NCBI GenBank assembly: GCA_902609885.1 | Contig: CACLTT010000006.1 | Span: forward strand, 6,802 to 70,801 | Reading direction: 5' to 3' | Length of the DNA stretch: 64,000 nt | DNA from: an uncultured Candidatus Hydrogenedens sp. | GTDB lineage: Bacteria; Desulfobacterota_D; UBA1144 | Part shown: in pieces, positions 1 through 64,000 of the stretch | Layout of the letters: each line of letters begins with the position of its first letter | How positions within the stretch are numbered: position 1 is the first letter of the stretch | Notes under the pieces: model-generated | Seen by the model: only the letters and a program-made list of their open reading frames with translations | Told to the model about the DNA's origin: nothing | Databases searched by the model: none | Position numbers and translations under genes: made by a program

Positions 1-148
1 AATACCCTTTTTCATAGGATCTTTGGGTTTTAAAAGTTTAATTAAAAAATTTAATAATAAGTCAAAAATTTACTATTTTTTCGGAAATTTCATGGGTTTT
101 TTATTAATTATTTTTGGTATTGTTGTATTTAACAATAAAATATATATA

Positions 149-177
149 TTGAACCTATATTTTCAAAAGTTTATAAA
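149..177 (+). promoter_or_regulatory. candidate sigma70-like promoter (TTGAAC-N17-TATAAA) upstream of the malic-enzyme operon
   Basis: TTGAAC at 149-154, a 17-nt spacer, and TATAAA at 172-177, about 88 nt upstream of the ATG at 265. Hexamers resembling promoter elements are common in AT-rich DNA. Confidence 0.3.
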
Positions 178-264
178 TTTTTTAAATAATTTTTTTATTT
201 AATTTTGTTCTAATTTTTATTATTTAATGTAAAATTTATTAATTGCTTTAACAGGAGTATTATT

Positions 265-1581
265 ATGAGTGAAGAGACCAAGAATGACGGGATAGTAAAT
301 AGAAGAGAAGAAGCCTTAGATTATCACTCCAAAAATCCGAGTGGAAAAATTGAAATAAAAGTTACTAAAGCAGCTGAAACTCAAGATGAATTATCTCTAG
401 CTTATTCACCTTGGGTTGCAGAACCATGTAAAGAGATACATGAAGATGTGCAAAATGTTTATAAGTATACCAATAAAGGAAACTTAGTAGCTGTTGTATC
501 AAATGGAACAGCAGTATTAGGGTTAGGCGATCTTGGTCCTGAAGCTAGTAAGCCTGTTATGGAAGGTAAGGCCGTATTGTTTAAGCGATTTGCTCAGGTA
601 GATGCCTTTGATATAGAAATTAAGACAACAGATGTTGATGAAATTATCAGGACAGTCGAACTACTTGAACCAACATTTGGAGGAATTAACCTTGAGGATA
701 TAAAGGCGCCTGAATGTTTCAGAATTGAGGATGAGCTTAAAGAGAAAATGAATATACCTGTTTTTCATGATGATCAACATGGAACTGCTATAATTTCTGC
801 AGCAGGTCTTGTAAATGCCTGTGAATTAATTGGAAAAAAAATGGCAGAAATAAAAATTAATATAAATGGTGCTGGTGCATCTGCCATATCTTGTGCAAGA
901 TTGTTTATTACTCTTGGGGCTAATCCTAATAATATACTTATGTGTGATAGTAAGGGAGTTATATATAAAGGTCGAGAAAATTTAAATAAACAGAAAGAAG
1001 AATTCGCTGTTGAAACGGATTGTAGAACCTTAGAAGATACTTTTAAAGCATCTGATGTGTTTATTGGTTTGTCTATTGGAAATGTAGTTTCAAAAGATAT
1101 GGTCTTAGATATGAATGATAATCCAATAATTTTTGCAATGGCAAATCCAGATCCAGAAATATCTCCTAAAGATGCTTTTGAAGCTAGGCAAGATATTATT
1201 ATGGCAACAGGAAGAACTGATTATCCAAATCAGGTAAACAATGTTCTTGGTTTTCCTTTCATTTTTAGAGGAGCATTAGATGTTGCAGCAACTGAAATTA
1301 ATGAGGAAATGAAAGTAGCTGCGTCATTAGCTTTGGCTAAATTAGCAAAACTCGGAGCATCAAAAGATATAGCAAAACGACATAATCGAGAAGAATTAGT
1401 GTACGGTAAAGATTATATTGTACCCTCCCCTTTTGATCCTAGAGTTCTTGTATGGGAATCGTATGCTGTTGCAAAGGCGGCTATAGAAACGGGTGTAGCA
1501 CGATTAAAAATAGACTTAAATGAATACAAATCAAAACTAGAAAAAATGGCTGGAGTAGAACCACAAAATTTTGATGAATAG
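265..1581 (+). CDS. NAD(P)-dependent malic enzyme (short form, no PTA domain)
   Basis: 438 aa. Malic-enzyme motifs [15 protein letters not shown] and a Rossmann GAGASA segment are present. The ORF overlaps the next gene by 11 nt. Confidence 0.85.
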
Positions 1582-2014
1582 AAAGATATTTTTTTTATTT
1601 TTTATTTTCTTTTTTATCAACCCTAACTTACAATCAGCTCAATTAACTGAAGAATCATCTTTTTTTCTTAATTCGCTTGAGGGTGACGTTAAAGAAGCCT
1701 ATGATTATGCAGTAAAAAATCCAGAAATTTTGAGTAATTTTTCTTGTTATTGTGGATGTGAAAAAATTAAGCATACAAGTAATAAATCATGTTTTATCAA
1801 AAAAATTGATCAAGATATAATCCAGCTAACTAATCATAGTGTTTCTTGTCCAATATGTATTGATGTTGCTCTTACTGTAAAATATCTTACTCAAGATGGT
1901 TTTAGTTTGACAGAAATAAGATCCATTTTAGATGATGCTTATGTTGGTTACCCTACTACACAAACTAAATTAGAATTAAACGAGGGCTCTACAAAAAGCT
2001 GTTGCAATGAATAA
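1571..2014 (+). CDS. exported Cys-rich protein with PCYCGC-like motif (SCYCGC...H..S...CF...SCPIC)
   Basis: 147 aa with a hydrophobic N-terminal signal-like segment. The motifs FSCYCGCEKIKHTSNKSCF and HSVSCPICID resemble the PCYCGC-domain family (pattern recognised from memory). The gene is overlapped and translationally coupled to its neighbours. Confidence 0.55.
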   Translation: MMNRKIFFLFFIFFFINPNLQSAQLTEESSFFLNSLEGDVKEAYDYAVKNPEILSNFSCYCGCEKIKHTSNKSCFIKKIDQDIIQLTNHSVSCPICIDVALTVKYLTQDGFSLTEIRSILDDAYVGYPTTQTKLELNEGSTKSCCNE

Positions 2015-2561
2015 AATCTTATTTCTTGCTTTAATAATTATTTTCATAACATCATGTAATGGAGATAAAAAAATAAATTCACAATTCATCTTGATCAACA
2101 AAGTTATATCAAATGAATATGATTTAAAAAAATTTGAATATAAAGGATTGAGTAATCGTCGTGCAGCAGATAAGGCTTATATGCTAGAGTTAGAATTTAA
2201 AGAACTTAAAGGTTTCAATATAATCAATTTTTGGGCATCTTGGTGCTATCCATGTATAGAGGAAGTAGAAGATTTTAATGATTTTATAATACAGGAGAAT
2301 TCAAATTTAGAAATTATTGGTATAAATATTTTTGATGATTATGAAGAGGCTGAGAAGTTCATTTTATCGAATAAACCAGACTACCCTAATTTTTTTGATG
2401 AAACCAAAACAATTCCAATAGAATTTGGGGTTTCAGGTGTTCCCGAAACTTTTTTTTTGTATAACAACAGAATAATATATAAATATGTTGGTAAAATAAG
2501 TTCAGATAAAATAAGTGAGGGTCTAAGTAAAGCTTTTACATATGTCGAAAATAATAATTAA
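2007..2561 (+). CDS. ccmG: thiol:disulfide interchange protein CcmG/DsbE (TlpA-like thioredoxin)
   Basis: 184 aa with an N-terminal hydrophobic anchor and a WASWCYPC active-site motif. Confidence 0.75.
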   Translation: MNKILFLALIIIFITSCNGDKKINSQFILINKVISNEYDLKKFEYKGLSNRRAADKAYMLELEFKELKGFNIINFWASWCYPCIEEVEDFNDFIIQENSNLEIIGINIFDDYEEAEKFILSNKPDYPNFFDETKTIPIEFGVSGVPETFFLYNNRIIYKYVGKISSDKISEGLSKAFTYVENNN

Positions 2562-2898
2562 TTTATATCTTCTTATATTTATTCTAATAATTCCACTATC
2601 AACTTTAGCTAATAATAAAGTCTATGAAATTTCCAACGAATTAATGTGTCCTGTTTGTCAGGGTCAAACTGTTGCAGAATCTAATTCTGGCCTTGCGATA
2701 TCAATGAGAGAAGTTGTTAAAAAACAAGTTTCTGAAGGTAAAAGTAAAAAAGAGATTTTAAATTATTTTGTAAATATTTATGGTGATACTATTTTAGCTA
2801 CCCCACCTGCAAAAGGGTTCGGAATTATTTTATATCTATTTCCAATTCTAGTATTAGTTAGTTCAGTTTTATTTTGGATTAGAAGGTTCAATAAATGA
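2542..2898 (+). CDS. ccmH: cytochrome c-type biogenesis protein CcmH
   Basis: 118 aa. MCPVCQGQTVAESNSGLA matches the CcmH LRCxxCQNQSxADSNA signature, and a C-terminal TM segment is present. Confidence 0.8.
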   Translation: MSKIIINLYLLIFILIIPLSTLANNKVYEISNELMCPVCQGQTVAESNSGLAISMREVVKKQVSEGKSKKEILNYFVNIYGDTILATPPAKGFGIILYLFPILVLVSSVLFWIRRFNK

Positions 2899-4274
2899 TT
2901 TTTGATCAGAACTTTAAAAGGCTAAAAGTCATAAAAGAATCTACAAAGTTAGAAAAATTAAAAATAAATAAAAAAAGCTTTGTTGCATATTGGATGTCAT
3001 CTAATCAAAGGATTAATTGTAATTATTCTCTCAATGAATCTTTGAAATTAGCAAAAAGGTTAAAAGTTTTGCATAAAACATTTTTTATTTATAATTCTCA
3101 ACATTATAATTCACTTTCTAGGCATCATGAATTTATGTTGAATGGCTTAAAAGAGGTTAATAATCATCTAAATTCCTTAGGGCATCAATTATATTTTTAC
3201 ATTTATAGTGATTCATTAATAAAGTCAATATTAAAAAATTGTGTAAGTTTAGTAGTTGATTCAACTTATACAAGTAGAGCAAAAAAGTATCAAAAAAATA
3301 TTTTAGATAATCTGAATATTAATATATATTCCGTAGATAATCTTTATCTACCTGTAAAAAGAGTATCAGACAAACAAGAGTACTCGGCAGCGACCTTTAG
3401 AAAAAAATATTATAATGAATTAGAGGATAAACTTCATATTCATAAATTTGAAATACCTTTATTATTAAAAGAAGTTGATTCTATAAAGATCGAAAATAAT
3501 TTTACAGATATAATTAATAAAGAAATTAATTATTTAAAGACTGATGAATTTATAGATAAAAAAGTTGTTAATATTTCAGGTCCCATGTCAGCTGAAAAAG
3601 AAATTGATAGCTTCATTGACAGTAATTTTGATAGCTACGAGGAAAATTGTAGCAATCCTGAGTATATAAAAAATTCAACTATCAGTAGATTTTTACATTA
3701 TGGACAGATAACAGCGTCACAAATTATATCTAAATTAAATAAAAATATATCAATAGAGCACCCTTTTTTAGAGCAGCTCTTAATAAGAAGAGAATTGGCA
3801 TATAATTTTACTTTTTATAATGATAATTATAATAATTATAAATCTTTACCAAGTTGGGCTTTAAATACTCTTGAGAAACATCTGAGGGACAAAAGGGAAT
3901 ATATTTATGAATTAAGTGATTTTGAGTTTGCTAAAACGCATGATAAATACTGGAATACCGCTCAGATTCAACTTCTTACAACAGGCTATATTCATGGATA
4001 TATGAGAATGTATTGGGGTAAAAAGATTCTAGAGTGGACGCCAGGATATAGGGATGGAATAGAAATTGCGTTATATCTTAATAATAAATATCAATTAGAT
4101 GGTAGAAATCCCAATAGTTATGTTGGTGTTCTGTGGTGCTTTGGATTACATGATAGAGCTTGGCGAGAAAGAAATGTTTATGGAAAAATTAGATATATGA
4201 ATGATAATGGATTAAGAAGAAAATTTGATATAGAAAGATATGTTAATTTTTTCAATCAAAGAGAGCTATTTTAA
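2895..4274 (+). CDS. phr: deoxyribodipyrimidine photolyase, class II (CPD photolyase)
   Basis: 459 aa. VAYWMSSNQR matches the class II N-terminus. The C-terminal GYIHGYMRMYWGKKILEW...LDGRNPNSYVGVLWCFGLHDRAWRERNVYGKIRYMN is the class II FAD-binding signature. ATGA overlap with ccmH. Confidence 0.85.
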   Translation: MIFDQNFKRLKVIKESTKLEKLKINKKSFVAYWMSSNQRINCNYSLNESLKLAKRLKVLHKTFFIYNSQHYNSLSRHHEFMLNGLKEVNNHLNSLGHQLYFYIYSDSLIKSILKNCVSLVVDSTYTSRAKKYQKNILDNLNINIYSVDNLYLPVKRVSDKQEYSAATFRKKYYNELEDKLHIHKFEIPLLLKEVDSIKIENNFTDIINKEINYLKTDEFIDKKVVNISGPMSAEKEIDSFIDSNFDSYEENCSNPEYIKNSTISRFLHYGQITASQIISKLNKNISIEHPFLEQLLIRRELAYNFTFYNDNYNNYKSLPSWALNTLEKHLRDKREYIYELSDFEFAKTHDKYWNTAQIQLLTTGYIHGYMRMYWGKKILEWTPGYRDGIEIALYLNNKYQLDGRNPNSYVGVLWCFGLHDRAWRERNVYGKIRYMNDNGLRRKFDIERYVNFFNQRELF

Positions 4275-5198
4275 TAAAAATTTTTCAAATTTTTTACTGT
4301 ACTTAAAATTAACAATATTTTTATTTTCAAAAGAAATAAATAAAGGGAAATTTTGATTTAAGTTATCATTTTCTAACAATTTATCAATATCCATCAAATT
4401 TAAAGTGTTTGCCAAAATATCATTATTAGAGTTTGAATTTGTTGCAACAATTATTATCAAATCATCGCGAACTGCCAATTCATTATCCTTCATATTCAAA
4501 TTAAAAGTATATAAATCTTTATCTAATTTATAAACAGAATATGAGTCAATTAAATTAAAATTAATTTGGTCAAATATATAACTTGGCAATTCGATATATT
4601 CTGAATCTTTTAATTGATAGTTGTACTTTGTAATAACTTTATCAAAGGTAATTGCAAATTTATCTAATTTTTGACTAATTAAATAATCTTTAATATTATC
4701 TACGATTATCCCTTTTATAATTGAATCAAAGCTTAATTTTGTACATTTCTGCTTTTTAGAGAAAACATTGTTTATTTTAATTTTAATATTTGTCATTATT
4801 GTACATCTTGAATGAACCTCAGATTTTAAGTAATAATCTAATTTTTTAACTTTTTGACTTTTATTTAATAGTGTAAAAGATGTAGGATTAAATTTACCTT
4901 TAGTAATTTTATTGAAATCGTTTAATACTTTATAAGCATCTACAAATATATCTGGAGCTGAGACATCTGAGCTTTTCTCTAAATCATTAAATCTTGAAAT
5001 AAATGAACTTGAATCATATTCATTCAAAGCATCAGATATTTGATCAATTTTATTTTTAATTGCTCTCTTTTGGTCACCTGTTAGCGAATCAAGTGTATGA
5101 ATCTTAAGCTTTCTATCTATTATATTATATACTTTCGTGATACCATATGTGTCTATGCATGGAAATGCAATAAAAATAAATATAAGAATAAAGCGCAT
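4266..5198 (-). CDS. exported hypothetical protein (weak ApbE-like SRFN motif only)
   Basis: 310 aa with an N-terminal signal peptide (MRFILIFIFIAFPCIDTYG). The only family resemblance is EYDSSSFISRFN versus ApbE S-x-L-S-R-F-N, so a flavin-transferase assignment is tentative. Confidence 0.5.
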   Translation of the reverse strand: MRFILIFIFIAFPCIDTYGITKVYNIIDRKLKIHTLDSLTGDQKRAIKNKIDQISDALNEYDSSSFISRFNDLEKSSDVSAPDIFVDAYKVLNDFNKITKGKFNPTSFTLLNKSQKVKKLDYYLKSEVHSRCTIMTNIKIKINNVFSKKQKCTKLSFDSIIKGIIVDNIKDYLISQKLDKFAITFDKVITKYNYQLKDSEYIELPSYIFDQINFNLIDSYSVYKLDKDLYTFNLNMKDNELAVRDDLIIIVATNSNSNNDILANTLNLMDIDKLLENDNLNQNFPLFISFENKNIVNFKYSKKFEKFLLK

Positions 5199-5201
5199 TG
5201 A

Positions 5202-6071
5202 ATGATAAATTCTAACTTATACAAAAATACATTCAAAACTTCTTTTGAAGTTGTACCTCCAAAGTATGAAATTAATAATATTTTTTTAAAAAAATTAGTT
5301 AAATACTCTAATAAATTTGATCTTTTAGATCTAACCTGCTGTCCTATGGCAAATCTCAGAATAACGCCCATAAGTCTTGCCCACTTACTTATTAGCCAAG
5401 GAGTTAATTCTGAAAAAATTATCATTAACTTTTCCACCAGAGATAGAAATACATTAGCTTTACAAAGTGAGATATTAGGAGCTTTGGCAATGAAAATAAA
5501 CAAAATACTAGTTGTTAAAGGAGATAGAATAATTAAAGGTAATTCAAAAAAATCTAAAGAAGTCTTTGAGGTAAATACAGAAAAATTAATTAAAATTCTT
5601 TCAGATTTAAGAGAAGGATATGATTATAGTAAAAATAGAACAAATACTTCACTAAATTATGAAATATTCTCTACGCTCAATATTAACAAATCCTATAAAG
5701 AATTAAAAAAAATTATTAATCAAAGATTGAAACTGGGATCCAATTTTTTTATTACTCAACCAATCTACTCTGAAAGTGATTTTGAACTTATGTCAAAACT
5801 ATCTTTGAAAACAGATTATAAAATTTTATGCGGAATTCTACCTATAACTAACACTAAAGTTCTAAATAATGTTTTTAAAAAGCTAGGTGGTATTAATATC
5901 GATGCACAACATCTAAAAAAAATAAAAAAAATAGATGAAAATGAAATTTTTAATCATTCCAAAGAATATTTAAAAAATTTAATTAAAGTGTACAAAGATA
6001 ATTTGGATGGCATTCATATAATGACATCAGGTGATATATCTAAAGCGTTAAAATTAAAAGAGAATATATAA
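5202..6071 (+). CDS. methylenetetrahydrofolate reductase-like protein (MTHFR/MetF family, divergent)
   Basis: 289 aa. SFEVVPP matches MetF SFEFFPP. FITQPIYS matches ITQFFFD. ILCGILPITN matches IIPGILPVSN. GIHIMTSG matches DFHFYTLN. Confidence 0.6.
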   Translation: MINSNLYKNTFKTSFEVVPPKYEINNIFLKKLVKYSNKFDLLDLTCCPMANLRITPISLAHLLISQGVNSEKIIINFSTRDRNTLALQSEILGALAMKINKILVVKGDRIIKGNSKKSKEVFEVNTEKLIKILSDLREGYDYSKNRTNTSLNYEIFSTLNINKSYKELKKIINQRLKLGSNFFITQPIYSESDFELMSKLSLKTDYKILCGILPITNTKVLNNVFKKLGGINIDAQHLKKIKKIDENEIFNHSKEYLKNLIKVYKDNLDGIHIMTSGDISKALKLKENI

Positions 6072-6733
6072 TGCCAAACACAAAAGATACATTTAATTCT
6101 ATAGCAACAGTTTATGATAAAATCAATAATATTATTAGCTTGGGTAGGCATAAGAATTGGAAATCATTTTTTATCAGTAATATAAATTTTGAGGGAGAAA
6201 TATTAGATATTGCAACTGGGACAGGTGATATAATTTCATCAATTAAAAAGATCTATCCAAATACTAATTGCTATGGAATTGACCCATCAAAAAATATGCT
6301 ATATATAGCTAAGCAAAAATATAAAGATATTAATTTTATTGAAGGATATTCTGAAGACCTTCCATTTCCTGATAATAACTTTAATTTTATAACAATATCT
6401 TTTGGCATACGAAATACCTTATCTATTAATGAGTCACTTAAAGAAATTCATCGAATTTTGAAAAAAAATCAATATCTATTAATTATGGAATTTTCAAAAA
6501 CTGAAAATTTTTTTTTGAAAGTTTTTACAAATCTATATCTTTTTTTGATAATTCCAATTATTGGTCTTTTATATGGTAAATTTAAAGAATATTTTTATTT
6601 ATCAAGTTCAATAAGTAATTTTTATACTCCAAAAGAATTTCAAAAAATATTAGAAAATAATTTTTTCAATGTAGAATCAATCAATTCATTTAATTTTGGA
6701 CTTGTAACAATCTACAAAGCTAAGAAGATTTAA
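6071..6733 (+). CDS. ubiE: ubiquinone/menaquinone biosynthesis C-methyltransferase UbiE/MenG-like (class I SAM MTase)
   Basis: 220 aa. FNSIATVYDKINNIISLGRHKNWK matches the UbiE N-terminal motif, and DIATGTGD is SAM motif I. The start overlaps the stop of the upstream gene. Confidence 0.7.
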   Translation: MPNTKDTFNSIATVYDKINNIISLGRHKNWKSFFISNINFEGEILDIATGTGDIISSIKKIYPNTNCYGIDPSKNMLYIAKQKYKDINFIEGYSEDLPFPDNNFNFITISFGIRNTLSINESLKEIHRILKKNQYLLIMEFSKTENFFLKVFTNLYLFLIIPIIGLLYGKFKEYFYLSSSISNFYTPKEFQKILENNFFNVESINSFNFGLVTIYKAKKI

Positions 6734-7715
6734 AAGTTTCAAGAATTTGGTTTTGATAAAACTCTAATTTTTCTTCATTTAAATAATAATGTGGAGCTGT
6801 CAATATAGGTAAATCTAATATTTTTCTATATTTTGCAATTTCATCATTTACTTCCTCATCAGAACCAACAATTGCAAATTTTTCTACCATTTCATCACTT
6901 ACATTTTTTATCATTGAATCAATATCTTTATTGAAATAAGCTCTTCTTATTTTTTCTATATTTGAACCAAAACCAAGTTGCACAAAAGGTTCTGAATAAG
7001 CTTTTACAATTGAGTAAAAAGCTATCGTTCCCTTACAATCTTTTATCCCCTGAGCCTTATCACTATTAATAGCGCATAAAATTATTGATGAAACATGAGA
7101 ATCTTTATTTTTTTTTAAAGGAATTATATTATTTTTAAGATATTCTTTTGAACAAACAACATGTCCTAAATATCCATCCGACTCATTAAGAGCTATATTA
7201 GACATTTTAGGCCCTATTCCAGCAATCTTTATTGGAATCTGCTCTCTATGAGCCTTAAATGGCCTTTTAAAGGCTTTAATTTCTATTCTATGGAACTTAT
7301 CTGCAAATTCTATGTCTTGACCATTATATAGGCCATTTTGTATATTTTTTAAAATTTTAATTAATGAACTCATTCTTTCAGAAGGCTTATCAAAGTTTTC
7401 TGATCCATGCCATTTTCTGTTGGTATTAATAGCTCCTGATCCTAAACCCAATATTAATCTTCCATTTGATAAACTATCAATATCCATTGCCGAAATAGCT
7501 GTAATTAATGGGCTTCGAACAAAAGCTAATGTGACTGCTGATCCGATTTTTATATTTTTGGTTATTTCAGCTATAAATGTTAATTGCTCAAATGAAGAAC
7601 GGTAAAGTTCAGTAACCCAAGCAGAATGAAAGTTATAATTATCAGCCTTTTTTACAATTTCTTTTATATTTTTAAATGAATTAGGATCTAAAATTATTCC
7701 AAGATTATTATTCAT
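6720..7715 (-). CDS. luciferase-like monooxygenase (LLM-class flavin/F420-dependent oxidoreductase)
   Basis: 331 aa with the LLM fold pattern (ILGLGSG, TIM-barrel periodicity). Convergent 14-nt overlap with ubiE. Confidence 0.65.
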   Translation of the reverse strand: MNNNLGIILDPNSFKNIKEIVKKADNYNFHSAWVTELYRSSFEQLTFIAEITKNIKIGSAVTLAFVRSPLITAISAMDIDSLSNGRLILGLGSGAINTNRKWHGSENFDKPSERMSSLIKILKNIQNGLYNGQDIEFADKFHRIEIKAFKRPFKAHREQIPIKIAGIGPKMSNIALNESDGYLGHVVCSKEYLKNNIIPLKKNKDSHVSSIILCAINSDKAQGIKDCKGTIAFYSIVKAYSEPFVQLGFGSNIEKIRRAYFNKDIDSMIKNVSDEMVEKFAIVGSDEEVNDEIAKYRKILDLPILTAPHYYLNEEKLEFYQNQILETFKSS

Positions 7716-7726
7716 AATCTAATCTA

Positions 7727-8149
7727 CTATTTATCAGAAGTACTTGGTTGAACTTCTTCACTAACTTGAGATGCAACCTCTCTAAATGGGACATCTAAAC
7801 CAACAAGCTCAATTGCCGAAAGTGGTGCTGAGTCTCCTCTTCTATATGAAAGCTTGATAACTCGCGTATAGCCACCGGGTCTATCTATAAAACTTGGCGC
7901 GATAAACTCAAACAGATTCTTAAGAACGTCTCTGTTTTTTATTTTTGCATCTACAATTCTTCTAGACTGAACAGAATCAACCTTAGCAGTGGTTATCAGT
8001 TTTTCAGAAAATCTTTTTAACTCTTTTGCACGAGCATCAGTAGTAATAATTCTACCGTGTCGAAATAGCTCAGTAGCAAGGTTCTTCAACAAAGATAATC
8101 TATGTTGGGTCTTTAATCCAAGCTTACCTTTTCTAACTCTATGTCTCAT
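7727..8149 (-). CDS. rplQ: 50S ribosomal protein L17
   Basis: 140 aa, MRHR..KLGLKTQHRLSLLKNLATELFRHGRIITT, last gene of the alpha operon. Confidence 0.92.
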   Translation of the reverse strand: MRHRVRKGKLGLKTQHRLSLLKNLATELFRHGRIITTDARAKELKRFSEKLITTAKVDSVQSRRIVDAKIKNRDVLKNLFEFIAPSFIDRPGGYTRVIKLSYRRGDSAPLSAIELVGLDVPFREVASQVSEEVQPSTSDK

Positions 8150-9197
8150 TTACAAAACTCCCCTCTGAATCATCATTGGGCTCATCCTCTTTAAGCTTTC
8201 TTTGCTCATAATATAAATCTTTATTAATATCTTCTCCCAATCTAAGATTATATGAAGATATAACATCTCTAACTTCATTTAGAGATCTTTTACCAAAATT
8301 TTCCAAATTTAATAAATCTTCTTCGTTCAACTGAATAAGATCTCCAAGATATTTTATACTAGCTTTTTCTAAGCAATTTAATGACCTAGCAGAAAAATCT
8401 AGCTCTTCAATTTTTGTGAACAGAACATCTTCAGAACCTATTATTTCATCACTTTCTTCTTCAACAATTGGAATTGAATCAATTTCCTCTTCATCAAAAT
8501 TAACAAAAACAGACATTTGATCTTTTAGTATTTTTGCTCCATACGCCACAGCATCTTCTGGCAATAAAGTCCCATTAGTCCATACCTCGATAGTTAATCT
8601 TTCATAATCTGTTCTTCTACCAACTCTTGCAGCTGTTACATTGTAATTGACTTTTAGTACAGGGGAGAAAATAGAATCAACTAATATTTCTCCAATTGAA
8701 TGATTATTTTCATCTCTGGATTCCGTGGGCATATAGCCCCTACCCATCTCTATGGTCATTTCAATATCAAGTTTTGCACTGTCTGACAATGTAGCAATAA
8801 ATTGATTGTCATTAACAATTTCTACATTTTGATTTGTTTCAATATCTTTTGCTGTAACCTCACCTTCACCTTCATAACTTAAACTAATTGTCTGTGGATC
8901 GTAAGTATTCATTTTTAAATTTAATTTTTTTAAATTTAATATTATTTCAGTAACATCTTCTTTTACGCCTGTAATTGTTGAAAATTCATGCTGAACACCA
9001 TCAATTTTTACTTTAGTAATGGCTGGCCCCTGTATCGAAGAAAGTAATATTCTTCTTAAAGAATTTCCAATTGTTAGTCCATATCCTTTTTCAAGAGGCT
9101 GGCATATAAATTTTCCGTAAGTTTCAGATTTTGATTTTTGATCTATTTGTATGGATTTTGGCTTATATAAGCCAATCCAATTTCGCTGAAATTCCAT
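8139..9197 (-). CDS. rpoA: DNA-directed RNA polymerase subunit alpha
   Basis: 352 aa with NTD and CTD conserved motifs; follows rpsD. Confidence 0.93.
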   Translation of the reverse strand: MEFQRNWIGLYKPKSIQIDQKSKSETYGKFICQPLEKGYGLTIGNSLRRILLSSIQGPAITKVKIDGVQHEFSTITGVKEDVTEIILNLKKLNLKMNTYDPQTISLSYEGEGEVTAKDIETNQNVEIVNDNQFIATLSDSAKLDIEMTIEMGRGYMPTESRDENNHSIGEILVDSIFSPVLKVNYNVTAARVGRRTDYERLTIEVWTNGTLLPEDAVAYGAKILKDQMSVFVNFDEEEIDSIPIVEEESDEIIGSEDVLFTKIEELDFSARSLNCLEKASIKYLGDLIQLNEEDLLNLENFGKRSLNEVRDVISSYNLRLGEDINKDLYYEQRKLKEDEPNDDSEGSFVNET

Positions 9198-9206
9198 TTA
9201 TACTCC

Positions 9207-9836
9207 CTATAATTTAGAATAAAATTCAATAATTAATTGCTCATCAAGAGGTAATGTAAAATCATCTCTTGTGGGTAATCTTTTTACTAAACCACTTAGT
9301 TTATCTGAATCAAAATCAAGCCATTCTGGAACACCTCTTCTAGCGACAGACTCGACTGATTCTTTAATTCTTTTTTTGTCTTTACTCTTTTCTTTTATCT
9401 CAATTACATCATTAATTGAAATTAAAAAAGAAGGAATATCTACTTTTTTGCCATTTACTAATATATGCCCATGGTTTACATACTGACGCGCTTCATTTCT
9501 TGAACTAAGAAATCCTAAACGATATACAACGTTATCAAGTCTTCTTTCGAGATTAGAGATTAAATTATTTCCAGTAACACCAGATTGCTTATTTGACTTA
9601 ACAAAATTAATTCTAAATTGTTTTTCTGTTAGCCCATATATTCTTTTTAATTTTTGCTTCTCTCTTAATCTGATTGCATACTCAGAAGATTTCTGCCTAA
9701 ACTTCGATTGGCTCTGGCCAGGCAATATGTTTAGCCTTCTAGCAGCTTTATCGGAAAAAGATCTATCGCCTTTAAGAAATAACTCTTGTCCTTCTCTTCT
9801 TGATAATTTTGTGGTTGGTCCCGTATATCTTGCCAA
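9207..9836 (-). CDS. rpsD: 30S ribosomal protein S4
   Basis: 209 aa, MARYTGPTTKLSRREG; lies between rpsK and rpoA. Confidence 0.92.
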   Translation of the reverse strand: MARYTGPTTKLSRREGQELFLKGDRSFSDKAARRLNILPGQSQSKFRQKSSEYAIRLREKQKLKRIYGLTEKQFRINFVKSNKQSGVTGNNLISNLERRLDNVVYRLGFLSSRNEARQYVNHGHILVNGKKVDIPSFLISINDVIEIKEKSKDKKRIKESVESVARRGVPEWLDFDSDKLSGLVKRLPTRDDFTLPLDEQLIIEFYSKL

Positions 9837-9845
9837 TTAATATCC

Positions 9846-10229
9846 TTAAACTCTTCTTTTTGCAGGCGGTCTGCAGCCATTATGTGGCAGAGGAGTTACA
9901 TCCTTAATTAAATTGATTTTAATTCCTACATTTTGGATTGATCTTATAGCTGTTTCACGTCCTGGTCCTGGACCTTTAACATAGACAGCAATAGTTTTCA
10001 TACCTAATTCTGTAGCTTTTTTTGCGGCATCCTCTGCCGCTAATTGTGCAGCGAAAGGAGTTCCTTTTCTGGTTCCCTTAAATCCTTCTTTTCCTCCTGC
10101 TGCCCAAGATAGAACATTTCCATCGTTATCTGTAATTGTAACAATGGTATTATTAAAAGTTGCTTGGATATGAGCAATTCCAGATTCAACAAACTTTTTG
10201 GTTTTTTTACTTTTTTTTGTTTTTTTCAA
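9846..10229 (-). CDS. rpsK: 30S ribosomal protein S11
   Basis: 127 aa, [18 protein letters not shown]. Confidence 0.93.
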
Positions 10230-10242
10230 AATTATTTAGCTC

Positions 10243-10626
10243 CTACTTCAAACCAGCCTGTTTCTTTTTGGCTATAGCAAGACCCTTCTTACCTCTTCGA
10301 GTCCTAGCATTTGATTTTGTTCTTTGTCCTCTACATGGTAGTTTTTTTCTGTGTCTTACACCTCTGTAAGATACAATTTCCTGTAGCCTCTTAATATTAT
10401 TTTGAACTTCAACTCTAAGTTCTCCTTCAACAAGATATTCACTTTCAATTAATTGCCTGATTCTTGAAACATCATCATCAGTTAGTTGTGATGTTTTAAC
10501 AGAGGAGTCAATATTTGCCTTTTTAAGAATATCTTGTGATATTCTCTTTCCAATCCCATAGATATAAGTAAGAGATATTAAAACTCTTTTATTCTCAGGT
10601 ATGTCTACTCCAGCTATTCTAGGCAT
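10243..10626 (-). CDS. rpsM: 30S ribosomal protein S13
   Basis: 127 aa, MPRIAGVDIPENKRVLISLTYIYGIG. Confidence 0.93.
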   Translation of the reverse strand: MPRIAGVDIPENKRVLISLTYIYGIGKRISQDILKKANIDSSVKTSQLTDDDVSRIRQLIESEYLVEGELRVEVQNNIKRLQEIVSYRGVRHRKKLPCRGQRTKSNARTRRGKKGLAIAKKKQAGLK

Positions 10627-10664
10627 AAATACTCCATTAAAGCGTTATATTATATATGATAATG

Positions 10665-10883
10665 TCATTTCAATCTATATGTTATTCTACCTTTTGTCAA
10701 ATCATAAGGTGATACTTCAACTTTCACTTTATCCCCAGGCAAAATCCTTATAAAATGAGTTCTCATCTTACCTGAAACATATGCTAATATTTGATGGCCA
10801 TTTTCAAGCTCTACCTTAAACATTGCATTTGGAAGAGCTTCCAAAATAGAACCTTCTAGTTCGACTCTTTCTTCTTTTGCCAT
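10665..10883 (-). CDS. infA: translation initiation factor IF-1
   Basis: 72 aa, [27 protein letters not shown]. Confidence 0.93.
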
Positions 10884-10888
10884 AATAA

Positions 10889-11650
10889 TTAATTGGTTAA
10901 AATTTTTGGACCATTCTTGGTTAATGCAACAGTGTGCTCAAAATGTGCAGACAAACTACCGTCACAAGTCTTAACTGTCCAATTATCATTACCTAACTCG
11001 ACTTCAAAATTACCAACATTTACCATTGGTTCAATTGCTAAAACCATTCCCTCCTTAAGTTTCATTGATTTTGATCTATCATTATTATCTAAAATAAAAT
11101 TAGGCACATGTGGCTCTTCATGCAAATCTTTTCCTATTCCATGACCAACGTAGGACCTAACAACTGTAAATCCGTTTTTTTCAATATGATCCTGAATCGC
11201 TTTGGATATATCATAAATTTTATTTCCAACTTGAGCTTTTTGAATTCCTAGGTTTAAAGATTCTTTAGTAACATTTAAAAGTTTTGTAATATTTTCGCTT
11301 ACATTACCAACAGGAAAAGTAAATGCAGAGTCTGCATAGAAAGTTCCGTCATATACACCAAAATCTATACCAATAATATCGCCTTGTTTGAGAATCTTAT
11401 TTTTAGAAGGCAATCCATGTACTACTTCATTGTTAATTGATGCGCAAATAGATGAGGGAAAATTTTGATATCCTTTGAAAGCGGGAATAAATCCTTTAGA
11501 GATAGTATATTCTTCTGCTAATTTATCTAATTCCCATGTAGATATGCCAGGCTCAATATTTTTAACTATAATTTCTCTTACATCTGAAATTATTTTACCG
11601 CATGCACTCATTTGATTAATTTCATTTTTATTTTTAATTTTCACTGACAT
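10889..11650 (-). CDS. map: methionine aminopeptidase type I
   Basis: 253 aa with MetAP metal-binding residues and fold pattern. Confidence 0.88.
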
Positions 11651-11656
11651 TATAAA

Positions 11657-12202
11657 CTATAATAACTTTTCAATATCAGAACTAACCTCTTCAATCGAAT
11701 TATCTCCCTTAATTTCTAATAATTTATTACTATTTTTATAAAAATCTTTAATAGGTAAAGTTTGATTTTTATAAACTTCTAATCTGTTTTTTATTGTTGT
11801 TTCATTATCATCGCTTCTTCCACGAGACAACAATCTCTTTGTTAAAACATTATCATCAACTTCCAAAGAAATAACTTTATCTATTTCTTTGTTAGACTTA
11901 ATAAGCATTGAATCTAATGCTTCAGCTTGAGAAATAGTTCTAGGAAATCCATCAAAAAGAAATCCATTTACATTAGTAGTAGATTCAATCTTATTTTTTA
12001 TCATTCCGATTATCAAGTCGTCGGTAACTAATTCACCTGAATCCATAAATTTTTTGGCTTCAATTCCTAATTCAGTATTGTTAGAGACTTCTTCTCTAAG
12101 AATATCTCCAGTGGATAAATGTAAAAGATTATGTTTTTCCTTTAAAAGGTCGGCTTGAGTCCCTTTTCCTGCGCCTGGTGGGCCAAATAAAATTAAAATC
12201 AT
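11657..12202 (-). CDS. adk: adenylate kinase (short type, no Zn lid)
   Basis: 181 aa with P-loop GPPGAGKGTQ. Confidence 0.9.
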   Translation of the reverse strand: MILILFGPPGAGKGTQADLLKEKHNLLHLSTGDILREEVSNNTELGIEAKKFMDSGELVTDDLIIGMIKNKIESTTNVNGFLFDGFPRTISQAEALDSMLIKSNKEIDKVISLEVDDNVLTKRLLSRGRSDDNETTIKNRLEVYKNQTLPIKDFYKNSNKLLEIKGDNSIEEVSSDIEKLL

Positions 12203-12206
12203 ATAA

Positions 12207-13523
12207 TCACCTCATATTGAACCTTTTAGGTTCCTTTTTCCTTTTTTTATTACCATAATTATCATAATTATCTGAAATAAGAAATGATTGAATCTGTTGA
12301 ATAGTATCTAAAGTAACACCAATCACTATCAATAAAGATGTTCCACCAAAAAAGAAAGGTAGGCTGAAAGGCTTTGCATTTAGTATAGCTGGAATTACAC
12401 AAACTAATGCAAGGTATAGCGCTCCAATGATAGTGAGTTTTGACATTACACCCTTAATATAATCAGTAGTATTGTTTCCAGGTCTAATTCCTGGAATAAA
12501 AGCCCCATTTTTCTTGAGGTTATCAGACAATTCTGTAGGATTAATTACCATGCCGGTATAAAAAAATGTAAAAAATATAACTAATAATGCAAAAACTAAA
12601 TTATAAATAAATCCATTATTTAAAAAAGATGCGGATAGTTGATTCAAACTTGGAACATCAATATAATTAAAAATAGTTAAAGGCAATAATAGAATTGACG
12701 AAGCAAAAATTGGAGGAATGACACCCGCTGGATTAATTTTCAAAGGTAGATGCGACGACTGAGCCATTGAAACTTTTCTACCTTGTGTTTTTTGAGGATA
12801 TTGAACAGGTATTTTCCTAAAAGATCTCTCAACAAAAACTACAGAATATAAAACTACTAGCATAATAATTAAATATAAAATAATAGTTAATATATTTAGA
12901 TCACCAATAGCAACAAAATTAAAAAGCTTGCCAATTGCAGATGGAGCTCCAGTTATGATTGATGCAGCAATTATTAACGACAAACCATTACCTATACCAA
13001 AGTTTGTGATTTGCTCACCAAGCCACATTACAAAAAAAGTTCCAGCTGTTAAAGTAAAGACAGTAAGTAAGTAAAAACTTAGACCAGGATCAAAAACAAT
13101 ATTTGCACCAGTTCCAAGTCCTGTCTGAAGAGCTGTAACTAATAAAGAAGCTTGAAAAAAACATATTATAATTGTTAGATACCTTGAGTATTGTGCTATT
13201 TTTTTTTTACCTGAGCTTTCTTTATTTAATTCTTCTAGTTTAGGAATAGTTTTAACAACCAGTGACATCACAATCGATGATGTAATATAAGGCATAACGC
13301 CAAGAGCAAAAATAGAGGCTCTCTCAAAGGCACCGCCTGAAAATAAATTAATTATATCAAAAAAAGATTTACCTTGATTTGAAAAGATTTTTAGGATTTC
13401 TGCAGAGTCAACACCAGGAATAGGCACAAAAACTCCAAGTCTATATATTATTAAAATAAATAAGGTAAATAAAATTCTTTTATTTAACTCTGGTAATTTT
13501 GGTAATGAATCAACGGAGCTCAT
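12207..13523 (-). CDS. secY: preprotein translocase subunit SecY
   Basis: 438 aa with multi-TM SecY motifs. Confidence 0.93.
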   Translation of the reverse strand: MSSVDSLPKLPELNKRILFTLFILIIYRLGVFVPIPGVDSAEILKIFSNQGKSFFDIINLFSGGAFERASIFALGVMPYITSSIVMSLVVKTIPKLEELNKESSGKKKIAQYSRYLTIIICFFQASLLVTALQTGLGTGANIVFDPGLSFYLLTVFTLTAGTFFVMWLGEQITNFGIGNGLSLIIAASIITGAPSAIGKLFNFVAIGDLNILTIILYLIIMLVVLYSVVFVERSFRKIPVQYPQKTQGRKVSMAQSSHLPLKINPAGVIPPIFASSILLLPLTIFNYIDVPSLNQLSASFLNNGFIYNLVFALLVIFFTFFYTGMVINPTELSDNLKKNGAFIPGIRPGNNTTDYIKGVMSKLTIIGALYLALVCVIPAILNAKPFSLPFFFGGTSLLIVIGVTLDTIQQIQSFLISDNYDNYGNKKRKKEPKRFNMR

Positions 13524-13954
13524 ACTTTAACAATTGAACCGCCTGCTGATTTAATTTTACTTTCTGCTGATTTGGAAAATGCATCAATCCTTATAGAAAA
13601 TTTTTTATTTAAATCTCCATGGCCTAAAATTTTAACAGGCTTACTACCGTTAATTTTTCCAATTTTTATTAGAAAATCTTTATTAATTTCATCAGATGTT
13701 TCAATCTTGTTTAATTGACCGACATTTATAACATCATATTGAATTCTGTTGTAATTCTTAAAACCTCTTTTAGGGGTTCTCAAAACAAAACTAGATTGAC
13801 CACCCTCAAACAGTATGGGTACACCACCACCCGATCTTGAATTCTGACCTTTGTGACCCCTACCAGCAGTTTTACCTTTTGAACCAGGACCACGACCAAC
13901 CCTCATTTTCTTGGTTGCGGTTGTTTTTTTTAAATCATTAAGCATTAATTTCAC
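13520..13954 (-). CDS. rplO: 50S ribosomal protein L15
   Basis: 144 aa, RVGRGPGSKGKTAGRGHKGQ. It directly abuts rpsE with no rpmD between them, and the true start may be the second Met. Confidence 0.9.
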   Translation of the reverse strand: MKLMLNDLKKTTATKKMRVGRGPGSKGKTAGRGHKGQNSRSGGGVPILFEGGQSSFVLRTPKRGFKNYNRIQYDVINVGQLNKIETSDEINKDFLIKIGKINGSKPVKILGHGDLNKKFSIRIDAFSKSAESKIKSAGGSIVKV

Positions 13955-14477
13955 CTTCAGCTTTATTTTTATAATATTGTTTAGGTAGATCTAAATCAGA
14001 AGATTCTTTACCTCTATTCTCAGCTGTATCAGAAGGCTCATTTAACAATTTAAGACATTCTATAGTAGCGCTAACAACATTGATAGGATTTCTAGACCCT
14101 AGAGACTTTGTTAAGACATCTTTAATACCTGCAAGCTCTAAAACCGACCTTACTGCGGCTCCCGCTATTACGCCAGTACCTGAACCCGCTGGTCTTATCA
14201 TGACTTGTGAAGATAAAGATTTAGCATAAACTTCATGAGTTATTGTTCTTCCATTCATATTTATTTCAATTAAATTTTTCTTTGCTTTTTCAATAGCTTT
14301 TCTTATTGCATCAGGGACCTCATTTGATTTACCTAACCCCGAACCAACTTTTCCTTTCATATTACCTATAACAACTAAGGCTGTGAAATGAAAATTTTTA
14401 CCACCTTTTGTTACCTTTGCAACTCTTCTAATGTGTATTATTTTCTCTGTAAATTCTTTATCTTGTTTAAAACTCAA
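13938..14477 (-). CDS. rpsE: 30S ribosomal protein S5
   Basis: 179 aa with the S5 dsRBD and C-terminal domain pattern. Confidence 0.92.
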   Translation of the reverse strand: MSFKQDKEFTEKIIHIRRVAKVTKGGKNFHFTALVVIGNMKGKVGSGLGKSNEVPDAIRKAIEKAKKNLIEINMNGRTITHEVYAKSLSSQVMIRPAGSGTGVIAGAAVRSVLELAGIKDVLTKSLGSRNPINVVSATIECLKLLNEPSDTAENRGKESSDLDLPKQYYKNKAEGEINA

Positions 14478-14488
14478 ATTTTATCTCC

Positions 14489-14821
14489 TTAAAAATTAAA
14501 TCCTTTATCTCTGAGCGCATCAGCAAACTCTTTTAATCTACCATGATATTTATAACCACTTTTATCAAAAACAATTTTTTTAACGCCCAACTTAGATGCT
14601 TTGTCAGCTAAAGATTCAGCAAGTTTTAAAGAAGGTTCTTTTTTTGAAATAGCCGCAGATGCTAATGTAATCCCTTTTGTATCATCAACTAAACCTACAT
14701 AATAATTTTTTAAGGATCTAAAAATATATAATCTTGGGATCTCATGAGTTCCAAAAATATTTTTTCTATTTCTAGAGTGCCTTTTAACTCTAAGTTTGTT
14801 TTTTTGAATTTGATTAATCAT
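14489..14821 (-). CDS. rplR: 50S ribosomal protein L18
   Basis: 110 aa. Confidence 0.9.
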   Translation of the reverse strand: MINQIQKNKLRVKRHSRNRKNIFGTHEIPRLYIFRSLKNYYVGLVDDTKGITLASAAISKKEPSLKLAESLADKASKLGVKKIVFDKSGYKYHGRLKEFADALRDKGFNF

Positions 14822-14823
14822 TT

Positions 14824-15378
14824 TTATTCACCTTTTCCACCAGCAGACTTCCCAGCTTTTAACTTCACATATTCTCCTTGATATCTTACACCTTTACCTT
14901 TATACCTTTCAGGCTTTCTTAATTTTCTTATCCTTGCAGCAATTTCACCCACAACCTCTTTATTAATACCCTTTATTTTTAACAATGTGCCTTTGTTTTC
15001 AGTTTCTGCCTCAATTCCATCAGGTAACACAAAATTAATAGGGTTAGAATATCCTAAGTTTAAAATAAGTTCATTTTTTGATTTAATATCACATTTATAT
15101 CCTGTACCTTTTATTTCAAGCGCTTTTTCAAAACCATCGGTAACACCAATTATCATATTATTAATCAAAGATCTGGTTAATCCGTGAAGTGCTTTAACTT
15201 TATTAACATCGGAATTTCTTTTTACTAAAATCTTATCATCACCAATATCTAACTGGACATCGTTAGGTATTGTACGATTTAACTCCCCCTTTGGACCTTT
15301 TATCTTTAAAATACCCTTATTAAAATCGATATTTATTTCTTTATTTATTAAAATTTCTTTATTTCCGATTCTAGACAT
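14824..15378 (-). CDS. rplF: 50S ribosomal protein L6
   Basis: 184 aa, MSRIGNKEI. Confidence 0.92.
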   Translation of the reverse strand: MSRIGNKEILINKEINIDFNKGILKIKGPKGELNRTIPNDVQLDIGDDKILVKRNSDVNKVKALHGLTRSLINNMIIGVTDGFEKALEIKGTGYKCDIKSKNELILNLGYSNPINFVLPDGIEAETENKGTLLKIKGINKEVVGEIAARIRKLRKPERYKGKGVRYQGEYVKLKAGKSAGGKGE

Positions 15379-15384
15379 AACATT

Positions 15385-15780
15385 TTAGAGAATACTACAA
15401 AGAATCTCTCCTCCTACACCAATTTCTCTTGCCTTATTTCCAGTCATAACTCCTCTTGAGGTAGAGATTATAGAAGTACCAAGACCACCGGAAATCCTAG
15501 GAATTTCATTTTTATTTACATAAACTCTTAATCCTGGCTTACTTATCCTTTTAATTTTCTTGATAACTGGAGCTTTTCTAGAATCATATTTTAAATCAAT
15601 TTTTATACTTGGAAAGTTTCCATTTTTAATAATTTGAAAAGAATTAATAAATCCTTCATTTTGAAGTATTTTTGCAATTTCTACTTTAAATTTTGATGAA
15701 GGAACTAATACGTTCTTATGCTTTTTTGTTACAGCATTTCTAATTCTAGTTAACATATCTGATATTGGATCTATTACCAT
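15385..15780 (-). CDS. rpsH: 30S ribosomal protein S8
   Basis: 131 aa, DPISDMLTRIRNA. Confidence 0.93.
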   Translation of the reverse strand: MVIDPISDMLTRIRNAVTKKHKNVLVPSSKFKVEIAKILQNEGFINSFQIIKNGNFPSIKIDLKYDSRKAPVIKKIKRISKPGLRVYVNKNEIPRISGGLGTSIISTSRGVMTGNKAREIGVGGEILCSIL

Positions 15781-15790
15781 TTTTACCTCA

Positions 15791-15976
15791 CTACCAACTA
15801 GCTTTTTTAACTCCAGGAATTAATCCTTGACTAGCTAATTTTCTAAATGCATTTCTGCTCATCCCATATTTTCTAATAAAACCCCTAGGTCTTCCAGTTA
15901 ATGGGCATCGATTATACTCTCGTACTTTGAATTTTTGTTTTTTATTCGCTTTTACAATCATTGATTTCTTTGCCAT
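15791..15976 (-). CDS. rpsN: 30S ribosomal protein S14, short (type Z length) but lacking the Cys4 zinc ligands
   Basis: 61 aa ending IPGVKKASW. It carries only one Cys ([10 protein letters not shown]) where Z-type S14 has CxxC...CxxC. Confidence 0.9.
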
Positions 15977-15986
15977 TTTATATCAC

Positions 15987-16535
15987 CTATCTTTTTTTAA
16001 AGGGAAATCCGAGCTTCTCCATTAAAATTAACGCATCATCATCGGATTGCGCTGTTGTAACAATTGTTATATTCATTCCTTTTGTTTTTGAAGTCTTTGT
16101 TGGATCAATTTCCGGAAATACAAGATGATCCTGAATACCTAAATTATAATTACCTCTGTTATCGAATGCTTTTCTAGATATTCCTCTAAAATCTCTCACC
16201 CTTGGTAATGCCAAATGTAATAATTTCATAAGAAATTCATACATTTTATTTCCTCTAAGGGTCACCCTTGCTCCAATTGATGAGCCTTCTCTTAACTTAA
16301 AGCCCGCTTCAGATTTTTTGGCTTTAGTTGCTACAGCTCTTTGATTAGCTATTTTGGATAATTCATCTACTGCTTCCTCAATTAATTTTCCATCTTTCCC
16401 TGCATCAGACATTTTTCCAAGACCCATATTGATAGATACTTTTACTAGCTTAGGCGCTTGCATTTTATTAGACAAATTAACTGAACCAAGAATATCTTCT
16501 AGGGAATTATTATATAGAGTTTTTAGATTATCCAT
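15987..16535 (-). CDS. rplE: 50S ribosomal protein L5
   Basis: 182 aa. Confidence 0.92.
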   Translation of the reverse strand: MDNLKTLYNNSLEDILGSVNLSNKMQAPKLVKVSINMGLGKMSDAGKDGKLIEEAVDELSKIANQRAVATKAKKSEAGFKLREGSSIGARVTLRGNKMYEFLMKLLHLALPRVRDFRGISRKAFDNRGNYNLGIQDHLVFPEIDPTKTSKTKGMNITIVTTAQSDDDALILMEKLGFPFKKR

Positions 16536-16764
16536 TAGCTATTACCTTTACGTTTGATATATCAATTGGCATTTCTTTATTAACTATGCCTCCTGATTGA
16601 TTTTGTTGATCTGGCTTTTTATGTCTTTTTACAACATTTATATTTTCTATAATTAATTTATTAGTTTTGGGAAAAACTGTTAAAACTTTTCCTACTTGAC
16701 CTTTATATTTGCCAGCGATTATTTTTACTTCTAAGCCTTTTTTTGGTTTTAGAGATTTAGACAC
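16528..16764 (-). CDS. rplX: 50S ribosomal protein L24
   Basis: 78 aa (short), with a KOW motif. Confidence 0.88.
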
Positions 16765-17132
16765 TATATAACCTCCGGGGCGAGCGAAACTATTTTCATG
16801 AAACCTTTATTTCTCAATTCTCTTGCGACTGGCCCAAAAATTCTTGTACCAACAGGTTGATTTTCTTTATTTATAAGGACTGCTGCATTATCATCAAACC
16901 TTATATATGATCCGTCTGGTCTTCTTAATTCTTTTTTTGTTCTAACTATAACAGCTTGAAATATTTTACCTTTCTCCACTTTTGAGTTTGGAATTGCAGC
17001 TCTAATCGAAACTGTAACAATATCACCTATTCTTGCATATCTTCTAAAAGAACCGCCTTTAAGATTTATTACATTGAGTTGTTTAGCGCCTGAATTATCT
17101 GCAGAAACTAATTGAGTCTCAGTTTGAATCAT
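16764..17132 (-). CDS. rplN: 50S ribosomal protein L14
   Basis: 122 aa, [17 protein letters not shown]. Confidence 0.94.
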
Positions 17133-17389
17133 AGTGCTTCTCCTTTAGAAATAATCTCGACGAGCTTCCATCTCTTTATTTTACTTATAGGCTTAGTCTC
17201 AATTGCACGAACTTTGTCACCAACCTTAGCTTCATTTTTTTCATCGTGAACGTGAAACTTCTTCTTTAAAACTACAATCTTATTATAAGCTGTGTTTTTT
17301 GATGAAGTCTCAATCTGTACCATTAGAGTCTTGTCTGCAGAATTTTTAATAACAACCCCTTTTACTTCACGCATTCTACCTCTAGACAT
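17129..17389 (-). CDS. rpsQ: 30S ribosomal protein S17
   Basis: 86 aa. Confidence 0.9.
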
Positions 17390-17586
17390 TATTCTTTCAC
17401 CTCTTTTCTAAAATTAAGCTCTGTCAAACATCTCGCAATATCTTTCTTAATTTTTGTAAATGAGTTGGTGTCAAAATCACCTTGGTTTAGTCTAGATATT
17501 TTAGCCTTTAATATAGAATTTTTTAATTCTATTATTTTATTTTCAATCTCGGATGTATCTAATTTCTTAATCTCTTGCATATTCAT
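17389..17586 (-). CDS. rpmC: 50S ribosomal protein L29
   Basis: 65 aa, called by position between rplP and rpsQ plus a coiled-coil pattern. Confidence 0.85.
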   Translation of the reverse strand: MNMQEIKKLDTSEIENKIIELKNSILKAKISRLNQGDFDTNSFTKIKKDIARCLTELNFRKEVKE

Positions 17587-18008
17587 TATATTAACAAACC
17601 TCTTGTTCTGACAACTACTCTAGTTCTGACGGGCAACTTTGCAGAAGCAAGTCTTAAGGCTTCCCTCGCTAGCTCTTCATCAACACCAGCAATCTCATAT
17701 AGCATTGTCCCTTTTTTTATTGGAGCAACATATCGGTCTATATCACCCTTGCCTTTTCCCATTCTGACCTCAGCAGGCTTTTTAGAAACAGGTTTATGAG
17801 GAAAAATTCTAATCCAAAGTTTTGCGCCCCTTTTAACTTTTCTTGTAATTGCAATCCTTGCAGCTTCAATCTGCCTACCAGTTATACGAGAAAAATCTAA
17901 AGACTGAAGTCCAAACTCACCGAAGGAAACTTTATTACCCTTTGTCGCAACACCTCTTACTCTACCTTTATGAATTTTTCTATGTTTGCTTTTTTTAGGC
18001 TGAAGCAT
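17586..18008 (-). CDS. rplP: 50S ribosomal protein L16
   Basis: 140 aa, [11 protein letters not shown]. Confidence 0.94.
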
Positions 18009-18669
18009 TTTCTACTCCTTTCGTTTTTTCTTTTCTTTTAATAACTTCTCCTTTGAAAATCCAAACTTTAATACCAATTATTCCATATGTTGTTTTTGCC
18101 TCAGCAAAACCATAATCAATATCAGCCCTTAAAGTGCTAAGGGGAACTCTTCCTTCTCTATACCATTCGCTTCTTGCAATTTCGGCACCACCCAATCTAC
18201 CAGAAACCATAACTTTAATTCCTATTGCACCCAGACGTAAGGCAGATGACATACTTCTCTTCATAGCTCTTCTATATGCCACTCTTCTCTCTAATTGCAA
18301 TGCAATATTTTCTGCAACAAGTTGTGAATCTATTTCTGGTCTTTTAACTTCTCTAATATCAATATAAACATCTTTATTAACCATTTTATTTAAATCTTTT
18401 CTAAGCGATTCAATATCAATACCCTTTCTTCCTATTAGTAGTCCTGGCTTTGAACAATAGACGACTAATCGCATTTTTTCTTCTGACGATCTTTCAATTT
18501 CAAGTTTTGATATTCCAGCTTGAAAAAATTTTTTCTTTACATAGCTTCTAACTTTTAAATCCTCATGCAGAAAATCTTTGTATTTAACTTTGTTGGCTAT
18601 AAACCAATTAGAGTTCCAATTTCTTGTTATACCAATTCTTAATGAAATAGGATTTACTTTTTGACCCAT
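17995..18669 (-). CDS. rpsC: 30S ribosomal protein S3
   Basis: 224 aa, [13 protein letters not shown]. Confidence 0.94.
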
Positions 18670-19007
18670 TAGTTAACTCCCTCTTTCAAAATTATAGTTA
18701 TATGGCTTGTTCTTTTATATCTTTTCGTTGCTCTTCCCATTGCTCTAGCCTTATATCTTTTAAATATTGGGCCTTCAGTACTATAGGCCTCTGAAACAGA
18801 TATTTTTGAAGTATCTGTAAACCCTTTCTCATAGGCATTAGAAACTGCAGATTTTAAAGTTTTAGAAACTTCTTCTTTAGCACCTTTATTAATATTTTTT
18901 AGTAACATAAATGCATAGTCTACATTTTTTCCTCTGATTACATCTAGCACAGTATTAACTTTTCTTGGCGTTCTTCTAATATATTTATTTACTGCTTTAG
19001 AAATCAT
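18669..19007 (-). CDS. rplV: 50S ribosomal protein L22
   Basis: 112 aa. Confidence 0.9.
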
Positions 19008-19291
19008 TATCTACCCACCTTAGATTTTTTATCACCGCCAGCATGTGATACAAAAGTTCTCGTTGGAGAAAATTCTCCAAGTTTATGGCCCAGCATATAT
19101 TCTGTAACATAAACAGGTACAAATTTCCTTCCATTGTAAACAGCAAAGGTTAAACCTATCATATCTGGAACAATCATTGATCTTCTAGACCAAGTTTTAA
19201 TTATTTTTTGGCTATCTTCTTCTTTAGCTTTGAGTACCTTTTTCATTAGTTTATCATCTACAAAAGGTCCTTTTTTTACTGATCTACCCAT
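19007..19291 (-). CDS. rpsS: 30S ribosomal protein S19
   Basis: 94 aa, [12 protein letters not shown]. Confidence 0.94.
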
Positions 19292-19298
19292 ATACTAT

Positions 19299-20147
19299 TT
19301 ACCTCTTATCCATTCCATATCCAACTCTTCTTCGTTTAACTATTAACTTGTCAGACTTAGGATTATTCCTTGTCTTCTTTCCAATTGTTATCCATCCCCA
19401 TTTTGATACTGGATGAGGATTACCACGCGCGGCTTTACCCTCACCACCACCATGTGGGTGATCAACTGGATTCATAGCAACCCCTCTTACAATTGGTCTT
19501 CTACCCAAATATCTTTTACGACCTGCCTTACCAATGACAACCTGATTATGTTTTTCATTTCCGAGTTTACCTACTGTAGCCCGACATTCGCAAAGTAATT
19601 TTCTTGTTTCACCAGAGGCCAATTTAATCTGGGTTAACTTATTTTCAGTTCCTAAAACAGTCGCATATGCACCAGCAGATCTAGCAATTTTACCACCACC
19701 TTTAGGAGCAATCTCAATATTATGGACTAAGGTTCCTTCAGGAATATTTTTTAACAATAAAGAATTACCATTAACAATTTCTGTTTTATCTGATGAGACT
19801 ATTTTGTCACCAACTTTAAGGTTTAGAGGAGAAAGTATATATCTTTTTTCACCATCTGAATAATTTACTAGTGCAATTCTAGCTGATCTATAAGGATCAT
19901 ATTCAATGGTTTTTATTGTACCAAATATGTCATATTTATCTCTTTTAAAATCTATTAACCTATAAAGTTTTTTTGCTCCACCTCCCCTACTCTTTGAAGT
20001 TATACGACCATTATTATTTCTACCCTTTTTCTTATGAATAGATTTAACTAGAGGCTTATAAGGAGTCTTAGTAGTTATTTCATCAAAATCAGCTGATGTC
20101 ATAAAACGTCTTCCAGGACTGGTTGGTTTATATTTTTGAATCGCCAT
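19299..20147 (-). CDS. rplB: 50S ribosomal protein L2
   Basis: 282 aa with the L2 signature GGG..K..HP. Confidence 0.94.
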   Translation of the reverse strand: MAIQKYKPTSPGRRFMTSADFDEITTKTPYKPLVKSIHKKKGRNNNGRITSKSRGGGAKKLYRLIDFKRDKYDIFGTIKTIEYDPYRSARIALVNYSDGEKRYILSPLNLKVGDKIVSSDKTEIVNGNSLLLKNIPEGTLVHNIEIAPKGGGKIARSAGAYATVLGTENKLTQIKLASGETRKLLCECRATVGKLGNEKHNQVVIGKAGRKRYLGRRPIVRGVAMNPVDHPHGGGEGKAARGNPHPVSKWGWITIGKKTRNNPKSDKLIVKRRRVGYGMDKR

Positions 20148-20150
20148 CTT

Positions 20151-20441
20151 TTAAACTCCTTGAATAAATTCTATTTTTCCCTCTTTTAAAGTTATAAAAG
20201 CTTTCTTTTGCTTAGATCTTTTACCTGAAACTTTTCCGCCCTTTTTGACAATCTTACCAGGCTTAATAGAAGTTCTAACATCTTCAACTTTTACATCAAA
20301 AAATTTCTGAATAGCATCTTTAATCTCATTTTTGGTCGCTTTGGCAGCAACTTCAAAAACGTAGCATTGTGCTTGATTAAGAGAAGCCGATTTTTCAGTC
20401 ATTAAAGGCTTTATTAAAATATCAGAAATAAATTTTTTCAA
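20151..20441 (-). CDS. rplW: 50S ribosomal protein L23
   Basis: 96 aa. Confidence 0.9.
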   Translation of the reverse strand: MKKFISDILIKPLMTEKSASLNQAQCYVFEVAAKATKNEIKDAIQKFFDVKVEDVRTSIKPGKIVKKGGKVSGKRSKQKKAFITLKEGKIEFIQGV

Positions 20442-21059
20442 TTATTTAGTCCTCGCTAATATAGTATCAACAGAATCTTTATTAATAAGGATTGAATTCG
20501 AATTCAATAAATCATAAACATTGAGACCTTCAGGACTCACAACTTTTACATTTAAAAGATTTCGTGATGATAGTTCTAGATTTATATTTTCTTCATTATT
20601 AACAATCAATATTTTCTTTCCTAGATTCATATTTTTTAATTTATTTGATAAATTTTTTGTTTTATTGTCTTTCAGTTCAAAAGAATCAATCAAATGAACG
20701 TTTTTTTCATTTAATTTATAGATTAAAGCATTATTAAGGGCTAATTTTTTAATTTTCTTAGGCACTGAAAATGACCAGTCTTTTGGAGATGGTCCAAAGA
20801 TTACTCCACCTCCTCTCCAAATCGGAGAAGTTCTAGTTCCTGCTCTAGCATTACCTGTTCCCTTTTGTTTAAAAGGTTTTTTACCACTTGCTTTAACCAT
20901 AGCTCTATTTTTTGTAGCAGCAGTTCCAGATCTTTTCTTTGCTAATTGCCATTTTACTACTTGGCTTATAGCGAACTTATTGATTTCTTTATTATTATCA
21001 ATATCAATAGAATGTTTTCCAACATTTTTATTTTCTAAATTAATTATTTCTAAATCCAT
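20442..21059 (-). CDS. rplD: 50S ribosomal protein L4
   Basis: 205 aa. Confidence 0.9.
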   Translation of the reverse strand: MDLEIINLENKNVGKHSIDIDNNKEINKFAISQVVKWQLAKKRSGTAATKNRAMVKASGKKPFKQKGTGNARAGTRTSPIWRGGGVIFGPSPKDWSFSVPKKIKKLALNNALIYKLNEKNVHLIDSFELKDNKTKNLSNKLKNMNLGKKILIVNNEENINLELSSRNLLNVKVVSPEGLNVYDLLNSNSILINKDSVDTILARTK

Positions 21060-21777
21060 TTCCTTTCCTTGTATGATTTACAAATACTAAAGATCCATTT
21101 GAGCCAGGTATTGATCCTTTAATAAATATGAGGTTTTTTTCAATATCAACTTTAAGTACTTCTAAACCTTGAATTGTAGATTTTTTTCCACCATATCTTC
21201 CAGCCATCTTTTGACCTTTCCATACCCTGCCTGGATATGCACATGCACCTATAGATCCTCCTGATCTTTGATTTTGAGGAGTACCATGGGTATGTCTAAG
21301 TCCAGCAAAATTATGACGTTTTATAACACCTGAAAAGCCTTTACCTTTAGAGTTAGCGGTAACATCAGCTATATCTCCTTCTTTAAAAATATCAGCTTTT
21401 ATTTCTGTGCCAGGCTTAATCTCAGTATCTTCTAAAAGATCAAACTCTTTTATATGCTTAACTGGTTTAACTTTTAATTTTGAAAAATAAGAAAGTTTAG
21501 GCTTATTTAATAATGTTGGTTTGATATCTTGAAAACCAACTTTCAGAGAAGTTTTTTTAGTTTTGAGGTTTTTTTCAAGTGCATAACAAGGCCCAAGTTG
21601 AACTAAAGTTGTAGGAACTACTCTGCCATCATCCATCAGGGAATGTGTCATACCAAGCTTTGTTCCCATTAAACCACTGAGTTTTATAGAAGAATTATTA
21701 TCTCCAGTCTGTTCTGTTTCTGTTAAATTATCGGAACTTATATCTTCAACAATATTTTCTGTTTTATCTTCTGACAT
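21040..21777 (-). CDS. rplC: 50S ribosomal protein L3 (with N-terminal acidic extension)
   Basis: 245 aa. The first ~35 aa form a low-complexity extension (MSEDKTENIVEDISSDNLTETEQTGDNNSSI) preceding the conserved L3 core. Confidence 0.9.
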   Translation of the reverse strand: MSEDKTENIVEDISSDNLTETEQTGDNNSSIKLSGLMGTKLGMTHSLMDDGRVVPTTLVQLGPCYALEKNLKTKKTSLKVGFQDIKPTLLNKPKLSYFSKLKVKPVKHIKEFDLLEDTEIKPGTEIKADIFKEGDIADVTANSKGKGFSGVIKRHNFAGLRHTHGTPQNQRSGGSIGACAYPGRVWKGQKMAGRYGGKKSTIQGLEVLKVDIEKNLIFIKGSIPGSNGSLVFVNHTRKGNGFRNN

Positions 21778-22098
21778 TTATACACCTTGTAGTTTAATCT
21801 CGACTTCAACACCAGATGCAAGATCTAGCTTCATCAACGAATCAATTGTTTGTTGAGTTGGTTCAAGAATATCAACAAGGCGCTTATGAGTCCTCATTTC
21901 GAAGTGCTCTCTAGAGTCCTTGTAAACGTGAGGTGCTCTAAGTACGCATGTTCTAGAAATGTCCGTCGGTAACGGAATAGGACCTGCAACCTTAGCTCCG
22001 GTTCTCTTGACCGTATCAACAATATCAAAAGTTGACTTGTCTAAAAGCTTATGATCAAATGATTTAAGCTTTATTCTTACTTTTGGCGCGGTTTCCAT
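21778..22098 (-). CDS. rpsJ: 30S ribosomal protein S10
   Basis: 106 aa, only 7 nt downstream of tuf. Confidence 0.93.
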
Positions 22099-22105
22099 AA
22101 TATTT

Positions 22106-23302
22106 TTACTTTCCTGTTATCTTACTGATAACACCAGCTCCTACTGTTCTTCCCCCTTCACGAATTGAAAACTTCAATCCATCAGCCATAGCAACTGGGC
22201 AAATTAAATCCACATTCATTTTAGTATTATCCCCTGGCATTACCATTTCAACATTCTCGCCTAACTCAATAGACCCTGTTACGTCAGTTGTTCTAAAATA
22301 AAATTGTGGTCTGTATCCTTTAAAAAAAGGAGTATGTCTACCACCTTCCTCTTTCTTTAAGACGTAAACTTCGGCCTCAAATTTCTGGTGGGGCTTAATT
22401 GATCCTGGAGCACATAATACTTGTCCTCTTTCAACCTGATCTTTTTCAATACCTCTTAGAAGAACACCTACGTTATCTCCTGCTTCAGCATAATCCAAAA
22501 GTTTTCTGAACATTTCAATTCCAGTAGCTGTAGTTTCAATAGTATCTTTAATTCCTACAATTTCGATTTTATCACCTACATTTAGCTTTCCTTGCTCAAC
22601 TCTTCCAGTTACAACTGTACCCCTACCTGATATAGAAAAAACATCTTCAATAGCTAAAGAAAAAGGCTTATCTACATCACGTGTTGGCTGAGGTATCCAC
22701 TCATCAACTTGAGTCATAAGTTCAAGTATTGCTTTCTCCCCTGTTTCCGCATCACTACCTTCTACAGCAGCAAGAGCAGAACCAGATACTATAGGAGTAT
22801 CATCTCCCTCAAATCCATATTCATTTAATAATTCTCTAACTTCTAATTCAACTAACTCTACAAGCTCTTTATCACCACCCAATTGATCAACTTTATTTAA
22901 AAAAATAACTAGTCTCGGCACACCTACTTGTCTAGCAAGAAGAATATGTTCTCTAGTCTGAGGCATTGGGCCATCAGTGGCACTAACAACTAAAATAGCA
23001 CCATCCATTTGTGCAGCACCTGTAATCATATTTTTTACATAGTCCGCGTGTCCAGGACAATCTACGTGAGCATAATGACGTTTTTCTGTTTCATATTCAA
23101 CATGAGCTGTGTTAATAGTAATACCTCTTTCTTTTTCTTCAGGAGCATTATCGATATCTTCATATGACATTGACTCTCCACCACCAGCTTTTGACAAAGT
23201 ATTTGTAATAGCAGCTGTAAGTGTTGTTTTACCATGGTCAACATGACCAATAGTTCCTATATTACAATGAGGTTTATTCCTCTCAAATTTTTCTTTAGAC
23301 AT
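22106..23302 (-). CDS. tuf: elongation factor Tu
   Basis: 398 aa, [22 protein letters not shown]. Confidence 0.97.
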
Positions 23303-23329
23303 TTAAATATCCCTCCTATAAAACAAAAA

Positions 23330-25399
23330 TTATGCTTCTTTTAATTTCAACTGTTCATATATATTAGCTGGAACATCAGCATAAGTTGAAAACTCCATTG
23401 TAAATGTTGCACGACCTTCTGTCAAGGACCTTACATCTGTGGCATATCCGAACATTTCTGACAACGGAACCTCGCATTGTACACCTTGTAATTCTCCTCT
23501 TAATTCCGTTCCTTGAACCTTGCCTCTTCTTGAGCTTAAATCACCAATTACAGTTCCCATGAAATCTTCAGGACAAACAACCTCAACTTTCATCATTGGT
23601 TCTAAAACAACTGCTCCTGCTTTTTTTACAGCATCTTTAAATGCTAAAGAGCCTGCAATCTTAAAAGCCATTTCCGAAGAATCAACATCGTGAAACGATC
23701 CATCATACAAAGTAACTTTTACATCAACGACTTCATATCCAGCAACAACTCCAGAAGTCATAGCTTCCTGTATTCCTTTTTCGACAGCCGGTATGAATTC
23801 TCTAGGAATTGCTCCACCTTTGATCTCATTTACAAATTCAAATCCTCCACCAGTATCCATTGGCTCTATTCTAATTTTTACATGTCCATACTGACCTTTA
23901 CCACCGGTTTGTTTAATATATTTTTGTTCTGCTTCACTAGAACCTCTAATGGTTTCTCTATAGGCAACCTGGGGGGCGCCAACTTTTGCTTCAACATTAA
24001 ATTCTCTTTTTAATCTATCAACAATTATTTCTAAGTGAAGCTCTCCCATTCCAGAAATAATTGTCTGGTTTGTTTCATGATCAACCTTAACTTTGAAAGA
24101 TGGATCTTCTATTGATAACTTATTTAATGCCATACCAAGCTTTTCTTGGTCTGCCTTAGTCTCTGGCTCAATTGCAACAGAAATTACAGGATCTGGAAAA
24201 TTTAGACTTTCTAAAATAATTGGATTTCCTTTATCACATAAAGTTTCCCCAGTATAAGTGTCTTTCAAACCCACAGCAGCTGCAATATCACCTGCGCCTA
24301 CCGATGTGATTTCCTCTCTTTTATCAGCATGCATCTTTAATAACCTTCCTACCCTCTCAGAAGAATTTTTTAATGGATTAAAAACTTGTGTACCAGAATT
24401 CAATACACCTGAATAAACTCGTATGTATGTAATAGTACCAACAAAAGGGTCTGTCATAATTTTGAAGGCTAACGCAGATAAAGGTTCTTTATCATCAGCT
24501 TTCCTGCTCATTATTTCTTCTTCATTATCAGGAGATACTCCAGATACAGGAGGAATATCCAAAGGTGATGGAAGGTATCTGACAACAGCATCTAACAACA
24601 ACTGAACACCTTTATTTTTAAAGGCTGATCCACACAAGACCGGGACGATATTCAAGTCAATTGTTTGAACCCTGACGGCTTCTATAATTATATCTCGTTC
24701 TATTTCTTTTCCTTCTAAATAATCTTCCATTATGGACTCATTGTTATCTGATAATAATTCGAGCATATTATCTCTGGCTGCATTGGCTTCATCTAAGACA
24801 TCTCCGGGAATGTCTACTAACTCAAACTTTGCACCTAACGACTCTCCATCCCAAACAGCTAATTTCATTTCAATTAAATCAACAATGCCTTCAAAAATAT
24901 CATTTTTAAAATATGGAATATGTAGTCTTATAGGGTTCGAGCCAAGCCTTGATTTTATTTGATCAACTGTCCTTTGAAAATTAGCACCAGTTCTATCCAT
25001 TTTATTAACAAAACACATTCTGGGAACCTTATACCTATCAGCTTGTCTCCATACTGTTTCAGATTGTGGCTCAACACCACCCACACTATCAAAAACAACA
25101 CAGGCTCCATCTAAAACTTTAAGCGATCTTTCAACCTCGATAGTAAAATCTACGTGTCCAGGAGTATCAATAATATTAATGTCATGATTATCCCAACTAC
25201 AAGCAGTTGTAGCAGAAGTAATTGTGATTCCACGCTCTCTTTCTTGCTCCATCCAGTCCATTGTTGCAGCACCGTCATGTACTTCACCAATTTTATAACT
25301 TTTGCCTGTATAAAAAAGAATTCTTTCAGTGGTAGTTGTCTTACCAGCATCAATGTGTGCAACAATACCTATATTTCTAACCTTGTTTAAATCGTCCAT
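23330..25399 (-). CDS. fusA: elongation factor G
   Basis: 689 aa, [17 protein letters not shown], and EF-G domains IV and V. Confidence 0.97.
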
Positions 25400-25408
25400 A
25401 TTACCAAC

Positions 25409-25882
<474 letters not shown>

Positions 25883-26260
25883 TTAACTAGCCTTAGGCTT
25901 CTTTGTACCATATTTAGATCTTGACTGTTTACGTCCGTCTACACCAGCAGTATCGAGCGAACCTCTAACTATGTGGTATCTAACACCTGGTAAGTCTTTA
26001 ACTCTTCCACCCCTAATTAAAACAACTGAATGTTCTTGAAGTTTGTGTCCTTCACCAGGAATATAACCTGTAACCTCAAAACCATTTGTAAGCCTAATTC
26101 TAGCAACTTTTCTTAAAGCAGAGTTAGGTTTCTTTGGAGTAGTAGTATAAACACGAGTACAGACTCCTCTTTTTTGTGGATTCTTTTCCATAGCTCTTGA
26201 TTTACTTTTCTTCTTCTCAACAGAGCGTGGATTTTTAATTAATTGACTTATTGTTGGCAT
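25883..26260 (-). CDS. rpsL: 30S ribosomal protein S12
   Basis: The track ORF starts at 26296, but conserved S12 begins at the internal [10 protein letters not shown]. Start trimmed to the second Met at 26260, giving 125 aa. Confidence 0.9.
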
Positions 26261-26313
26261 AAAAACCTCATATTTAATGCTTGAAATATGCCACACTTTT
26301 AATCTATGTCAAG

Positions 26314-27594
26314 CTATTTACCTTTTTTTAAAAGGCCTTTAACTCCAATGTCATTTCTATACTGTAAATTTTTAGTTTCAATCTTATTTATGCATTCATA
26401 TGTCTTATTTATTGCGGCTTCTAGAGTATCTCCAAGAGCAGTAACATTTAAAACTCTGCCCCCCGATATGATAATTTTATTTCCATCTAACTTTGTTCCA
26501 GCATGAAAAATATATTCATCAGTTGAAAGATCAATTTCTTTAAGATTTCTTATTTCATCTCCTGTTATTGGGCTAGCGGGATATCCTTTTGATGCCAATA
26601 CAACTGAAACAGCTGTTTTACTTTTCCATTCTAGTTGATAATCATTAATTTTATTCAGAGCCGTAAAATAAAAAAGATCAAAGATATCAGAATTAATTCT
26701 AAAAAGTAATGGTTGAGTTTCAGGGTCACCAAATCTACAATTAAATTCTACAACAGAGGGTTTTTTATTGTCTATCATTAAACCTATATATAAAATTCCC
26801 GTATATTCAAAATTTTCTTTTTTAAATCCTTCAAAGACTGGGTAAACAATTTCATTTAAAATATTCTGTCTAGTAATTTGATCTATTATTGGCGCCGGTG
26901 AATATGCACCCATTCCACCCGTATTAGGTCCTTTATCTCCATCCATTAGCCTTTTATGATCTTGAGAAGAATCCAAAGTCAATATATTTTTACCATCAGA
27001 AAAAACAAAAAAAGATGCTTCTTCTCCTTTTAGAAAACTCTCAATAACAACTTTATCCCCAGAAGTTGAAAAAACTTTATCTTGCATAACCTCTTTTAAA
27101 AAAGAAAAAGCTTCATCTTTTGAGAAACAGACCTTAACACCTTTTCCTGATGCTAATCCATCGGCTTTAATAACTATTGGAATTGAGGAATTGTCTAAAT
27201 AATTTCTTGCGCTCTCGTAGTTAGTAAATGATTCAAATGTAGCAGTTGGGATATTATTTCTTTTCATAAATAATTTAGAAAACTCTTTACTCGATTCAAG
27301 CTGAGATGCATATTTAGAGGGTCCAAATACTAGCAAATTATTTTCACGAAATAGATCTACTATTCCAAGTGATAATGGTTGTTCTGGTCCTACAATTGTA
27401 AAATCAATATTTTCTTTTTTTGCAAAATTAACCAGCCCCTCAAGATTATCAGTTTTAATATTAACGATTTCTGCAATATTAGAGATACCTGCATTTCCTG
27501 GTGCACAATAGATTTTATCTATTTTTTTACTATTGGATATACCCCAACAAATCGCATGCTCTCTTCCCCCTGAGCCAATTACTAAAACTTTCAA
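26314..27594 (-). CDS. purD: phosphoribosylamine--glycine ligase
   Basis: 426 aa, MKVLVIGSGGREHA and an ATP-grasp fold. Confidence 0.9.
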   Translation of the reverse strand: MKVLVIGSGGREHAICWGISNSKKIDKIYCAPGNAGISNIAEIVNIKTDNLEGLVNFAKKENIDFTIVGPEQPLSLGIVDLFRENNLLVFGPSKYASQLESSKEFSKLFMKRNNIPTATFESFTNYESARNYLDNSSIPIVIKADGLASGKGVKVCFSKDEAFSFLKEVMQDKVFSTSGDKVVIESFLKGEEASFFVFSDGKNILTLDSSQDHKRLMDGDKGPNTGGMGAYSPAPIIDQITRQNILNEIVYPVFEGFKKENFEYTGILYIGLMIDNKKPSVVEFNCRFGDPETQPLLFRINSDIFDLFYFTALNKINDYQLEWKSKTAVSVVLASKGYPASPITGDEIRNLKEIDLSTDEYIFHAGTKLDGNKIIISGGRVLNVTALGDTLEAAINKTYECINKIETKNLQYRNDIGVKGLLKKGK

Positions 27595-27597
27595 AAT

Positions 27598-27906
27598 TCA
27601 CTCCTTAATCTTAATTGTAATTTCATTTTCAAATTCTGGGAAATAATTATTAATGATACTTAATTCAAAAGCAGGCAGTATAGACGTATTAGGCTCTCTT
27701 TTTAATAAAAATTCAAAACTTAGTTCAATCAATTTTAATTTACTAATCTTTTTATTTGTCATTTTTTTATAAATATTATCGTCAAGATTTACTTTATGTG
27801 AAGTGGTAGTCCTATTTAAGACTTTAACTTCAAAATTATCATTATCTATTTTCTTAATATCAATTTTCAACTTATATTTTTTCCCTAGGTCTAAAATAAA
27901 AATCAA
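27598..27906 (-). CDS. hypothetical protein (102 aa, Lys-rich, no recognisable family)
   Basis: Clean ORF between purD and blh, overlapping the blh stop by 35 nt. Coding status is uncertain. Confidence 0.4.
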   Translation of the reverse strand: MIFILDLGKKYKLKIDIKKIDNDNFEVKVLNRTTTSHKVNLDDNIYKKMTNKKISKLKLIELSFEFLLKREPNTSILPAFELSIINNYFPEFENEITIKIKE

Positions 27907-28672
27907 TTAGAATCATATGTGGAACAGTCAATGCGGCAAGGCCAATAAATATAATTCTATAAATCAACTCTAAATCACCATAAGTATCCCGAAATAAATT
28001 GAATATAATAATTCCGATTGTCCAGCTAGTAAAAGTAAAAAGGCTAAATAGTTTTATTATTTTGGATCTCGAAATTCTTTTTTTTAATGAAGGGATAATT
28101 CTCATAAAATGATTAATTGTATGTATAAAACAAAAATAAATGGCAAAAGCTAATAAGGGATGAAGGAATAAAACTGATAAAATAATCAAAAATAATCTTA
28201 GAATATCAATTGTAGAAAGTTTTTCTAAATTTATAAATAGCCATGGTAAAAAACTTACCAATATTAACGAACCAATATTTATAAATAACCAGACAAAGTT
28301 GGTTTCAAATGATAATGACTTGAAAATAATATCAACTTGTATAGGACTTGTGATGCTAATTCCGAAAATAATGAGTCCTCCATTAATAAAACCTAATATA
28401 TATTTCTCTTTTTTATCACTCCAATTGTAGTCTCCAAGCCCGAAATGAAATATACTAATTAGTAGAAATAAAATTAAACTGATCTGTGGAAAATTAATCC
28501 ATAGAATTGTAACAAATATAGCTAATCCAATATAAATAAGAAAAAAATAAAATTTACTAAAAAAATCATTTTTTATATCTAGGCATATGCTTACAGCACC
28601 ATCTAAAGCACCATGAGGTAATCCAATTAAAATTATCATTAGAAGTGAGACTAAGGTAACAGTATCAATCAT
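27872..28672 (-). CDS. blh: beta-carotene 15,15'-dioxygenase (Brp/Blh family; retinal synthesis)
   Basis: 266 aa polytopic membrane protein. GLPHGALDG matches the Brp/Blh family signature, and the gene is adjacent to crtY. Confidence 0.8.
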   Translation of the reverse strand: MIDTVTLVSLLMIILIGLPHGALDGAVSICLDIKNDFFSKFYFFLIYIGLAIFVTILWINFPQISLILFLLISIFHFGLGDYNWSDKKEKYILGFINGGLIIFGISITSPIQVDIIFKSLSFETNFVWLFINIGSLILVSFLPWLFINLEKLSTIDILRLFLIILSVLFLHPLLAFAIYFCFIHTINHFMRIIPSLKKRISRSKIIKLFSLFTFTSWTIGIIIFNLFRDTYGDLELIYRIIFIGLAALTVPHMILIDFYFRPREKI

Positions 28673-29777
28673 TAAAGACGCACCTTATAAAAGATTTAAT
28701 AAATATTTTTGTTGGCAAGTTGAATATCATTTTTAATATTGGAATAATTCTTATTTTACTAGACATAAAAAAAGCCATATCATCGCCATTAAAAGACTTC
28801 CCAAAAGATTGAAATATTTGTGGAGCTTTCGAAGGATTAGATTTTAAAACATCAATAAAAATTCTATCCAAAAGATTAATTAATTTTGAATGAATTTTAG
28901 AATTATTTATTTTATGAGGTAAATTAATTTTTCTACATAGGTTTTTAACTTGTTTTTGAATAAAATAAAATGTATATCCCGACGAAATTCTATTTGCATT
29001 CCCTTTAAGTCCTAAATTTATAACGTTTGGAATATAATCATTTTTGAAAGAGGCTAAAGGGATAGCGCCTTTTTCTTCACTAATTATTTTAAATTTATTA
29101 ACTTTATATATTTCCCTTAAATATTTTTCCATGCTTTTATAATAGAATTCATCACTTTCAATTCTGTAAGAATAAATAGTAGGTTCAATTAAAGCCATTT
29201 TTTTAGTAATGGGCAGTAAATAGATAAACTGAATGCCATTAGATTGATCACATCTAAAATCCATTAATACAGCAGTAGAGTCATCAAAAATTTCATTTTC
29301 AGTTTCAATAATGAATCCTTTAAAATGTTGCAAATATGTATCAGTAGAAATTTGAAATGAACGACAGTCTATTATTATATCTGAATTTATTTTTTCTGAA
29401 TCTTTTCTGTAAAAAAAGTTGTTTTTATAACTTATATCTTCATCAAAAAAACTAACATTCTCATCATTAATATTATTTTTGCAAAATTGAATCCAATCAT
29501 TTCTTGAAGTTACGCAATATGGGTGATTATTTGATTGAAATAGAGTTTCATTTTCTTGATCAATAATCTTCCATTTTTCCCATTTATATTTTATTACATT
29601 TTCTAAATCATTAATATCCTCAAAACTCCAAAAACCCCAAAAATTATTATTTGATTTTTTTGAGCCTAAATAAAAATCTATAATATTTTTTCTGCATTTT
29701 GACAATTCCTTCACTATTGAATATCCTGCGCAACCACCTCCAAGGACGGATATGTTTCTATTATATTTAGTTTTCAT
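28665..29777 (-). CDS. crtY: lycopene beta-cyclase
   Basis: 370 aa with an N-terminal FAD/NAD dinucleotide motif (VLGGGCAG). 8-nt overlap with blh and 4-nt overlap with crtB. Confidence 0.75.
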   Translation of the reverse strand: MKTKYNRNISVLGGGCAGYSIVKELSKCRKNIIDFYLGSKKSNNNFWGFWSFEDINDLENVIKYKWEKWKIIDQENETLFQSNNHPYCVTSRNDWIQFCKNNINDENVSFFDEDISYKNNFFYRKDSEKINSDIIIDCRSFQISTDTYLQHFKGFIIETENEIFDDSTAVLMDFRCDQSNGIQFIYLLPITKKMALIEPTIYSYRIESDEFYYKSMEKYLREIYKVNKFKIISEEKGAIPLASFKNDYIPNVINLGLKGNANRISSGYTFYFIQKQVKNLCRKINLPHKINNSKIHSKLINLLDRIFIDVLKSNPSKAPQIFQSFGKSFNGDDMAFFMSSKIRIIPILKMIFNLPTKIFIKSFIRCVFND

Positions 29778-30637
29778 TTTAATAATATTTGAAACGATTC
29801 AAAAAATATTGTTTTAACTGTAATAATAAACTTTTTATAATTAGGTACAAAATATCTTTTATCTGACCAATTATAATTATTTTTTTTTATCAGTACTCCA
29901 ATCTCCCTATAAATATTTGCAGCAACAGATATACAAACTCTTGATCTGAAAGGAAGATAATGATAACCATTTTTGGCTCTATCATAATATCTATCGGCTA
30001 GAATAAGTATACTTCTAATTGTATCTTTTATAATCAAATAACTCTTTTCATCTTTTTCTATGAAAATGTTTTTAATTTTTTTTGAATCAATATCTTCACA
30101 TATATCTGATGGTAAATATTTTCTATTAGAGCATGCGTCCTCAAATACATCTCGAGATATATTGGTTAACTGCATTGCAATACCCAAATCAGCAGCATAG
30201 CTTTTTGCCTTATCATTATTAACTCCCAAAATAGGACACATCATAATTCCTACTGTTCCCGCGACTTTATAACAATAATTTATTAATTCATCAGTATTTT
30301 TAATTTGAATATTACTTTTCTGATCGAATATTAAACCATCAATAAAAGTTAAAAATACTTTCTTTGCATTGATATCAGATTTTAATGAGTTTATAAAGAT
30401 AATATGTTTATCCATTCTCATATCGATAAACTCAGAAACTTCGTTTTCTAAATATTTCTTTATATCTTCAAATATATTTTTTTCATTTTTTTCGTTATCT
30501 GCGATATCATCTAAATCACGCAAAATATAATAGAGTTCTGAAATATCATTGAATTTATTTTTATCTATTAACTTGGAAGCCCAATAGAAGGTCTTTCCGT
30601 TTTCTTTTAGTGATTCAGTTTTATTATTTAACTCCAT
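29774..30637 (-). CDS. crtB: phytoene synthase
   Basis: 287 aa, YCYKVAGTVG (YxxxVAGxVG), the Asp-rich DDIAD, and DVFEDACSNRKYLP. Confidence 0.85.
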   Translation of the reverse strand: MELNNKTESLKENGKTFYWASKLIDKNKFNDISELYYILRDLDDIADNEKNEKNIFEDIKKYLENEVSEFIDMRMDKHIIFINSLKSDINAKKVFLTFIDGLIFDQKSNIQIKNTDELINYCYKVAGTVGIMMCPILGVNNDKAKSYAADLGIAMQLTNISRDVFEDACSNRKYLPSDICEDIDSKKIKNIFIEKDEKSYLIIKDTIRSILILADRYYDRAKNGYHYLPFRSRVCISVAANIYREIGVLIKKNNYNWSDKRYFVPNYKKFIITVKTIFFESFQILLK

Positions 30638-32114
30638 ATCTCTTCTTTAATATATTTTCTACAACTTTAGCTGAGGATAAGACACCTGGTAGACCTGCAC
30701 CGGGATGAGACCCCGCAGCTGAAAAAAATATATTAGAAATATTATCATCTTCGTTATGATATCGAAACCATGCCGATTGTGTAAATTTTGGGGCAATAGA
30801 AAATCCTGCTCCATACATTGACCTATAATTATTTTCAAAATCTTTTGGAGTCATATAAGAAATATCCTCAATATGATTGGTCAAATTTGGCATTATAGTT
30901 TTTTCTAACTCAGTAATTATTTGATCTTTTAATTTTTCTCCATGAACTGCCCAGTCAATATTATTTTTTAAATTCGGAACAGGGCAAAGAACATAAAAAC
31001 TATCATGTCCATCTGGCGCAAAAGATTTGTCTGTAGCAGTAGGCCTATGAAGATATAAGGAAAAATCTTTAGTTATTATCCTTTTCTCAAAAATATCATG
31101 CAATAGATCTTTAAAGCGTTCAGTTAACCATATAGTATGGTGTGCGATTTTTTCATATTTAGTTTTAGTTCCAAAAAAAAGAACAAATAGTCCCATAGAA
31201 TATGATAGAGACTTTGCAGGAAAAATAGGATTAAGAAAATTTCTTAAAGCTGGTTTAAGAATTTCTTTATAAAAAACAGGTGGATCGCCATTAAAAACTA
31301 AATTATCAAATTTATATTCCTTCCCACATTCAGTGATTGCTTTATAAGCAAAGGAATCTTTATGCTCAACTGATTTTAAATTTTTATTCATTTCTATATT
31401 AATATCGTTTCTTCTCATAAGATTAGTCAGCTCTTCTACTAATTTTCCAGTTCCACCCATACAGAAAAATACACCCCATTTTCTTTCAAGGAAATGAATT
31501 AATGAGTAAATTGATGTTGTCGTATAGGGATTACCTCCAACCAACAATGGATGAATAGAAAATGCTGATCTTATATTTTTATTTTTAATGTGTCTTGATA
31601 CCATCTTGGAGACGCTTTGATAACTTTTAAGTTTTAACAAATAAGGTATTTGCTTAATCATTGTCCAAAATGATGAAAACGATTGGTCAGAAAGTTTTGT
31701 AAAGCCAATATTAAATATTTTTTCTGACTCCTTTAATAAATTATCATATGATTCTGCATCTTCTGGAGAAAATTTTGATATCTCTTTTTTAGTTTTCTCA
31801 ACAGTTGATGAATAATCAAAAGTTGTTGAATCATGAAAATGAAATCTATACCAAGGATCTAAGGGTTTAAATTCTAAATGGTCACTGAGTTTTTCATTAA
31901 ATAAATTAAATAATTCCTCAAATAAGAAAGGTGCAGTTATGACTGTTGGACCTGTATCATATTTATATCCATTTCTTTCAATAACCTGTGCTCTTCCACC
32001 GAGTTTAGATAATTTGTCAATTATAGTTACATTATGGCCCATAGCTTTGCACCTCAATGCAGCAGCAATTCCACCAAATCCACCACCTACGACAAGAGTT
32101 TTGACACTATTCAT
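30624..32114 (-). CDS. crtI: phytoene desaturase
   Basis: 496 aa, VVGGGFGGIAAALR FAD motif and the CrtI family C-terminus. Confidence 0.85.
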   Translation of the reverse strand: MNSVKTLVVGGGFGGIAAALRCKAMGHNVTIIDKLSKLGGRAQVIERNGYKYDTGPTVITAPFLFEELFNLFNEKLSDHLEFKPLDPWYRFHFHDSTTFDYSSTVEKTKKEISKFSPEDAESYDNLLKESEKIFNIGFTKLSDQSFSSFWTMIKQIPYLLKLKSYQSVSKMVSRHIKNKNIRSAFSIHPLLVGGNPYTTTSIYSLIHFLERKWGVFFCMGGTGKLVEELTNLMRRNDINIEMNKNLKSVEHKDSFAYKAITECGKEYKFDNLVFNGDPPVFYKEILKPALRNFLNPIFPAKSLSYSMGLFVLFFGTKTKYEKIAHHTIWLTERFKDLLHDIFEKRIITKDFSLYLHRPTATDKSFAPDGHDSFYVLCPVPNLKNNIDWAVHGEKLKDQIITELEKTIMPNLTNHIEDISYMTPKDFENNYRSMYGAGFSIAPKFTQSAWFRYHNEDDNISNIFFSAAGSHPGAGLPGVLSSAKVVENILKKRYGVK

Positions 32115-32127
32115 TTAATTAAAGGTA

Positions 32128-32154
32128 AGGGCTTATACAGTAAGTACAAGCCCC
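32128..32154 (-). terminator. candidate intrinsic terminator hairpin downstream of the proteorhodopsin stop
   Basis: ggggcttatac (32128-32138) pairs with gtacaagcccc (32144-32154), giving an 11-bp stem with one G·U. The loop is 5 nt. On the minus-strand transcript a U/A-rich tract follows (UUACCUUUAAUUAAAU). It sits between the PR stop at 32163 and the crtI start at 32114. Confidence 0.5.
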
Positions 32155-32162
32155 TAGAATTT

Positions 32163-32918
32163 TTAAGCATCAACTTCAGTTGTAGCAGCAGCCCATATTG
32201 CTAAACAGAAACCGATTTTATTTATAAAATCTGCAACGTTATAAACTATATTAAGAGTAGCTTCATCAGTACCACCAGCTAAATATCCTAGAAAATACCC
32301 TAAAGGATAAATTGCCCAGCCTATAGTAACAATCCATTTCATTGTATTGAAAGCTGACTGAACCGAAGGTTTAGCATTTGCAGCACTTTTACTTGCTTCT
32401 CCAGAGAAGATCTCATACAGAATATAAGCCCAACCAGCCATACCTACAACAAAACCAATTGTTGTATTTATAAAACCAGCTTCACCCATATAACCTGCTA
32501 CAACCATAACAACAGTACCTATCAATAGTCTCCAAAAGACTCCCATAGAAACCGCAGTAACAGCAGCAAGAATAAGATAGAACTCAACCATCTGTAATGG
32601 AACAGTTACAATCCAATCAACGTATCTAAATACCGTTGGAGATGTACCTGTAGATGCCCATACTTCTCTCATGTAAAAATAGTGAACGCCTGCAACCAAA
32701 CAAATAAGTCCGCCAACAACCAATGATGTTCTAAATTTCCCTGTAACTCTTAAAGATTCAAGGAAAAAGAACGCTGTAGCGGCAACCATTGCAACTGATA
32801 TGATCCAGAAGGATATACCTACTGCATCATCCGGGGCTAAATTAGAACCAGCATATGATACTAATGGCATGCAAGCTATAATTGCGGAAAGTAAAAAGTA
32901 ATTTACATATTTTGACAT
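32163..32918 (-). CDS. proteorhodopsin (light-driven H+ pump; blue-tuned Q variant)
   Basis: 251 aa, 7-TM with a signal peptide. RYVDWIVTVPLQMVEFYLIL gives the D (acceptor) and E (donor) at the proton-pumping positions and Q at the tuning site. The retinal Lys lies in ADFINKIGF. A strong SD (AGGGAGG) is 7 nt upstream. Confidence 0.93.
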   Translation of the reverse strand: MSKYVNYFLLSAIIACMPLVSYAGSNLAPDDAVGISFWIISVAMVAATAFFFLESLRVTGKFRTSLVVGGLICLVAGVHYFYMREVWASTGTSPTVFRYVDWIVTVPLQMVEFYLILAAVTAVSMGVFWRLLIGTVVMVVAGYMGEAGFINTTIGFVVGMAGWAYILYEIFSGEASKSAANAKPSVQSAFNTMKWIVTIGWAIYPLGYFLGYLAGGTDEATLNIVYNVADFINKIGFCLAIWAAATTEVDA

Positions 32919-33027
32919 GTAAAAACCTCCCTAACTTAATTTATGAAGAATTTACCCTATATACTTAAAATGACAATACTTTATTAACATTTGGTATATT
33001 TAAGATGGTTATTTAAGGGGTGAAGTT

Positions 33028-33192
33028 ATGAATTTAAAAATTACATCAACAGTAATGAATCTGCTGCTTTTAGTCTTATGCTTTAGTTTTCTTATTAGTC
33101 ATGGGTTGCCAAAAAGTTGGATTTTATGGAGTTCATTGTTAGTCTGGTTTTTAGCGCCTCTGGTTAATCTGTTTTATATCTATAAAAAATAA
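33028..33192 (+). CDS. unannotated small membrane protein (54 aa, two predicted TM helices)
   Basis: Not in the ORF track because it is under 60 aa. ATG at 33028 is preceded by SD AAGGGGTG at about -14 to -7. It translates to MNLKITSTVMNLLLLVLCFSFLISHGLPKSWILWSSLLVWFLAPLVNLFYIYKK, with TAA at 33190-33192. It is divergent from the proteorhodopsin gene. Confidence 0.4.
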   Translation: MNLKITSTVMNLLLLVLCFSFLISHGLPKSWILWSSLLVWFLAPLVNLFYIYKK

Positions 33193-33197
33193 TGTTT

Positions 33198-33443
33198 TTA
33201 GTCATCCTGGTCTACGTTACGATCATCATTTATTGAGTCATTATCATTGCTGGGGTAACCTGATCTTCCATCATTATCCATTTCATTATGAGAATCATTA
33301 CTTATAACTTTATCAATATCTGTATCTAATTGCTCACTTATACCTTCATTATCGGTATTAGTATCAAAACTGTCGCAATTCGCATTACTTGAAAACATAA
33401 AAATAAATATTATTAAAATTATAGTAAAAATCTTATTTCTCAT
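33198..33443 (-). CDS. small secreted Asp/Asn/Ser-rich acidic protein (81 aa)
   Basis: N-terminal signal peptide (MRNKIFTIILIIFIFMFSSNANC), then a low-complexity acidic tail (DNDGRSGYPSNDNDSINDDRNVDQDD). Confidence 0.45.
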   Translation of the reverse strand: MRNKIFTIILIIFIFMFSSNANCDSFDTNTDNEGISEQLDTDIDKVISNDSHNEMDNDGRSGYPSNDNDSINDDRNVDQDD

Positions 33444-33480
33444 AAAATATTCATCCTTTAAGTAAAAATTATCATTATAA

Positions 33481-35265
33481 CTATTCCACTGTTACAACCT
33501 TTGCGAGATTTCTAGGCTGATCTATTGGCAACTTTTTAAATTTTGCTAAATGATATGAGAATAGTTGTAAAACTATCAGGTAAGAAATAGGCATTATGTC
33601 ATCTTCACTTTCAGGCACTGATATTGTTTCTAATTTTGATCTAATCTTTAGATTCAATTTATTTATTACCTTCTCAGGCGCAATGACTAAAACATTTCTG
33701 GTCCTGGATACTATTTCATTTAGACTAGCGATTTCGCTATGAACAGTTTCAACTTTATTTGAAATCAATAAAACAACAGGAAAATCCTTATCAAAAAGTG
33801 CAATGGGGCCATGTTTAATTTCTGATGATAGAGCGCCTTCAGCATGAATGTAAGCTATTTCTTTTATCTTTAATGCTGCTTCTGTAGCGATTGGAAAATT
33901 ATAATTTCTTCCTAAAACAAAGAAATTTTTATTTTTATAAAATTTTTTTGCTATTTCTTTTATATTTTTTTCCAGTTTAAAAACTTTATTTAAAAGAGAT
34001 ATTTGTGGCAATAAAATATTTTCTTTATCTTTCTTTTTGTTAAAAAGTTTTGAAATTATATTTAAAGTAATAATCTGAGATGAAAAAGTTTTTGTAGCTG
34101 CGACACCCTGTTCTATTCCGACTGCAAGATTAATAGAATTTTTTGACTCTCTGACTAATCTGGAGTCATTATTATTTACTAGAGACAAAGAATTCTTAAA
34201 GAAATCTCTGTTTGATTCTAGCAATGTACAAACATCTGCGGTTTCTCCACTTTGAGACATAAATATAAAAAGTTTTTTCTTATTATTTGAAAAATAATTA
34301 AATTCTGAAGGTCTATAAACAGACGTTGGTATGTCTGTATTTTCTTCGAAAAATATCTTACCTAATAGACCTGCATTATATGATGATCCGCATCCGATTA
34401 TAACTATCTCTTTAGGCTTAGGAATCTTTTTTATAATATTACTAATATTATCAACCCTAAAAATATGGTTACTTATTAATTTTTTTTGTTCTTTTATTTC
34501 ATTATATGTAATATTTTTTTTGATTTTCTTATTTATATTTTGATCGGTATTTTCTATTCTTTTTAATATTAATTTTTTTCTTTTTTTATTTATACAAAAT
34601 ATTTTAGGCTTATTGTTTTCTATATAAATAAATTCATCATTTTCGATATATCTATAGCCTTTGAGTGACTTTTTCATAGCATTTATGTCCGATGAGAAAA
34701 TGTTATCACCATTTATTTTCTGCCCATAATATAAGGGTGTATTGTATTTACATGCAATAACTTCATTAGAATTATCAGATATTTTAGAGCATATAAAAGC
34801 GTTTGAGCCTTTAACAATATTAAATGTTTTTATTATTGAATTAAGGAATGAATTAGAATAATTAAAAAATTTTATTAGTTGTAAAATTACTTCAGTATCG
34901 GTTTCTGTCTTTAATTTAATTTTTTTTAAATATTTACTATTTTTAATTTCCTCATAATTCTCTACTACTCCATTATGAACAATTGATAAATTTCCTAGTA
35001 CATGAGGATGACAATTTCTTAAGTTTGGCTCCCCGTGAGTAGCCCATCGAGTATGGCCCATTATCAAAGTAGAAGAGTTAAGTTTAGGAATTTTTGTTCT
35101 AAGATTGCTAATTTTTTGAAGTGTTTTGTAAGTTTTATATTTATTCTTATCAAGAATTGTAATTCCCGCAGAATCATAGCCTCTATATTCTAGCTCTTTT
35201 AAGGATACTAAGAATTCAGAGCATAAAGTTTCTTTTTTAGATATTGAAGTATATATTCCACACAT
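33481..35265 (-). CDS. glmS: glutamine--fructose-6-phosphate aminotransferase (isomerizing)
   Basis: 594 aa. MCGI N-terminal nucleophile Cys, two SIS domains and a C-terminal ...AKVVTVE. Confidence 0.88.
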   Translation of the reverse strand: MCGIYTSISKKETLCSEFLVSLKELEYRGYDSAGITILDKNKYKTYKTLQKISNLRTKIPKLNSSTLIMGHTRWATHGEPNLRNCHPHVLGNLSIVHNGVVENYEEIKNSKYLKKIKLKTETDTEVILQLIKFFNYSNSFLNSIIKTFNIVKGSNAFICSKISDNSNEVIACKYNTPLYYGQKINGDNIFSSDINAMKKSLKGYRYIENDEFIYIENNKPKIFCINKKRKKLILKRIENTDQNINKKIKKNITYNEIKEQKKLISNHIFRVDNISNIIKKIPKPKEIVIIGCGSSYNAGLLGKIFFEENTDIPTSVYRPSEFNYFSNNKKKLFIFMSQSGETADVCTLLESNRDFFKNSLSLVNNNDSRLVRESKNSINLAVGIEQGVAATKTFSSQIITLNIISKLFNKKKDKENILLPQISLLNKVFKLEKNIKEIAKKFYKNKNFFVLGRNYNFPIATEAALKIKEIAYIHAEGALSSEIKHGPIALFDKDFPVVLLISNKVETVHSEIASLNEIVSRTRNVLVIAPEKVINKLNLKIRSKLETISVPESEDDIMPISYLIVLQLFSYHLAKFKKLPIDQPRNLAKVVTVE

Positions 35266-36651
35266 TTATCTTTTAAACTTTGGCTTCCTTTTCCAATTAG
35301 GGATCTTTTTTTCTTTTACCCTAGTAATTCCTAGAGAGTTATCATCAAGATTTCCTGATAGAATTGTTCCTGCAGCAGTTGTTGCACCTTTCCCAATTTT
35401 AATTGGCGCAATCATCATAGTATCGCTTCCAATAAAGACATTGTCTCCAATAAGTGTTTTATGCTTATCAAAACCATCATAGTTGCAAGTTATAGATCCA
35501 GCACCAATATTAACACCTGAACCCATTTCAGTATCCCCGACATATGAAAGATGTGGTATTTTTGAATTATTTTTAATTTTACTTTTTTTAATTTCTACAA
35601 AATTACCAATTTTAATATTATCGTATAAATGAGTTTCAGGCCTAATGTTTGAAAATGGACCTATTTGACAATTACTTCCAATTTTAGAATCTAAAATATT
35701 TACAAATGGTTTAATCAGAGTCTTTTTTCCGACTGATGAATTTTCAATGTAGCAATTACCTAAAATATTTACATCCTCACTAATAATCGAATCTCCTTGA
35801 ATGTATACATTTGGACCTATAGTTATGTTACGCCCAAGCTTTACACTTTTAGATATGTTTACTGTGCTTGGATCAGAGATTTTAATGTTGTTTCTAATAC
35901 AATTTTCAAAGAAAATATTATTATCTATATGATGAGCTCTGATAAGATCATCAAAACTATTGATATTAAAAAATTCATTATTATTTTTAGATGATATTGA
36001 AAGAATATTTTTTTTATTTTCGGAAAAAATCTCAACTAAATCAGTTAAATAATATTCTCCTTTGATATTTTTTTTCACTTTTTTTATATATGATTGTAAT
36101 AATTCTTTTTTGAAAATATACAATCCAGAATTCACCTCATTTATTTTTTTATCTTTAATACTGCAATTTTTTTCCTCTATAATTTTTATAATATTTCCCT
36201 TAGAATTCCTGATTATTCTTCCATAGCCTGATGGATTTAAAAGTTTTGATGTAGTTAGTAAAAAATCACCTTTATTATCAATAAACCTCTTACTTGCATT
36301 TTTTAAAGTTTTATATTCTATAAAAGGCGTATCACCATTTAGAACAATAACTTGAGACTTTTTATTTAATTTAGAAATTGCTGGCTTTATTGCATCACCT
36401 GTACCAAGGAGCTTTTTTTGTTCAATAAATTCTATATTTTTATATTTCAATTTTTTTACTTCTTCGATCACAAGATTTTTTTTGAAACCAACAACAAGAA
36501 TTATTTTTTCTGGGTTTAATTTTTGTAAATTTTTTAGAGTATTTTCAATTAAAGAAACGCCGTTAATTGTTAATGTAACCTTTGGAATGTTCAAACCCAT
36601 TCTTGAGCTTTTACCGGCACATAAAACAATAATATTTATATTATTTGACAT
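35266..36651 (-). CDS. glmU: bifunctional UDP-N-acetylglucosamine pyrophosphorylase / GlcN-1-P acetyltransferase
   Basis: 461 aa. N-terminal nucleotidyltransferase (LCAGKSSRMG) and C-terminal left-handed beta-helix hexapeptide repeats. Confidence 0.88.
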   Translation of the reverse strand: MSNNINIIVLCAGKSSRMGLNIPKVTLTINGVSLIENTLKNLQKLNPEKIILVVGFKKNLVIEEVKKLKYKNIEFIEQKKLLGTGDAIKPAISKLNKKSQVIVLNGDTPFIEYKTLKNASKRFIDNKGDFLLTTSKLLNPSGYGRIIRNSKGNIIKIIEEKNCSIKDKKINEVNSGLYIFKKELLQSYIKKVKKNIKGEYYLTDLVEIFSENKKNILSISSKNNNEFFNINSFDDLIRAHHIDNNIFFENCIRNNIKISDPSTVNISKSVKLGRNITIGPNVYIQGDSIISEDVNILGNCYIENSSVGKKTLIKPFVNILDSKIGSNCQIGPFSNIRPETHLYDNIKIGNFVEIKKSKIKNNSKIPHLSYVGDTEMGSGVNIGAGSITCNYDGFDKHKTLIGDNVFIGSDTMMIAPIKIGKGATTAAGTILSGNLDDNSLGITRVKEKKIPNWKRKPKFKR

Positions 36652-36655
36652 TTAA

Positions 36656-37075
36656 CTAAAATGGTACGTCGTCGGGACTTGAATTTCCAACCTCAAAATC
36701 ATCTAAAAAACTATCGTCGCCCATTTTATTATCATTTGATGATCCTTTAGAATCAACAAATTGAAAGTTATTGACAAGAACTTCTGTTATGAATCTTTTT
36801 TCACCATTTTGATCCTCATAAGATCTAGATTCAAGTGATCCTTCAATATATATCTGGTTACCTTTTTTAAAATATTGATTTATTACTTCTGCTGTTTTCC
36901 TCCACGCAACACATCTATGCCAGGAGGTTTTATCAACTTTTTCACCACTTTTACTTTTATAACTTACTGAAGTTGCCACACTGAAATTAGATACAGGTGT
37001 TTGATCTTGAGTATATTTCAATTCAGGGTCAGCACCAAGTCTTCCTAATATAATAACTTTATTCACGCTACCCAT
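36656..37075 (-). CDS. ssb: single-stranded DNA-binding protein
   Basis: 139 aa with an OB fold and the acidic C-terminal tail ...DDVPF. Confidence 0.88.
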   Translation of the reverse strand: MGSVNKVIILGRLGADPELKYTQDQTPVSNFSVATSVSYKSKSGEKVDKTSWHRCVAWRKTAEVINQYFKKGNQIYIEGSLESRSYEDQNGEKRFITEVLVNNFQFVDSKGSSNDNKMGDDSFLDDFEVGNSSPDDVPF

Positions 37076-37116
37076 TTTTCTATTTTATCACCATAATGTT
37101 TAAAGTAAAAGTAAAA

Positions 37117-37701
37117 CTATTTAATATTATTTAAAAAATAATATAGTATTTTACCTGTCATCCCCCAAATCTTATAGCCCTTGTATCTAAAAACATGATC
37201 TTTGTAATTTTTATTAAACTTAACTGTTTCACGACTACTACCTTTTACCATAGCTTTTAAAATTTTTAATGGAATCCAGACCGTTTCTTCAACCTCTGCG
37301 GGATTCATTTTTATCTTAGTTTTAATATTTTTTAGATGAAAAACATGGGGAGATACTAGGAATTTATTTGCTTTAGGATTTACGGGTTTATAGTCATCGA
37401 AAGAACCAAGGTATTCAGTTGATTTACTTAAATCAATACCTACTTCTTCTAAGGTCTCACGAATTGCTGTATCTAAAAGACTTTTGTCATAATCCTCTTT
37501 AACTCCGCCAGGAAAAGCCATATGTCCTGAGAAATGGTCATTATTCCTTACAGCACGTTTTATAAAAAACATTTCATCATCGCCATCACTATTCTCAGAA
37601 ATAATAATCGCTATCGATGAAAATATTGAATCATCATTTTTAATCTTTGTAGACACTGAATTTTTTCTAAAAAAAACCCTAGCGGAATCTATAAACTTCA
37701 T
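37117..37701 (-). CDS. NUDIX hydrolase (CoA pyrophosphatase-like)
   Basis: 194 aa. NUDIX box GGVKEDYDKSLLDTAIRETLEEVG, and the FPGG motif is typical of CoA pyrophosphatases. Confidence 0.75.
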   Translation of the reverse strand: MKFIDSARVFFRKNSVSTKIKNDDSIFSSIAIIISENSDGDDEMFFIKRAVRNNDHFSGHMAFPGGVKEDYDKSLLDTAIRETLEEVGIDLSKSTEYLGSFDDYKPVNPKANKFLVSPHVFHLKNIKTKIKMNPAEVEETVWIPLKILKAMVKGSSRETVKFNKNYKDHVFRYKGYKIWGMTGKILYYFLNNIK

Positions 37702-37713
37702 TTAAATTTTTTT

Positions 37714-37911
37714 CTATTCAGAGACTTTCTTTACAGCAACGACTTTATCCTCAGCTATTTCTCTAAGTGCGGAAACAACTGGCTTATTCTTTTCCTTAGA
37801 TAAAGAAGGTGATCCTGAATGTATAGATTTAGCTCTCTTCATAGCAGCAACAGATAATTCAAACCTATTTGTTACTTTTTCTAAACAATCTTCAATTGTA
37901 ACTCTGGCCAT
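37714..37911 (-). CDS. rpoZ: DNA-directed RNA polymerase subunit omega
   Basis: 65 aa, [28 protein letters not shown]. Confidence 0.88.
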
Positions 37912-37941
37912 ATAATTTTCCTTATAGTATATTGATTTAAT

Positions 37942-38610
37942 ATGAAATCAATTATAAACGAAATAAAATATAATGAAAAGAATCTTGTTCCTACTATAGT
38001 TCAAAACTATTTAAATGGAGATGTTCTTATGTTTGCTTTTTCAAATGAAGAATCATTGAATAAAACAATATCAACAAATTATGCTCATTTTTGGAGTAGA
38101 AGCAGAGAAAAATTGTGGAGAAAAGGTGAAGAATCCGGAAATACCTTAGAAATTAAAAATATATATGTTGATTGTGATAGAGATTGTATTTTATTTACAG
38201 TTATTCCTGCGGGTCCAGCTTGTCACACAATGAGAATATCATGCTTTCATAATGATCTAGATGAAATTTCAGATGAAAAACCTCTAATAGAAACCGGTGT
38301 TATGGACAAAGTATTTAATATTATCGAAGAGAGAAAAAAAGATATGGGTATGGAAAATTCATATACTTCATCACTTTTTAAAGAAGGATTGAATAAAATC
38401 TTAGATAAAATAAAAGAAGAATCAGATGAATCAATAGAAGCTTCTTTAATTAAAGATCATACAAATATTGTATATGAATATACTGACCTGCTTTATCATA
38501 TGATGGTTGCTTTGTCATATCATGATATAAAAATTGAAGAAATATTTTCTGAACTAGAAAGAAGGATCGGAAAAAAGAAGAAAGACTACACTTTGGATGA
38601 ACGAGAATAA
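37942..38610 (+). CDS. hisIE: bifunctional phosphoribosyl-AMP cyclohydrolase / phosphoribosyl-ATP pyrophosphatase
   Basis: 222 aa. An N-terminal HisI core (Cys ligands in DCDRDC) and a C-terminal HisE MazG-like helical segment. Confidence 0.8.
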
Positions 38611-38824
38611 CAAAAAACTAGCCTGGAATGAAATAACCAGACTTGGTGATTTTTTGAAAAATAAGTTACCAGAATCTAAATATCATCCTAATGGAAGAAA
38701 TCCATATGCCCATATTTTGGTTTTAATAAAAAAAAAGTTTGGCTGCAGTTATAAAGATATTAAAGATGAAGATTTTAAAACTTTACTAAGATTTATTAAA
38801 TTTATAAAAGCAAAATACAATTAA
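38597..38824 (+). CDS. hypothetical small protein (75 aa)
   Basis: ORF overlapping the hisIE stop by 14 nt, basic and Lys-rich, with no family recognised. Confidence 0.35.
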   Translation: MNENNKKLAWNEITRLGDFLKNKLPESKYHPNGRNPYAHILVLIKKKFGCSYKDIKDEDFKTLLRFIKFIKAKYN

Positions 38825-39360
38825 AGTATTTTTTTCCTAGATTTATCTTGGTATTGATGCTTGTATCTATTATCAGCCTTTATATTGTGCGGCCTATCCT
38901 TCTCTTCGATATAGTCAGTTATAGCAAGTTTACCTCTAATCTCTTTAGGCAAATCCTTCATACCAGGGGGTTTAGGAGGATCTGTAGAAAGATCACTTGT
39001 ATATGAAAAAGAAGATATTACTTTTTCTACCCTTCCTTTTTCACAGCAACCACACTTAACTTTTTTTTCGTCTTCTTTATCTAAAATTAATTCAGAAAAT
39101 CTAAAATCATCAACAGAAAATAAAACCATTTTTTTACCATCTTCAATATAAAGATCTATGTCAACTAGTTCACCCGTAAGCTTCCCAGCACTACAAATTT
39201 CTTCTTCTTTAATTAAATCAACTAAAATAACAGCCTTAATTTGAGAATATTTTTTCAAAACTGACTTAAGAGTTTTTAAATTTGGAGTTTTTTCAATTAA
39301 TTTTAATGAATCAAGAACTTGATTCCTACATGTTACACATTCAAATTCATAAAGTGGCAT
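38821..39360 (-). CDS. FmdB-like split zinc-ribbon protein with ~95-aa insert and disordered C-terminal tail (paralog 1)
   Basis: 179 aa. The N-terminus MPLYEFECVTC (FmdB-family MPxYEYxCxxC) is the first knuckle, and the second knuckle KCGCCEKG lies about 100 aa downstream. The Pro/Lys-rich tail contains PKPPG. Confidence 0.6.
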   Translation of the reverse strand: MPLYEFECVTCRNQVLDSLKLIEKTPNLKTLKSVLKKYSQIKAVILVDLIKEEEICSAGKLTGELVDIDLYIEDGKKMVLFSVDDFRFSELILDKEDEKKVKCGCCEKGRVEKVISSFSYTSDLSTDPPKPPGMKDLPKEIRGKLAITDYIEEKDRPHNIKADNRYKHQYQDKSRKKIL

Positions 39361-39370
39361 TTAATTATTC

Positions 39371-39913
39371 CTACTCTGATCCATATGAACCATCATGCTG
39401 AGAATTTCCAAAATATTGGTTAAGATGATCTTGTCCTACCCAATTTGAAGCTTGTTGTTCATCCTTCATAACTTTATAGTCTTTATGCCACTGTAAGGGG
39501 TCACCAGGCTTTGGTGCTCTATCTTTTTCACCCCCTCGTTTTTCGAAAATAGCTTTAAAAGGTGAAAATACTCTCGTAATATCTTTACATTTTTTATTAC
39601 AAGGGCATTTAACATTTTCTACTTTATCACCTTCAAAAAAAAGCTCGCTGAATTTAAAGTCCACTAACTCTAAATATAAAAATTTTTTTTCATCTAATTT
39701 ATATCTAAAACGCCTAATTCCTTTATTGCCCTCTTTACCAACAGAAAAAACTGTCTTTTCTGTTTTAGGATTAAGTAATTCAATGTATTTAAAATTCTTA
39801 TTCTTTTTTGAAAGACCTTCTGCATACTTTTTATTCAAATTTTTAACAAGCTTATCTATTTCCTTGTTATAAGATGTCATACAGTCTTTACATTCAAATT
39901 CGTATACTGGCAT
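39371..39913 (-). CDS. FmdB-like split zinc-ribbon protein (paralog 2 of tandem pair)
   Basis: 180 aa. MPVYEFECKDC ... VDFKFSELFFEGDKVENVKCPCNKKC is colinear with paralog 1 (VDDFRFSELILDKEDEKKVKCGCC). The tail contains PKPGDP. Confidence 0.6.
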   Translation of the reverse strand: MPVYEFECKDCMTSYNKEIDKLVKNLNKKYAEGLSKKNKNFKYIELLNPKTEKTVFSVGKEGNKGIRRFRYKLDEKKFLYLELVDFKFSELFFEGDKVENVKCPCNKKCKDITRVFSPFKAIFEKRGGEKDRAPKPGDPLQWHKDYKVMKDEQQASNWVGQDHLNQYFGNSQHDGSYGSE

Positions 39914-39959
39914 AATTAATTCCTTTTAAAAACCTATAATATAGCCTAATATAACCGAT

Positions 39960-40733
39960 ATGGAAAGTTTTGTTAAATTTCAAATTATTGATAATATTGG
40001 ACAAATTCTGCTAGATAATCCCGAAAAAAAGAATGCTATATCTCCCGAAATGATAAAAGATATAATTAAACATATAGATTCGGTCGAAGACAATCCCCAA
40101 GTTAGATGTATATTAATCGCGAGTAGTAATAATAAGATTTTCTCATCTGGTTACGATATTTCTTCAATAAAAGAGGATTATAATGATGAAAATCACCCAT
40201 TAATCAAAGTTACTAACCACATAAAAAATTCAGGAAAAATAGTTGTAACTGTAATTAATGGACACATTTTTGGAGGAGCATTAGAAATTGCTATTAGTTC
40301 AGATTTTAGATTTTTCTCTAAAGATGCAATTTTTTGTGTTCCGCCAGCAAAACTTGGAATTCCATATAGTTATCAAGGTCTAAAAAACTTCATAAATTGT
40401 GTGGGAACATCAAATACCAAAAAAATTTTTCTAACGGGTGATAAATTTAATTCTGACGATGCTATTAACATGGGAATCGCAAATTTTATTTCAAAAAATA
40501 CTGAAATAATTTCAGACGCTATGGAATTTTGTAAAAAAATATCAAAGAATGCACCCTTATCATTATCAACCTTAAAGAAATCGATTAATGCATTTCAATC
40601 ATCGCAAACTTTAAAATTGGATGATCAAGAATTAATAAAAAATCTTATTATTAAAATTCAAAATAGTAAAGATTTTATTGAGGGTAGAAAAGCATTTAAT
40701 GAAAAAAGGGAGCCTAATTTTAAAGGTAAATAG
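39960..40733 (+). CDS. enoyl-CoA hydratase/isomerase family protein (crotonase fold)
   Basis: 257 aa with crotonase-fold motifs (e.g. NGHIFGGALEIAI). Confidence 0.75.
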   Translation: MESFVKFQIIDNIGQILLDNPEKKNAISPEMIKDIIKHIDSVEDNPQVRCILIASSNNKIFSSGYDISSIKEDYNDENHPLIKVTNHIKNSGKIVVTVINGHIFGGALEIAISSDFRFFSKDAIFCVPPAKLGIPYSYQGLKNFINCVGTSNTKKIFLTGDKFNSDDAINMGIANFISKNTEIISDAMEFCKKISKNAPLSLSTLKKSINAFQSSQTLKLDDQELIKNLIIKIQNSKDFIEGRKAFNEKREPNFKGK

Positions 40734-41615
40734 CTATATACTAGAATAATTGAAAGCCTTATCTTTAGACTTTAACCATTGGTTGTCTATCTTAACTCTT
40801 AAATCTAAATAAACCTTGCAGTTCAAAAAATCTTGAATATCTTCTCTGCTTTCTAAGCCAATTTTTTTTATCATTGACCCTCTTTTACCTAAAATTATTT
40901 GTTTATGTTGTGAGCTTTCAACAATTATATAAGATTGAATGACTATGATTTTTTTCTTATCAATCATTTCTTCAATAACAACAGCAGTTCTGTAAGGAAC
41001 CTCTTTGAATAAGTTTACATATAATTTTTCTCTTATAATTTCAGAAATATAAAATTTTTCGGCTTGGTCAGTATAAATGTCATCTGGAATCAATTTTTCA
41101 TTAAACGGTAAAAAATTATTAATTTCTTTCAGTAATGAATCTATCCCCTGATTTTCAAGTGCACTAATTGGAATAAAGCTTTTTATAAAACTGTAATCAG
41201 TACTAAGCTTGTTAATTAAATTTAGAATTTTACTTTTTTTGATTAGGTCTATTTTATTAATTGCCACTATTGAATTTTTACTTTCAATTTTTCTAAATAG
41301 ATTCTCATCTTCGGGCAAAATCTTCTTAGTAGCGTCAATCAAAAGTAAAATTATATCACCCTCACTAATTGCTTGTAATGAGGATTGAACCATTATCCTA
41401 TTTAAAAATTTATTAGATTTCTGATAACCCGGTGTATCTAAAAATAAAATTTGTGAATCCTGTGAGTTGTATACTCCAAGAATTTTATTTCTAGTCGTAT
41501 TTGGCTTATCACTAACTGCTGATATTCTCTTATCCGTCAAAAGATTTATCAGTGTAGATTTTCCTGTATTTGGCTTACCTATAATTGATACTGTTCCAGA
41601 CTTAAATTCCTTCAT
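40734..41615 (-). CDS. era: GTPase Era
   Basis: 293 aa. G1 GKPNTGKST, G3 DTPG, G4 NKID, and a C-terminal KH domain. Confidence 0.9.
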   Translation of the reverse strand: MKEFKSGTVSIIGKPNTGKSTLINLLTDKRISAVSDKPNTTRNKILGVYNSQDSQILFLDTPGYQKSNKFLNRIMVQSSLQAISEGDIILLLIDATKKILPEDENLFRKIESKNSIVAINKIDLIKKSKILNLINKLSTDYSFIKSFIPISALENQGIDSLLKEINNFLPFNEKLIPDDIYTDQAEKFYISEIIREKLYVNLFKEVPYRTAVVIEEMIDKKKIIVIQSYIIVESSQHKQIILGKRGSMIKKIGLESREDIQDFLNCKVYLDLRVKIDNQWLKSKDKAFNYSSI

Positions 41616-41679
41616 AAGATATAGATTATACTCTTTTCTTGTAGTGTTTAATAAATAAAGTTAAGATTTATTTCCAATA

Positions 41680-43440
41680 ATGAAGACAAGTATCAGAACA
41701 TCGTATTGTGCAAATGTGGATGAGAGTGCTCAGAATCAAAAAGTCACTTTGACTGGATGGGCGTCAACTATAAGAGATCATGGTGGTATTATATTTATTG
41801 ATCTAAGAGACCGAACTGGAATAGTCCAAATAGTATCAGATCCAATAAACTTTAAAGAGACACATAATCTTTTAGAAGAAGTAAAAAACGAATATGTACT
41901 TAAAGTTTCAGGAACAGTCAGATTAAGATCGGAAGAAAGTATAAATAGTAATATTTCAACTGGAAAAATCGAAATTCTCGCTGAAAACATCGAAGTTTTG
42001 AATACATGCATACCTATACCTTTTCAAATTCAGGATGAAATTGAAACAGATGAAAATATCAGACTAAAGTTTAGGTATTTAGATTTAAGAAGGCCTAGGA
42101 TGAATAAAATTTTTCTTATTAGAAGTGAAACAATGAAAATAACTAGAGATTTTTTTGATCAAGATAGATTTATAGAAGTTGAAACACCTTATTTAACAAA
42201 ATCAACACCAGAAGGTGCAAGGGATTACTTAGTACCTAGTAGAATTTATCAAAATCATTTTTTTGCTTTACCTCAATCACCCCAAATACTTAAACAAATC
42301 CTAATGACATCAGGTTTTGATAGATATTATCAAATTGTTAGGTGTTTTAGAGATGAAGATCTCAGATCTGACAGGCAGCCAGAGTTTACTCAAATAGATT
42401 TTGAAATGTCTTTCGTTAGCGAAGAAGATATAATTGAATTTACTGAGAATTTATTAAAAAAAATATTTAATAAAATTTTAAATATAGAATTTGATTCTAA
42501 TTTTGAAAGAATTACTTACCAAGAATCAATGGAAAGATTTGGAAATGACAGGCCTGACATGAGGTTTGACTTAGAGCTTAAAGATATTACTAATTTATTT
42601 AAAGAAACAAATTTTAAAGTTTTTAATCAAGTAGTCGAAGCTGGCGGAATAATAAAAGCTTTAAAAGTTGAAAAATCTACATTGTCTCGTAAAGACATAG
42701 ATGAGCTTACTGTATTTGCTCAAGAAAATGGGGCTAAAGGTCTTGCATGGATTAAGGTAAACGAAGATGGCTTGCAATCACCTATTATAAAATTCTTCAG
42801 TGATGATGAGCTGAAAAATATTAAAAAAGAAATGAATCTTAATACAAATGATATTATATTTTTTGGTGCGGGCTTTGAGGACGAAGTAAATAAGTATCTT
42901 TCTGCAGTTAGGCTTAAACTTGGAAAAGATTTGAACTTAATCAAAAATGACGAATTTAAATTTGTTTGGGTAACAGATTTTCCACTTTTCATTAAAGAGG
43001 GTCAAAATCTCAACTCTGTTCATCATCCTTTCACTATGCCTAAAGATGAAATAAATAGTACAAATATTTTAAGTGTTAGATCATGTGCTTATGATATAGT
43101 TTTGAACGGTACAGAGCTTGGTGGTGGAAGCCTTAGAATTCATAAAAGAGATTTACAAGAAAAAATATTTGATTTGCTTAAAATTTCTAAGGATGAATCA
43201 AAAGATAATTTTGGATTCCTATTAGATGCCTTGGATAGTGGAACTCCACCACACGGTGGTTTAGCTTTAGGACTAGACAGAATATTAATGTTTCTAACAA
43301 ATTCTGATTCTATTAGAGATGTTATTGCTTTTCCTAAAACACAGAAATCTTCCTGCTTATTAACCAATGCACCATCAAAAGTCTTTTCAGAAAAACAACT
43401 TTTAGAGTTAGGAATTGAGCTTATTGAATCTGAGGATTGA
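41680..43440 (+). CDS. aspS: aspartate--tRNA ligase
   Basis: 586 aa, bacterial type with the GAD insertion. Class II motifs FRDEDLR and GGGSLRIH. Confidence 0.92.
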
Positions 43441-44713
43441 TAATTTTCCCAAGAACTTTATTATCCTCAACCCTATTAATCAATACTTTTCCTATATCGC
43501 CGGGATTATAAATTTTAGATTCAATTGTAACATCTATATAATTATTTGTTCTAATTTTATTATTCTTTTCTTTGATTCCGACTAGCTCTTTTCCAATAAA
43601 ACGAGAGGCAAAATTATTCTTCATATCTAAGCTTAATGATCTAAGTATTTTTGATCTATTTTTCTTTTGTTGATCAGTAATTTTATCATTTCTTATTGAA
43701 GCCTTTGTTCCTTTTCTATCTGAATAGGGAAAAACATGAAGATAATTGAGTTCTGAATTTTTTATATAATTAAATGTTTTTTCAAACAATATGTTTGTTT
43801 CTCCAGGAAAACCTGTGATTACATCTGTTCCTATACATGCATCGGACATTTTATTCCTTATATATTTAATTAAATCATCAAAAATATTTATCTTATATCT
43901 TCTCTTCATATCTTTTAATATTTCATCTGTTGCGCTCTGAAGTGAAATATGAAATGATGGGCAAACTTTCTTAGACTCACAAATAAAATTAATAAAGTCT
44001 AAACTTGTATCAGCTGGGTCAATTGAGCTCAATCTAATATTTGGTATGTCAGTATCTGATTCAATTATAGTTAATAATTTCATCAAAGAGGTGCCCAATT
44101 CTTTACCAAAGCTTGAGAGATGAATGCCTGTCAAAACAACTTCATTGAAACCAGAGGCATATAGTTCATTTATCTTTTTAATTACTTCATTGACTTTCAT
44201 GCTCCTAGACCTGCCCCTAGCAAATGGGATAATACAGAAAGAGCACCTGAAATTGCAGCCATCTTGTATTTTAAGGAAAGCTCTAGACCTATCCTCTTTG
44301 AGATTATTGTAGTTATCATCAAAAGTTTTTATATCAAATATATTTGAGACTATTTCATTTTGATAATTATCAGGCTCTTTTATTACTTTTGGAATTAAGT
44401 ATTTATTAGCATTATCAACTATTAGATCTACATTTTTCAGCTTAATAAGTCTTTCTGGTGATGTTTGAGCTAGGCACCCAGTGACGAGGACTTTTATTGT
44501 TGGATTTATTTTTTTTATTCTTTTTAAATCTTTAAAAAATTGATTATCAGTATTATCTGTAACAGTACATGTGTTAATTATGCAAAAATCACTTAAAGAA
44601 ATATCATCTATTACGGTAAAATTTTCTGGCAAGTTAGAAATTATTTTATCTGTATCAAATTGATTTACTTTACATCCATAGGTTATAAAGCTTACAAACC
44701 TATTAGGTCTCAT
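43421..44713 (-). CDS. mtaB: radical SAM methylthiotransferase, MtaB-like (tRNA ms2t6A synthesis)
   Basis: 430 aa. N-terminal MTTase domain (YGCKVNQFD), radical [11 protein letters not shown] (CxxxCxxC), and a C-terminal TRAM-like segment. Confidence 0.75.
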
Positions 44714-45773
44714 TTATCCAGCCCCCACCTATAACTTTTTCTCCAGAATAGAAAACTATGGCTTGACCAGGAGTTAAAGCTCTTTGAACTTTGGAGAATT
44801 TAACTTTTATCACTTCATCATTAATAAAATTTATATCTACTGGAGTTTCAGGACTTCTATATCTTACTTTTGCTTTAACATCCATATTTTTTAAATTATT
44901 AATATCTACGGACCAGTTTAAATTTGTTGCATATAAAGTATCAGAATATAAGTCTTTTTCATCACCAATAATGACTTCAAATTCTTTAAAATTAATTGAA
45001 ATTACATATTTTGCAGTTTTAGAATCAATTCCTAATTTCTTTCTTTGGCCAATTGTAAAATTATGAATTCCATCATGTTCACCCAGGATTTTTCCTTCTA
45101 AGTTTTTTATAAATCCTTTCTTTGGTTCTTGATAATTAGAGTTGTGCTCGATAAATTTTCGATAATCCTTAGCTATAAAGCATACATCTTGACTTTCCTT
45201 TTTTGAAGCTACCGATAAATCAAATCCCTCTGAAATTTCTCTGACCTTTGATTTGGTAAACTCACCAAGGGGGAAAAGTAATTTTGATAGCTCTTTGTTA
45301 CCTAAGGTAAATAAAAAATATGATTGATCTTTAAATTTATCTATACCCTTTTCTAAGAAATAATTATCATTATTATCTTTTGAAATTTTTGCGTAATGTC
45401 CTGTAGCTAAATAATCCGCACCAAGTTCTAAAGATTTCTTTAAAAGAAAATCAAACTTCATATATTCATTACACATTATGCATGGATTAGGAGTTTGACC
45501 GTTGTAATATTTATTTATAAAATCATTTACAACATATTTCTGAAAATCATCTTTGTAATTTACAACATGGTGTTTAATACCAATTTGATTAGCGGCTTGT
45601 CTAGCATCAAAAACATCATTTAATGAGCAACAACCTGTTTCACCATCAGCATAATCCCATAATTGCATTGTTATTCCTGAAACTTCATATCCTTGTTCCA
45701 TTAATAAAGCTGCAGTTGTTGAGCTATCAACACCTCCGCTCATTGCGACAATAATTTTTTTTCTCACTGACAT
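44703..45773 (-). CDS. mnmA: tRNA-specific 2-thiouridylase MnmA
   Basis: 356 aa. The PP-loop SGGVDSS and conserved catalytic Cys residues are present. Confidence 0.9.
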   Translation of the reverse strand: MSVRKKIIVAMSGGVDSSTTAALLMEQGYEVSGITMQLWDYADGETGCCSLNDVFDARQAANQIGIKHHVVNYKDDFQKYVVNDFINKYYNGQTPNPCIMCNEYMKFDFLLKKSLELGADYLATGHYAKISKDNNDNYFLEKGIDKFKDQSYFLFTLGNKELSKLLFPLGEFTKSKVREISEGFDLSVASKKESQDVCFIAKDYRKFIEHNSNYQEPKKGFIKNLEGKILGEHDGIHNFTIGQRKKLGIDSKTAKYVISINFKEFEVIIGDEKDLYSDTLYATNLNWSVDINNLKNMDVKAKVRYRSPETPVDINFINDEVIKVKFSKVQRALTPGQAIVFYSGEKVIGGGWINET

Positions 45774-45846
45774 AACTTTACCAGATTGATTTTATTTTTT
45801 GAAAGATGATTATCTATATTTATTTATGTATTATTAAATCATTCCT

Positions 45847-48039
45847 ATGAAGAATCTCTCTTTTGCGCTTGAAAATGGTTTAACAAAAAAAGAATATGAA
45901 TTAATAGTTACCAAAATAAAAAGAGAGCCAAACCATAATGAGATTGGTGTTATAGCAGCAATGTGGTCTGAGCATTGTTCATATAAAAGTTCAAAATATT
46001 ATTTAAAAAAACTTCCTACAAAAGGTAAGCATATAATTCAAGGACCTGGAGAAAATGCTGGAATTATAGACATAGGTAATAATCAGTGTGCTGTTTTTAA
46101 AATTGAAAGTCACAATCATCCATCTTTCATCGAGCCTTATCAGGGTGCAGCTACAGGAGTGGGAGGTATTTTACGAGATGTTTTCACTATGGGGGCACGC
46201 CCAGTTGCGCTTATGAATTCATTGAGATTTGGCAATCCTAAAAATAAAATTACAAAAAGTTTGGTCAATGGAGTAGTCGCTGGTATAGCGGGATATGGAA
46301 ATTGTATGGGTATTCCTACTGTTGGGGGTGAGGTTTATTTTGATGAATCCTATAATGGAAATCCTTTAGTTAATGCATTCGCATTAGGTATAACAACAAA
46401 AAATAAAATTTTTAAAGGAAGGGCAGATGGCCCAGGTAATCCAGTTTTTTATTTAGGTGCAAAGACTGGAAAGGATGGAGTAAAAGGTGCAATAATGGCA
46501 TCTGATGTATTTGAGGATGACAAGAACCTTGAAAGACCCGCAGTACAAATTGGTGATCCATTCAAAGAAAAACTTTTATTAGAAGCATGTCTAGAACTCT
46601 TTGAACAGAAAGGTATTATAGGGATTCAGGATATGGGTGCAGCTGGACTAACTTCCTCTGCGTCCGAAATGGCTAGTAGATCAGGTAATGGAATCCTGCT
46701 TGATCTTGATAAAGTGCCAAAAAGAGATTTAAGTATAAATGCATACGAAATGTTATTGTCAGAATCTCAAGAAAGAATGTTGCTAGTATTAAGAAAGAAA
46801 TCAGAAAAAAAAATAAACAGAATTTTTTCAAAATGGGGTCTTGACTCAAAAAAAATTGGGAATGTTATAAAAGAAAAAAAATTTATTGTTAAATATAAAA
46901 AAGAAATAGTTGTAGATTTACCTGTATCAATACTAACTGATGATTGCCCTATTTATAAAAGACCAGTTAAAAGTCCTAAAAGTTATAAGATTAAAAATAT
47001 TATCTTTAAAAAGAATGAACTAAACCAAAAAGATCTTAGAATAATTTTAAAAAAGATTATAAGAGACCCAAATATTTGTTCTAGGAAATGGGTTTATGAA
47101 CAATATGATCATATGGTTGGAACAGATACAATCATTAGGCCTGGATCAGACTCTGCAGTAATTAGGATAAAAAATAGTAAAAGAGCTCTTTGTCTTACAA
47201 CAAATTGTAATTCAGGATATTGTTTATTAAGTCCTTCTATAGGTGCAGCAATTGCCGTAGCGGAATCTACTAGAAATATAATTGCATCTGGGGGAAAACC
47301 TCTAGCTATTACAAATTGTTTAAATTTTGGAAATCCAGAAAATAAAGAAATTATGTGGCAATTTTCAAAAAGCATTGAGGGCATGTCTAAGGCTTGTAAT
47401 AATTTCAATACACCTGTAGTTAGCGGAAATGTAAGTTTATACAACGAAAATGCGAAAGACTCAATTAAGCCAACACCTGTAATAAGTATGGTTGGGATTT
47501 TAGATGATATTAAATTTTGTAGAGATCAATTTTTCAAAAATGATGGTGATGAAATTTATTTAGTAGGAAAAATTGGGAATGATTTTGGCAACTCAATTTT
47601 ATCAAAATATTATAAAAGAATTAAAGATATTAATAGCGCGCCAGATTTAAATCTTAAAAAACATAAAGAAATAAATAATTTTATTTATAAAATCAATAGA
47701 AAGCTTCATATAAGTTCAATACATGATATTTCTGAAGGAGGGATTGCGATAGCTTTACTGGAGTCTTGCTTTGGGCCCAACTTATCTATTGGTGCAAAAG
47801 TTGATCTGTCTCCTTTAAAATTTAAATCCAATTTACAGATTTTCTCTGAGTCACAAGGTTGTTATATTATAAGTTGCGATACAAATAACGGTAAGAAGTT
47901 ATTAAAATCAGCAGAATCAAGTAAAGTTTATGCTAAAAAGATTGGGGAGGTATCAAATAATAATCTTTATATAAAAGATTATTTTAATGTTAAGATTGAT
48001 ACTATTCATAAATTATGGAGTAGTTCTTTTCCAAAATGA
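45847..48039 (+). CDS. purL: phosphoribosylformylglycinamidine synthase subunit PurL (small PurL)
   Basis: 730 aa with duplicated AIR-synthase-like domains ([15 protein letters not shown]). Confidence 0.9.
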
Positions 48040-49415
48040 TCATTAATGATAAATTAATCGAGGAATGTGGTGTCTTTGGTATTTTTAATTCAAAAGAAGC
48101 TGCAGTATTAACAACGTTAGGTCTTCACGCTTTACAGCATAGAGGTAAAGAGGGTGCAGGAATTGTAACTTTTGATGGAAAAAATTTTAATGGTGTAAGA
48201 GCTCAGGGCTTAGTAAGTAATACTTTTAATAAAAAAGAAACAATTGCCCAGTTACCGGGTAAAAATGCTGTTGGTCATGTTAGATATTCTACGCAGGGAG
48301 AATCAATTGAAAAAAACATTCAACCACTATTTGCAGATCTGGCTGCTGGGGGTTTTGCCTGTGCACATAATGGAAACCTAATAAATGCTATGGAAATAAG
48401 AAAAGAGCTAATCGCTAAAGGAGCAATTTTTCAGACAACCTCTGATACTGAGACAATTTTACAATTAGTTGCCTTATCCAGAAAAAAATTATTAAAAGAT
48501 AAACTGATAGATGCTTTAAAAAAGATAAGAGGCGCCTACTCTTTAGTAATTTTAACTAACAAGAAACTAATTGGGGTTAGAGATCAATTTGGAATCAGAC
48601 CTTTAGTTTTAGGTATCAAAGATGGATCCTATGTACTTGCATCTGAAACTTCAGCTTTAAATATTATTGGAGCCGAATATGTAAGAGATGTAAAAAATGG
48701 AGAAATTGTAATAATTACTAAAGATGGGATACAAAGTTTAAAACCCTTTGTAAGAAGAAAGGAGCGCCCATGTATTTTTGAAAGAATATATTTTGCCAGA
48801 CCTGATAGTATGATCAGTGGAAAAACTGTTTATACATATAGAAAAAAATTAGGAGAACAATTAGCATTAGAAAATAAGATAAAAGCAGATGTTGTTGTAC
48901 CGGTACTCGACTCAGGTGTTTCAGCAGCGTTAGGTTATGCTCAAATATCTAAAATTCCATTTGAGCTTGGGCTTATCAGAAGTCATTATGTTGGTCGTAC
49001 TTTTATTGAGCCAACTCAAAACATTAGGCAGTTTGGAGTAAAGCTTAAACATAGTGTAAATAAATCTTGTATTTATAATAAAAGGGTTATATTGATTGAT
49101 GACTCAATTGTAAGAGGAACAACTGCTAAAAAAATAGTCAAAGAATTATTTGATTCAGGTGCAAAGGAAGTTCATTTGGGAATAGGATGCCCTCCAATCA
49201 CTCACCCGGACTTTTATGGAATTGATACTCCTAGTCATGAGGAGCTTATAGCATCAAGCAAAAATATAAAAGAGATGGCAAAAATAATTGGAGTAAATTC
49301 ATTATTCTTTTTAAGCTTAGATGGTACATATAAAGCAATGGGATATAAAAAAAGGAATGCTAAGTCGCCTCAGTTCACAGATCATTGTTTTACGGGTGAG
49401 TATCCGGTTAAATAG
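48036..49415 (+). CDS. purF: amidophosphoribosyltransferase
   Basis: 459 aa. The N-terminal propeptide precedes the nucleophile Cys (EECGVFGI). A PRTase motif and a C-terminal CFTGEYP Fe-S-type motif are present. Confidence 0.9.
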
Positions 49416-52034
49416 CTAATCAAGCTGGTTTAAAATATTTTCAATATTTTCTTTACTAATCTCAGATTCACTATATATTCTCTTTTCTCTCTCAATAACT
49501 TCCTTAGGGGCAGAATCGAGAAATTTTGGATTTTTTAATTTATTAGCAACTCTTTCTAAATCCTTATTTATAGCTCCTAAATCTTTCGAAAGCTTATTTT
49601 TTTGTGAAAGAATATCCATATCATTAGTTTTTCTAATAGAAATTTTAAAATATTTTGAAACTGTAGTAATAAACATTTTGTCATCCATATCATGATGTTT
49701 GATAGAATTTATATTTAGCAGCTTAGAGATTAAATCATTATTTGTAATAATGAATTCATAATATTTATTATTTTTTTCTATATATATATCAATTTTATAG
49801 GCCGGGGGAATAGAAAGATTTTTTCTAAAAGATCTAACTCCAACAACAAAATCTTGTAATAGGTTAAAATTGATTTTATCAATACTTTCAAAATTATATT
49901 TATTTTTTTCGGGCAATTCCTTTTTTCTATCTGATTTGTTTATCTGACTTAATAGCTCTGATGAAATAAAAGGACAGAATGGAAACAATAGTAAAATAAA
50001 ATCATGGAAAATATTTAATAATATTTCTTTTGTATTCTTATTTTCGTTACTTAAAAAAGAAATTTTTGAAATTTCAATATACCAATCACAGTAATCATCC
50101 CAGAAGAATTTATAGATTTCAGTAGCCGATTTTTCAATTTCACAATTTTCGATGTATTTCTCATATTTGCTTAGCAAGTCACTAAATTTTGAAATAATCC
50201 AAAAATCATAAAAGGTTTGGGGTTTCAATTGTTTTTTAATTTCATATCCATCGGAGTTAATTTTTACAAAATTGTAAGCATTCCAAATTTTATTCATAAA
50301 ATTTTTATATGAATCTAAGGAATTTTTTCCAATTTTAATGTCATTATGTGGGGATAAGTTTGATGAAAGATAAAATCTCAATGAATCTGTGCCATGTTGA
50401 TCAATTAGTTCTAAGGGATCAACAACATTACCTTTTGTCTTACTCATTTTATCCCCTTTTTGATCTCTTATAAGATTATGGATATATACAACTTTAAAAG
50501 GAATTTTTTTCGTTAATTTGATTGACATCATAATCATTCTTGCAACCCAGAAAAAAATAATATCAAAACCTGTAACTAAAATTGATGTTGGAAAAAAATT
50601 CGAATATTTTTCATTATTTTTTGGCCAACCTAAAGTTGAAAAGGGCCATAAACCTGAGGAAAACCATGTATCTAAAACGTCTGTTTCACGAACAAAATTA
50701 TCTGGCATTTTATTATATTTTTTTTGATATTCTAACAAAGCTTCTTTTTCGTCTTGAGCAGCGACTGAAAAATTATTACTACATGTCCATACCGGTATTT
50801 TATGACCCCATATAATTTGCCTAGAAATACACCATGGCTTTATGTTTTTCATCCATTCAAAAAAAGTGTTTTCCCAAAATTTTGGTTTAAATTCTATATC
50901 ACCACTCTTTACTGCTTTAATTGATTCCTTAGCCATATCTTTTACATCTAGGAACCACTGATATTTAAGTAACGGCTCAATTATAGCTGATGACCTATCA
51001 CCTTTAGGAGTGTTGTTAGTCACTTTCTCACTACCTTCATAAATATCTTTTTCTTTCATAAAAGTCAGTATTTTGTCTCTGGCTTCAATTGTTGATAGTC
51101 CTTTAAAGTTAACTGGAACATTATTATTTAAAGTGCCATCATCATTTAGAATATTTATCATTTCTAGTCCATGCTTTTTTGCTATTTCAAAATCATTAAA
51201 ATCGTGTCCAGGAGTTATCTTTACAGCTCCAGAGCCTTTACCTATATCGGCATAATCATCGCTAATTATTGGAATTTTTTTATCATTAAATATATTAAGA
51301 ACTTTTTTTCCTACCATGTGCGAGTATCTTTCATCATTTGGATTAACAGCAATAGCAGTGTCTCCGAATGCTGTCTCTGGTCTAGTAGTTGACACAATGA
51401 TACATTCATCAGAATCCTCTAAAAAATATTTAAAAGAATAAAGGTATGCTTTAGTTTCAACAGAAATAACCTCTAAATCTGAAATTGCAGTTTTCAAGAC
51501 TGGATCCCAATTGACTAAAGTCTTTTCCTTATAAATTAATCCTTCATTGAATAAATCTATAAATGCTTTATTAACAGCATTACTCATATCTTCATCAAGA
51601 GTGAACTTTTTATCATCCCAATCACAGCTCAATCCTAAAATTTTTAATTGGTTAATAATTTGATCACCATTTGTATTTTTCCATTTCCAAATTTCTTTTA
51701 TCAATTCATCATTTGAGAGTTTTTTTAAATTTATACCTTTTTTTTCTAATGATTTTTCTACAAGTAATTGAGTAGCAATACCAGCATGATCGGTACCAGG
51801 TGTCCAGTGAACATTAAATCCTTTAAGATAATAATATTTAACTAATATATCTTGAACTGTGGAATTTAGTGCATGGCCTAAGTGCAAACTGCCTGTAACA
51901 TTTGGTGGTGGAATTGCCAAAGAGAAAACTTTTTTTGAAACATCAAAACTTTTACTAATGGATAAAGAATCTATCCATTTTTCTTCAATTTCGTTTGAAT
52001 CATAAGTTTTAAAACTTTCAGTAGGTTTCATCAA
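49416..52034 (-). CDS. valS: valine--tRNA ligase
   Basis: 872 aa. HIGH-type [19 protein letters not shown], and a C-terminal coiled coil. Confidence 0.92.
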
Positions 52035-55000
52035 ATATTTTCTGTAATGACTGCCTCTGGCACTTCAATCTCTGGAGCATTAATTTCAACATCCGTATCT
52101 GAATAAAGTGGAAGGCCAGTTCCAGCAGGTATAAGTCTACCCATTATTACATTCTCTTTTAATCCAGATAATTCATCAATTTTTCCTTCGCATGACGCAT
52201 CAGTTAAAACTTTTGTAGTCTCTTGGAATGAGGCCGCGGATAACCAACTTTTTGTACTTAATGAAGCCCTTGTTATACCTAACAATAAAGGCTCAGCTTT
52301 AGCAGGCTGTCCTCCCTCAGATAAAACCTGCTTATTAGTTTTGATAAACTCGCTTTTTTCGACGGCTTCTCCAATAAGCAAAGTTGTATCACCACTATCA
52401 GTTATTTTTACTCTCTTTAACATTTGTCTTGTGATAATCTCAATATGCTTGTCATTAATTCTTACACCCTGTAATCTATAAACATCTTGAATCTCATCAA
52501 CAATATATTTTGACAGTTCTTTTTCACCTTTAATTTTTAAAATATCATGAGGATCTGGGGCACCATCTACAATTTGATCTCCAGCTGTAATATTTTCACC
52601 CTCCCTAACTAAAATATGTTTGGACTTAGGAACTAAATATTCTTTGGGATCTCCTACTGATGGTGTAACAATTATTCTTTTTTTCGCTTTAATGTCTTTT
52701 CCGAATGAAACTACTCCTTCAATTTCTGAAACAATAGCTGGATCTTTTGGTGGCCTTGCCTCAAATAATTCAGCAACTCTTGGTAGTCCACCCGTTATAT
52801 CCTTGGTTTGAGCCTTTGTTTGAGGTAGGGATGCAATGAATTCCCCAGGCTCTACTTTTTCACCATCATCTTTTCTAATCTCTGCACCGCCTGGCATAGG
52901 ATATTCAAATCTATCACCAGATTTTGTAACCAATATTAAAGCAGGATTTAATTTTTGGTTTTTAAATTGAATAACTTCTTTATTTGATAAGCCAGTATAT
53001 GGATCAACTGTTTCCTTAAAAGTAACATTGGCTTCTAAATCTTTATATTCAACATGACCTGATTCTTCTGCTACGAATGGAAAAATAGTTGGATCCCATT
53101 CAGCTATTACAGAACCCTTTTTAACTGAATCATTCTCATTAAAATGAATTTTTGCACCAATTGTCAGTGGGTACCTCTCAAGCTCTAAGGACGTACTGGA
53201 ATCCTCTATAACAATTTCAGCAGTTTTGCTGGTACATATGTTAGAATCACCAGATTTAACGTAATTTAGGTCAATAAATTTAATTTTTCCGCTATTTTTT
53301 GCTTCATGCCTAGATTGTTCAATCTTTGCAACTCCACCAATATGGAAAGTTCTCATTGTAAGCTGTGTGCCAGGCTCACCAATAGATTGAGCTGCGATAA
53401 TTCCAACAGCTTCTCCAATATTAACCAATTCGCCACTGGCTAGATTTCTACCATAACACAAAGCACAAACTCCAGTTTCACACTCACAGGTAAGTACTGA
53501 TCTTATTTTAATTTTTGGAGAACCAGGTAGGTCATCAATTCGCTTTGCAGCTGATTCGTCAACTTCTTGATTTCTAGAAAGTATTTTTTCTCCACTTAAA
53601 GGATCAATAACATCTTCAGCGACTATTCTACCTAATGCTCGAGTACCAACACTTGAAACAACCTCTCCTCCCTCAATAAGCTGAGTTAGCTCGACTCCTT
53701 CATTTGTACCACAATCATACTCAGTAACCATTACATCTTGTGCGACATCAACTAAACGTCTCGTCAAATATCCTGCATTTGCCGTTTTTAAAGCTGTATC
53801 GGCAAGACCTTTTCTTGCACCATGAGTAGAAATAAAATATTGAAGAACACTTAAACCTTCTCTGAAATTAGACGTTATCGGAGTCTCTATAATTTCTCCA
53901 GAGGGCTTGGCCATAAGGCCACGCATACCAGCAAGCTGGCGAACTTGAGATTGACTTCCTCTTGCACCTGATTCTACCATCATGAAAATAGGATTACTAC
54001 TAGGAGATGCATCTGATTTTCCATTATTTGATGTTTCTGATGAGGCTATTCTTTCCATAAGGAAGTTTGCAATTTCGTCTCCTGTTCGAGCCCATACATC
54101 TATAACTTTATTGTAACGCTCTCCTTCGGTTATTAAACCTTGAAGATACTGATCTTTAACATTGTTAACTTCATCTTCGGCTTTTTGTATTAATTCATTT
54201 TTTTCATCTGGAATAATCATGTCCGCAATTGAAACGGATATACCAGATGTTGTAGAGTGTTGAAAACCAAGGGTTCTAAGTCTATCAGCTAAAAGCACGG
54301 TACTTTTGCCACCTGATATTCTAAATGTTGAATCAATAAGTTCTTCAATTGCTTTTTTAGTCATAAGTCTATTGACTAGTTCAAATGGAACTTCATCGGG
54401 CATAACTTCAAAAATTAACGCCCTTCCTACAGTAGTATTCTCTACTTTTCCATTAATATTAATTTTAATTTTTGCATGGATATGAACATTACCAAGATCA
54501 AAAGCACTTCTTAATTCATCAATGGATGAGAAAATTTTACCCTCGCCTTTTACACCAGGAACCTCCCTGCTTATATAATAAATTCCCAATACAATATCTT
54601 GGGACGGAAGTATTATTGGTTTTCCATGAGCAGGAGAAAGAATGTTATTGGTGGACATAATAAGGGTACGACATTCAGTTTGAGCCTCTACCGATAAAGG
54701 AACATGAACAGCCATCTGATCACCATCAAAATCTGCATTAAAAGCTGGGCAAACTAGTGGATGAAGCTGAATAGCCTTATCTTCTACCAAAACTGGCTCA
54801 AAAGCTTGTACGCTGAGCCTATGAAGAGTCGGAGCTCTATTTAACATAACGGGATGTTCTTTAATAACATCATCTAATGCATCCCAAACAATCGGGGCTT
54901 GTTGTTCAACTAAGTTTTTTGCTATTTTAATTGTCGCTGCATGGCCCCATAATTCAAGTTTTTGATAAATGAATGGCCTAAAGAGTTCTAATGCCATTTT

Positions 55001-56107
55001 TTTAGGAAGCCCACACTGATGTAACTTTAATTGAGGGCCAACAACTATTACAGACCTACCAGAGTAATCGACTCTTTTCCCTAACAAGTTCTGTCTAAAT
55101 CTACCCTGCTTTCCTTTAATAATATCGCTTAAACTTTTTAAAGGCCTATGATTATGTCCTAAAACAGGTCGGCCTCTTCTTCCATTCTCAAATAATGCAT
55201 CAACTGATTCTTGTAGCATTCTTTTTTCATTTCTAATGATGATATCAGGAGCACCCAATTCCATTAATTTTTTTAATCTATTATTTCTATTAATAACTCT
55301 TCTATACAAATCATTTAAATCTGAAGTGGCAAATCTGCCACCATCGAGTGGAACCAATGGTCTAAGATCGGGGGGTAAAACAGGTAGTCTTTTTAAAATC
55401 ATCCATTCAGGTTTATTTCCTGAACTCCTGAAAGCCTCTACAATTCTAAGTCGTTTTGATAATTTTACTTTTTTTAAAGGCGAAGTTGTTGACCTAAGTT
55501 CTTGTTTTAAATCAACAGATAGTGCCTCTAAATCAATGTCTTGTAGCATTGTTCTTATAGTTTCAGCACCCATTCCAACAAGTAGAAAAAAATTATCATC
55601 TATAAGCTTTCTATAAGCATCCTCTGAGATAACTTGCCCAATCTTCAAGCCAGTATCACCAGGGTCAGTTATTACATATGATTCAAAATATAAAACTTTT
55701 TCAAGGTCTTTCAATGTCATATCCAGTAAAGATCCAATCCTACTCGGCACACTTTTTAGAAACCAAATATGGGCGACAGGAGAGCAAAGTTCTATGTGAC
55801 CCATCCTAAATCTTCTTACCTTACTAGAAATAACTTCAACCCCACACTTTTCACAAGTATGATTTCTATGTTTTAGCCTTTTATATTTTCCACAAAGACA
55901 TTCAAAATCTTTAACAGGTCCAAAAATTTTGGCACAGAATAGACCATATTTTTCTGGTTTAAATGTTCTGTAATTTATAGTTTCTGGCTTTTTTATTTCA
56001 CCATAAGACCAATCCTTAATCTCTTCAGGTGAGGCAATACTGATTTTAATCGATTTAAAATCAGATGGATTCTTTGGTTTATCAAATAATACTCCCATAT
56101 CTAGCAT
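52031..56107 (-). CDS. rpoC: DNA-directed RNA polymerase subunit beta'
   Basis: 1358 aa, NADFDGDQM. It carries a large SI3-like insertion in the trigger loop, between MRTFHIGG and [18 protein letters not shown]. Confidence 0.97.
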
Positions 56108-56125
56108 ATGATTTCCTCCAAAATT

Positions 56126-59100
56126 CTAGCCTTCTGCATCTAACTCTTCCCCTTTATCAATCATTTCAATATTTAAACCAAGAGATTTTAATTCATTTGT
56201 TAAAACATTAAAAGATTCTGGTATTCCTGGTTCAAATTTCAATTTATTTTTTACAATTGAATCAAAAAGCCTAGTTCTCCCTATTACATCATCAGACTTT
56301 ACTGTTAAGAATTCTTGCAATGTATTTGCAGCACCGTAAGCTTCTAAAGCCCAGACCTCCATTTCACCTAATCGCTGTCCACCAAAATGAGATTTTCCAC
56401 CTAATGGTTGTTGAGTTACAAGTGAATATGGTCCAATTGCTCTTGCATGAATTTTTTCTTCAACTAAATGATGCAATTTTATCATATACATTATTCCAAC
56501 CGTTACACGTTGATCAAAAGCTTCACCTGTCTGACCATTAAACAAGGTAAGTTTTCCATCTTCAGGAAAATGATTCTCAGCTAGTAAAGATCTTATGTCT
56601 GATTCTTTTACACCTTCAAAAATTGGAGTCTCTACAGGAACACCATCGGATAATCTTTTAGCAAGATCTAACATATCTTCTTCTGAAAGTTTCTTAATGC
56701 TATTTATATAATCAATATCATTTTTATAAAAACTTGTAAGCAATTCTTTAAGCTTAGCTATATTTGGAAATTTATTATTTAATTCATAATCTATTTGGTT
56801 GCCTAACGCTTTAGCCGCTAAGCCTAAATGGGTTTCCAAAATTTGACCAACATTCATTCTTGATGGAACACCTAAAGGATTTAAGACCATATCAACAGGG
56901 GTACCATCAGGTAAATATGGCATATCCTCAACAGGTAATACACGGGAAACAACTCCCTTGTTTCCATGTCTACCAGCCATCTTATCACCTACTTGGTGTT
57001 TTCTTTTGACAGCTACATAAACTTTGATAACTTTTAAAACACCAGGCTGTAAATCGTCAGGTTGTGATAATTTTTCTATTTCTGAATTAATTCTATTTGA
57101 TACACTTTCCATTTTTTCATTACTAATTTTCAAAATCATCTCAATATCTTTTAAACATGAATTCTTATCATCAAATTCAATAGTAATTATTTTTTCATAT
57201 GGAACCAAATTAAAAGAATCAGAAGTTATTTCTTTAGTCTTTTTCAGGACAATTTTTCTACCAGATCTGACATCATTATTAGAAACTTTACCCACAAATA
57301 TATTCTTCAATTTAGATCTTGCTTCACTTACTATGTAGTCTTCCTCTTTTTGTAATTCTGCTTTTAATTCAAGAACTTCTGGTGATCCTGATCTGGATTG
57401 ATCTTGCTTGTCACCTAATCTAGAGACAAGAGTTTTGACATCTAAAACTATACCATTCACGCCTGGGGGTACCCTTAAAGAAGTGTCTTTGACATCTCCC
57501 GCTTTATCACCAAAAATTGCTCTAAGAAGTCTTTCTTCTGGGGATAATTGTGTTTCCCCCTTAGGTGAAATTTTACCTACTAAGATATCGTTTGGATCCA
57601 CCTCAGCTCCAATTTGAATAACACCATCTTTATCTAAAAAAGATAGATTTTCTTCATTTACATTTGGAATATCTCGAGTTATTTCTTCTTTGCCAAGTTT
57701 AGTTTCTCTAGATACACACTCAAATTCTTCAATATGAAGAGATGTAAAAGTATCCTCTTTGGACAGTCTCTCACTGATTAGTATTGCATCCTCAAAATTG
57801 TATCCTCCCCAGGCCATAAATGCGATTAATACATTTTTACCTAAAGCTAATTCGCCATATTCTGTGGAGGGGCCATCAGCTATTATATCACCATTGAATA
57901 TTCTCTGTCCTTTTTTGACAAGAGGTTTTTGATTCCAACATGTATTTTGATTTGAGCGTTGAAATTTTATAAGATCGTAAATATCTGAGGCCTCACCTGA
58001 AGAAGTATCATCTTTCTTAATAACAATTTTTGAAGAATCAACATAATCAACAATCCCGTCATTTTTAGCAATTACATTAACACCAGAGTCTCGAGATATA
58101 TTTTTTTCGAATCCTGTCCCAACTAAAGGAGCAGAAGATTTCAATAGAGGAACTGCTTGTCTTTGCATATTTGATCCCATGAGTGCTCTATTAGCGTCAT
58201 CATGTTCAAGAAAAGGAATTAATGATGATGAAACTGAAACTAATTGAGCTGGAGAAACATCCATTAATTGAACATTTTCTTTTTGAACAACTTCAAATTC
58301 CCCAGAATTACGTGCATCCACAAAGTCGTTAATAAATTCACCTTTTTCGTCAATTTCCGCATTTGCTTGTGCTATAGTATAGTCTTCTTCTTCTAAAGCA
58401 TTTAAATATTTAATTTTATTAGTGACTTTTGAGTTACTTACTTCTCTGTAGGGTGTAAGTATAAAACCATGCTCATTAATTTTAGAGTAAGTGCTTAAAC
58501 TAGAAATCAAACCTATATTAGGACCTTCTGGAGTTTCAATAGGACAAATTCTTCCATAATGTGAGGAATGAACATCTCTTACCTCAAAGCCCGCCCTTTC
58601 TCTGGTCAAACCACCTGGTCCAAGAGCACTCAATCTTCTTTTATGAGTTATTTCGGATAATGGATTTGTTTGATCCATAAATTGTGAAAGTTGACCAGTT
58701 GCAAAAAATTCTTTAACTACAGAGGTCACACTTTTAGGAATAACAATATCAGAAGGAAACATTTCATCTACAACATTGTACATAAGCTTTTCTCTAATAC
58801 TTTTGGCGAGTCGCTCAAGACCAACAAAAAATCTATCTTCAATTAGTTCCCCAACGGTTCTTACTCTTCTATTACCTAAATGATCAATGTCATCAACTTC
58901 GCCACGCCCTGATTTTAATAATAATAGATATTTGAAAGACTCTAAGATATCACGGGAATCAAGACAGAGTTTTGAATTTGATACACCATGATTAAGCTTA
59001 TAATTTATCTTCATCCTTCCAACACGCGACAATCTATATGTATCTTCATTAAAAAACATATTCTCAAAAAAAGTTGTTGCAACTTTAGGAGTCGGGGGAT

Positions 59101-60286
59101 CAGTAGGTCTGAATTTTTTGTATATTTCAGAAACCGCTTGCTCTTTTGTTAGGACTTTAGTCTTTGACAACATTTCATTTACAGTTATTACAAGAGAATT
59201 TGTATAAAAATTATTATCAACAAAATATATTTCAAAATTATTTATATTATTATTTTTAATATATTCAATAGTCTCATCAGTAATTTCTTCAATCAAGCTT
59301 GATTCAATTGGATTCTCTTTATCAAATGTCCCATCAAATTTTTTTACCAAATAAGATCCAAGCAACTCATCCTCTGGCACATGCAAGCTAGTCAATTTAT
59401 CATTCTTTATTTTTTCAACTATTCTCTCATTAAATCTTCTGTTTTCCCTGACTATTAAATTTCCTTTGGAATCCATTACATCGTGAGAAGCTCTTTGAAA
59501 AGGTAAAAGATCAAAATTGATATCTTTCTCAAAATCTTTTCCGTTAAATCTTATACTTTCTTTTTTATAGAAATTATTTAGTATAGTTTTTATATCCTGC
59601 CCCAAAGCAAGCATTAAAAGTGTTGAGTGGAATTTCTTTTTTCTATCAATTCTAACAAATAAAATATCTTTAGAGTCAAATTCAAAATCAAGCCATCTTC
59701 CATCTTGGGGTACTATTCTGGCAGTAAAGCTTGTTTTTCCAGTGGTTGTTAAATCTTTAGCAGTTCTTTGGGCATCAAAAAAAACTCCTGGGGATCTGTG
59801 CAATTGGTTAACAATTACTCTTTCGGTACCATTGATTATAAATGCACCATTTGGCGTCATAATTGGAATTTCACCAAAAAATACTTCTTGCTGTTTAATA
59901 TCTTTTACACGCTTTGTTTCTAAAATTGGATTCTCGTTTTCATCTAGATCGTATTCCCAAGTGCAAAGATCAAATTTTACATATATAGCAGATTGATAGT
60001 TATATCCCTTCAGTTTACACTCAGAAAGACTATATTTTGGCTCCTCTACTCTATATGAAACATAGCTTAAAGAAGCTCTGCCTTGATAATCTTCAATCGG
60101 GAAAGAAGCTTTAAAAACTTTTTGTAGACCAATATTTTCTCTTTTATCAGGATCTACAGCTGCTTGAACTAACAGGTTAAATGATTCCTTCTGAACGCTA
60201 AGTAAGTCAGGAATGTCGGTAACTGATTTAATACTATCTCTAAAACTTTTTCTATGTTTAGTTAAAAGAATATTTTCTTTTTGCAA
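56126..60286 (-). CDS. rpoB: DNA-directed RNA polymerase subunit beta
   Basis: 1386 aa with conserved beta motifs and proteobacterial-style lineage insertions. Confidence 0.97.
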   Translation of the reverse strand: MQKENILLTKHRKSFRDSIKSVTDIPDLLSVQKESFNLLVQAAVDPDKRENIGLQKVFKASFPIEDYQGRASLSYVSYRVEEPKYSLSECKLKGYNYQSAIYVKFDLCTWEYDLDENENPILETKRVKDIKQQEVFFGEIPIMTPNGAFIINGTERVIVNQLHRSPGVFFDAQRTAKDLTTTGKTSFTARIVPQDGRWLDFEFDSKDILFVRIDRKKKFHSTLLMLALGQDIKTILNNFYKKESIRFNGKDFEKDINFDLLPFQRASHDVMDSKGNLIVRENRRFNERIVEKIKNDKLTSLHVPEDELLGSYLVKKFDGTFDKENPIESSLIEEITDETIEYIKNNNINNFEIYFVDNNFYTNSLVITVNEMLSKTKVLTKEQAVSEIYKKFRPTDPPTPKVATTFFENMFFNEDTYRLSRVGRMKINYKLNHGVSNSKLCLDSRDILESFKYLLLLKSGRGEVDDIDHLGNRRVRTVGELIEDRFFVGLERLAKSIREKLMYNVVDEMFPSDIVIPKSVTSVVKEFFATGQLSQFMDQTNPLSEITHKRRLSALGPGGLTRERAGFEVRDVHSSHYGRICPIETPEGPNIGLISSLSTYSKINEHGFILTPYREVSNSKVTNKIKYLNALEEEDYTIAQANAEIDEKGEFINDFVDARNSGEFEVVQKENVQLMDVSPAQLVSVSSSLIPFLEHDDANRALMGSNMQRQAVPLLKSSAPLVGTGFEKNISRDSGVNVIAKNDGIVDYVDSSKIVIKKDDTSSGEASDIYDLIKFQRSNQNTCWNQKPLVKKGQRIFNGDIIADGPSTEYGELALGKNVLIAFMAWGGYNFEDAILISERLSKEDTFTSLHIEEFECVSRETKLGKEEITRDIPNVNEENLSFLDKDGVIQIGAEVDPNDILVGKISPKGETQLSPEERLLRAIFGDKAGDVKDTSLRVPPGVNGIVLDVKTLVSRLGDKQDQSRSGSPEVLELKAELQKEEDYIVSEARSKLKNIFVGKVSNNDVRSGRKIVLKKTKEITSDSFNLVPYEKIITIEFDDKNSCLKDIEMILKISNEKMESVSNRINSEIEKLSQPDDLQPGVLKVIKVYVAVKRKHQVGDKMAGRHGNKGVVSRVLPVEDMPYLPDGTPVDMVLNPLGVPSRMNVGQILETHLGLAAKALGNQIDYELNNKFPNIAKLKELLTSFYKNDIDYINSIKKLSEEDMLDLAKRLSDGVPVETPIFEGVKESDIRSLLAENHFPEDGKLTLFNGQTGEAFDQRVTVGIMYMIKLHHLVEEKIHARAIGPYSLVTQQPLGGKSHFGGQRLGEMEVWALEAYGAANTLQEFLTVKSDDVIGRTRLFDSIVKNKLKFEPGIPESFNVLTNELKSLGLNIEMIDKGEELDAEG

Positions 60287-60323
60287 AAATTCACCTCTTG
60301 GACTAAAATAATTTAAAAAAAAA

Positions 60324-60713
60324 TTAAGCGACTTCTACTTTAGCGCCAACTTCTTCTAATTTCTTTTTAATTTCGTCTGCCTCTTCTTTCTTAACGCCTT
60401 GTTTAAGGGGTTTAGGTGCAGACTCAACAAGCTCTTTAGCTTCTTTAAGTCCAAGTGCAGTGACTTCTCTAACAATTTTAATAACTTTAATCTTCTCTCC
60501 ACCAGCTTCGCTTAGGGTAATATCAAATTCAGTCTTTTCTTCTCCCGCAGCTTCAGCTGGGGCAGCACCACCAGCAGGGGCAGCAGCTACAGCAACAGGA
60601 GCAGCGGCTTGAACGCCAAACTTTTCTTCGATATCTTTTACTAGTTCGGAAATCTCTAATAAATTAGCATTTTCTAAATAACTAATAACATCTTCTCTTG
60701 ATACTTCAGGCAT
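60324..60713 (-). CDS. rplL: 50S ribosomal protein L7/L12
   Basis: 129 aa with an Ala/Pro-rich hinge. Confidence 0.93.
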
Positions 60714-60749
60714 AATTTCCTCCGGATATTGAACTCGTATTATATATGG

Positions 60750-61265
60750 TTATTTTTTATCTTTCAAGTTATTTAATACATTTACCAAACTTGATGGTAT
60801 TGATTTTGCGGCATAAAGAAATTTAACAGCAGGCTGGTTTATAACAGAAAGAAACTGTGAAATCAAAATTTCTCTAGACGGTAGTTTTGAAATTGCCTCT
60901 AATTGGTTGACGGTTATTACATTTCCATCAATATAGCCAAATTTAATCTCAAAAACAGGGCTTTCTTTTTTTATATCCATAAAAGATTTAGCCGCCTCTA
61001 CATAATTATCATTCAGTAAAGCTATAGCTGTTTCTCCTCTTAATTCACTGAAATATTCCTCAAAATCTGTGTTAAGAGTGGCTTTCTGAAGTAAGCTATT
61101 TTTAACAACAGAAATTTTAGTATCTAATTCGCGAAAAGCTTTTCTTAACTTTTCAAATTCTGAAACTTTTGAACCCGAATAATTAATTAAAATAAAAGAA
61201 GGCGAGGCATTTAGCGCCTCTGAATATACAGATACAATTGACTCTTTTTGGCTCTTTTTTAACAT
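60750..61265 (-). CDS. rplJ: 50S ribosomal protein L10
   Basis: 171 aa, called by position and overall pattern. Confidence 0.88.
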   Translation of the reverse strand: MLKKSQKESIVSVYSEALNASPSFILINYSGSKVSEFEKLRKAFRELDTKISVVKNSLLQKATLNTDFEEYFSELRGETAIALLNDNYVEAAKSFMDIKKESPVFEIKFGYIDGNVITVNQLEAISKLPSREILISQFLSVINQPAVKFLYAAKSIPSSLVNVLNNLKDKK

Positions 61266-61987
61266 TAAGCAGCTACCCCATTTTTAATTTCTTCTTTTAG
61301 GGATGAAACGTCAATTTTTATTCCTGGCCCCATGGTTGATGAGATAGTTAATTTTTTCATAAAAATTCCTTTTGAGGAAGAAGGTTTAGCAGTTAATAAA
61401 GAATCCATTAAATAATAAATATTATCAAGTATCTTGGCTAAATCAAAAGATTTTTTGGCAGCAGGAAAATTTGCAAGTGCGAGTTTATCATTTTTTATTT
61501 CTATTCTACCAAGCTTGGATTCTTTAACAGCTTTTTCGATATCTTTTGTAACAGTTCCCATTTTAGGGCTAGGCATAATACCTTTTGGTCCTAGGACTTT
61601 ACCTAGCTTTCCTACTTTGGGCATTAATTCCGGTATTGCTATCACCACATCATAGTCTGTCCAGTTTTCATTAATAATTTTATCTATTATTTCTTCTCCT
61701 CCAACGTGATCGGCTCCTGCATCAGTAGCTTTTAATATGTAATCACCATTACAAATAGCTAACACTTTTACAGATTTACCTAAAGAATGAGGAGGAATTA
61801 CAGCATATTTAATTTGTTCATCAGACTTTTTTGGATCAATTCCTAACTGAACAGAAATATCAATTGTTTCATCAAATTTAGAAGAATCAATTTCTTTAAT
61901 TATCTCAATTGCTTGTTTAACTGAGTAAAACTTATTCTTTTCAAATTTAGAATTAATATTTTCAATTTTATCCTTTAATTTACTCAT
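61265..61987 (-). CDS. rplA: 50S ribosomal protein L1
   Basis: 240 aa. Confidence 0.9.
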   Translation of the reverse strand: MSKLKDKIENINSKFEKNKFYSVKQAIEIIKEIDSSKFDETIDISVQLGIDPKKSDEQIKYAVIPPHSLGKSVKVLAICNGDYILKATDAGADHVGGEEIIDKIINENWTDYDVVIAIPELMPKVGKLGKVLGPKGIMPSPKMGTVTKDIEKAVKESKLGRIEIKNDKLALANFPAAKKSFDLAKILDNIYYLMDSLLTAKPSSSKGIFMKKLTISSTMGPGIKIDVSSLKEEIKNGVAA

Positions 61988-62407
61988 TTAGCTTGATACC
62001 TCAACACCCATACTTTTCGCTGTACCTTCGACAATTTTCATTGCAGCAGAAATATCATTCGCATTTAAATCATTAATTTTTGTTTTTGCAATATCTTCAA
62101 CTTGAGATTTTGAAATCTTTCCAACCTTGACAATCGGGGTTGTTTGAGAACCTTTTTTAATATTTGCAGCTTGTTTAATTAGGTATGAAACTGGAGGTGT
62201 TTTAACCTGAAAACTAAAAGACCTATCTTCGTAGACGGTAACTACAACCGGAATAATTCCTTCTTTTTTTTGAGTTTCTGCATTGAAAGCTTTACAAAAC
62301 TCCATAATGTTCACCCCTTTTTGACCTAATGCTGGTCCAATAGGAGGTGCAGGGGAAGCTTTACCTGCTTCACACAACAATTTTAAACTTCCAGTTATTT
62401 TTTTCAT
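61988..62407 (-). CDS. rplK: 50S ribosomal protein L11
   Basis: 139 aa, [23 protein letters not shown]. Confidence 0.95.
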
Positions 62408-62964
62408 TAAATCTTTTCCACCTGATTAAAATCTAAATCTATTGGCGTTGCTCTACCAAAGATTTCAACTATAACTTGTATTTTACCTTTTTCAACTTTT
62501 ACTTCCTCAACTATACCTGTGAAGCTCTCAAATGGTCCTTCAGTAACTTTAACAGACTCTCCTTTATCAAACATTATTTTTGGTTTTGGTTTTAACGTAC
62601 CCTCTTCAATTTTATTTCTCATTTTATCGATTTCTGATTGTTCAACCGTGGGTACAGAATCAGGATCAAGTTTTCCATCTTTAATTTTACCACCTACAAA
62701 CCCTATAACTTTTGGGATATTTCTCAAGAAATGCCATGAATCATTACTCAGTTCGGTTTTGACTAAGAGATAACCTGGAAAAAATTTCTTTTCAATTTTC
62801 TTCTTTTTTCCGCCTTTTAATTGTTCCTCTAAAGTCTCTGTTGGAACAAGTACATCCGATATTAGGCCTGGACAATTATCAAGCTTCATTTGTTCAAAAA
62901 TATATCTTTTAACTGTATCTTCAAAACTTGTAGTAACGTGAACTACATACCACTTTTCTGACAT
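62407..62964 (-). CDS. nusG: transcription termination/antitermination factor NusG
   Basis: 185 aa, [18 protein letters not shown] and KOW domains. Confidence 0.93.
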
Positions 62965-63146
62965 TAAAAACCACCTAAAAATAATTCTGTAATTTTTGAA
63001 AATAATAAATCTATTAAAAGCAAAATTACACCCAAAATAATAGTCACAACCACAACACCTGCAGTTGATTTAATATTCTCTGATTTATCAATCCATGAAA
63101 TTTTTCCTAATTCACTTTTGATATCATTAAAAAACTTTATAAACAT
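62964..63146 (-). CDS. secE: preprotein translocase subunit SecE
   Basis: 60 aa with a single TM, directly upstream of nusG. Confidence 0.85.
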   Translation of the reverse strand: MFIKFFNDIKSELGKISWIDKSENIKSTAGVVVVTIILGVILLLIDLLFSKITELFLGGF

Positions 63147-63169
63147 AATAACTAATTACAATCTCATAA

Positions 63170-63242
63170 CAGGGGTGGAGAGTCTCGAACTCCCGACCTA
63201 CGGTTTTGGAGACCGTCGCTCTACCAACTGAGCTACACCCCT
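63170..63242 (-). tRNA. tRNA-Trp (anticodon CCA)
   Basis: The minus-strand sequence reads AGGGGTGTAGCTCAGTTGGTAGAGCGACGGTCTCCAAAACCGTAGGTCGGGAGTTCGAGACTCTCCACCCCT, with a cloverleaf and a CU-CCA-AA anticodon loop. Confidence 0.9.
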
Positions 63243-63402
63243 ATTTAGTTTCCTTATATAAGCAATGTTTTTTACAATGCTTACAATATTTTTTTAGTTC
63301 AAGCTTATCACGTTGAACCTTTTTATTCTTTCTTATATGGTATCTACCTTTACCAATACAATCTGTGCACTCTAATGCTACTACAACTACATTATCTCCC
63401 AT
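63241..63402 (-). CDS. rpmG: 50S ribosomal protein L33 (zinc-ribbon type)
   Basis: The track ORF extends to 63441, but the conserved protein starts at the internal MGDNVVVVALECTDCIGKGRYHIRKNKKVQRDKLELKKYCKHCKKHCLYKETK (CxxC...CxxC). The stop overlaps tRNA-Trp by 2 nt. Confidence 0.85.
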   Translation of the reverse strand: MGDNVVVVALECTDCIGKGRYHIRKNKKVQRDKLELKKYCKHCKKHCLYKETK

Positions 63403-63464
63403 AACTATTAATCTACCTCTCAACTTTATTAGTAACAACAAATTATTACTAAAATTATTATTCT

Positions 63465-63536
<72 letters not shown>

Positions 63537-63539
63537 AAA

Positions 63540-63614
63540 AGCGGGAAACGGGACTCGAACCCGCGACCCTCTGCTTGGAAGGCAGATGCTCTAAGCCAAC
63601 TGAGCTACTCCCGC
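63540..63614 (-). tRNA. tRNA-Gly (anticodon UCC)
   Basis: Minus-strand GCGGGAGTAGCTCAGTTGGCTAGAGCATCTGCCTTCCAAGCAGAGGGTCGCGGGTTCGAGTCCCGTTTCCCGC, anticodon loop CT-TCC-AA. Confidence 0.88.
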
Positions 63615-63632
63615 GATAAGTCATAATATACC

Positions 63633-63716
63633 TGGGGATAGATGGATTCGAACCACCGTAGGCTTGCGCCGTCAGATTTACAGTCTGATGCATTTGTCCA
63701 CTCTGCCATATCCCCA
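63633..63716 (-). tRNA. tRNA-Tyr (anticodon GUA), long variable arm
   Basis: Minus-strand GGGGATATGGCAGAGTGGACAAATGCATCAGACTGTAAATCTGACGGCGCAAGCCTACGGTGGTTCGAATCCATCTATCCCCA, anticodon loop CT-GTA-AA, with a class II variable arm. Confidence 0.85.
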
Positions 63717-63722
63717 ATATTT

Positions 63723-63794
63723 AGCTGGCGAAGGGACTTGAACCCCCGACCGGCTGATTACAAATCAGCTGCTCTACCGCTGAGCTACGCCAGC
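63723..63794 (-). tRNA. tRNA-Thr (anticodon UGU)
   Basis: Minus-strand GCTGGCGTAGCTCAGCGGTAGAGCAGCTGATTTGTAATCAGCCGGTCGGGGGTTCAAGTCCCTTCGCCAGC, anticodon loop TT-TGT-AA. Confidence 0.88.
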
Positions 63795-63967
63795 AAAAAT
63801 ATAAAGCCGTATATTAACATACGCCTCATATATTCTCAATCCTGAAAAATATAAATTATTTTAAAACGGTTGCAGTTATATTTGCTTCAACTATAAGCTT
63901 GTCACTTTTGAAAGCTTGTCCCTTAATTTTAAATATATTCAATTTTGATTTTAGGAGTTGGGCTTTA

Positions 63968-64000
63968 ATGTTAAGTTTATCTCCTGGCAATGTTGGTGAC
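63968..64000 (+). CDS. 5' end of an unidentified CDS (MLSLSPGNVGD...) running off the window
   Basis: ATG at 63968 preceded by SD AGGAG at 63953-63957 with a 10-nt spacer. Only 11 codons are visible. Confidence 0.3.
   Translation, partial: MLSLSPGNVGD

Follow-up and report, generated by a model that had tools for sequence, protein, structure and literature searches.

The run of five overlapping genes that encodes a malic enzyme, a PCYCGC protein, a CcmG-like thioredoxin (Trx), CcmH and a class II photolyase is probably (at roughly 75%) a side effect of the compaction of the genome in a pelagic I Dadabacterium that is streamlined and bears proteorhodopsin, rather than an operon dedicated to one function. 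Streamlining as the simple cause of the arrangement was the first alternative of the original prediction, and it is favored here, since overlaps are the norm in the window (the whole 64-kb stretch of DNA analyzed) and the gene order is clade-specific. The source of the window is a streamlined marine pelagic I Dadabacterium, with related contigs of about 1.05 Mb, and its nearest loci are those of the marine Dadabacteria MAGs NAT430 and SP78 (CcmH identity of 94%). Marine Dadabacteria are split into a photic pelagic I and a deeper pelagic II clade and have a coding density above 96% (PMC8115339). The features of the locus are collected in Table 1.

Table 1. Features at the five-gene run and its flanks (window coordinates).
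Feature	Position	Strand	Remarks
3' end of ccdA (DsbD_TM family thiol-electron transporter)	2..202	+	cut by the window edge
TGTAAAAT, extended -10-like promoter motif	228..235	+	in the 62-nt ccdA-malic spacer
AGGAG Shine-Dalgarno site	253..257	+	pairing ends 6 nt before the malic start
NADP-type malic enzyme, short form without PTA domain, 438 aa	265..1581	+	PF00390 + PF03949
Secreted PCYCGC-domain protein, 146 aa	1574..2014	+	PF13798
CcmG/DsbE-like thioredoxin-fold lipoprotein, 184 aa	2007..2561	+	AhpC-TSA/Redoxin/Thioredoxin + lipobox
CcmH, 118 aa, hydrophobic N- and C-terminal segments	2542..2898	+	PF03918
Class II CPD photolyase, 459 aa	2895..4274	+	TIGR00591; dN/dS 0.10
ApbE-like gene, convergent, ends the unit	4266..5198	-	PF02424

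All five ORFs were recovered on the plus strand at the positions originally predicted, and the overlaps between them were reproduced. ATG 1574 was taken as the start of the PCYCGC gene because its homologues begin with MNRKIFF, and this start gives an overlap of 8 nt (ATGAATAG) with the malic enzyme gene (stop TAG 1579–1581); an overlap of 11 nt is obtained only with TTG 1571 as the start. The following junctions overlap by 8 nt (Trx ATG 2007, PCYCGC TAA 2012–2014), 20 nt (CcmH ATG 2542, Trx TAA 2559–2561) and 4 nt (ATGA 2895–2898, between CcmH and the photolyase). Apparent overlaps could also be produced by mis-called starts or by a chimeric assembly, and chimeras or recombinants do exist at this locus, as the contig L002 switches abruptly inside ccmH from pelagic II-like to window-like sequence. 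However, no earlier in-frame starts for Trx and CcmH were present in the ORF check, PCYCGC, CcmH and the photolyase agree with their homologues at the N-terminus, and the identical layout was found in at least ten independent assemblies. Other start codons that would remove the overlaps were thus ruled against, the wrong-start reading was rejected, and an artefact of either kind is extremely improbable.

The gene identities first assigned hold, as judged from profile matches and matches to solved structures, and dN/dS values of 0.02–0.26 show purifying selection on each of the five. The malic enzyme contains both of its Pfam domains above threshold (malic and Malic_M, 108 and 70 bits), aligns with NF009501 over residues 13–427 and is 83–99% identical across marine Dadabacteria (dN/dS 0.02). 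The photolyase was aligned with TIGR00591 over positions 5–451 of 453 at 397.2 bits, below the trusted cut-off of 550.05, and showed full-length similarity to the class II enzymes of M. mazei (8OET/2XRY, E = 1e-81) and rice (3UMV, 1e-67). Its YWNT..., HGYMRMYWGKKILEW and YLNNKY segments align with the positions of the Trp triad of class II enzymes and of the Asn at FAD N5, which we take to be W360, W381, W388 and N403 of MmCPDII (M. mazei 2XRY numbering), and the residues at these positions are conserved. The identity to 2XRY and 3UMV is only about 40%, and no inference on the antenna cofactor is possible. Beyond pelagic I, the identity of its homologues forms a plateau at 38–44% across many phyla, and no donor lineage emerged from the homologue search.

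Trx has the WCYPC of a thioredoxin fold as well as GVSGVPETF, and both could be aligned with the sequence of B. japonicum CycY (1KNG, E = 6e-13), its best solved relative, followed by E. coli CcmG. TIGR00385 (CcmG/DsbE) was its top-scoring NCBIfam family, with 58.9 bits against a trusted cut-off of 123.15. CcmH scored 98.8 bits with PF03918 (cut-off of 25, residues 24–116) and matched E. coli CcmH (2KW0, E = 9e-13) and the P. aeruginosa CcmH structure. Neither Cys of its redox motif, LMCPVCQGQ, varies among 14 homologues, nor does the GQTVAESNS that comes after, and 30 columns in all are invariant. Additionally, a thiol-redox partner gene overlooked in the original prediction, ccdA, immediately precedes the malic enzyme gene: 64 of the 66 residues of the fragment (97%) are identical to the CcdA C-terminus of MAG SP78 (L008), and a DsbD_TM gene holds the same position in relatives. 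All three components of the System I thiol-reduction branch (CcdA/DsbD to CcmG to CcmH, as in E. coli, Rhodobacter and Bradyrhizobium CycY) are therefore encoded here, and the CXXC motifs, the CcmG motif GVxGxPETF and the fold signature of CcmH are all present. The locus differs from System I in that the ccmABCDEF genes are not adjacent, CcmG is a lipoprotein and not N-terminally helix-anchored, and Met replaces Arg in CcmH (LMCPVC versus LRCxxC). The CcmH found here is a short form, which lacks the long C-terminal TPR part seen in the E. coli protein.

The PCYCGC protein scored 72.4 bits with PF13798 (cut-off of 25; dN/dS 0.12) and 67.1 bits with the CYCXC family NF041379, below its cut-off of 90. 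It presents the CYCGC...H...C...H...CxxC pattern and all nine residues that are invariant in 30 diverse members (Y43, C58, C60, C62, H67, C73, H88, C92 and C95), with a Cys6His2 set. When its AlphaFold model (8 sequences, pLDDT 71) was compared with the PDB by Foldseek, no match below E = 3 was obtained, and a word-based homologue search reached the pelagic I relatives and none beyond.

The packing of the window was then taken as the background. ORFs cover 98% of its length, 28 of the 63–65 same-strand junctions (43%) overlap, 49 of 65 have a spacing of at most 10 nt, and convergent gene pairs also overlap. Runs of overlapping junctions have lengths of 4, 8 and 4, and a run of at least four is expected in 80% of random arrangements (P = 0.80). 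Since overlap is the norm, the overlaps of the five genes are background and not signal. In this packing and in the stringing together of unrelated functions, the window resembles the genomes of streamlined marine bacteria (SAR11-type; marine Dadabacteria, PMC8115339); there is no essential difference, and the five-gene locus is one example of them. Proteorhodopsin and crtI/B/Y/blh are encoded within the same window, and the Rfam search of the whole window gave five tRNAs and nothing else.

The run has the properties of an operon (same strand, stop/start overlaps and no internal terminators), shared with 43% of the same-strand junctions of the window. No terminator-like sites were found in positions 1–5300, and the sigma-70 scan of the same region, in DNA of 26% GC, gave 39 hits versus 37.8 expected and is therefore uninformative; internal promoters may be present. 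A conserved -10-like motif and Shine-Dalgarno site were observed upstream of the malic enzyme gene only. The motif is kept in the window and in L066, L008, L068, L067, L010 and L011, synonymous sites being saturated in the more distant ones. The duplex energy of AGGAG with the anti-Shine-Dalgarno sequence is -6.9 kcal/mol, and values of -6 or lower were found in 45% of the window genes versus 7% of the control positions. Good spacing of such a site was seen for the malic enzyme gene alone and weak spacing for the photolyase gene, and the internal genes have no well-placed site. Downstream, the last 9 nt of the photolyase gene are shared with the ApbE-like gene, whose position is kept in all of the marine Dadabacteria loci. 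Co-transcription of the five genes is likely, judging from the sequence, because there are no gaps or terminator-like sites, the next gene is convergent and the promoter-like motif and Shine-Dalgarno site are conserved before the malic enzyme gene only. Of the single transcription and translation unit originally proposed, the gene identities and the overlaps stand, but a functional unit is not borne out.

Gene order was compared in 59 species-level loci, 40 of them of Dadabacteria type, each with its ±10 kb. The order CcdA-malic-Trx-CcmH-(slot)-ApbE(-)-MTHFR-UbiE was common to all of the marine loci. Trx and CcmH are adjacent in 38 of the 40 Dadabacteria-type loci, with an overlap of 8–47 nt in every marine one; beyond the close relatives only this pair is kept across Dadabacteria, and it is the only ancient unit of the run. 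In the non-marine relative L036 (2 Mb), Trx2-CcdA-malic is followed by PBP1(-) and OtsAB(-) and then by Trx-CcmH, so that penicillin-binding-protein and trehalose-synthesis genes on the other strand fill a gap of about 5 kb. The photolyase follows ccmH only in L002–L013, the rhodopsin-bearing pelagic I clade, which includes the MAGs NAT430, SP78 and NAT53; SP78 and NAT53 score 1 for rhodopsin, and NAT430 for blh only (Table S2 of PMC8115339). It is missing from the loci of UBA1144, SAT211, NAT509, NAT510 and TMED58, all of which score 0 for blh and rhodopsin (PMC8115339). In the sister clade, the slot after ccmH contains either no gene or an unrelated one of 355 aa, whose product in these relatives had no Pfam match. 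The adjacency of the photolyase, PCYCGC and malic enzyme genes is clade-specific. The comparison with relatives, a check suggested with the original prediction, thus revealed an old pair within a clade-limited order; it does not support a functional unit of the five genes or a specific coupling of the photolyase, which occupies a variable slot, to the thiol-redox genes.

According to the compaction reading, the conserved core is the thiol-reduction pair formed by the CcmG-like Trx and CcmH. From family membership, CcdA would feed electrons to CcmG and CcmH, as in the canonical pathway, and these would keep the CXXCH cysteines of apocytochrome c reduced on the outer side of the membrane. The malic enzyme gene, already near ccdA in large-genome relatives, came to abut Trx-CcmH once the intervening 5 kb or so were lost, and the class II photolyase fills the variable slot in the photic-zone clade only. 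The PCYCGC protein, which is secreted and with its Cys6His2 set possibly binds metal, is probably served by this reducing pathway as a client or acts in it as a partner; its gene also occurs near those of CcmH and CcdA in the WOR-3 locus L063 (CcmF-CcmH...PCYCGC...CcdA). Transcription would most likely start at TGTAAAAT and proceed through all five genes. Translation of the internal genes by termination-reinitiation is plausible because they overlap their predecessors without a well-placed Shine-Dalgarno site, and the same would apply to much of the genome. The adjacency of ccdA and the malic enzyme gene is also old (L036), and so may reflect a functional tie, for example NADPH supply.

The presence of PCYCGC and the photolyase beside the pair mainly in the light-exposed clade would also be expected from selection by light or oxidative stress. 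UV and photochemical oxidants in surface waters damage DNA and oxidize periplasmic thiols, and the photic clade could have brought PCYCGC, CcmG, CcmH and the photolyase under a single promoter for joint production. PCYCGC and the photolyase indeed adjoin ccmGH in the clade that bears rhodopsin, and the deeper sister clade lacks both. All of the pelagic I loci examined, with CcmH identities as low as 59%, retain the order and the tight packing, and the proteorhodopsin and retinal genes lie in the same window. However, the PCYCGC-Trx-CcmH order was also found, without photolyase, in three non-pelagic contigs (L072–L074, one labelled sediment), so the addition of PCYCGC is not specific to light. 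In L002 the photolyase is present and PCYCGC is missing, and in part of pelagic I the unrelated 355-aa gene follows in the same run. A regulator site or light-sensor gene is absent, and the overlaps are shared with the rest of the genome. Joint production in response to light or stress is consequently improbable.

The core might also have changed its function. In marine pelagic Dadabacteria, the haem-handling genes of System I may have been lost and CcdA-CcmG-CcmH kept for other periplasmic reduction, such as that of the Cys-rich PCYCGC protein or of oxidase copper-site cysteines. As originally noted, ccmF, ccmE and ccmABCD are not nearby: searches with Chloroflexi queries detected no CcmA, B, C, E or F in the window or within ±10 kb of ccmH in any Dadabacteria-type locus (about 40), and CcmF does not adjoin CcmH in any of them. 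No window ORF contains a CXXCH motif, and the literature search on cytochrome c biology in Dadabacteria gave nothing specific. CcmABCD are marked as present in the hydrothermal and organic-carbon clades and absent from pelagic I and II (Table S6), and in the KEGG-Decoder table cytochrome c oxidase has a value of 0.75 and the bc1 complex one of 0 (PMC8115339). A Trx-CcmH-CcdA cluster without CcmF was also found in Gaiellaceae. Against this, ccmGH are already apart from the other ccm genes in the non-marine Dadabacteria, which have CcmABCD (PMC8115339), and distance is therefore uninformative on ccm loss. In CcmH, the redox motif does not vary and 30 columns are constant, the protein is 41–45% identical to Chloroflexi and other CcmH proteins, some within full System I clusters, and KO-based calls may miss genes in divergent AT-rich MAGs. 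Such a redeployment is unlikely, and the more specific version, in which CcmABCD (perhaps also E and F) were lost and CcdA, CcmG and CcmH, retained under strong purifying selection, act outside cytochrome c maturation, is a little less likely still.

The neighbors of PCYCGC genes elsewhere are relevant to that reading. The commonest were cupredoxin/COX2-like domain proteins (10 of 136 neighbors from 42 loci), Fer4_5 membrane proteins, CDF cation-efflux proteins and P-type ATPases; L073 encodes CusCBA-like genes. In Bradyrhizobium TlpA-ScoI/CoxB, a periplasmic thioredoxin keeps copper-site cysteines reduced. By analogy, and as a lead only, a thioredoxin-like protein may here serve a Cys-rich, probably metal-binding periplasmic client; PCYCGC is unrelated to the Sco proteins, and its copper binding is putative. 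One possibility is that the retained CcdA-CcmG-CcmH reduces this secreted Cys6His2 protein, a putative metal (copper?) factor, or the oxidase copper-site cysteines.

Therefore, overlapping stop and start codons and runs of mixed functions should be regarded with caution, as the default of streamlined genomes and not as functional coupling. Alongside proteorhodopsin and the retinal genes, the class II photolyase marks pelagic I, the photic clade of marine Dadabacteria. The occurrence of the PCYCGC family (PF13798, about 945 clusters at 50% identity) beside CcdA, thioredoxin and CcmH, and more often beside cupredoxin and metal-efflux genes, hints at a periplasmic redox- or metal-handling role, and a CcmGH role outside cytochrome c maturation, if true, would give this uncharacterized family its first functional context.

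The five plus-strand open reading frames of the original prediction were all confirmed. The overlap between the malic enzyme and PCYCGC genes was also upheld, but the PCYCGC start proposed at 1571, an upstream TTG, was replaced by the ATG at 1574, since the homologues begin with MNRKIFF. No earlier in-frame starts were found for Trx and CcmH. All five genes were under purifying selection when the marine Dadabacteria MAG SP78 was used as the dN/dS reference.

Features of the five-gene locus and of other regions discussed (window coordinates).
Feature	Position	Strand	Details
Promoter-like TGTAAAAT	228-235		62-nt ccdA-malic enzyme spacer
Malic enzyme	265-1581	+	dN/dS vs SP78 0.02
Malic enzyme/PCYCGC junction	ATG 1574, TAG 1579-1581	+	ATGAATAG; 8-nt overlap
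PCYCGC	1574-2014	+	dN/dS 0.12
PCYCGC/Trx junction	ATG 2007	+	ATGAATAA; 8-nt overlap
Trx (CcmG-like)	2007-2561	+	dN/dS 0.26
Trx/CcmH junction	ATG 2542, TAA 2559-2561	+	20-nt overlap
CcmH	2542-2898	+	dN/dS 0.14
CcmH/photolyase junction	2895-2898	+	ATGA; 4-nt overlap
Photolyase	2895-4274	+	dN/dS 0.10
ApbE-like	4266-5198	-	convergent overlap with photolyase, 9 nt
Luciferase-like oxidoreductase	6720-7715	-	convergent overlap with UbiE, 14 nt
crtI/crtB/crtY/blh	27872-32114	-	in this order after proteorhodopsin
Proteorhodopsin	32163-32918	-	

The match of the malic enzyme (PF00390 and PF03949) to the NADP-malic enzyme model was confined to the N-terminal 423 positions, and the protein is therefore a short form. 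Its amino-acid identity across marine Dadabacteria is 83–99%, compared with 41–95% for Trx, and its gene has a GC content of 32–37% against approximately 26% in the neighbours; this stronger conservation and higher GC are consistent with high expression. The PCYCGC product matched PF13798, and CcmH matched PF03918 and carries LMCPVCQGQ. Trx, a lipoprotein with a thioredoxin fold, contains WCYPC and GVSGVPETF, and its nearest solved structures are those of CycY from B. japonicum and CcmG from E. coli. The photolyase is of the class II CPD type (E = 1e-81 against the M. mazei enzyme) and, when aligned with solved enzymes, keeps both the tryptophan triad typical of class II and the Asn at FAD N5. 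The CcmG and photolyase scores fell under the strict NCBIfam cut-offs, and both proteins are superfamily members, not certified equivalogs. For the ApbE-like protein, the Pfam match covers just the N-terminal half of the model, and no NCBIfam family was matched.

Relatives were ranked by a CcmH-based scan with one genome per species. The nearest were the marine Dadabacteria MAGs NAT430 and SP78 (94% identity), followed by other marine MAGs (58–69%) and by non-marine Dadabacteria/"Thermodesulfobacteriota" (46–58%); 1.045 Mb related contigs share the gene neighbourhood of the window, which also contains ribosomal protein and rpoBC clusters. The proteorhodopsin and crt/blh genes place the organism in marine pelagic I, a photoheterotrophic clade with genomes of ~1.2 Mb and a coding density of >96% (Graham and Tully, PMC8115339). 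Its sister clade without rhodopsin, pelagic II, lives below about 100 m (PMC8115339).

The run of overlaps at the five-gene locus is not special in this genome. Mechanically called ORFs covered 98% of the window; 28 of the 65 same-strand junctions overlapped, 49 of 65 were spaced by 10 nt or less, and four of the seven convergent pairs overlapped at their 3' ends. Consecutive overlaps formed runs of four at this locus, eight among the ribosomal proteins and four in the crt operon, where the junctions from 27598 to 32114 overlap by 35, 8, 4, and 14 nt. Random orderings of 28 overlaps over 63 junctions gave four or more in a row in 80% of cases.

Regarding expression, the promoter-like TGTAAAAT is kept among pelagic I species despite saturated synonymous sites, and the malic enzyme start is preceded by AGGAG 6 nt upstream. 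Shine-Dalgarno sites are in use in this genome, with pairing of -6 kcal/mol or stronger at 45% of the window genes, compared with 7% of control positions. Upstream of PCYCGC, Trx, and CcmH there is just GGAG/GAGG at a distance of 17–20 nt, and the photolyase has a weak AAGG at -6. GAGGG occurs at 1982–1986 (Trx) and 2517–2521 (CcmH), both exactly 20 nt before the ATG, too distant for a canonical Shine-Dalgarno sequence, and may be due to chance. No terminator-like sites were found in window positions 1–5300, and the gene following the photolyase is convergent. Together with the spacer signals, this makes a single transcript with reinitiation at the overlaps the most economical, though inferred, reading, and one that would hold just as well for many of the other runs in the genome.

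Every marine Dadabacteria locus had the same backbone: CcdA, malic enzyme, Trx, CcmH, a variable slot, ApbE (minus strand), MTHFR, UbiE and the luciferase-like oxidoreductase (minus strand). The first 202 bases of the window, overlooked in the original prediction, are the 3' end of this ccdA (97% identity). Trx and CcmH adjoin in 38 of the 40 Dadabacteria-type loci and overlap by 8–47 nt in all marine ones; they are an ancient unit of the locus. The non-marine locus L036, from a 2 Mb genome, has the order Trx2, CcdA, malic enzyme (plus), PBP1 and trehalose-P synthase/phosphatase (minus), Trx, CcmH (plus), and MiaA (minus), which indicates that the ccdA-malic enzyme adjacency is old. The adjacency of malic enzyme and ccmG in marine genomes is explained by loss of the intervening ~5 kb. 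Trx2, a second thioredoxin-like gene directly 5' of ccdA (L003 4539–5030, L008 6478–6942), occurs in L036 and part of the pelagic I genomes, is missing from other pelagic I genomes and from pelagic II, and is thus another variable element.

The absence of neighbouring ccmF, ccmE, and ccmABCD was borne out, as CcmA/B/C/E/F went undetected across the window and in the 10 kb on either side of ccmH in all Dadabacteria-type loci. CcmF lies beside CcmH in several Chloroflexi-type and other non-Dadabacteria loci, a full Trx-CcdA-CcmE-CcmF-CcmH-CcmABC cluster is present in L055 and L059, and a stand-alone Trx-CcmH-CcdA cluster also occurs in Gaiellaceae. The CcmABCD transporter is listed for the hydrothermal and organic-carbon Dadabacteria and for neither pelagic clade (PMC8115339, Table S6), and the marine MAGs score 0.75 for cytochrome c oxidase and 0 for the bc1 complex (KEGG-Decoder table of the same paper). 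CcmGH may thus be orphaned in the marine clades; the scans covered the window and ±10 kb of each locus, and the non-marine relatives already have ccmGH apart from the other ccm genes.

The conservation seen for Trx-CcmH did not extend to the class II photolyase, which occupied the slot between ccmH and ApbE only in loci L002–L013 and L066–L071, including NAT430, SP78, and NAT53; no other locus of any phylum sampled had a photolyase near CcmH. SP78 and NAT53 score 1 for both blh and rhodopsin, and NAT430 scores for blh only (PMC8115339, Table S2). In UBA1144, SAT211, NAT509, NAT510, and TMED58, all 0 for both genes (same table), the slot is empty or holds an unrelated 355-aa protein. The gene of this soluble protein (L005 9715–10782; also L012–L015, L017–L019, L021, and L023), which had no Pfam match, follows ccmH in many genomes of pelagic II and the photolyase in one pelagic I subclade. 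Beyond pelagic I, photolyase relatives from many phyla level off at 38–44% identity and thus point to no particular donor. L002 (7940–8469, ENA contig k119_512018) resembles pelagic II as far as the ccmH signal peptide (Trx 39% and malic enzyme 88% identical to the window, no PCYCGC, ccdA apparently split into two short ORFs) and then, from the mature part of CcmH into the photolyase, switches to the window lineage (~95% identity); the switch is either an assembly chimera or a recombination breakpoint within ccmH.

In the species-level set of CcmH loci, PCYCGC stood beside Trx-CcmH in pelagic I only. A metagenome scan recovered the order PCYCGC-Trx-CcmH in three non-pelagic contigs (L072–L074; CcmH 50–54% identical), so PCYCGC is probably an old partner of Trx-CcmH, lost from many lineages, and not a light-specific addition. 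Directly 5' of these genes, the 427-kb non-pelagic contig L073 encodes a c-type cytochrome together with a CusCBA-like efflux system (CusC-like OEP, CusB-like fusion with a YtkA domain, CusA-like RND pump) at 70–7475. PCYCGC also lies near CcmH in a WOR-3 MAG (L063, 1–5841; CcmF-CcmH-x-x-PCYCGC-x-CcdA-Fer4_5-PCYCGC), and both proteins there are extended at the N-terminus by a domain of ~120 residues that has a T-S-C-G/K-C motif and recalls DUF1573, another selenoprotein family.

The family comprises about 945 clusters at 50% identity, with C-x-C-x-C, H, C, H, and C-x-x-C invariant, and matched no solved fold; selenocysteine (UxxC) forms are described in two reviews. A census of 136 neighbours at 42 non-pelagic loci, with counts that are approximate because ORF calling is imperfect in GC-rich contigs, gave cupredoxin/COX2-like domains (10 and 9 members), Fer4_5 membrane proteins (6), CDF cation-efflux proteins (5), redoxins (3), cytochromes c (3), P-type ATPases (2), and CcmH (2). 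Such neighbours suggest that PCYCGC may handle metals or take part in redox reactions in the periplasm, which is a lead and not a result. In L094 (6001–8172), L099 (1085–3244), and L138 (2791–4981), the gene after PCYCGC encodes a membrane protein of ~620 aa with an N-terminal cupredoxin/COX2-like domain and a Fer4_5 polyferredoxin domain; L094 and L099 also have a weak thioredoxin-like match 5' of PCYCGC.

Two explanations had been offered for the five-gene unit, streamlining and co-regulation by light or oxidative stress. Streamlining was supported, the overlaps being the genome norm, and nothing indicates a mechanistic link of photorepair to periplasmic thiol redox. The locus is best described as an old ccdA-malic enzyme neighbourhood, the ancient ccmG-ccmH pair with PCYCGC as its probable client, and a photolyase that the photic clade either gained by insertion or was alone in keeping, brought into close contact as genes were lost. 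The points of residual interest are the association of PCYCGC with the pair and, for this lineage, the state of System I.

What the first reader, a model, noticed from the sequence alone, without database searches (positions are those of the whole stretch)
32163..32918. Proteorhodopsin with blue-tuning Gln at the position-105 equivalent (VPLQMVEF)
In RYVDWIVTVPLQMVEFYLIL, the Asp proton acceptor and Glu donor are spaced as in H+-pumping proteorhodopsins. The residue between them at the spectral-tuning site is Gln. Established PR biology associates Gln with blue-absorbing (~490 nm) variants typical of oligotrophic or deeper open-ocean water, and Leu or Met with green variants. The retinal Lys (ADFINKIGF) is present and a signal peptide precedes helix A.
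Basis: partly seen in the sequence, partly recalled or inferred. Interest (0 to 1): 0.5.

Follow-up and report, generated by a model that had tools for sequence, protein, structure and literature searches.

The report
Blue-tuned proteorhodopsin, already published
This is an ordinary light-driven proton pump (proteorhodopsin) with the glutamine that tunes it to blue light, sitting next to the genes that make its retinal pigment; the identical protein from a marine Dadabacteria genome has already been published with the same interpretation.

Summary
Window 32163..32918 (minus strand) encodes a 251-aa proteorhodopsin. In green-proteorhodopsin (GPR) numbering it has D97, T101, E108, R94, H75, D227, N230 and K231, and Gln at position 105.

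The interpretation, a blue-tuned H+ pump with a leader peptide, is supported by several lines:
- alignment to solved green and blue proteorhodopsins;
- a predicted fold matching them at TM-score 0.82-0.87;
- strong purifying selection;
- the retinal pathway genes crtI, crtB, crtY and blh immediately downstream.

It is not new. The protein is 100% identical to gene sp78_755 of MAG TOBG-SP78, a marine Dadabacteria genome of the 'Marine Pelagic I' clade. [quoted passage not shown] Gln105 is also the commonest variant in open-ocean surface water.

Three things go beyond the finding:
- The host is not a proteobacterium, yet the pump and its gene order are SAR116-like.
- The cassette of about 5.9 kb lies exactly between glmS and purD, and relatives without the pump have that site empty.
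- One relative carries a Leu105 (green-type) allele at the same site.

The absorption maximum and proton pumping have not been measured.

The parts
32163..32918 (-). Proteorhodopsin gene, 251 aa including the leader; the stop codon is at 32163..32165.
   Evidence: ORF. Pfam Bac_rhodopsin E = 2.8e-44. Best solved relatives are 4jq6 (4e-79), 8cqc and 4kly. AF2 model plus Foldseek gives TM 0.82-0.87 to proteorhodopsin structures.
32850..32918 (-). Predicted leader (signal) peptide, residues 1-23: MSKYVNYFLLSAIIACMPLVSYA, followed by GSN.
   Evidence: The sequence has Lys3, a hydrophobic core and S-Y-A before Gly24. It aligns with the GPR leader. It forms a separate low-confidence helix (residues 2-22) ahead of helix A in the model. 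The cleavage site is inferred.
32583..32618 (-). Helix C functional residues: D101 (GPR D97, proton acceptor), T105 (T101), Q109 (L/Q105, colour switch; codon CAG at 32592..32594) and E112 (E108, proton donor).
   Evidence: Alignments; codons read. D101, T105, Q109 and E112 are invariant in the 28-sequence alignment A1.
32217..32231 (-). Helix G residues D230 (GPR D227), N233 (N230) and K234 (K231, retinal Schiff-base lysine; codon AAA at 32217..32219).
   Evidence: invariant in A1. The role of N230 in colour comes from PMC10807816.
32926..32976 (-). Expression signals of the pump gene: a promoter-like TTGTCA-16-TAAATT at 32976..32949, and a strong Shine-Dalgarno AGGGAGG at 32932..32926, 7 nt before the ATG.
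   Evidence: for the promoter-like site; sequence. The same TTGTCA...TA(A/C)ATT and AGGGAGG elements are kept in SP78 and L003. Function is inferred.
32126..32156 (-). Stem-loop of 13 pairs directly after the pump's stop codon, before crtI. It is probably a partial terminator that lets the pump be made in excess over the pigment enzymes.
   Evidence: -19.5 kcal/mol. A hairpin of different sequence sits at the same place in SP78, L002 and L003. In SAR116 and HIMB59-type loci it is followed by a long T run. Function is inferred.
30624..32114 (-). crtI, phytoene desaturase.
   Evidence: Pfam Amino_oxidase. NCBIfam TIGR02734 crtI_fam scores 516 bits, above its cut-off.
29774..30637 (-). crtB, phytoene synthase.
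   Evidence: Pfam SQS_PSY 4e-43. NCBIfam CrtB models match but score below their cut-offs.
28665..29777 (-). crtY, lycopene cyclase.
   Evidence: Pfam Lycopene_cycl 6e-35. NCBIfam lycopene cyclase models match but score below their cut-offs.
27872..28672 (-). blh, beta-carotene 15,15'-dioxygenase, which makes retinal.
   Evidence: Pfam BCD 1e-45. NCBIfam TIGR03753 scores 177 bits, above its cut-off.
27598..27906 (-). orf102, an unknown small ORF at the end of the cassette. It is kept in PR-bearing relatives and lies inside the indel.
   Evidence: There is no family match above a curated cut-off.
33028..33192 (+). 54-aa predicted membrane ORF transcribed divergently from the pump gene. It lies inside the indel, but its family is not pump-specific.
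   Evidence: It is conserved in SP78, L002 and L003 and is called as a gene in public contigs. Homologue P0245 sits in unrelated neighbourhoods.

Best explanation
The gene encodes a functional retinal-binding proteorhodopsin that pumps protons outward in light and is tuned to blue light, with an expected absorption maximum of about 490-500 nm.

Expected mechanism, from established proteorhodopsin and bacteriorhodopsin chemistry:
- Retinal is bound as a protonated Schiff base to K234.
- Photoisomerisation transfers the proton to D101; D230, R98 and H79 form the counter-ion complex.
- The Schiff base is reprotonated from E112.
- The polar Gln109 next to the polyene and Schiff base, acting together with Asn233, raises the excitation energy relative to Leu variants.

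The pigment is made in the cell by the four genes directly downstream: crtB and crtI make lycopene, crtY makes beta-carotene, and blh makes retinal. A hairpin after the pump gene probably keeps pump transcripts in excess over pigment-enzyme transcripts.

The host is a streamlined, AT-rich marine Dadabacterium of the surface open ocean. There the pump supplements a heterotrophic energy budget.

Shown here: gene integrity, residue correspondence, predicted fold, selection, gene context and host identity. Inferred: retinal binding, pumping, colour and hairpin function.
For: Family and residues:
- Searches give the family match and the residue correspondences.
- D101, T105, Q109, E112, F156, D230, N233 and K234 are invariant among 28 relatives of 67-93% identity.

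Fold:
- The AF2 model has pLDDT 72.6. All its top PDB matches are proteorhodopsins, with TM normalised to target 0.82-0.87.

Selection:
- There are no amino-acid changes against SP78, at dS 0.08.
- dN/dS is 0.07-0.08 against L002 and L003.
- The exact protein occurs in 64 blocks of public assemblies.

Retinal pathway:
- crtI, crtB, crtY and blh are adjacent on the same strand.
- The same order is kept in more than 60 related loci.

Literature:
- A DTE-Q rhodopsin from SAR11 acidified the medium in light in E. coli (PMC5864233).
- The Q/L105 switch is robust to sequence background and depends on the conserved N230 (PMC10807816).
- The identical SP78 protein is listed as a blue Q105 proton pump (PMC8115339 Table S7).

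Host:
- RpoB is 75% identical to that of 'Deltaproteobacteria bacterium TMED58' and about 60% to Dadabacteria and Thermodesulfobacteriota.
- TMED58 and SP78 are both marine Dadabacteria in PMC8115339.
Against: - Nothing here was measured: no spectrum, no pumping assay, no transcript data.
- No GGPP synthase (crtE) or idi gene lies in the cassette or elsewhere in the 64 kb. The supply of the CrtB substrate therefore rests on genes outside the window. PMC8115339 scores retinal biosynthesis in SP78 at only 0.5.
- The closest proteins with a measured colour are only 50-57% identical. The exact absorption maximum could therefore differ by 10 nm or more from 490 nm.
- The AF2 model is of moderate confidence.
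Confidence: 0.88

Rival explanations
1. It is a functional proton pump but not blue-tuned: other pocket residues offset Gln109, so that it absorbs green light (above 515 nm).
For: The nearest spectrally characterised relatives are only 50-57% identical. Position 105 accounts for about 20 nm, not the whole difference (abstract of PMC9325082). An N230S change moves a blue proteorhodopsin from 500 to 512 nm (PMC10807816), so second-site effects do exist.
Against: N233 (GPR N230) is present and invariant. The switch is reported to be robust across 2,840 diverse sequences, with no co-evolving partner residues. The best solved match is a blue proteorhodopsin, Med12.
Confidence: 0.07
2. It is not an energy-conserving pump but a sensory or structural paralogue, such as a flotillin-associated rhodopsin, or a decaying gene.
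For: Flotillin-associated rhodopsins are close in sequence and fold: 9r21 and 9r23 score E = 1e-69 to 1e-71 and TM 0.84.
Against: Flotillin-associated rhodopsins carry DTT, DTL or DNI motifs, lack the N-terminal leader, and sit next to a flotillin gene (PMC10308929). The query has DTE and a leader, and it sits next to carotenoid and retinal genes; no SPFH or flotillin domain was found among the neighbours scanned. No transducer gene is adjacent. dN/dS of 0-0.08 and an intact ORF in all relatives argue against decay.
Confidence: 0.02
3. The pump does not belong to this genome: the contig is a chimera, or a wrongly binned alphaproteobacterial fragment.
For: The pump and its cassette are SAR116-like: 72% identity, the same gene order, and 94% bootstrap for the joint clade. 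NCBI labels the closest MAG only as 'bacterium'.
Against: The cassette lies inside a continuous run of host housekeeping genes: rpoB, rpoC, glmS, purD, rpsL, fusA, tuf. The same arrangement is found in independent assemblies of at least four diverged lineages. GC3 and codon usage of the pump gene match host genes. Pump-less relatives show the same flanks joined directly.
Confidence: 0.02

Closest known systems
Proteorhodopsin sp78_755 of marine Dadabacteria MAG TOBG-SP78 (GCA_002715585; Graham & Tully, ISME J 2021, PMC8115339)
   Same: The protein sequence is identical. Gene order from ssb to rpsL is the same. It is published as: proton pump, D97;E108, Blue, Q105, HF10_19P19-like subcluster.
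   Different: The window DNA is only 93-96% identical to SP78 and to every public contig found, so it comes from a sister strain. The glmS-to-pump spacer differs and carries an extra 81-aa ORF.
Blue-absorbing proteorhodopsins with solved structures: Med12 (PDB 4jq6) and HOT75 (PDB 4kly)
   Same: Gln at position 105, the DTE motif, His75, Asn230 and Lys231, and the same fold.
   Different: Identity is only 57% to Med12 and about 50% to HOT75. They come from different, proteobacterial-type or unknown hosts.
Green-absorbing proteorhodopsin EBAC31A08 (PDB 8cqc, 7b03, 2l6x)
   Same: Same family, pump residues, leader peptide and Phe at the antenna-window position.
   Different: It has Leu instead of Gln at position 105 and is about 49% identical. 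It is not linked to carotenoid genes in its genome (from my own knowledge).
SAR116 and HIMB59-type proteorhodopsin photosystem clusters, and fosmid HF10_19P19 (Martinez et al. 2007)
   Same: The order PR-crtI-crtB-crtY-blh, a hairpin after the pump gene, and Gln105. The pump is 70-73% identical to SAR116 pumps and groups with them at 94% bootstrap. The HF10_19P19 clone pumps protons in E. coli (PMC4989322).
   Different: The host belongs to a different phylum. No crtE or idi gene is in the cassette here; HF10_19P19 carries them (from memory, since the paper is not held).

Membership tests
Proteorhodopsin (type-1 microbial rhodopsin, DTE outward H+ pump) | Bacteriorhodopsin-like seven-helix domain | tested here: met
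   Pfam PF01036 scores 151.7 bits against a cut-off of 24.6. The AF2 model's best PDB matches are proteorhodopsins at TM 0.82-0.87.
Proteorhodopsin (type-1 microbial rhodopsin, DTE outward H+ pump) | Schiff-base lysine in helix G (GPR K231) | tested here: met
   K234 in ADFINK aligns with K231 and is invariant in A1.
Proteorhodopsin (type-1 microbial rhodopsin, DTE outward H+ pump) | D97 / T101 / E108 motif, plus R94, H75 and D227 | tested here: met
   D101, T105, E112, R98, H79 and D230; all are invariant in A1.
Proteorhodopsin (type-1 microbial rhodopsin, DTE outward H+ pump) | Light-driven outward proton transport with bound retinal | not testable with these tools
   This needs heterologous expression. 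It has been shown for other DTE-Q proteins (PMC5864233).
Proteorhodopsin photosystem gene cluster | Retinal pathway genes linked to the opsin (crtE, crtI, crtB, crtY, blh, sometimes idi) | tested here: inconclusive
   crtI, crtB, crtY and blh are adjacent. No crtE or idi was seen among the genes of the window that I examined; not every ORF was scanned.
Blue-absorbing proteorhodopsin | Gln at position 105 (bacteriorhodopsin position 93) | tested here: met
   Q109 aligns with L105 of GPR and Q105 of Med12 and HOT75.
Blue-absorbing proteorhodopsin | Conserved Asn230, the partner residue of the colour switch | tested here: met
   N233; its role is described in PMC10807816.
Blue-absorbing proteorhodopsin | Absorption maximum near 490-500 nm | not testable with these tools
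   Spectroscopy is required.
Flotillin-associated rhodopsin | DTT, DTL or DNI motif; no N-terminal leader; flotillin gene adjacent on the same strand | tested here: not met
   The query has DTE and a leader, and its neighbours are glmS and crtI. The criteria come from PMC10308929.
Antenna-binding (fenestrated) proteorhodopsin or xanthorhodopsin | Gly at xanthorhodopsin position 156 (Phe152 in GPR) | tested here: not met
   The query has Phe156 opposite GPR Phe152, invariant in A1. Phe or Trp blocks carotenoid binding (bioRxiv 10.1101/2022.08.24.505090). The equivalence of GPR F152 to XR G156 is my inference: it is the only Phe in that stretch of helix 5.

The most novel reading that the evidence does not exclude
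In marine Dadabacteria the whole light-harvesting unit is a sharply bounded insertion of about 5.9 kb between glmS and purD. It comprises the small ORF, the pump gene, crtI, crtB, crtY, blh and orf102, and was taken from a SAR116-like alphaproteobacterium. The pump gene and its upstream spacer still move between Dadabacteria species by recombination. Colour (Gln105 versus Leu105) would then be set by swapping whole alleles at a fixed site rather than by point mutation.
Probability: 0.4. Interest if true: 0.3.

Novelty: already known. Interest (0 to 1): 0.1.

Why it matters
As a finding it adds little. Blue-tuned Gln105 proteorhodopsins are the majority type in open-ocean surface water, and this exact protein has been published with the same reading.

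Its value is as a clean, well-supported annotation. It also illustrates how a complete light-harvesting unit can sit as a plug-in cassette in a non-proteobacterial, genome-streamlined bacterium. The occupied and empty sites, and the green-type allele at the same site, could serve anyone studying how phototrophy is gained, lost or re-coloured in the sea.

Tried and rejected
- Alphaproteobacterial host. The first related-locus scan suggested SAR116 or HIMB59. This was rejected by RpoB and by the published placement of SP78.
- Window is the SP78 contig itself. Rejected: identity is 93-95%. Its CrtI protein is not on record. The closest contig found is 96% identical.
- Gln frequency from the related loci. 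The count of Gln at position 105 in the loci is biased, because one search pattern was QMVEFYLI. My first ORF picker also took wrong ORFs in 34 loci. I rely instead on alignment A1 and on published counts.
- Codon bias as the cause of the pump gene's low synonymous divergence. Rejected: its CAI and GC3 are ordinary.
- The 54-aa divergent ORF as a pump-specific partner. Rejected: a homologue lies in unrelated contexts.
- Reading Martinez et al. 2007 for the absorption maximum of HF10_19P19. The paper is not held.
- Technical failures. The first whole-locus MAFFT run and the first bootstrap run timed out and were redone on a smaller scale. One paper reading failed on a term that was too short.

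Full report
**Observation.** Window 32163..32918 holds an intact minus-strand ORF of 251 aa. It matches Pfam Bac_rhodopsin at E = 2.8e-44. Among solved structures its best matches are proteorhodopsins:
- blue Med12 (4jq6), E = 4e-79;
- green EBAC31A08 (8cqc), E = 1e-75;
- blue HOT75 (4kly), E = 3e-75.

The printed HMMER alignments put query TVPLQMVEF opposite TVPLLICEF of the green protein and TVPLQIIEF of Med12.

A MAFFT alignment with reference sequences gives these correspondences, GPR numbering first: D97 = D101, T101 = T105, L105 = Q109, E108 = E112, R94 = R98, H75 = H79, D227 = D230, K231 = K234. By the same register, N230 = N233. I confirmed the codons in the raw sequence.

**Further tests of what it is.** In an alignment of 28 relatives (67-93% identical), D101, T105, Q109, E112, F156, D230, N233 and K234 are all invariant.

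An AlphaFold2 model built on that alignment has moderate confidence (pLDDT 72.6). It shows a leader helix (residues 2-22), a loop, and then the transmembrane helices. Its best PDB matches are all proteorhodopsins, with TM 0.82-0.87 normalised to the target.

The gene is under strong purifying selection. It has no amino-acid difference from the closest MAG at dS 0.08. Against two more distant relatives dN/dS is 0.07-0.08. The exact protein sequence is on record in 64 blocks of public assemblies, mostly Tara Oceans.

Two related families were considered and excluded.
- Flotillin-associated rhodopsins are close in sequence. They have DTT, DTL or DNI motifs, no leader and a flotillin neighbour (PMC10308929). 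None of these applies here.
- Carotenoid-antenna proteorhodopsins have Gly at the antenna-window position. Here that residue is Phe156, opposite Phe152 of GPR, so no carotenoid antenna is expected.

**Surroundings.** Directly downstream on the same strand lie four genes:
- crtI at 30624..32114;
- crtB at 29774..30637;
- crtY at 28665..29777;
- blh at 27872..28672.

Together they form the pathway from GGPP to retinal. No crtE or idi gene was seen in the cassette or among the other window genes I examined.

A 13-pair hairpin follows the pump's stop codon. A hairpin of different sequence occupies the same place in three related lineages. In SAR116 and HIMB59-type loci it is a canonical terminator with a T run. 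I infer partial termination, which would keep pump transcripts above pigment-enzyme transcripts.

Upstream there is a promoter-like TTGTCA-16-TAAATT and a strong AGGGAGG ribosome-binding site. Both are conserved in SP78 and L003.

**Host.** The related-locus scan returned a 100% protein match in PAZJ02000009.1, 'MAG: bacterium isolate SP78'. Two 'uncultured bacterium' MAGs followed at 91-93%, then SAR116 at 72% and HIMB59-type alphaproteobacteria at 70%.

The window's RpoB is not alphaproteobacterial. Its nearest named relative is 'Deltaproteobacteria bacterium TMED58' at 75%, followed by Thermodesulfobacteriota and Dadabacteria at about 60%. Graham & Tully (ISME J 2021, PMC8115339) place TOBG-SP78 in the 'Marine Pelagic 1' clade of marine Dadabacteria and TMED58 in 'Marine Pelagic 2'.

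The window itself is 93-96% identical in DNA to SP78 and to every public contig recovered. It therefore comes from a sister strain.

[quoted passage not shown] The text states that seven of the eight pumps in this clade are predicted to be blue-tuned, and that the clade lives mainly in the upper 100 m.

At Station ALOHA, Q105 accounts for about 80% of proteorhodopsins at 25-125 m, and DTE-Q proteins pump protons in E. coli (PMC5864233). The Q/L105 switch is described as robust to sequence background and dependent on the conserved Asn230 (PMC10807816).

The finding is therefore correct, ordinary and already published for the identical protein.

**Mechanism.**
- Shown here: an intact and selected gene, all catalytic residues, the predicted fold, and a linked retinal pathway.
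- Inferred from established proteorhodopsin chemistry: retinal bound to K234, proton release to D101, reprotonation from E112, and a blue shift from the polar Gln109 acting with Asn233.
- Expected absorption maximum: about 490-500 nm.
- Main uncertainties: the lack of any measurement; the 50-57% identity to the nearest spectrally characterised proteins; and the unseen GGPP source.

**Beyond the finding.**

1. *Origin of the pump.* The pump clade of these Dadabacteria is monophyletic (100% NJ bootstrap). It groups with SAR116-type pumps (94%) inside a set of alphaproteobacterial and SAR92 pumps. CrtI is likewise closest to SAR116 (62-64%), and the gene order is the same. Base composition is fully host-like. 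This points to an old lateral acquisition of the whole cassette.

2. *Empty site.* Three metagenome contigs carry the same flanks, nudix-ssb-glmU-glmS-purD-rpsL-rpsG-fusA-tuf, with fusA 84-89% identical where complete. In two of them glmS and purD are joined with only 27 bp between them; in the third a 126-aa membrane ORF fills the gap. None has a pump or pigment genes. Window 27595..33480 is thus a sharply bounded indel. This matches the published split between a pump-bearing clade and a pump-less clade.

3. *A green-type allele at the same site.* One relative, on a 1.05-Mb contig, has the cassette at the same site. Its pump is only about 73% identical and has Leu at position 105. Another relative with equally diverged housekeeping genes has a 90%-identical Gln pump.

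4. *Signs of recombination.* The pump gene has the lowest synonymous divergence of any gene in the locus in every comparison. Identity along the locus is mosaic. SP78 and L003 share a spacer and small ORF at 92-94% against a 60-70% background, while the window's own spacer is diverged from all the others and holds a private 81-aa ORF. These patterns suggest continuing recombination at this site. I did not test this formally.

**Verdict.** Observation confirmed. Interpretation supported. Already known. Low interest.

Noticed in passing
window 27595..33480; loci L101, L102, L104: The pump and pigment cassette is a sharply bounded indel between glmS and purD. Related contigs with the same flanks have glmS and purD only 27 bp apart (L101, L102) or separated by a 126-aa membrane ORF (L104), and they have no pump.
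   Followed up: partly
L100 4697..5446 (contig Ga0222719_10000001, 1.05 Mb): A related Dadabacterium has the same cassette at the same site, but its pump is only about 73% identical and has Leu at position 105 (green type). This suggests replacement of the pump allele rather than a point change. The same locus has 2.7 kb of extra genes between glmS and the pump, including a 313-aa HNH-like ORF.
   Followed up: partly
window 32163..32918 compared with L001, L002, L003: The pump gene has the lowest synonymous divergence in the locus: dS 0.08 against 0.09-0.67 for the other genes, and 0.53-0.72 against 1.1-2.5. Its codon usage is ordinary, which points to gene flow rather than codon bias.
   Followed up: partly
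window 32985..33482: The glmS-to-pump spacer is mosaic. The window's version aligns poorly with SP78 even though the flanks are 94-98% identical. SP78 and the much more distant L003 share a spacer that is 92-94% identical.
   Followed up: partly
window 33198..33443 (-): An 81-aa ORF with a signal-peptide-like start and an Asp/Asn-rich tail is present only in this window. It is absent from SP78, L002, L003, L082-L091 and L096. It has no family match.
   Followed up: partly
window 33028..33192 (+): A conserved 54-aa predicted membrane ORF is transcribed divergently from the pump gene in all pump-bearing relatives. A 57%-identical homologue sits next to a peptidase C26 gene and, on the longest contig, TRAP-transporter genes in other contigs, so it is not pump-specific.
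   Followed up: yes
window 27598..27906 (-): orf102 follows blh and overlaps its end. It is kept in pump-bearing relatives (47-98% identity) and lies inside the indel. It has only a sub-threshold DUF2660 match, and its function is unknown.
   Followed up: partly
window 22106..27594 and 52031..63800: About 26 kb of housekeeping genes, including the pump cassette, separates rpoB-rpoC from the rpsL-rpsG-fusA-tuf operon. Upstream of secE-nusG there is a cluster of tRNA genes in the order Thr-Tyr-Gly-Thr, then Trp, with no tuf copy between them.
   Followed up: no
window 38821..39913 (-): Two tandem paralogous ORFs of 179 and 180 aa both start with MP(L/V)YEFEC and carry CxxC pairs, suggesting zinc-ribbon proteins. 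They were not scanned against any family library.
   Followed up: no
whole window: The window matches no public contig exactly. The best match is MDTC01236419.1 (L096) at 96%, followed by SP78 and the Tara contigs at 93-95%. Its CrtI protein is not on record, so the source is a strain or species not represented in the collections searched.
   Followed up: yes

Follow-up and report, generated by a model that had tools for sequence, protein, structure and literature searches.

Tandem FmdB-like proteins of Dadabacteria whose zinc ribbons are very probably split by an inserted domain

The FmdB/Ruc proteins (PF09723, Zn_ribbon_8; TIGR02605, CxxC_CxxC_SSSS; COG2331) are among the most widespread families of small bacterial proteins, and an activity has been demonstrated for one member only, Ruc. 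Ruc (Rv0991c of M. tuberculosis) is a zinc ribbon of the CxxC-N17-CxxC type with a C-terminal tail; its cysteines bind one zinc, oxidation turns it into a holdase and the tail is required for this holdase activity (PMC7448276). Rv0991c has been annotated as a member of the FmdB family (PMC13407613), selenoprotein forms of FmdB with a CxxU motif are indicative of thiol redox chemistry (PMC2398784), and the FmdB domain is a candidate essential domain according to Tn-seq in Burkholderia (PMC8770471).

Here we describe two adjacent genes, A and B, in a window of 64,000 nucleotides (the whole stretch of DNA that was analysed) from a marine, streamlined Dadabacterium. As in the FmdB family, both products carry MPxYE[YF]xCxxC from the initiator Met, F[SE]EL in strand 2, V.[RK]..S.F behind the second pair of cysteines and, past the ribbon, a tail. 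However, the Cys pairs of FmdB proteins are 17-18 residues apart in a ribbon of about 41 aa, whereas those of A and B are about 91 residues apart, with what appears to be a folded domain of 73 aa between them. A and B also differ from the family in that their native scores fall below the cut-offs, in that they form a fixed tandem pair, and in their knuckle 2, which in many members is CxC, CC or Cx5C instead of CxxC (CPxCG).

The gene pair and its family membership

The preliminary description took A and B for tandem paralogs with an FmdB start signature, and both points are borne out. BLASTP aligned the two products over 119 aa with 31% identity (E 1e-14), their genes lying 10 nt apart (Table 1), and both proteins begin MP[LV]YEFECxxC. 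The Shine-Dalgarno motifs of both ORFs are good. Since the AGGA motif of A overlaps the B stop codon, B and A are probably co-transcribed and translationally coupled, as far as the sequence allows us to judge. Promoter-like sites are no more frequent in the ECH/B intergenic region than in shuffles. The neighbours in this region of the window are hisIE, rpoZ, a NUDIX gene, an enoyl-CoA hydratase gene (ECH), era and aspS.

Table 1. Features of the A/B locus, in window positions.
Feature	Position	Strand	Description
Promoter match	39948..39976	-	Sigma-70-like TTAACA-17-TATATT, 5' of B, between the divergently oriented ECH and B; similarity to the consensus only
Gene B	39371..39913	-	180 aa + stop; lies upstream of A; FmdB-type ribbon with putative insert
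B residues 1-13	39875..39913	-	Ribbon strand 1 and knuckle 1; MPVYEFECKDCMT; C8, C11
B residues 14-86	39656..39874	-	Putative 73-aa inserted alpha/beta domain; strongly basic beta4 (RRFRYK)
B residues 87-118	39560..39655	-	Ribbon strand 2 (KFSELF), acidic loop, knuckle 2 (C103, C105, C109), strand 3
B residues 119-180	39374..39559	-	C-terminal tail RAPKPGDP..HKDYKVMKDE..WVGQDHLNQYF, acidic, most conserved segment of family B; conserved part ends ...WVGQDHLNQYF, then marine-clade extension GNSQHDGSYGSE
B-A spacer	39361..39370	-	10 nt; AGGA Shine-Dalgarno-like motif overlapping the B stop codon
Gene A	38821..39360	-	179 aa + stop; lies downstream of B; FmdB-type ribbon with putative insert
A residues 1-13	39322..39360	-	Ribbon strand 1 and knuckle 1; MPLYEFECVTCRN; C8, C11
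A residues 14-86	39103..39321	-	Putative 73-aa inserted alpha/beta domain; co-linear and homologous with that of B
A residues 87-118	39007..39102	-	Ribbon strand 2 (RFSELI), EDEK loop, knuckle 2 (C103, C105, C106), strand 3
A residues 119-179	38824..39006	-	Conserved tail SDLSTDPPKPPGMKDLP...DYIEEKDRP (DLSTD.PKPPG..DYIEEKDRP), then basic marine-clade extension HNIKADNRYKHQYQDKSRKKIL

In their native form A and B match Zn_ribbon_8 and TIGR02605 over residues 1-14 only, with scores (26.6 and 27.3 bits for A, 17.9 and 19.9 bits for B, respectively) below the curated cut-offs of 34.4 and 31.3 bits. The source annotation reads only "hypothetical protein", and our HMM search found no dedicated Pfam or NCBIfam family for either, in line with the initial impression that they were unrecognised; the pair belongs to no described family. 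DUF1178 (PF06676) matched the ribbon and tail of the B type weakly, below threshold (E 2.6e-4 to 9e-3). Searching the sequences of the PDB with the A and B profiles returned nothing meaningful, the best match being to tau repeats (E 0.68). A defence or phage origin is rejected, as there was no significant PADLOC or PHROGs family and no relative in the viral-contig scan.

The split ribbon, its insert and its tails

In all likelihood, A and B are FmdB/Ruc-type Cys4 zinc ribbons split by a 73-aa domain. Canonical FmdB proteins of 60-90 aa match the A+B profile in two stretches on either side of the insert, profile positions 1-14 corresponding to FmdB residues 1-14 and positions 87/88-120 to residues 14/15-47. 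Excision in silico of residues 14-86 raised window A from 26.6 to 37.9 bits with Zn_ribbon_8 and from 27.3 to 37.4 bits with TIGR02605, thus past both cut-offs (34.4 and 31.3), and brought window B to 27.1 and 31.0 bits, just under them. The B protein P0138 from soil reached 45.9 and 51.2 bits, scored in its excised form only and so with no uncut score for comparison. This rise after excision argues that A and B are FmdB homologs with a disrupted domain. In both window proteins C11 and C103 are 91 residues apart, and the canonical spacing of 17-18 is recovered only without residues 14-86. The two-piece matches, the excision and the uninserted orthologs that occupy the same slot (see below) agree with the original proposal of an FmdB zinc ribbon split by an inserted domain. 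The insert is shorter than the roughly 95 aa first put forward, because alignment to the natural uninserted orthologs delimits it to 73 aa, residues 14-86. The chain would leave the ribbon just past the CxxC of knuckle 1, fold into an alpha/beta domain of 73 residues, and rejoin the ribbon at the canonical strand 2 ([RK]FSEL), to be followed by Cys pair 2, strand 3 and the C-terminal tail.

AlphaFold2 predicted the same topology for A and B; both runs used one merged A+B alignment, so this shared topology is not independent evidence. The insert is predicted, in B, to consist of two helices and then strands beta2-beta5, the following strand (residues 87-91) being ribbon sequence. The pLDDT was 81-94 across the core (residues 1-100), about 90 over residues 11-60 of A, and just 65-74 near knuckle 2. 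That the intervening region is conserved between the two copies, as first claimed, was upheld by an insert-only profile comparison of A with B (E 1.4e-6, with E of at least 0.05 in 20 column-shuffled controls). No stand-alone or otherwise embedded homolog of the insert was found at E < 1e-3 among 1.84 billion representative proteins. Two apparent free-standing inserts, P0176 and P0181, turned out to be broken fragments of B and A. Neither the isolated inserts nor the whole proteins gave a PAS or Cache match in Pfam at E <= 10, and Foldseek found no match in the PDB at E <= 0.001. Strand beta4 carries a net charge of +4.9 in B and of -1.0 in A, and both proteins have a strongly basic helix alpha2 (+2.9 and +4.2). 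The polar residues that are invariant within A differ from those invariant within B, so that no common pocket is evident.

In knuckle 1, C8 is present in all 86 members of each family and C11 in 85 of 86 A and 86 of 86 B proteins. As for the second CxxC announced about 100 aa downstream, a cysteine cluster does start at C103, but in this clade it departs from a plain CxxC: window A has C103/C105/C106 (KCGCCEKG, CxCC type) and window B C103/C105/C109 (KCPCNKKC, CxCx3C type). Knuckle 2 is CxxC in 69 of the 86 B proteins; among the 86 A proteins, CxC (49) is followed by CxxC (21), CxCC (7) and CC (7). At least two cysteines are kept there in 84/86 A and 86/86 B proteins, also where the spacing has drifted. 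Knuckle 2 of both proteins has been remodelled in parallel in the rhodopsin-bearing marine clade, whose knuckles (CC, CxCC, Cx5C) are unusual zinc ligand geometries. From homology and cysteine retention, the four cysteines would bind one Zn as in canonical members, and the metal site would thereby staple the two ends of the insert together.

The tails had been regarded as merely different and disordered. We found instead that they are conserved and that the tail of A is in part homologous to that of B. Averaged over alignment columns, the entropy is 0.90 bits in the A tail versus 1.49 in its insert, and 0.61 versus 1.26 bits in B; the alignments indicate that the tails predate the insert and are conserved at least as strongly as it is. 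They share P..P and Y..KD positions, the A tail has a conserved peptide motif, DLSTDMPKPDLSNLPP..YIEEKDRP, and the B tail has a net charge of -2.6, the A tail one of +3.1. The pLDDT is below 50 across most of both tails, which fits disorder in the monomer. Such strongly conserved motifs suggest one specific partner, and not promiscuous client binding.

Distribution of the pair and its uninserted short forms

B precedes A on the same strand, in an identical slot (ECH <-> B -> A <- hisIE, rpoZ), in every one of the 86 independent Dadabacteria loci, marine and soil, that show both genes, and rpoZ stays two genes away from the pair in every clade. The B-A spacers, measured in 85 of these loci, span 3-28 nt and are 8-12 nt long in 61 of them. 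No genome was seen with one gene of the pair alone, the lone exception (L075) being cut by a contig end; one in-frame B-A fusion ORF was found (P0121). Outside this group, only 1 of 77 generic FmdB loci of other organisms holds a tandem pair. The duplication, at first viewed as an oddity of a streamlined genome, was found by the distribution and neighbourhood check to be ancient and to extend across the Dadabacteria loci examined; gene order and conservation indicate that the pair is ancient and always adjacent. It is kept in very small marine genomes as well as in every Dadabacteria locus examined, and is probably important to these uncultured, globally distributed bacteria.

Two Dadabacteria-like lineages carry orthologs of both B and A of 85/87 aa that lack the insert, in the same slot (ECH <-> B-like -> A-like <- hisIE, then rpoZ), with longer B-A spacers of 68-105 nt. 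This set comprises L090-L092 (GCA_044345325.1 / GCA_965367475.1), L095 and P0175/P0228/P0230. The short B-like protein has the C-terminal sequence ...GMDHLNQYFH and the short A-like protein contains DLSTDMPKPDLSGLP..DYIEEKDRPKANR. Residues 1-11 and 15-85 of P0175 align with residues 1-11 and 90-168 of the family B protein P0138. Residues 14-86 are absent from both short proteins, which score above the Pfam and TIGR cut-offs like any ordinary FmdB protein. The insert is in both paralogs or in neither, and no pair seen was mixed. How did this come about? In a neighbour-joining (NJ) tree of HisIE+RpoZ(+Era) rooted on E. coli, the short-pair locus L090 was never basal to the insert-bearing genomes (0/100, 0/32 and 0/50 bootstraps, one run being without the long-branched marine clade), which favours a double loss of the insert. 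In a paralog-rooted tree of ribbon and tail, the long-form clades excluded the short forms in 60 of 60 bootstraps (B) and 38 of 60 (A), which favours a gain after the A/B split. Both NJ trees are short and susceptible to long-branch effects, and we therefore take neither as decisive on gain versus loss. In either direction the change would have been concerted in the two paralogs, for instance by one event followed by gene conversion.

These loci amount to a natural experiment, in which the same two orthologs occur with and without a folded domain in their ribbon at the same genomic position. The before and after forms give access to domain insertion into a minimal metal-binding fold, and the both-or-neither pattern to concerted evolution in tandem paralogs. 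The pair is also a clear lineage marker for Dadabacteria, although the lineage is narrow.

Possible functions and comparison with known systems

Taken as a whole, the data are best explained by a zinc/thiol-switch module that is heteromeric and a relative of the redox chaperone Ruc, a reading to which we give a probability of about 0.4. That A and B form a heteromeric pair is rather probable. It is suggested by the adjacency in 86/86 loci, the occurrence of the insert in both or neither, the rarity of tandem pairs elsewhere, the P0121 fusion, and charges that are reciprocal between the two proteins, in beta4 (B +4.9, A -1.0) as in the tail (B -2.6, A +3.1). A and B would work as a hetero-oligomer with the inserts as a pairing platform, and their Zn(Cys)4 site would serve as the zinc/thiol (redox) switch that has been shown in Ruc (Rv0991c), a member of the family; once zinc is lost or the site oxidised, the insert would be held less tightly at its base, leaving the tails free for partner or client proteins. 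By analogy, a Ruc-like redox-switch activity of A/B may be proposed, but it is doubtful. The pLDDT of 65-74 at knuckle 2, the conserved tails, the non-chaperone neighbours and the unusual marine knuckle geometries speak against the reading as a whole. We regard as unlikely the more ambitious version, in which A and B form a hetero-oligomeric zinc/thiol switch that is class-specific and indispensable and whose folded pairing/sensing domain was gained or lost in concert. If true, it would turn an ordinary pair of FmdB/Ruc ribbons into a new kind of module, for stress signalling or as a chaperone adaptor, that has its own dedicated and conserved partner.

The pair could instead be a regulatory, nucleic-acid-, RNA-polymerase- or ribosome-binding factor, its tails docking on one conserved partner and its insert modulating the interaction. 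The strong conservation of the short tail motifs is what a single conserved partner would lead one to expect, and every locus examined has the pair, which streamlined marine genomes retain as well. FmdB proteins are traditionally annotated as regulators, and the domain was flagged as candidate essential in Burkholderia Tn-seq (PMC8770471). The zinc ribbons and basic surfaces would, somewhat improbably, contact RNA, DNA or a core machine, for which the basic alpha2 of both proteins (+2.9 and +4.2) and the basic A tail (+3.1) would be suited, although neither protein as a whole has more than a modest net charge (+3.4 and +1.7). The proximity of rpoZ, two genes away in every clade, may be plain inherited synteny. 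Moreover, the Pfam scan gave no nucleic-acid-binding domain, and our literature search found no FmdB protein shown to bind nucleic acid; to our knowledge, none has been demonstrated to do so. On balance, we consider such a factor rather unlikely.

The adjacency itself can be read as inherited gene order, A and B being non-interacting, subfunctionalised paralogs that each act alone or as a homo-oligomer. The synteny of era, ECH, hisIE and rpoZ is conserved class-wide, so adjacency alone is weak evidence of interaction, and the A and B tails differ strongly and have net charges of opposite sign. This reading is nevertheless unlikely, given the both-or-neither insert, the parallel remodelling of knuckle 2 in the marine clade, the very short and conserved spacers, consistent with coupled translation, the reciprocal charge patterns, and the fact that no genome was seen with just one gene (L075 being cut by a contig end).

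Quite improbable is the third alternative, that the insert is a Cache/PAS-type small-molecule sensor in which a ligand held between helices and sheet alters tail presentation, making the pair a cytoplasmic, one-component-like sensor. There was no PAS/Cache profile match, the Foldseek E-values were not significant, and the insert is very small (73 aa). It is predicted to form two helices and then consecutive hairpins, without the pocket-lining helices of PAS/Cache domains between beta2 and beta3, and the invariant polar residues of A and B differ, so that a common pocket is not evident. Furthermore, the short forms keep the same tails and slot without any insert, and the core function thus needs no sensor. 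Finally, the idea that the ORFs are not real genes, or that the insert is an annotation or assembly artefact, has in its favour only the AT-rich sequence, where chance long ORFs are less common. The conservation data refute it: amino-acid identity is about 50%, with start and length conserved, across 86 loci from marine to soil genomes, and there are more than 190 database relatives. Good Shine-Dalgarno motifs and a confident AlphaFold2 core also speak against it.

Returning to the heteromeric switch, several known systems invite comparison. Cache/PAS-like (PDC) sensors such as CqsR (9nia), TlpC (5wbf) and KinD (4jgo) are extracytoplasmic, whereas the insert is cytoplasmic, smaller and placed within a zinc ribbon; it has no sequence similarity to them, no significant Foldseek match and, as predicted, none of the inter-strand helices that form their ligand pocket. 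In the Roadblock fold, a helix lies between beta2 and beta3. The order of elements in the dimer-forming Roadblock/LC7 proteins (MglB, LAMTOR/Ragulator, dynein LC7), alpha-beta-beta-alpha-beta-beta-beta, appears to differ from that predicted for the insert; there was no sequence match to them, and the neighbourhood holds no evident small GTPase partner except the housekeeping era. The tails of Ruc homologs are variable, hydrophilic and of low complexity (PMC7448276), whereas those of A and B carry strongly conserved motifs, and where ruc genes often adjoin chaperone genes, A and B have hisIE, rpoZ, NUDIX, ECH, era and aspS as neighbours. Hsp33, although unrelated to A and B in fold and sequence, offers a possible functional analogy, in that oxidation frees a binding region coupled to a Cys4 zinc centre, as has been argued for Ruc (PMC7448276).

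A tandem ribbon pair in a constant gene slot

Genes A and B, which the preliminary description had placed exactly, are separated by 10 nt, and an AGGA motif in this spacer overlaps the stop codon of B. Their claimed paralogy was borne out by pairwise alignment (31% identity over residues 1-119, E 1e-14, BLASTP). Both match Pfam Zn_ribbon_8 and NCBIfam TIGR02605 (FmdB family) at residues 1-14 only, with 26.6 and 27.3 bits for A and 17.9 and 19.9 bits for B, below the curated cut-offs of 34.4 and 31.3 bits, respectively. The 64-kb window holds no further FmdB-like ORF. The family had not been recognised from its sequence and, indeed, no database relative (>190 for A; 28 for B among the matches listed) bears an informative name.

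Coordinates of the features discussed (in the window unless a relative locus is named)
Feature	Position	Strand	Size	Remark
Gene B	39371-39913	-	180 aa	upstream member
Gene A	38821-39360	-	179 aa	downstream member
Marine extension of A	38824-38890
Marine extension of B	39374-39409
Short ORF	38597-38824	+	75 aa	overlaps hisIE stop codon
Bacteriorhodopsin-like gene	32163-32918	-		PF01036, E 2.8e-44
Generic FmdB pair, locus L140	3001-3482	+	60 + 78 aa	two adjacent ORFs
Peroxiredoxin and Zn_Ribbon_1 genes, locus L090	167-1494	-		also in L091 and L092

Scanning one genome for each GTDB species yielded 96 loci, the best 80 of which are labelled Candidatus Dadabacteria, Thermodesulfobacteriota (of which Dadabacteria are a class in NCBI), 'Deltaproteobacteria', unclassified bacterium or, in a few automatic cases, 'Spirochaetia'. 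Among the matches listed the closest is MAG SP78 (96% identical), UBA1144 and TMED58 being also close. In 85 of the 86 loci examined by tblastn (80 from the scan plus 6 reached through protein look-ups), B precedes A in the same orientation; the remaining locus, L075, is truncated at a contig end, and one additional pair, at L089, brings the total to 86. The spacers measure 3-28 nt, most commonly 8-12 nt (n = 85 loci). The slot is constant, flanked on one side by an enoyl-CoA hydratase gene and era and on the other by a convergent hisIE followed by rpoZ. No relative of A or B was found in the viral contigs scanned or in the defence and phage HMM libraries. Tandem FmdB pairs are rare outside this family: among 77 generic FmdB loci, from other metagenome contigs, a single locus carries such a pair.

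Two other genes of the window deserve mention. The bacteriorhodopsin-like gene is consistent with the proteorhodopsin described for streamlined marine Dadabacteria (PMC8115339). The short ORF converging on gene A is kept in 16/16 marine-clade loci (L007-L022, 55-91% identity), whereas non-marine loci lack it; Pfam gives no match, and the ORF is probably a real gene restricted to this clade.

The domain that splits the ribbon

Four concordant and independent lines of evidence establish that the FmdB ribbon is split in both proteins, and place the insert at residues 14-86. The first comes from an HMM built on 79 A and B sequences and searched against 1.84 billion representative proteins. It matched no more than a handful of full-length clusters; its weaker matches (E 1e-8 to 1e-3) are ordinary FmdB proteins of 60-90 aa, which align in two pieces, profile positions 1-14 with their residues 1-14 and 87/88-120 with their residues 14/15-47. 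Secondly, in silico excision of residues 14-86 raised A to 37.9 (Pfam) and 37.4 bits (TIGR02605), above both cut-offs and with the models matched end to end, and B to 27.1 and 31.0 bits; the soil B protein P0138, cut likewise, scores 45.9 and 51.2 bits. Thirdly, the naturally uninserted P0175 and P0228 (85 aa) and P0230 (87 aa) exceed both thresholds as plain FmdB proteins; P0175 aligns with P0138 at 1-11 to 1-11 and 15-85 to 90-168, including the C-terminal HLNQYF motif. Finally, AlphaFold2 predicts an identical element order in A and B, although their runs shared one merged alignment and do not count as independent of each other. A strand (3-8) is followed by helices at 9-24 and 28-37, by five strands (41-48, 53-59, 66-72, 77-83 and 87-91) and, past the second knuckle, by a strand at 111-114; pLDDT is ~90 for residues 11-60 of A, 81-94 over its residues 1-100, and 75-89 in the core of B. 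The inserted domain thus stands as first proposed, but its length, put at ~95 aa, becomes 73 aa by the alignment lines.

Compared alone, profile to profile, the two inserts match in register over 60 columns (90.5% probability, E 1.4e-6), whereas 20 column-shuffled controls gave E values of at least 0.05; the inserts thus have a common origin, length and insertion point. No Pfam profile matches the insert, no stand-alone homolog was found among the 1.84 billion representative proteins, and Foldseek reached a best E-value of 0.078, with KinD and CqsR domains. In our reading, the insert is a small alpha/beta sandwich of two layers, with a fold of the PAS/profilin/Roadblock class; it belongs to none of these three families.

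Uninserted pairs, cysteines and tails

At four loci from two lineages (L090-L092, GCA_044345325.1 and GCA_965367475.1; L095), the same slot holds, in the same order, two proteins that lack the insert, one B-like (85 aa) and one A-like (87 aa), so that the A/B duplication predates the change that left some pairs with and others without it. Both genes carry the insert at 86 loci and neither does at these four; no mixed pair occurs among them. In marker trees rooted with E. coli (HisIE+RpoZ, alone or with Era; one run without the marine clade), L090 was basal to the insert-bearing Dadabacteria in 0/100, 0/32 and 0/50 bootstraps, which favours double loss. In a paralog-rooted tree of ribbon plus tail, however, the short forms branch outside the clades of long proteins (60/60 bootstraps for B, 38/60 for A), which would favour gain after the split. 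Whether gain or loss, the simplest route would be a single event that gene conversion then spread from one tandem copy to the other. About 4-5 kb upstream of the short pair, L090-L092 carry an AhpC/Redoxin peroxiredoxin and a 177-aa Zn_Ribbon_1 protein, absent from the corresponding position in the window.

C8 is invariant in both families, and C11 is found in 85/86 A and 86/86 B proteins. The second cluster (C103/C105/C106 in A, C103/C105/C109 in B) keeps at least two cysteines in 84/86 A and 86/86 B, with drifting spacing: always CxxC in non-marine B, CxC (46 loci) or CxxC (21 loci) in non-marine A. In the marine clade, A and B are remodelled together, to CC, CxCC or CxC in A and Cx5C or CxCx3C in B. 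That the cysteine count is kept despite altered spacing argues, at the sequence level, for a metal or thiol role.

The tails, initially described as disordered, are indeed mostly unstructured in the predicted monomers (pLDDT < 50) except for helix 140-155 in B, but they are conserved at least as well as the insert (mean column entropy 0.90 vs 1.49 bits in A, 0.61 vs 1.26 in B), with P..P and Y..KD common to both. The uninserted orthologs bear the same tails, which are therefore older than the insert or independent of it. Marine-clade proteins add C-terminal extensions, basic HNIKADNRYKHQYxDKxKxKLL in A and GNSQHDGSYGSE in B. The second ribbon half and tail of B-type proteins (P0150, P0175, P0228) give weak sub-threshold matches to DUF1178 (PF06676, E 2.6e-4 to 9e-3), which may mean that two uncharacterised families of zinc ribbons are distantly related. 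Among odd relatives, P0148 (145 aa), in which residues 1-23 of B run into a UbiA-like membrane protein (PF01040), is probably a chimera produced by assembly; P0152, the A-type protein of the L089 tandem, has an unrelated C-terminal tail that may stem from a frameshift.

Possible working of the pair

Our analysis shows a pair of FmdB-type ribbons, always adjacent, both interrupted by homologous folded domains and both followed by a conserved tail. The pair is a genuine architectural variant of a known family, specific to the class and not described before, and its evolutionary pattern is clean. In the working model that we infer, a Zn(Cys)4 site would clamp the base of the insert, and A and B would form a hetero-oligomer via their inserts. 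Several observations point to the latter: the insert is present in both genes or neither, the knuckles are remodelled in parallel, the short spacers are consistent with coupled translation, the charges are reciprocal (beta4 +4.9 in B and -1.0 in A; tail -2.6 in B and +3.1 in A), and the insert fold class forms dimers. Moreover, one NCBI protein, P0121 (266 aa, on a 1529-nt contig, cut by the contig end), is an in-frame B-A fusion (...YGTESE-QD-MPLYEFEC...); it reflects the loss of a stop codon or else an error in sequencing and, if real, would be a Rosetta-stone hint that A and B act together.

To our knowledge, Ruc (Rv0991c) is the only characterised FmdB-family member. Annotated as FmdB family (PMC13407613), it binds one Zn via four Cys, becomes a holdase upon oxidation and requires its tail (PMC7448276); FmdB selenoprotein forms with CxxU are a further pointer to redox chemistry (PMC2398784). 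By analogy, the A/B module could be a Ruc-like zinc/thiol switch. However, Ruc-type tails are variable low-complexity sequence, whereas those of A and B are conserved motifs, and the genes adjoining A and B are not chaperone genes. Both differences disfavour a simple Ruc-like holdase, and a regulator or adaptor acting on a single specific partner fits them better.
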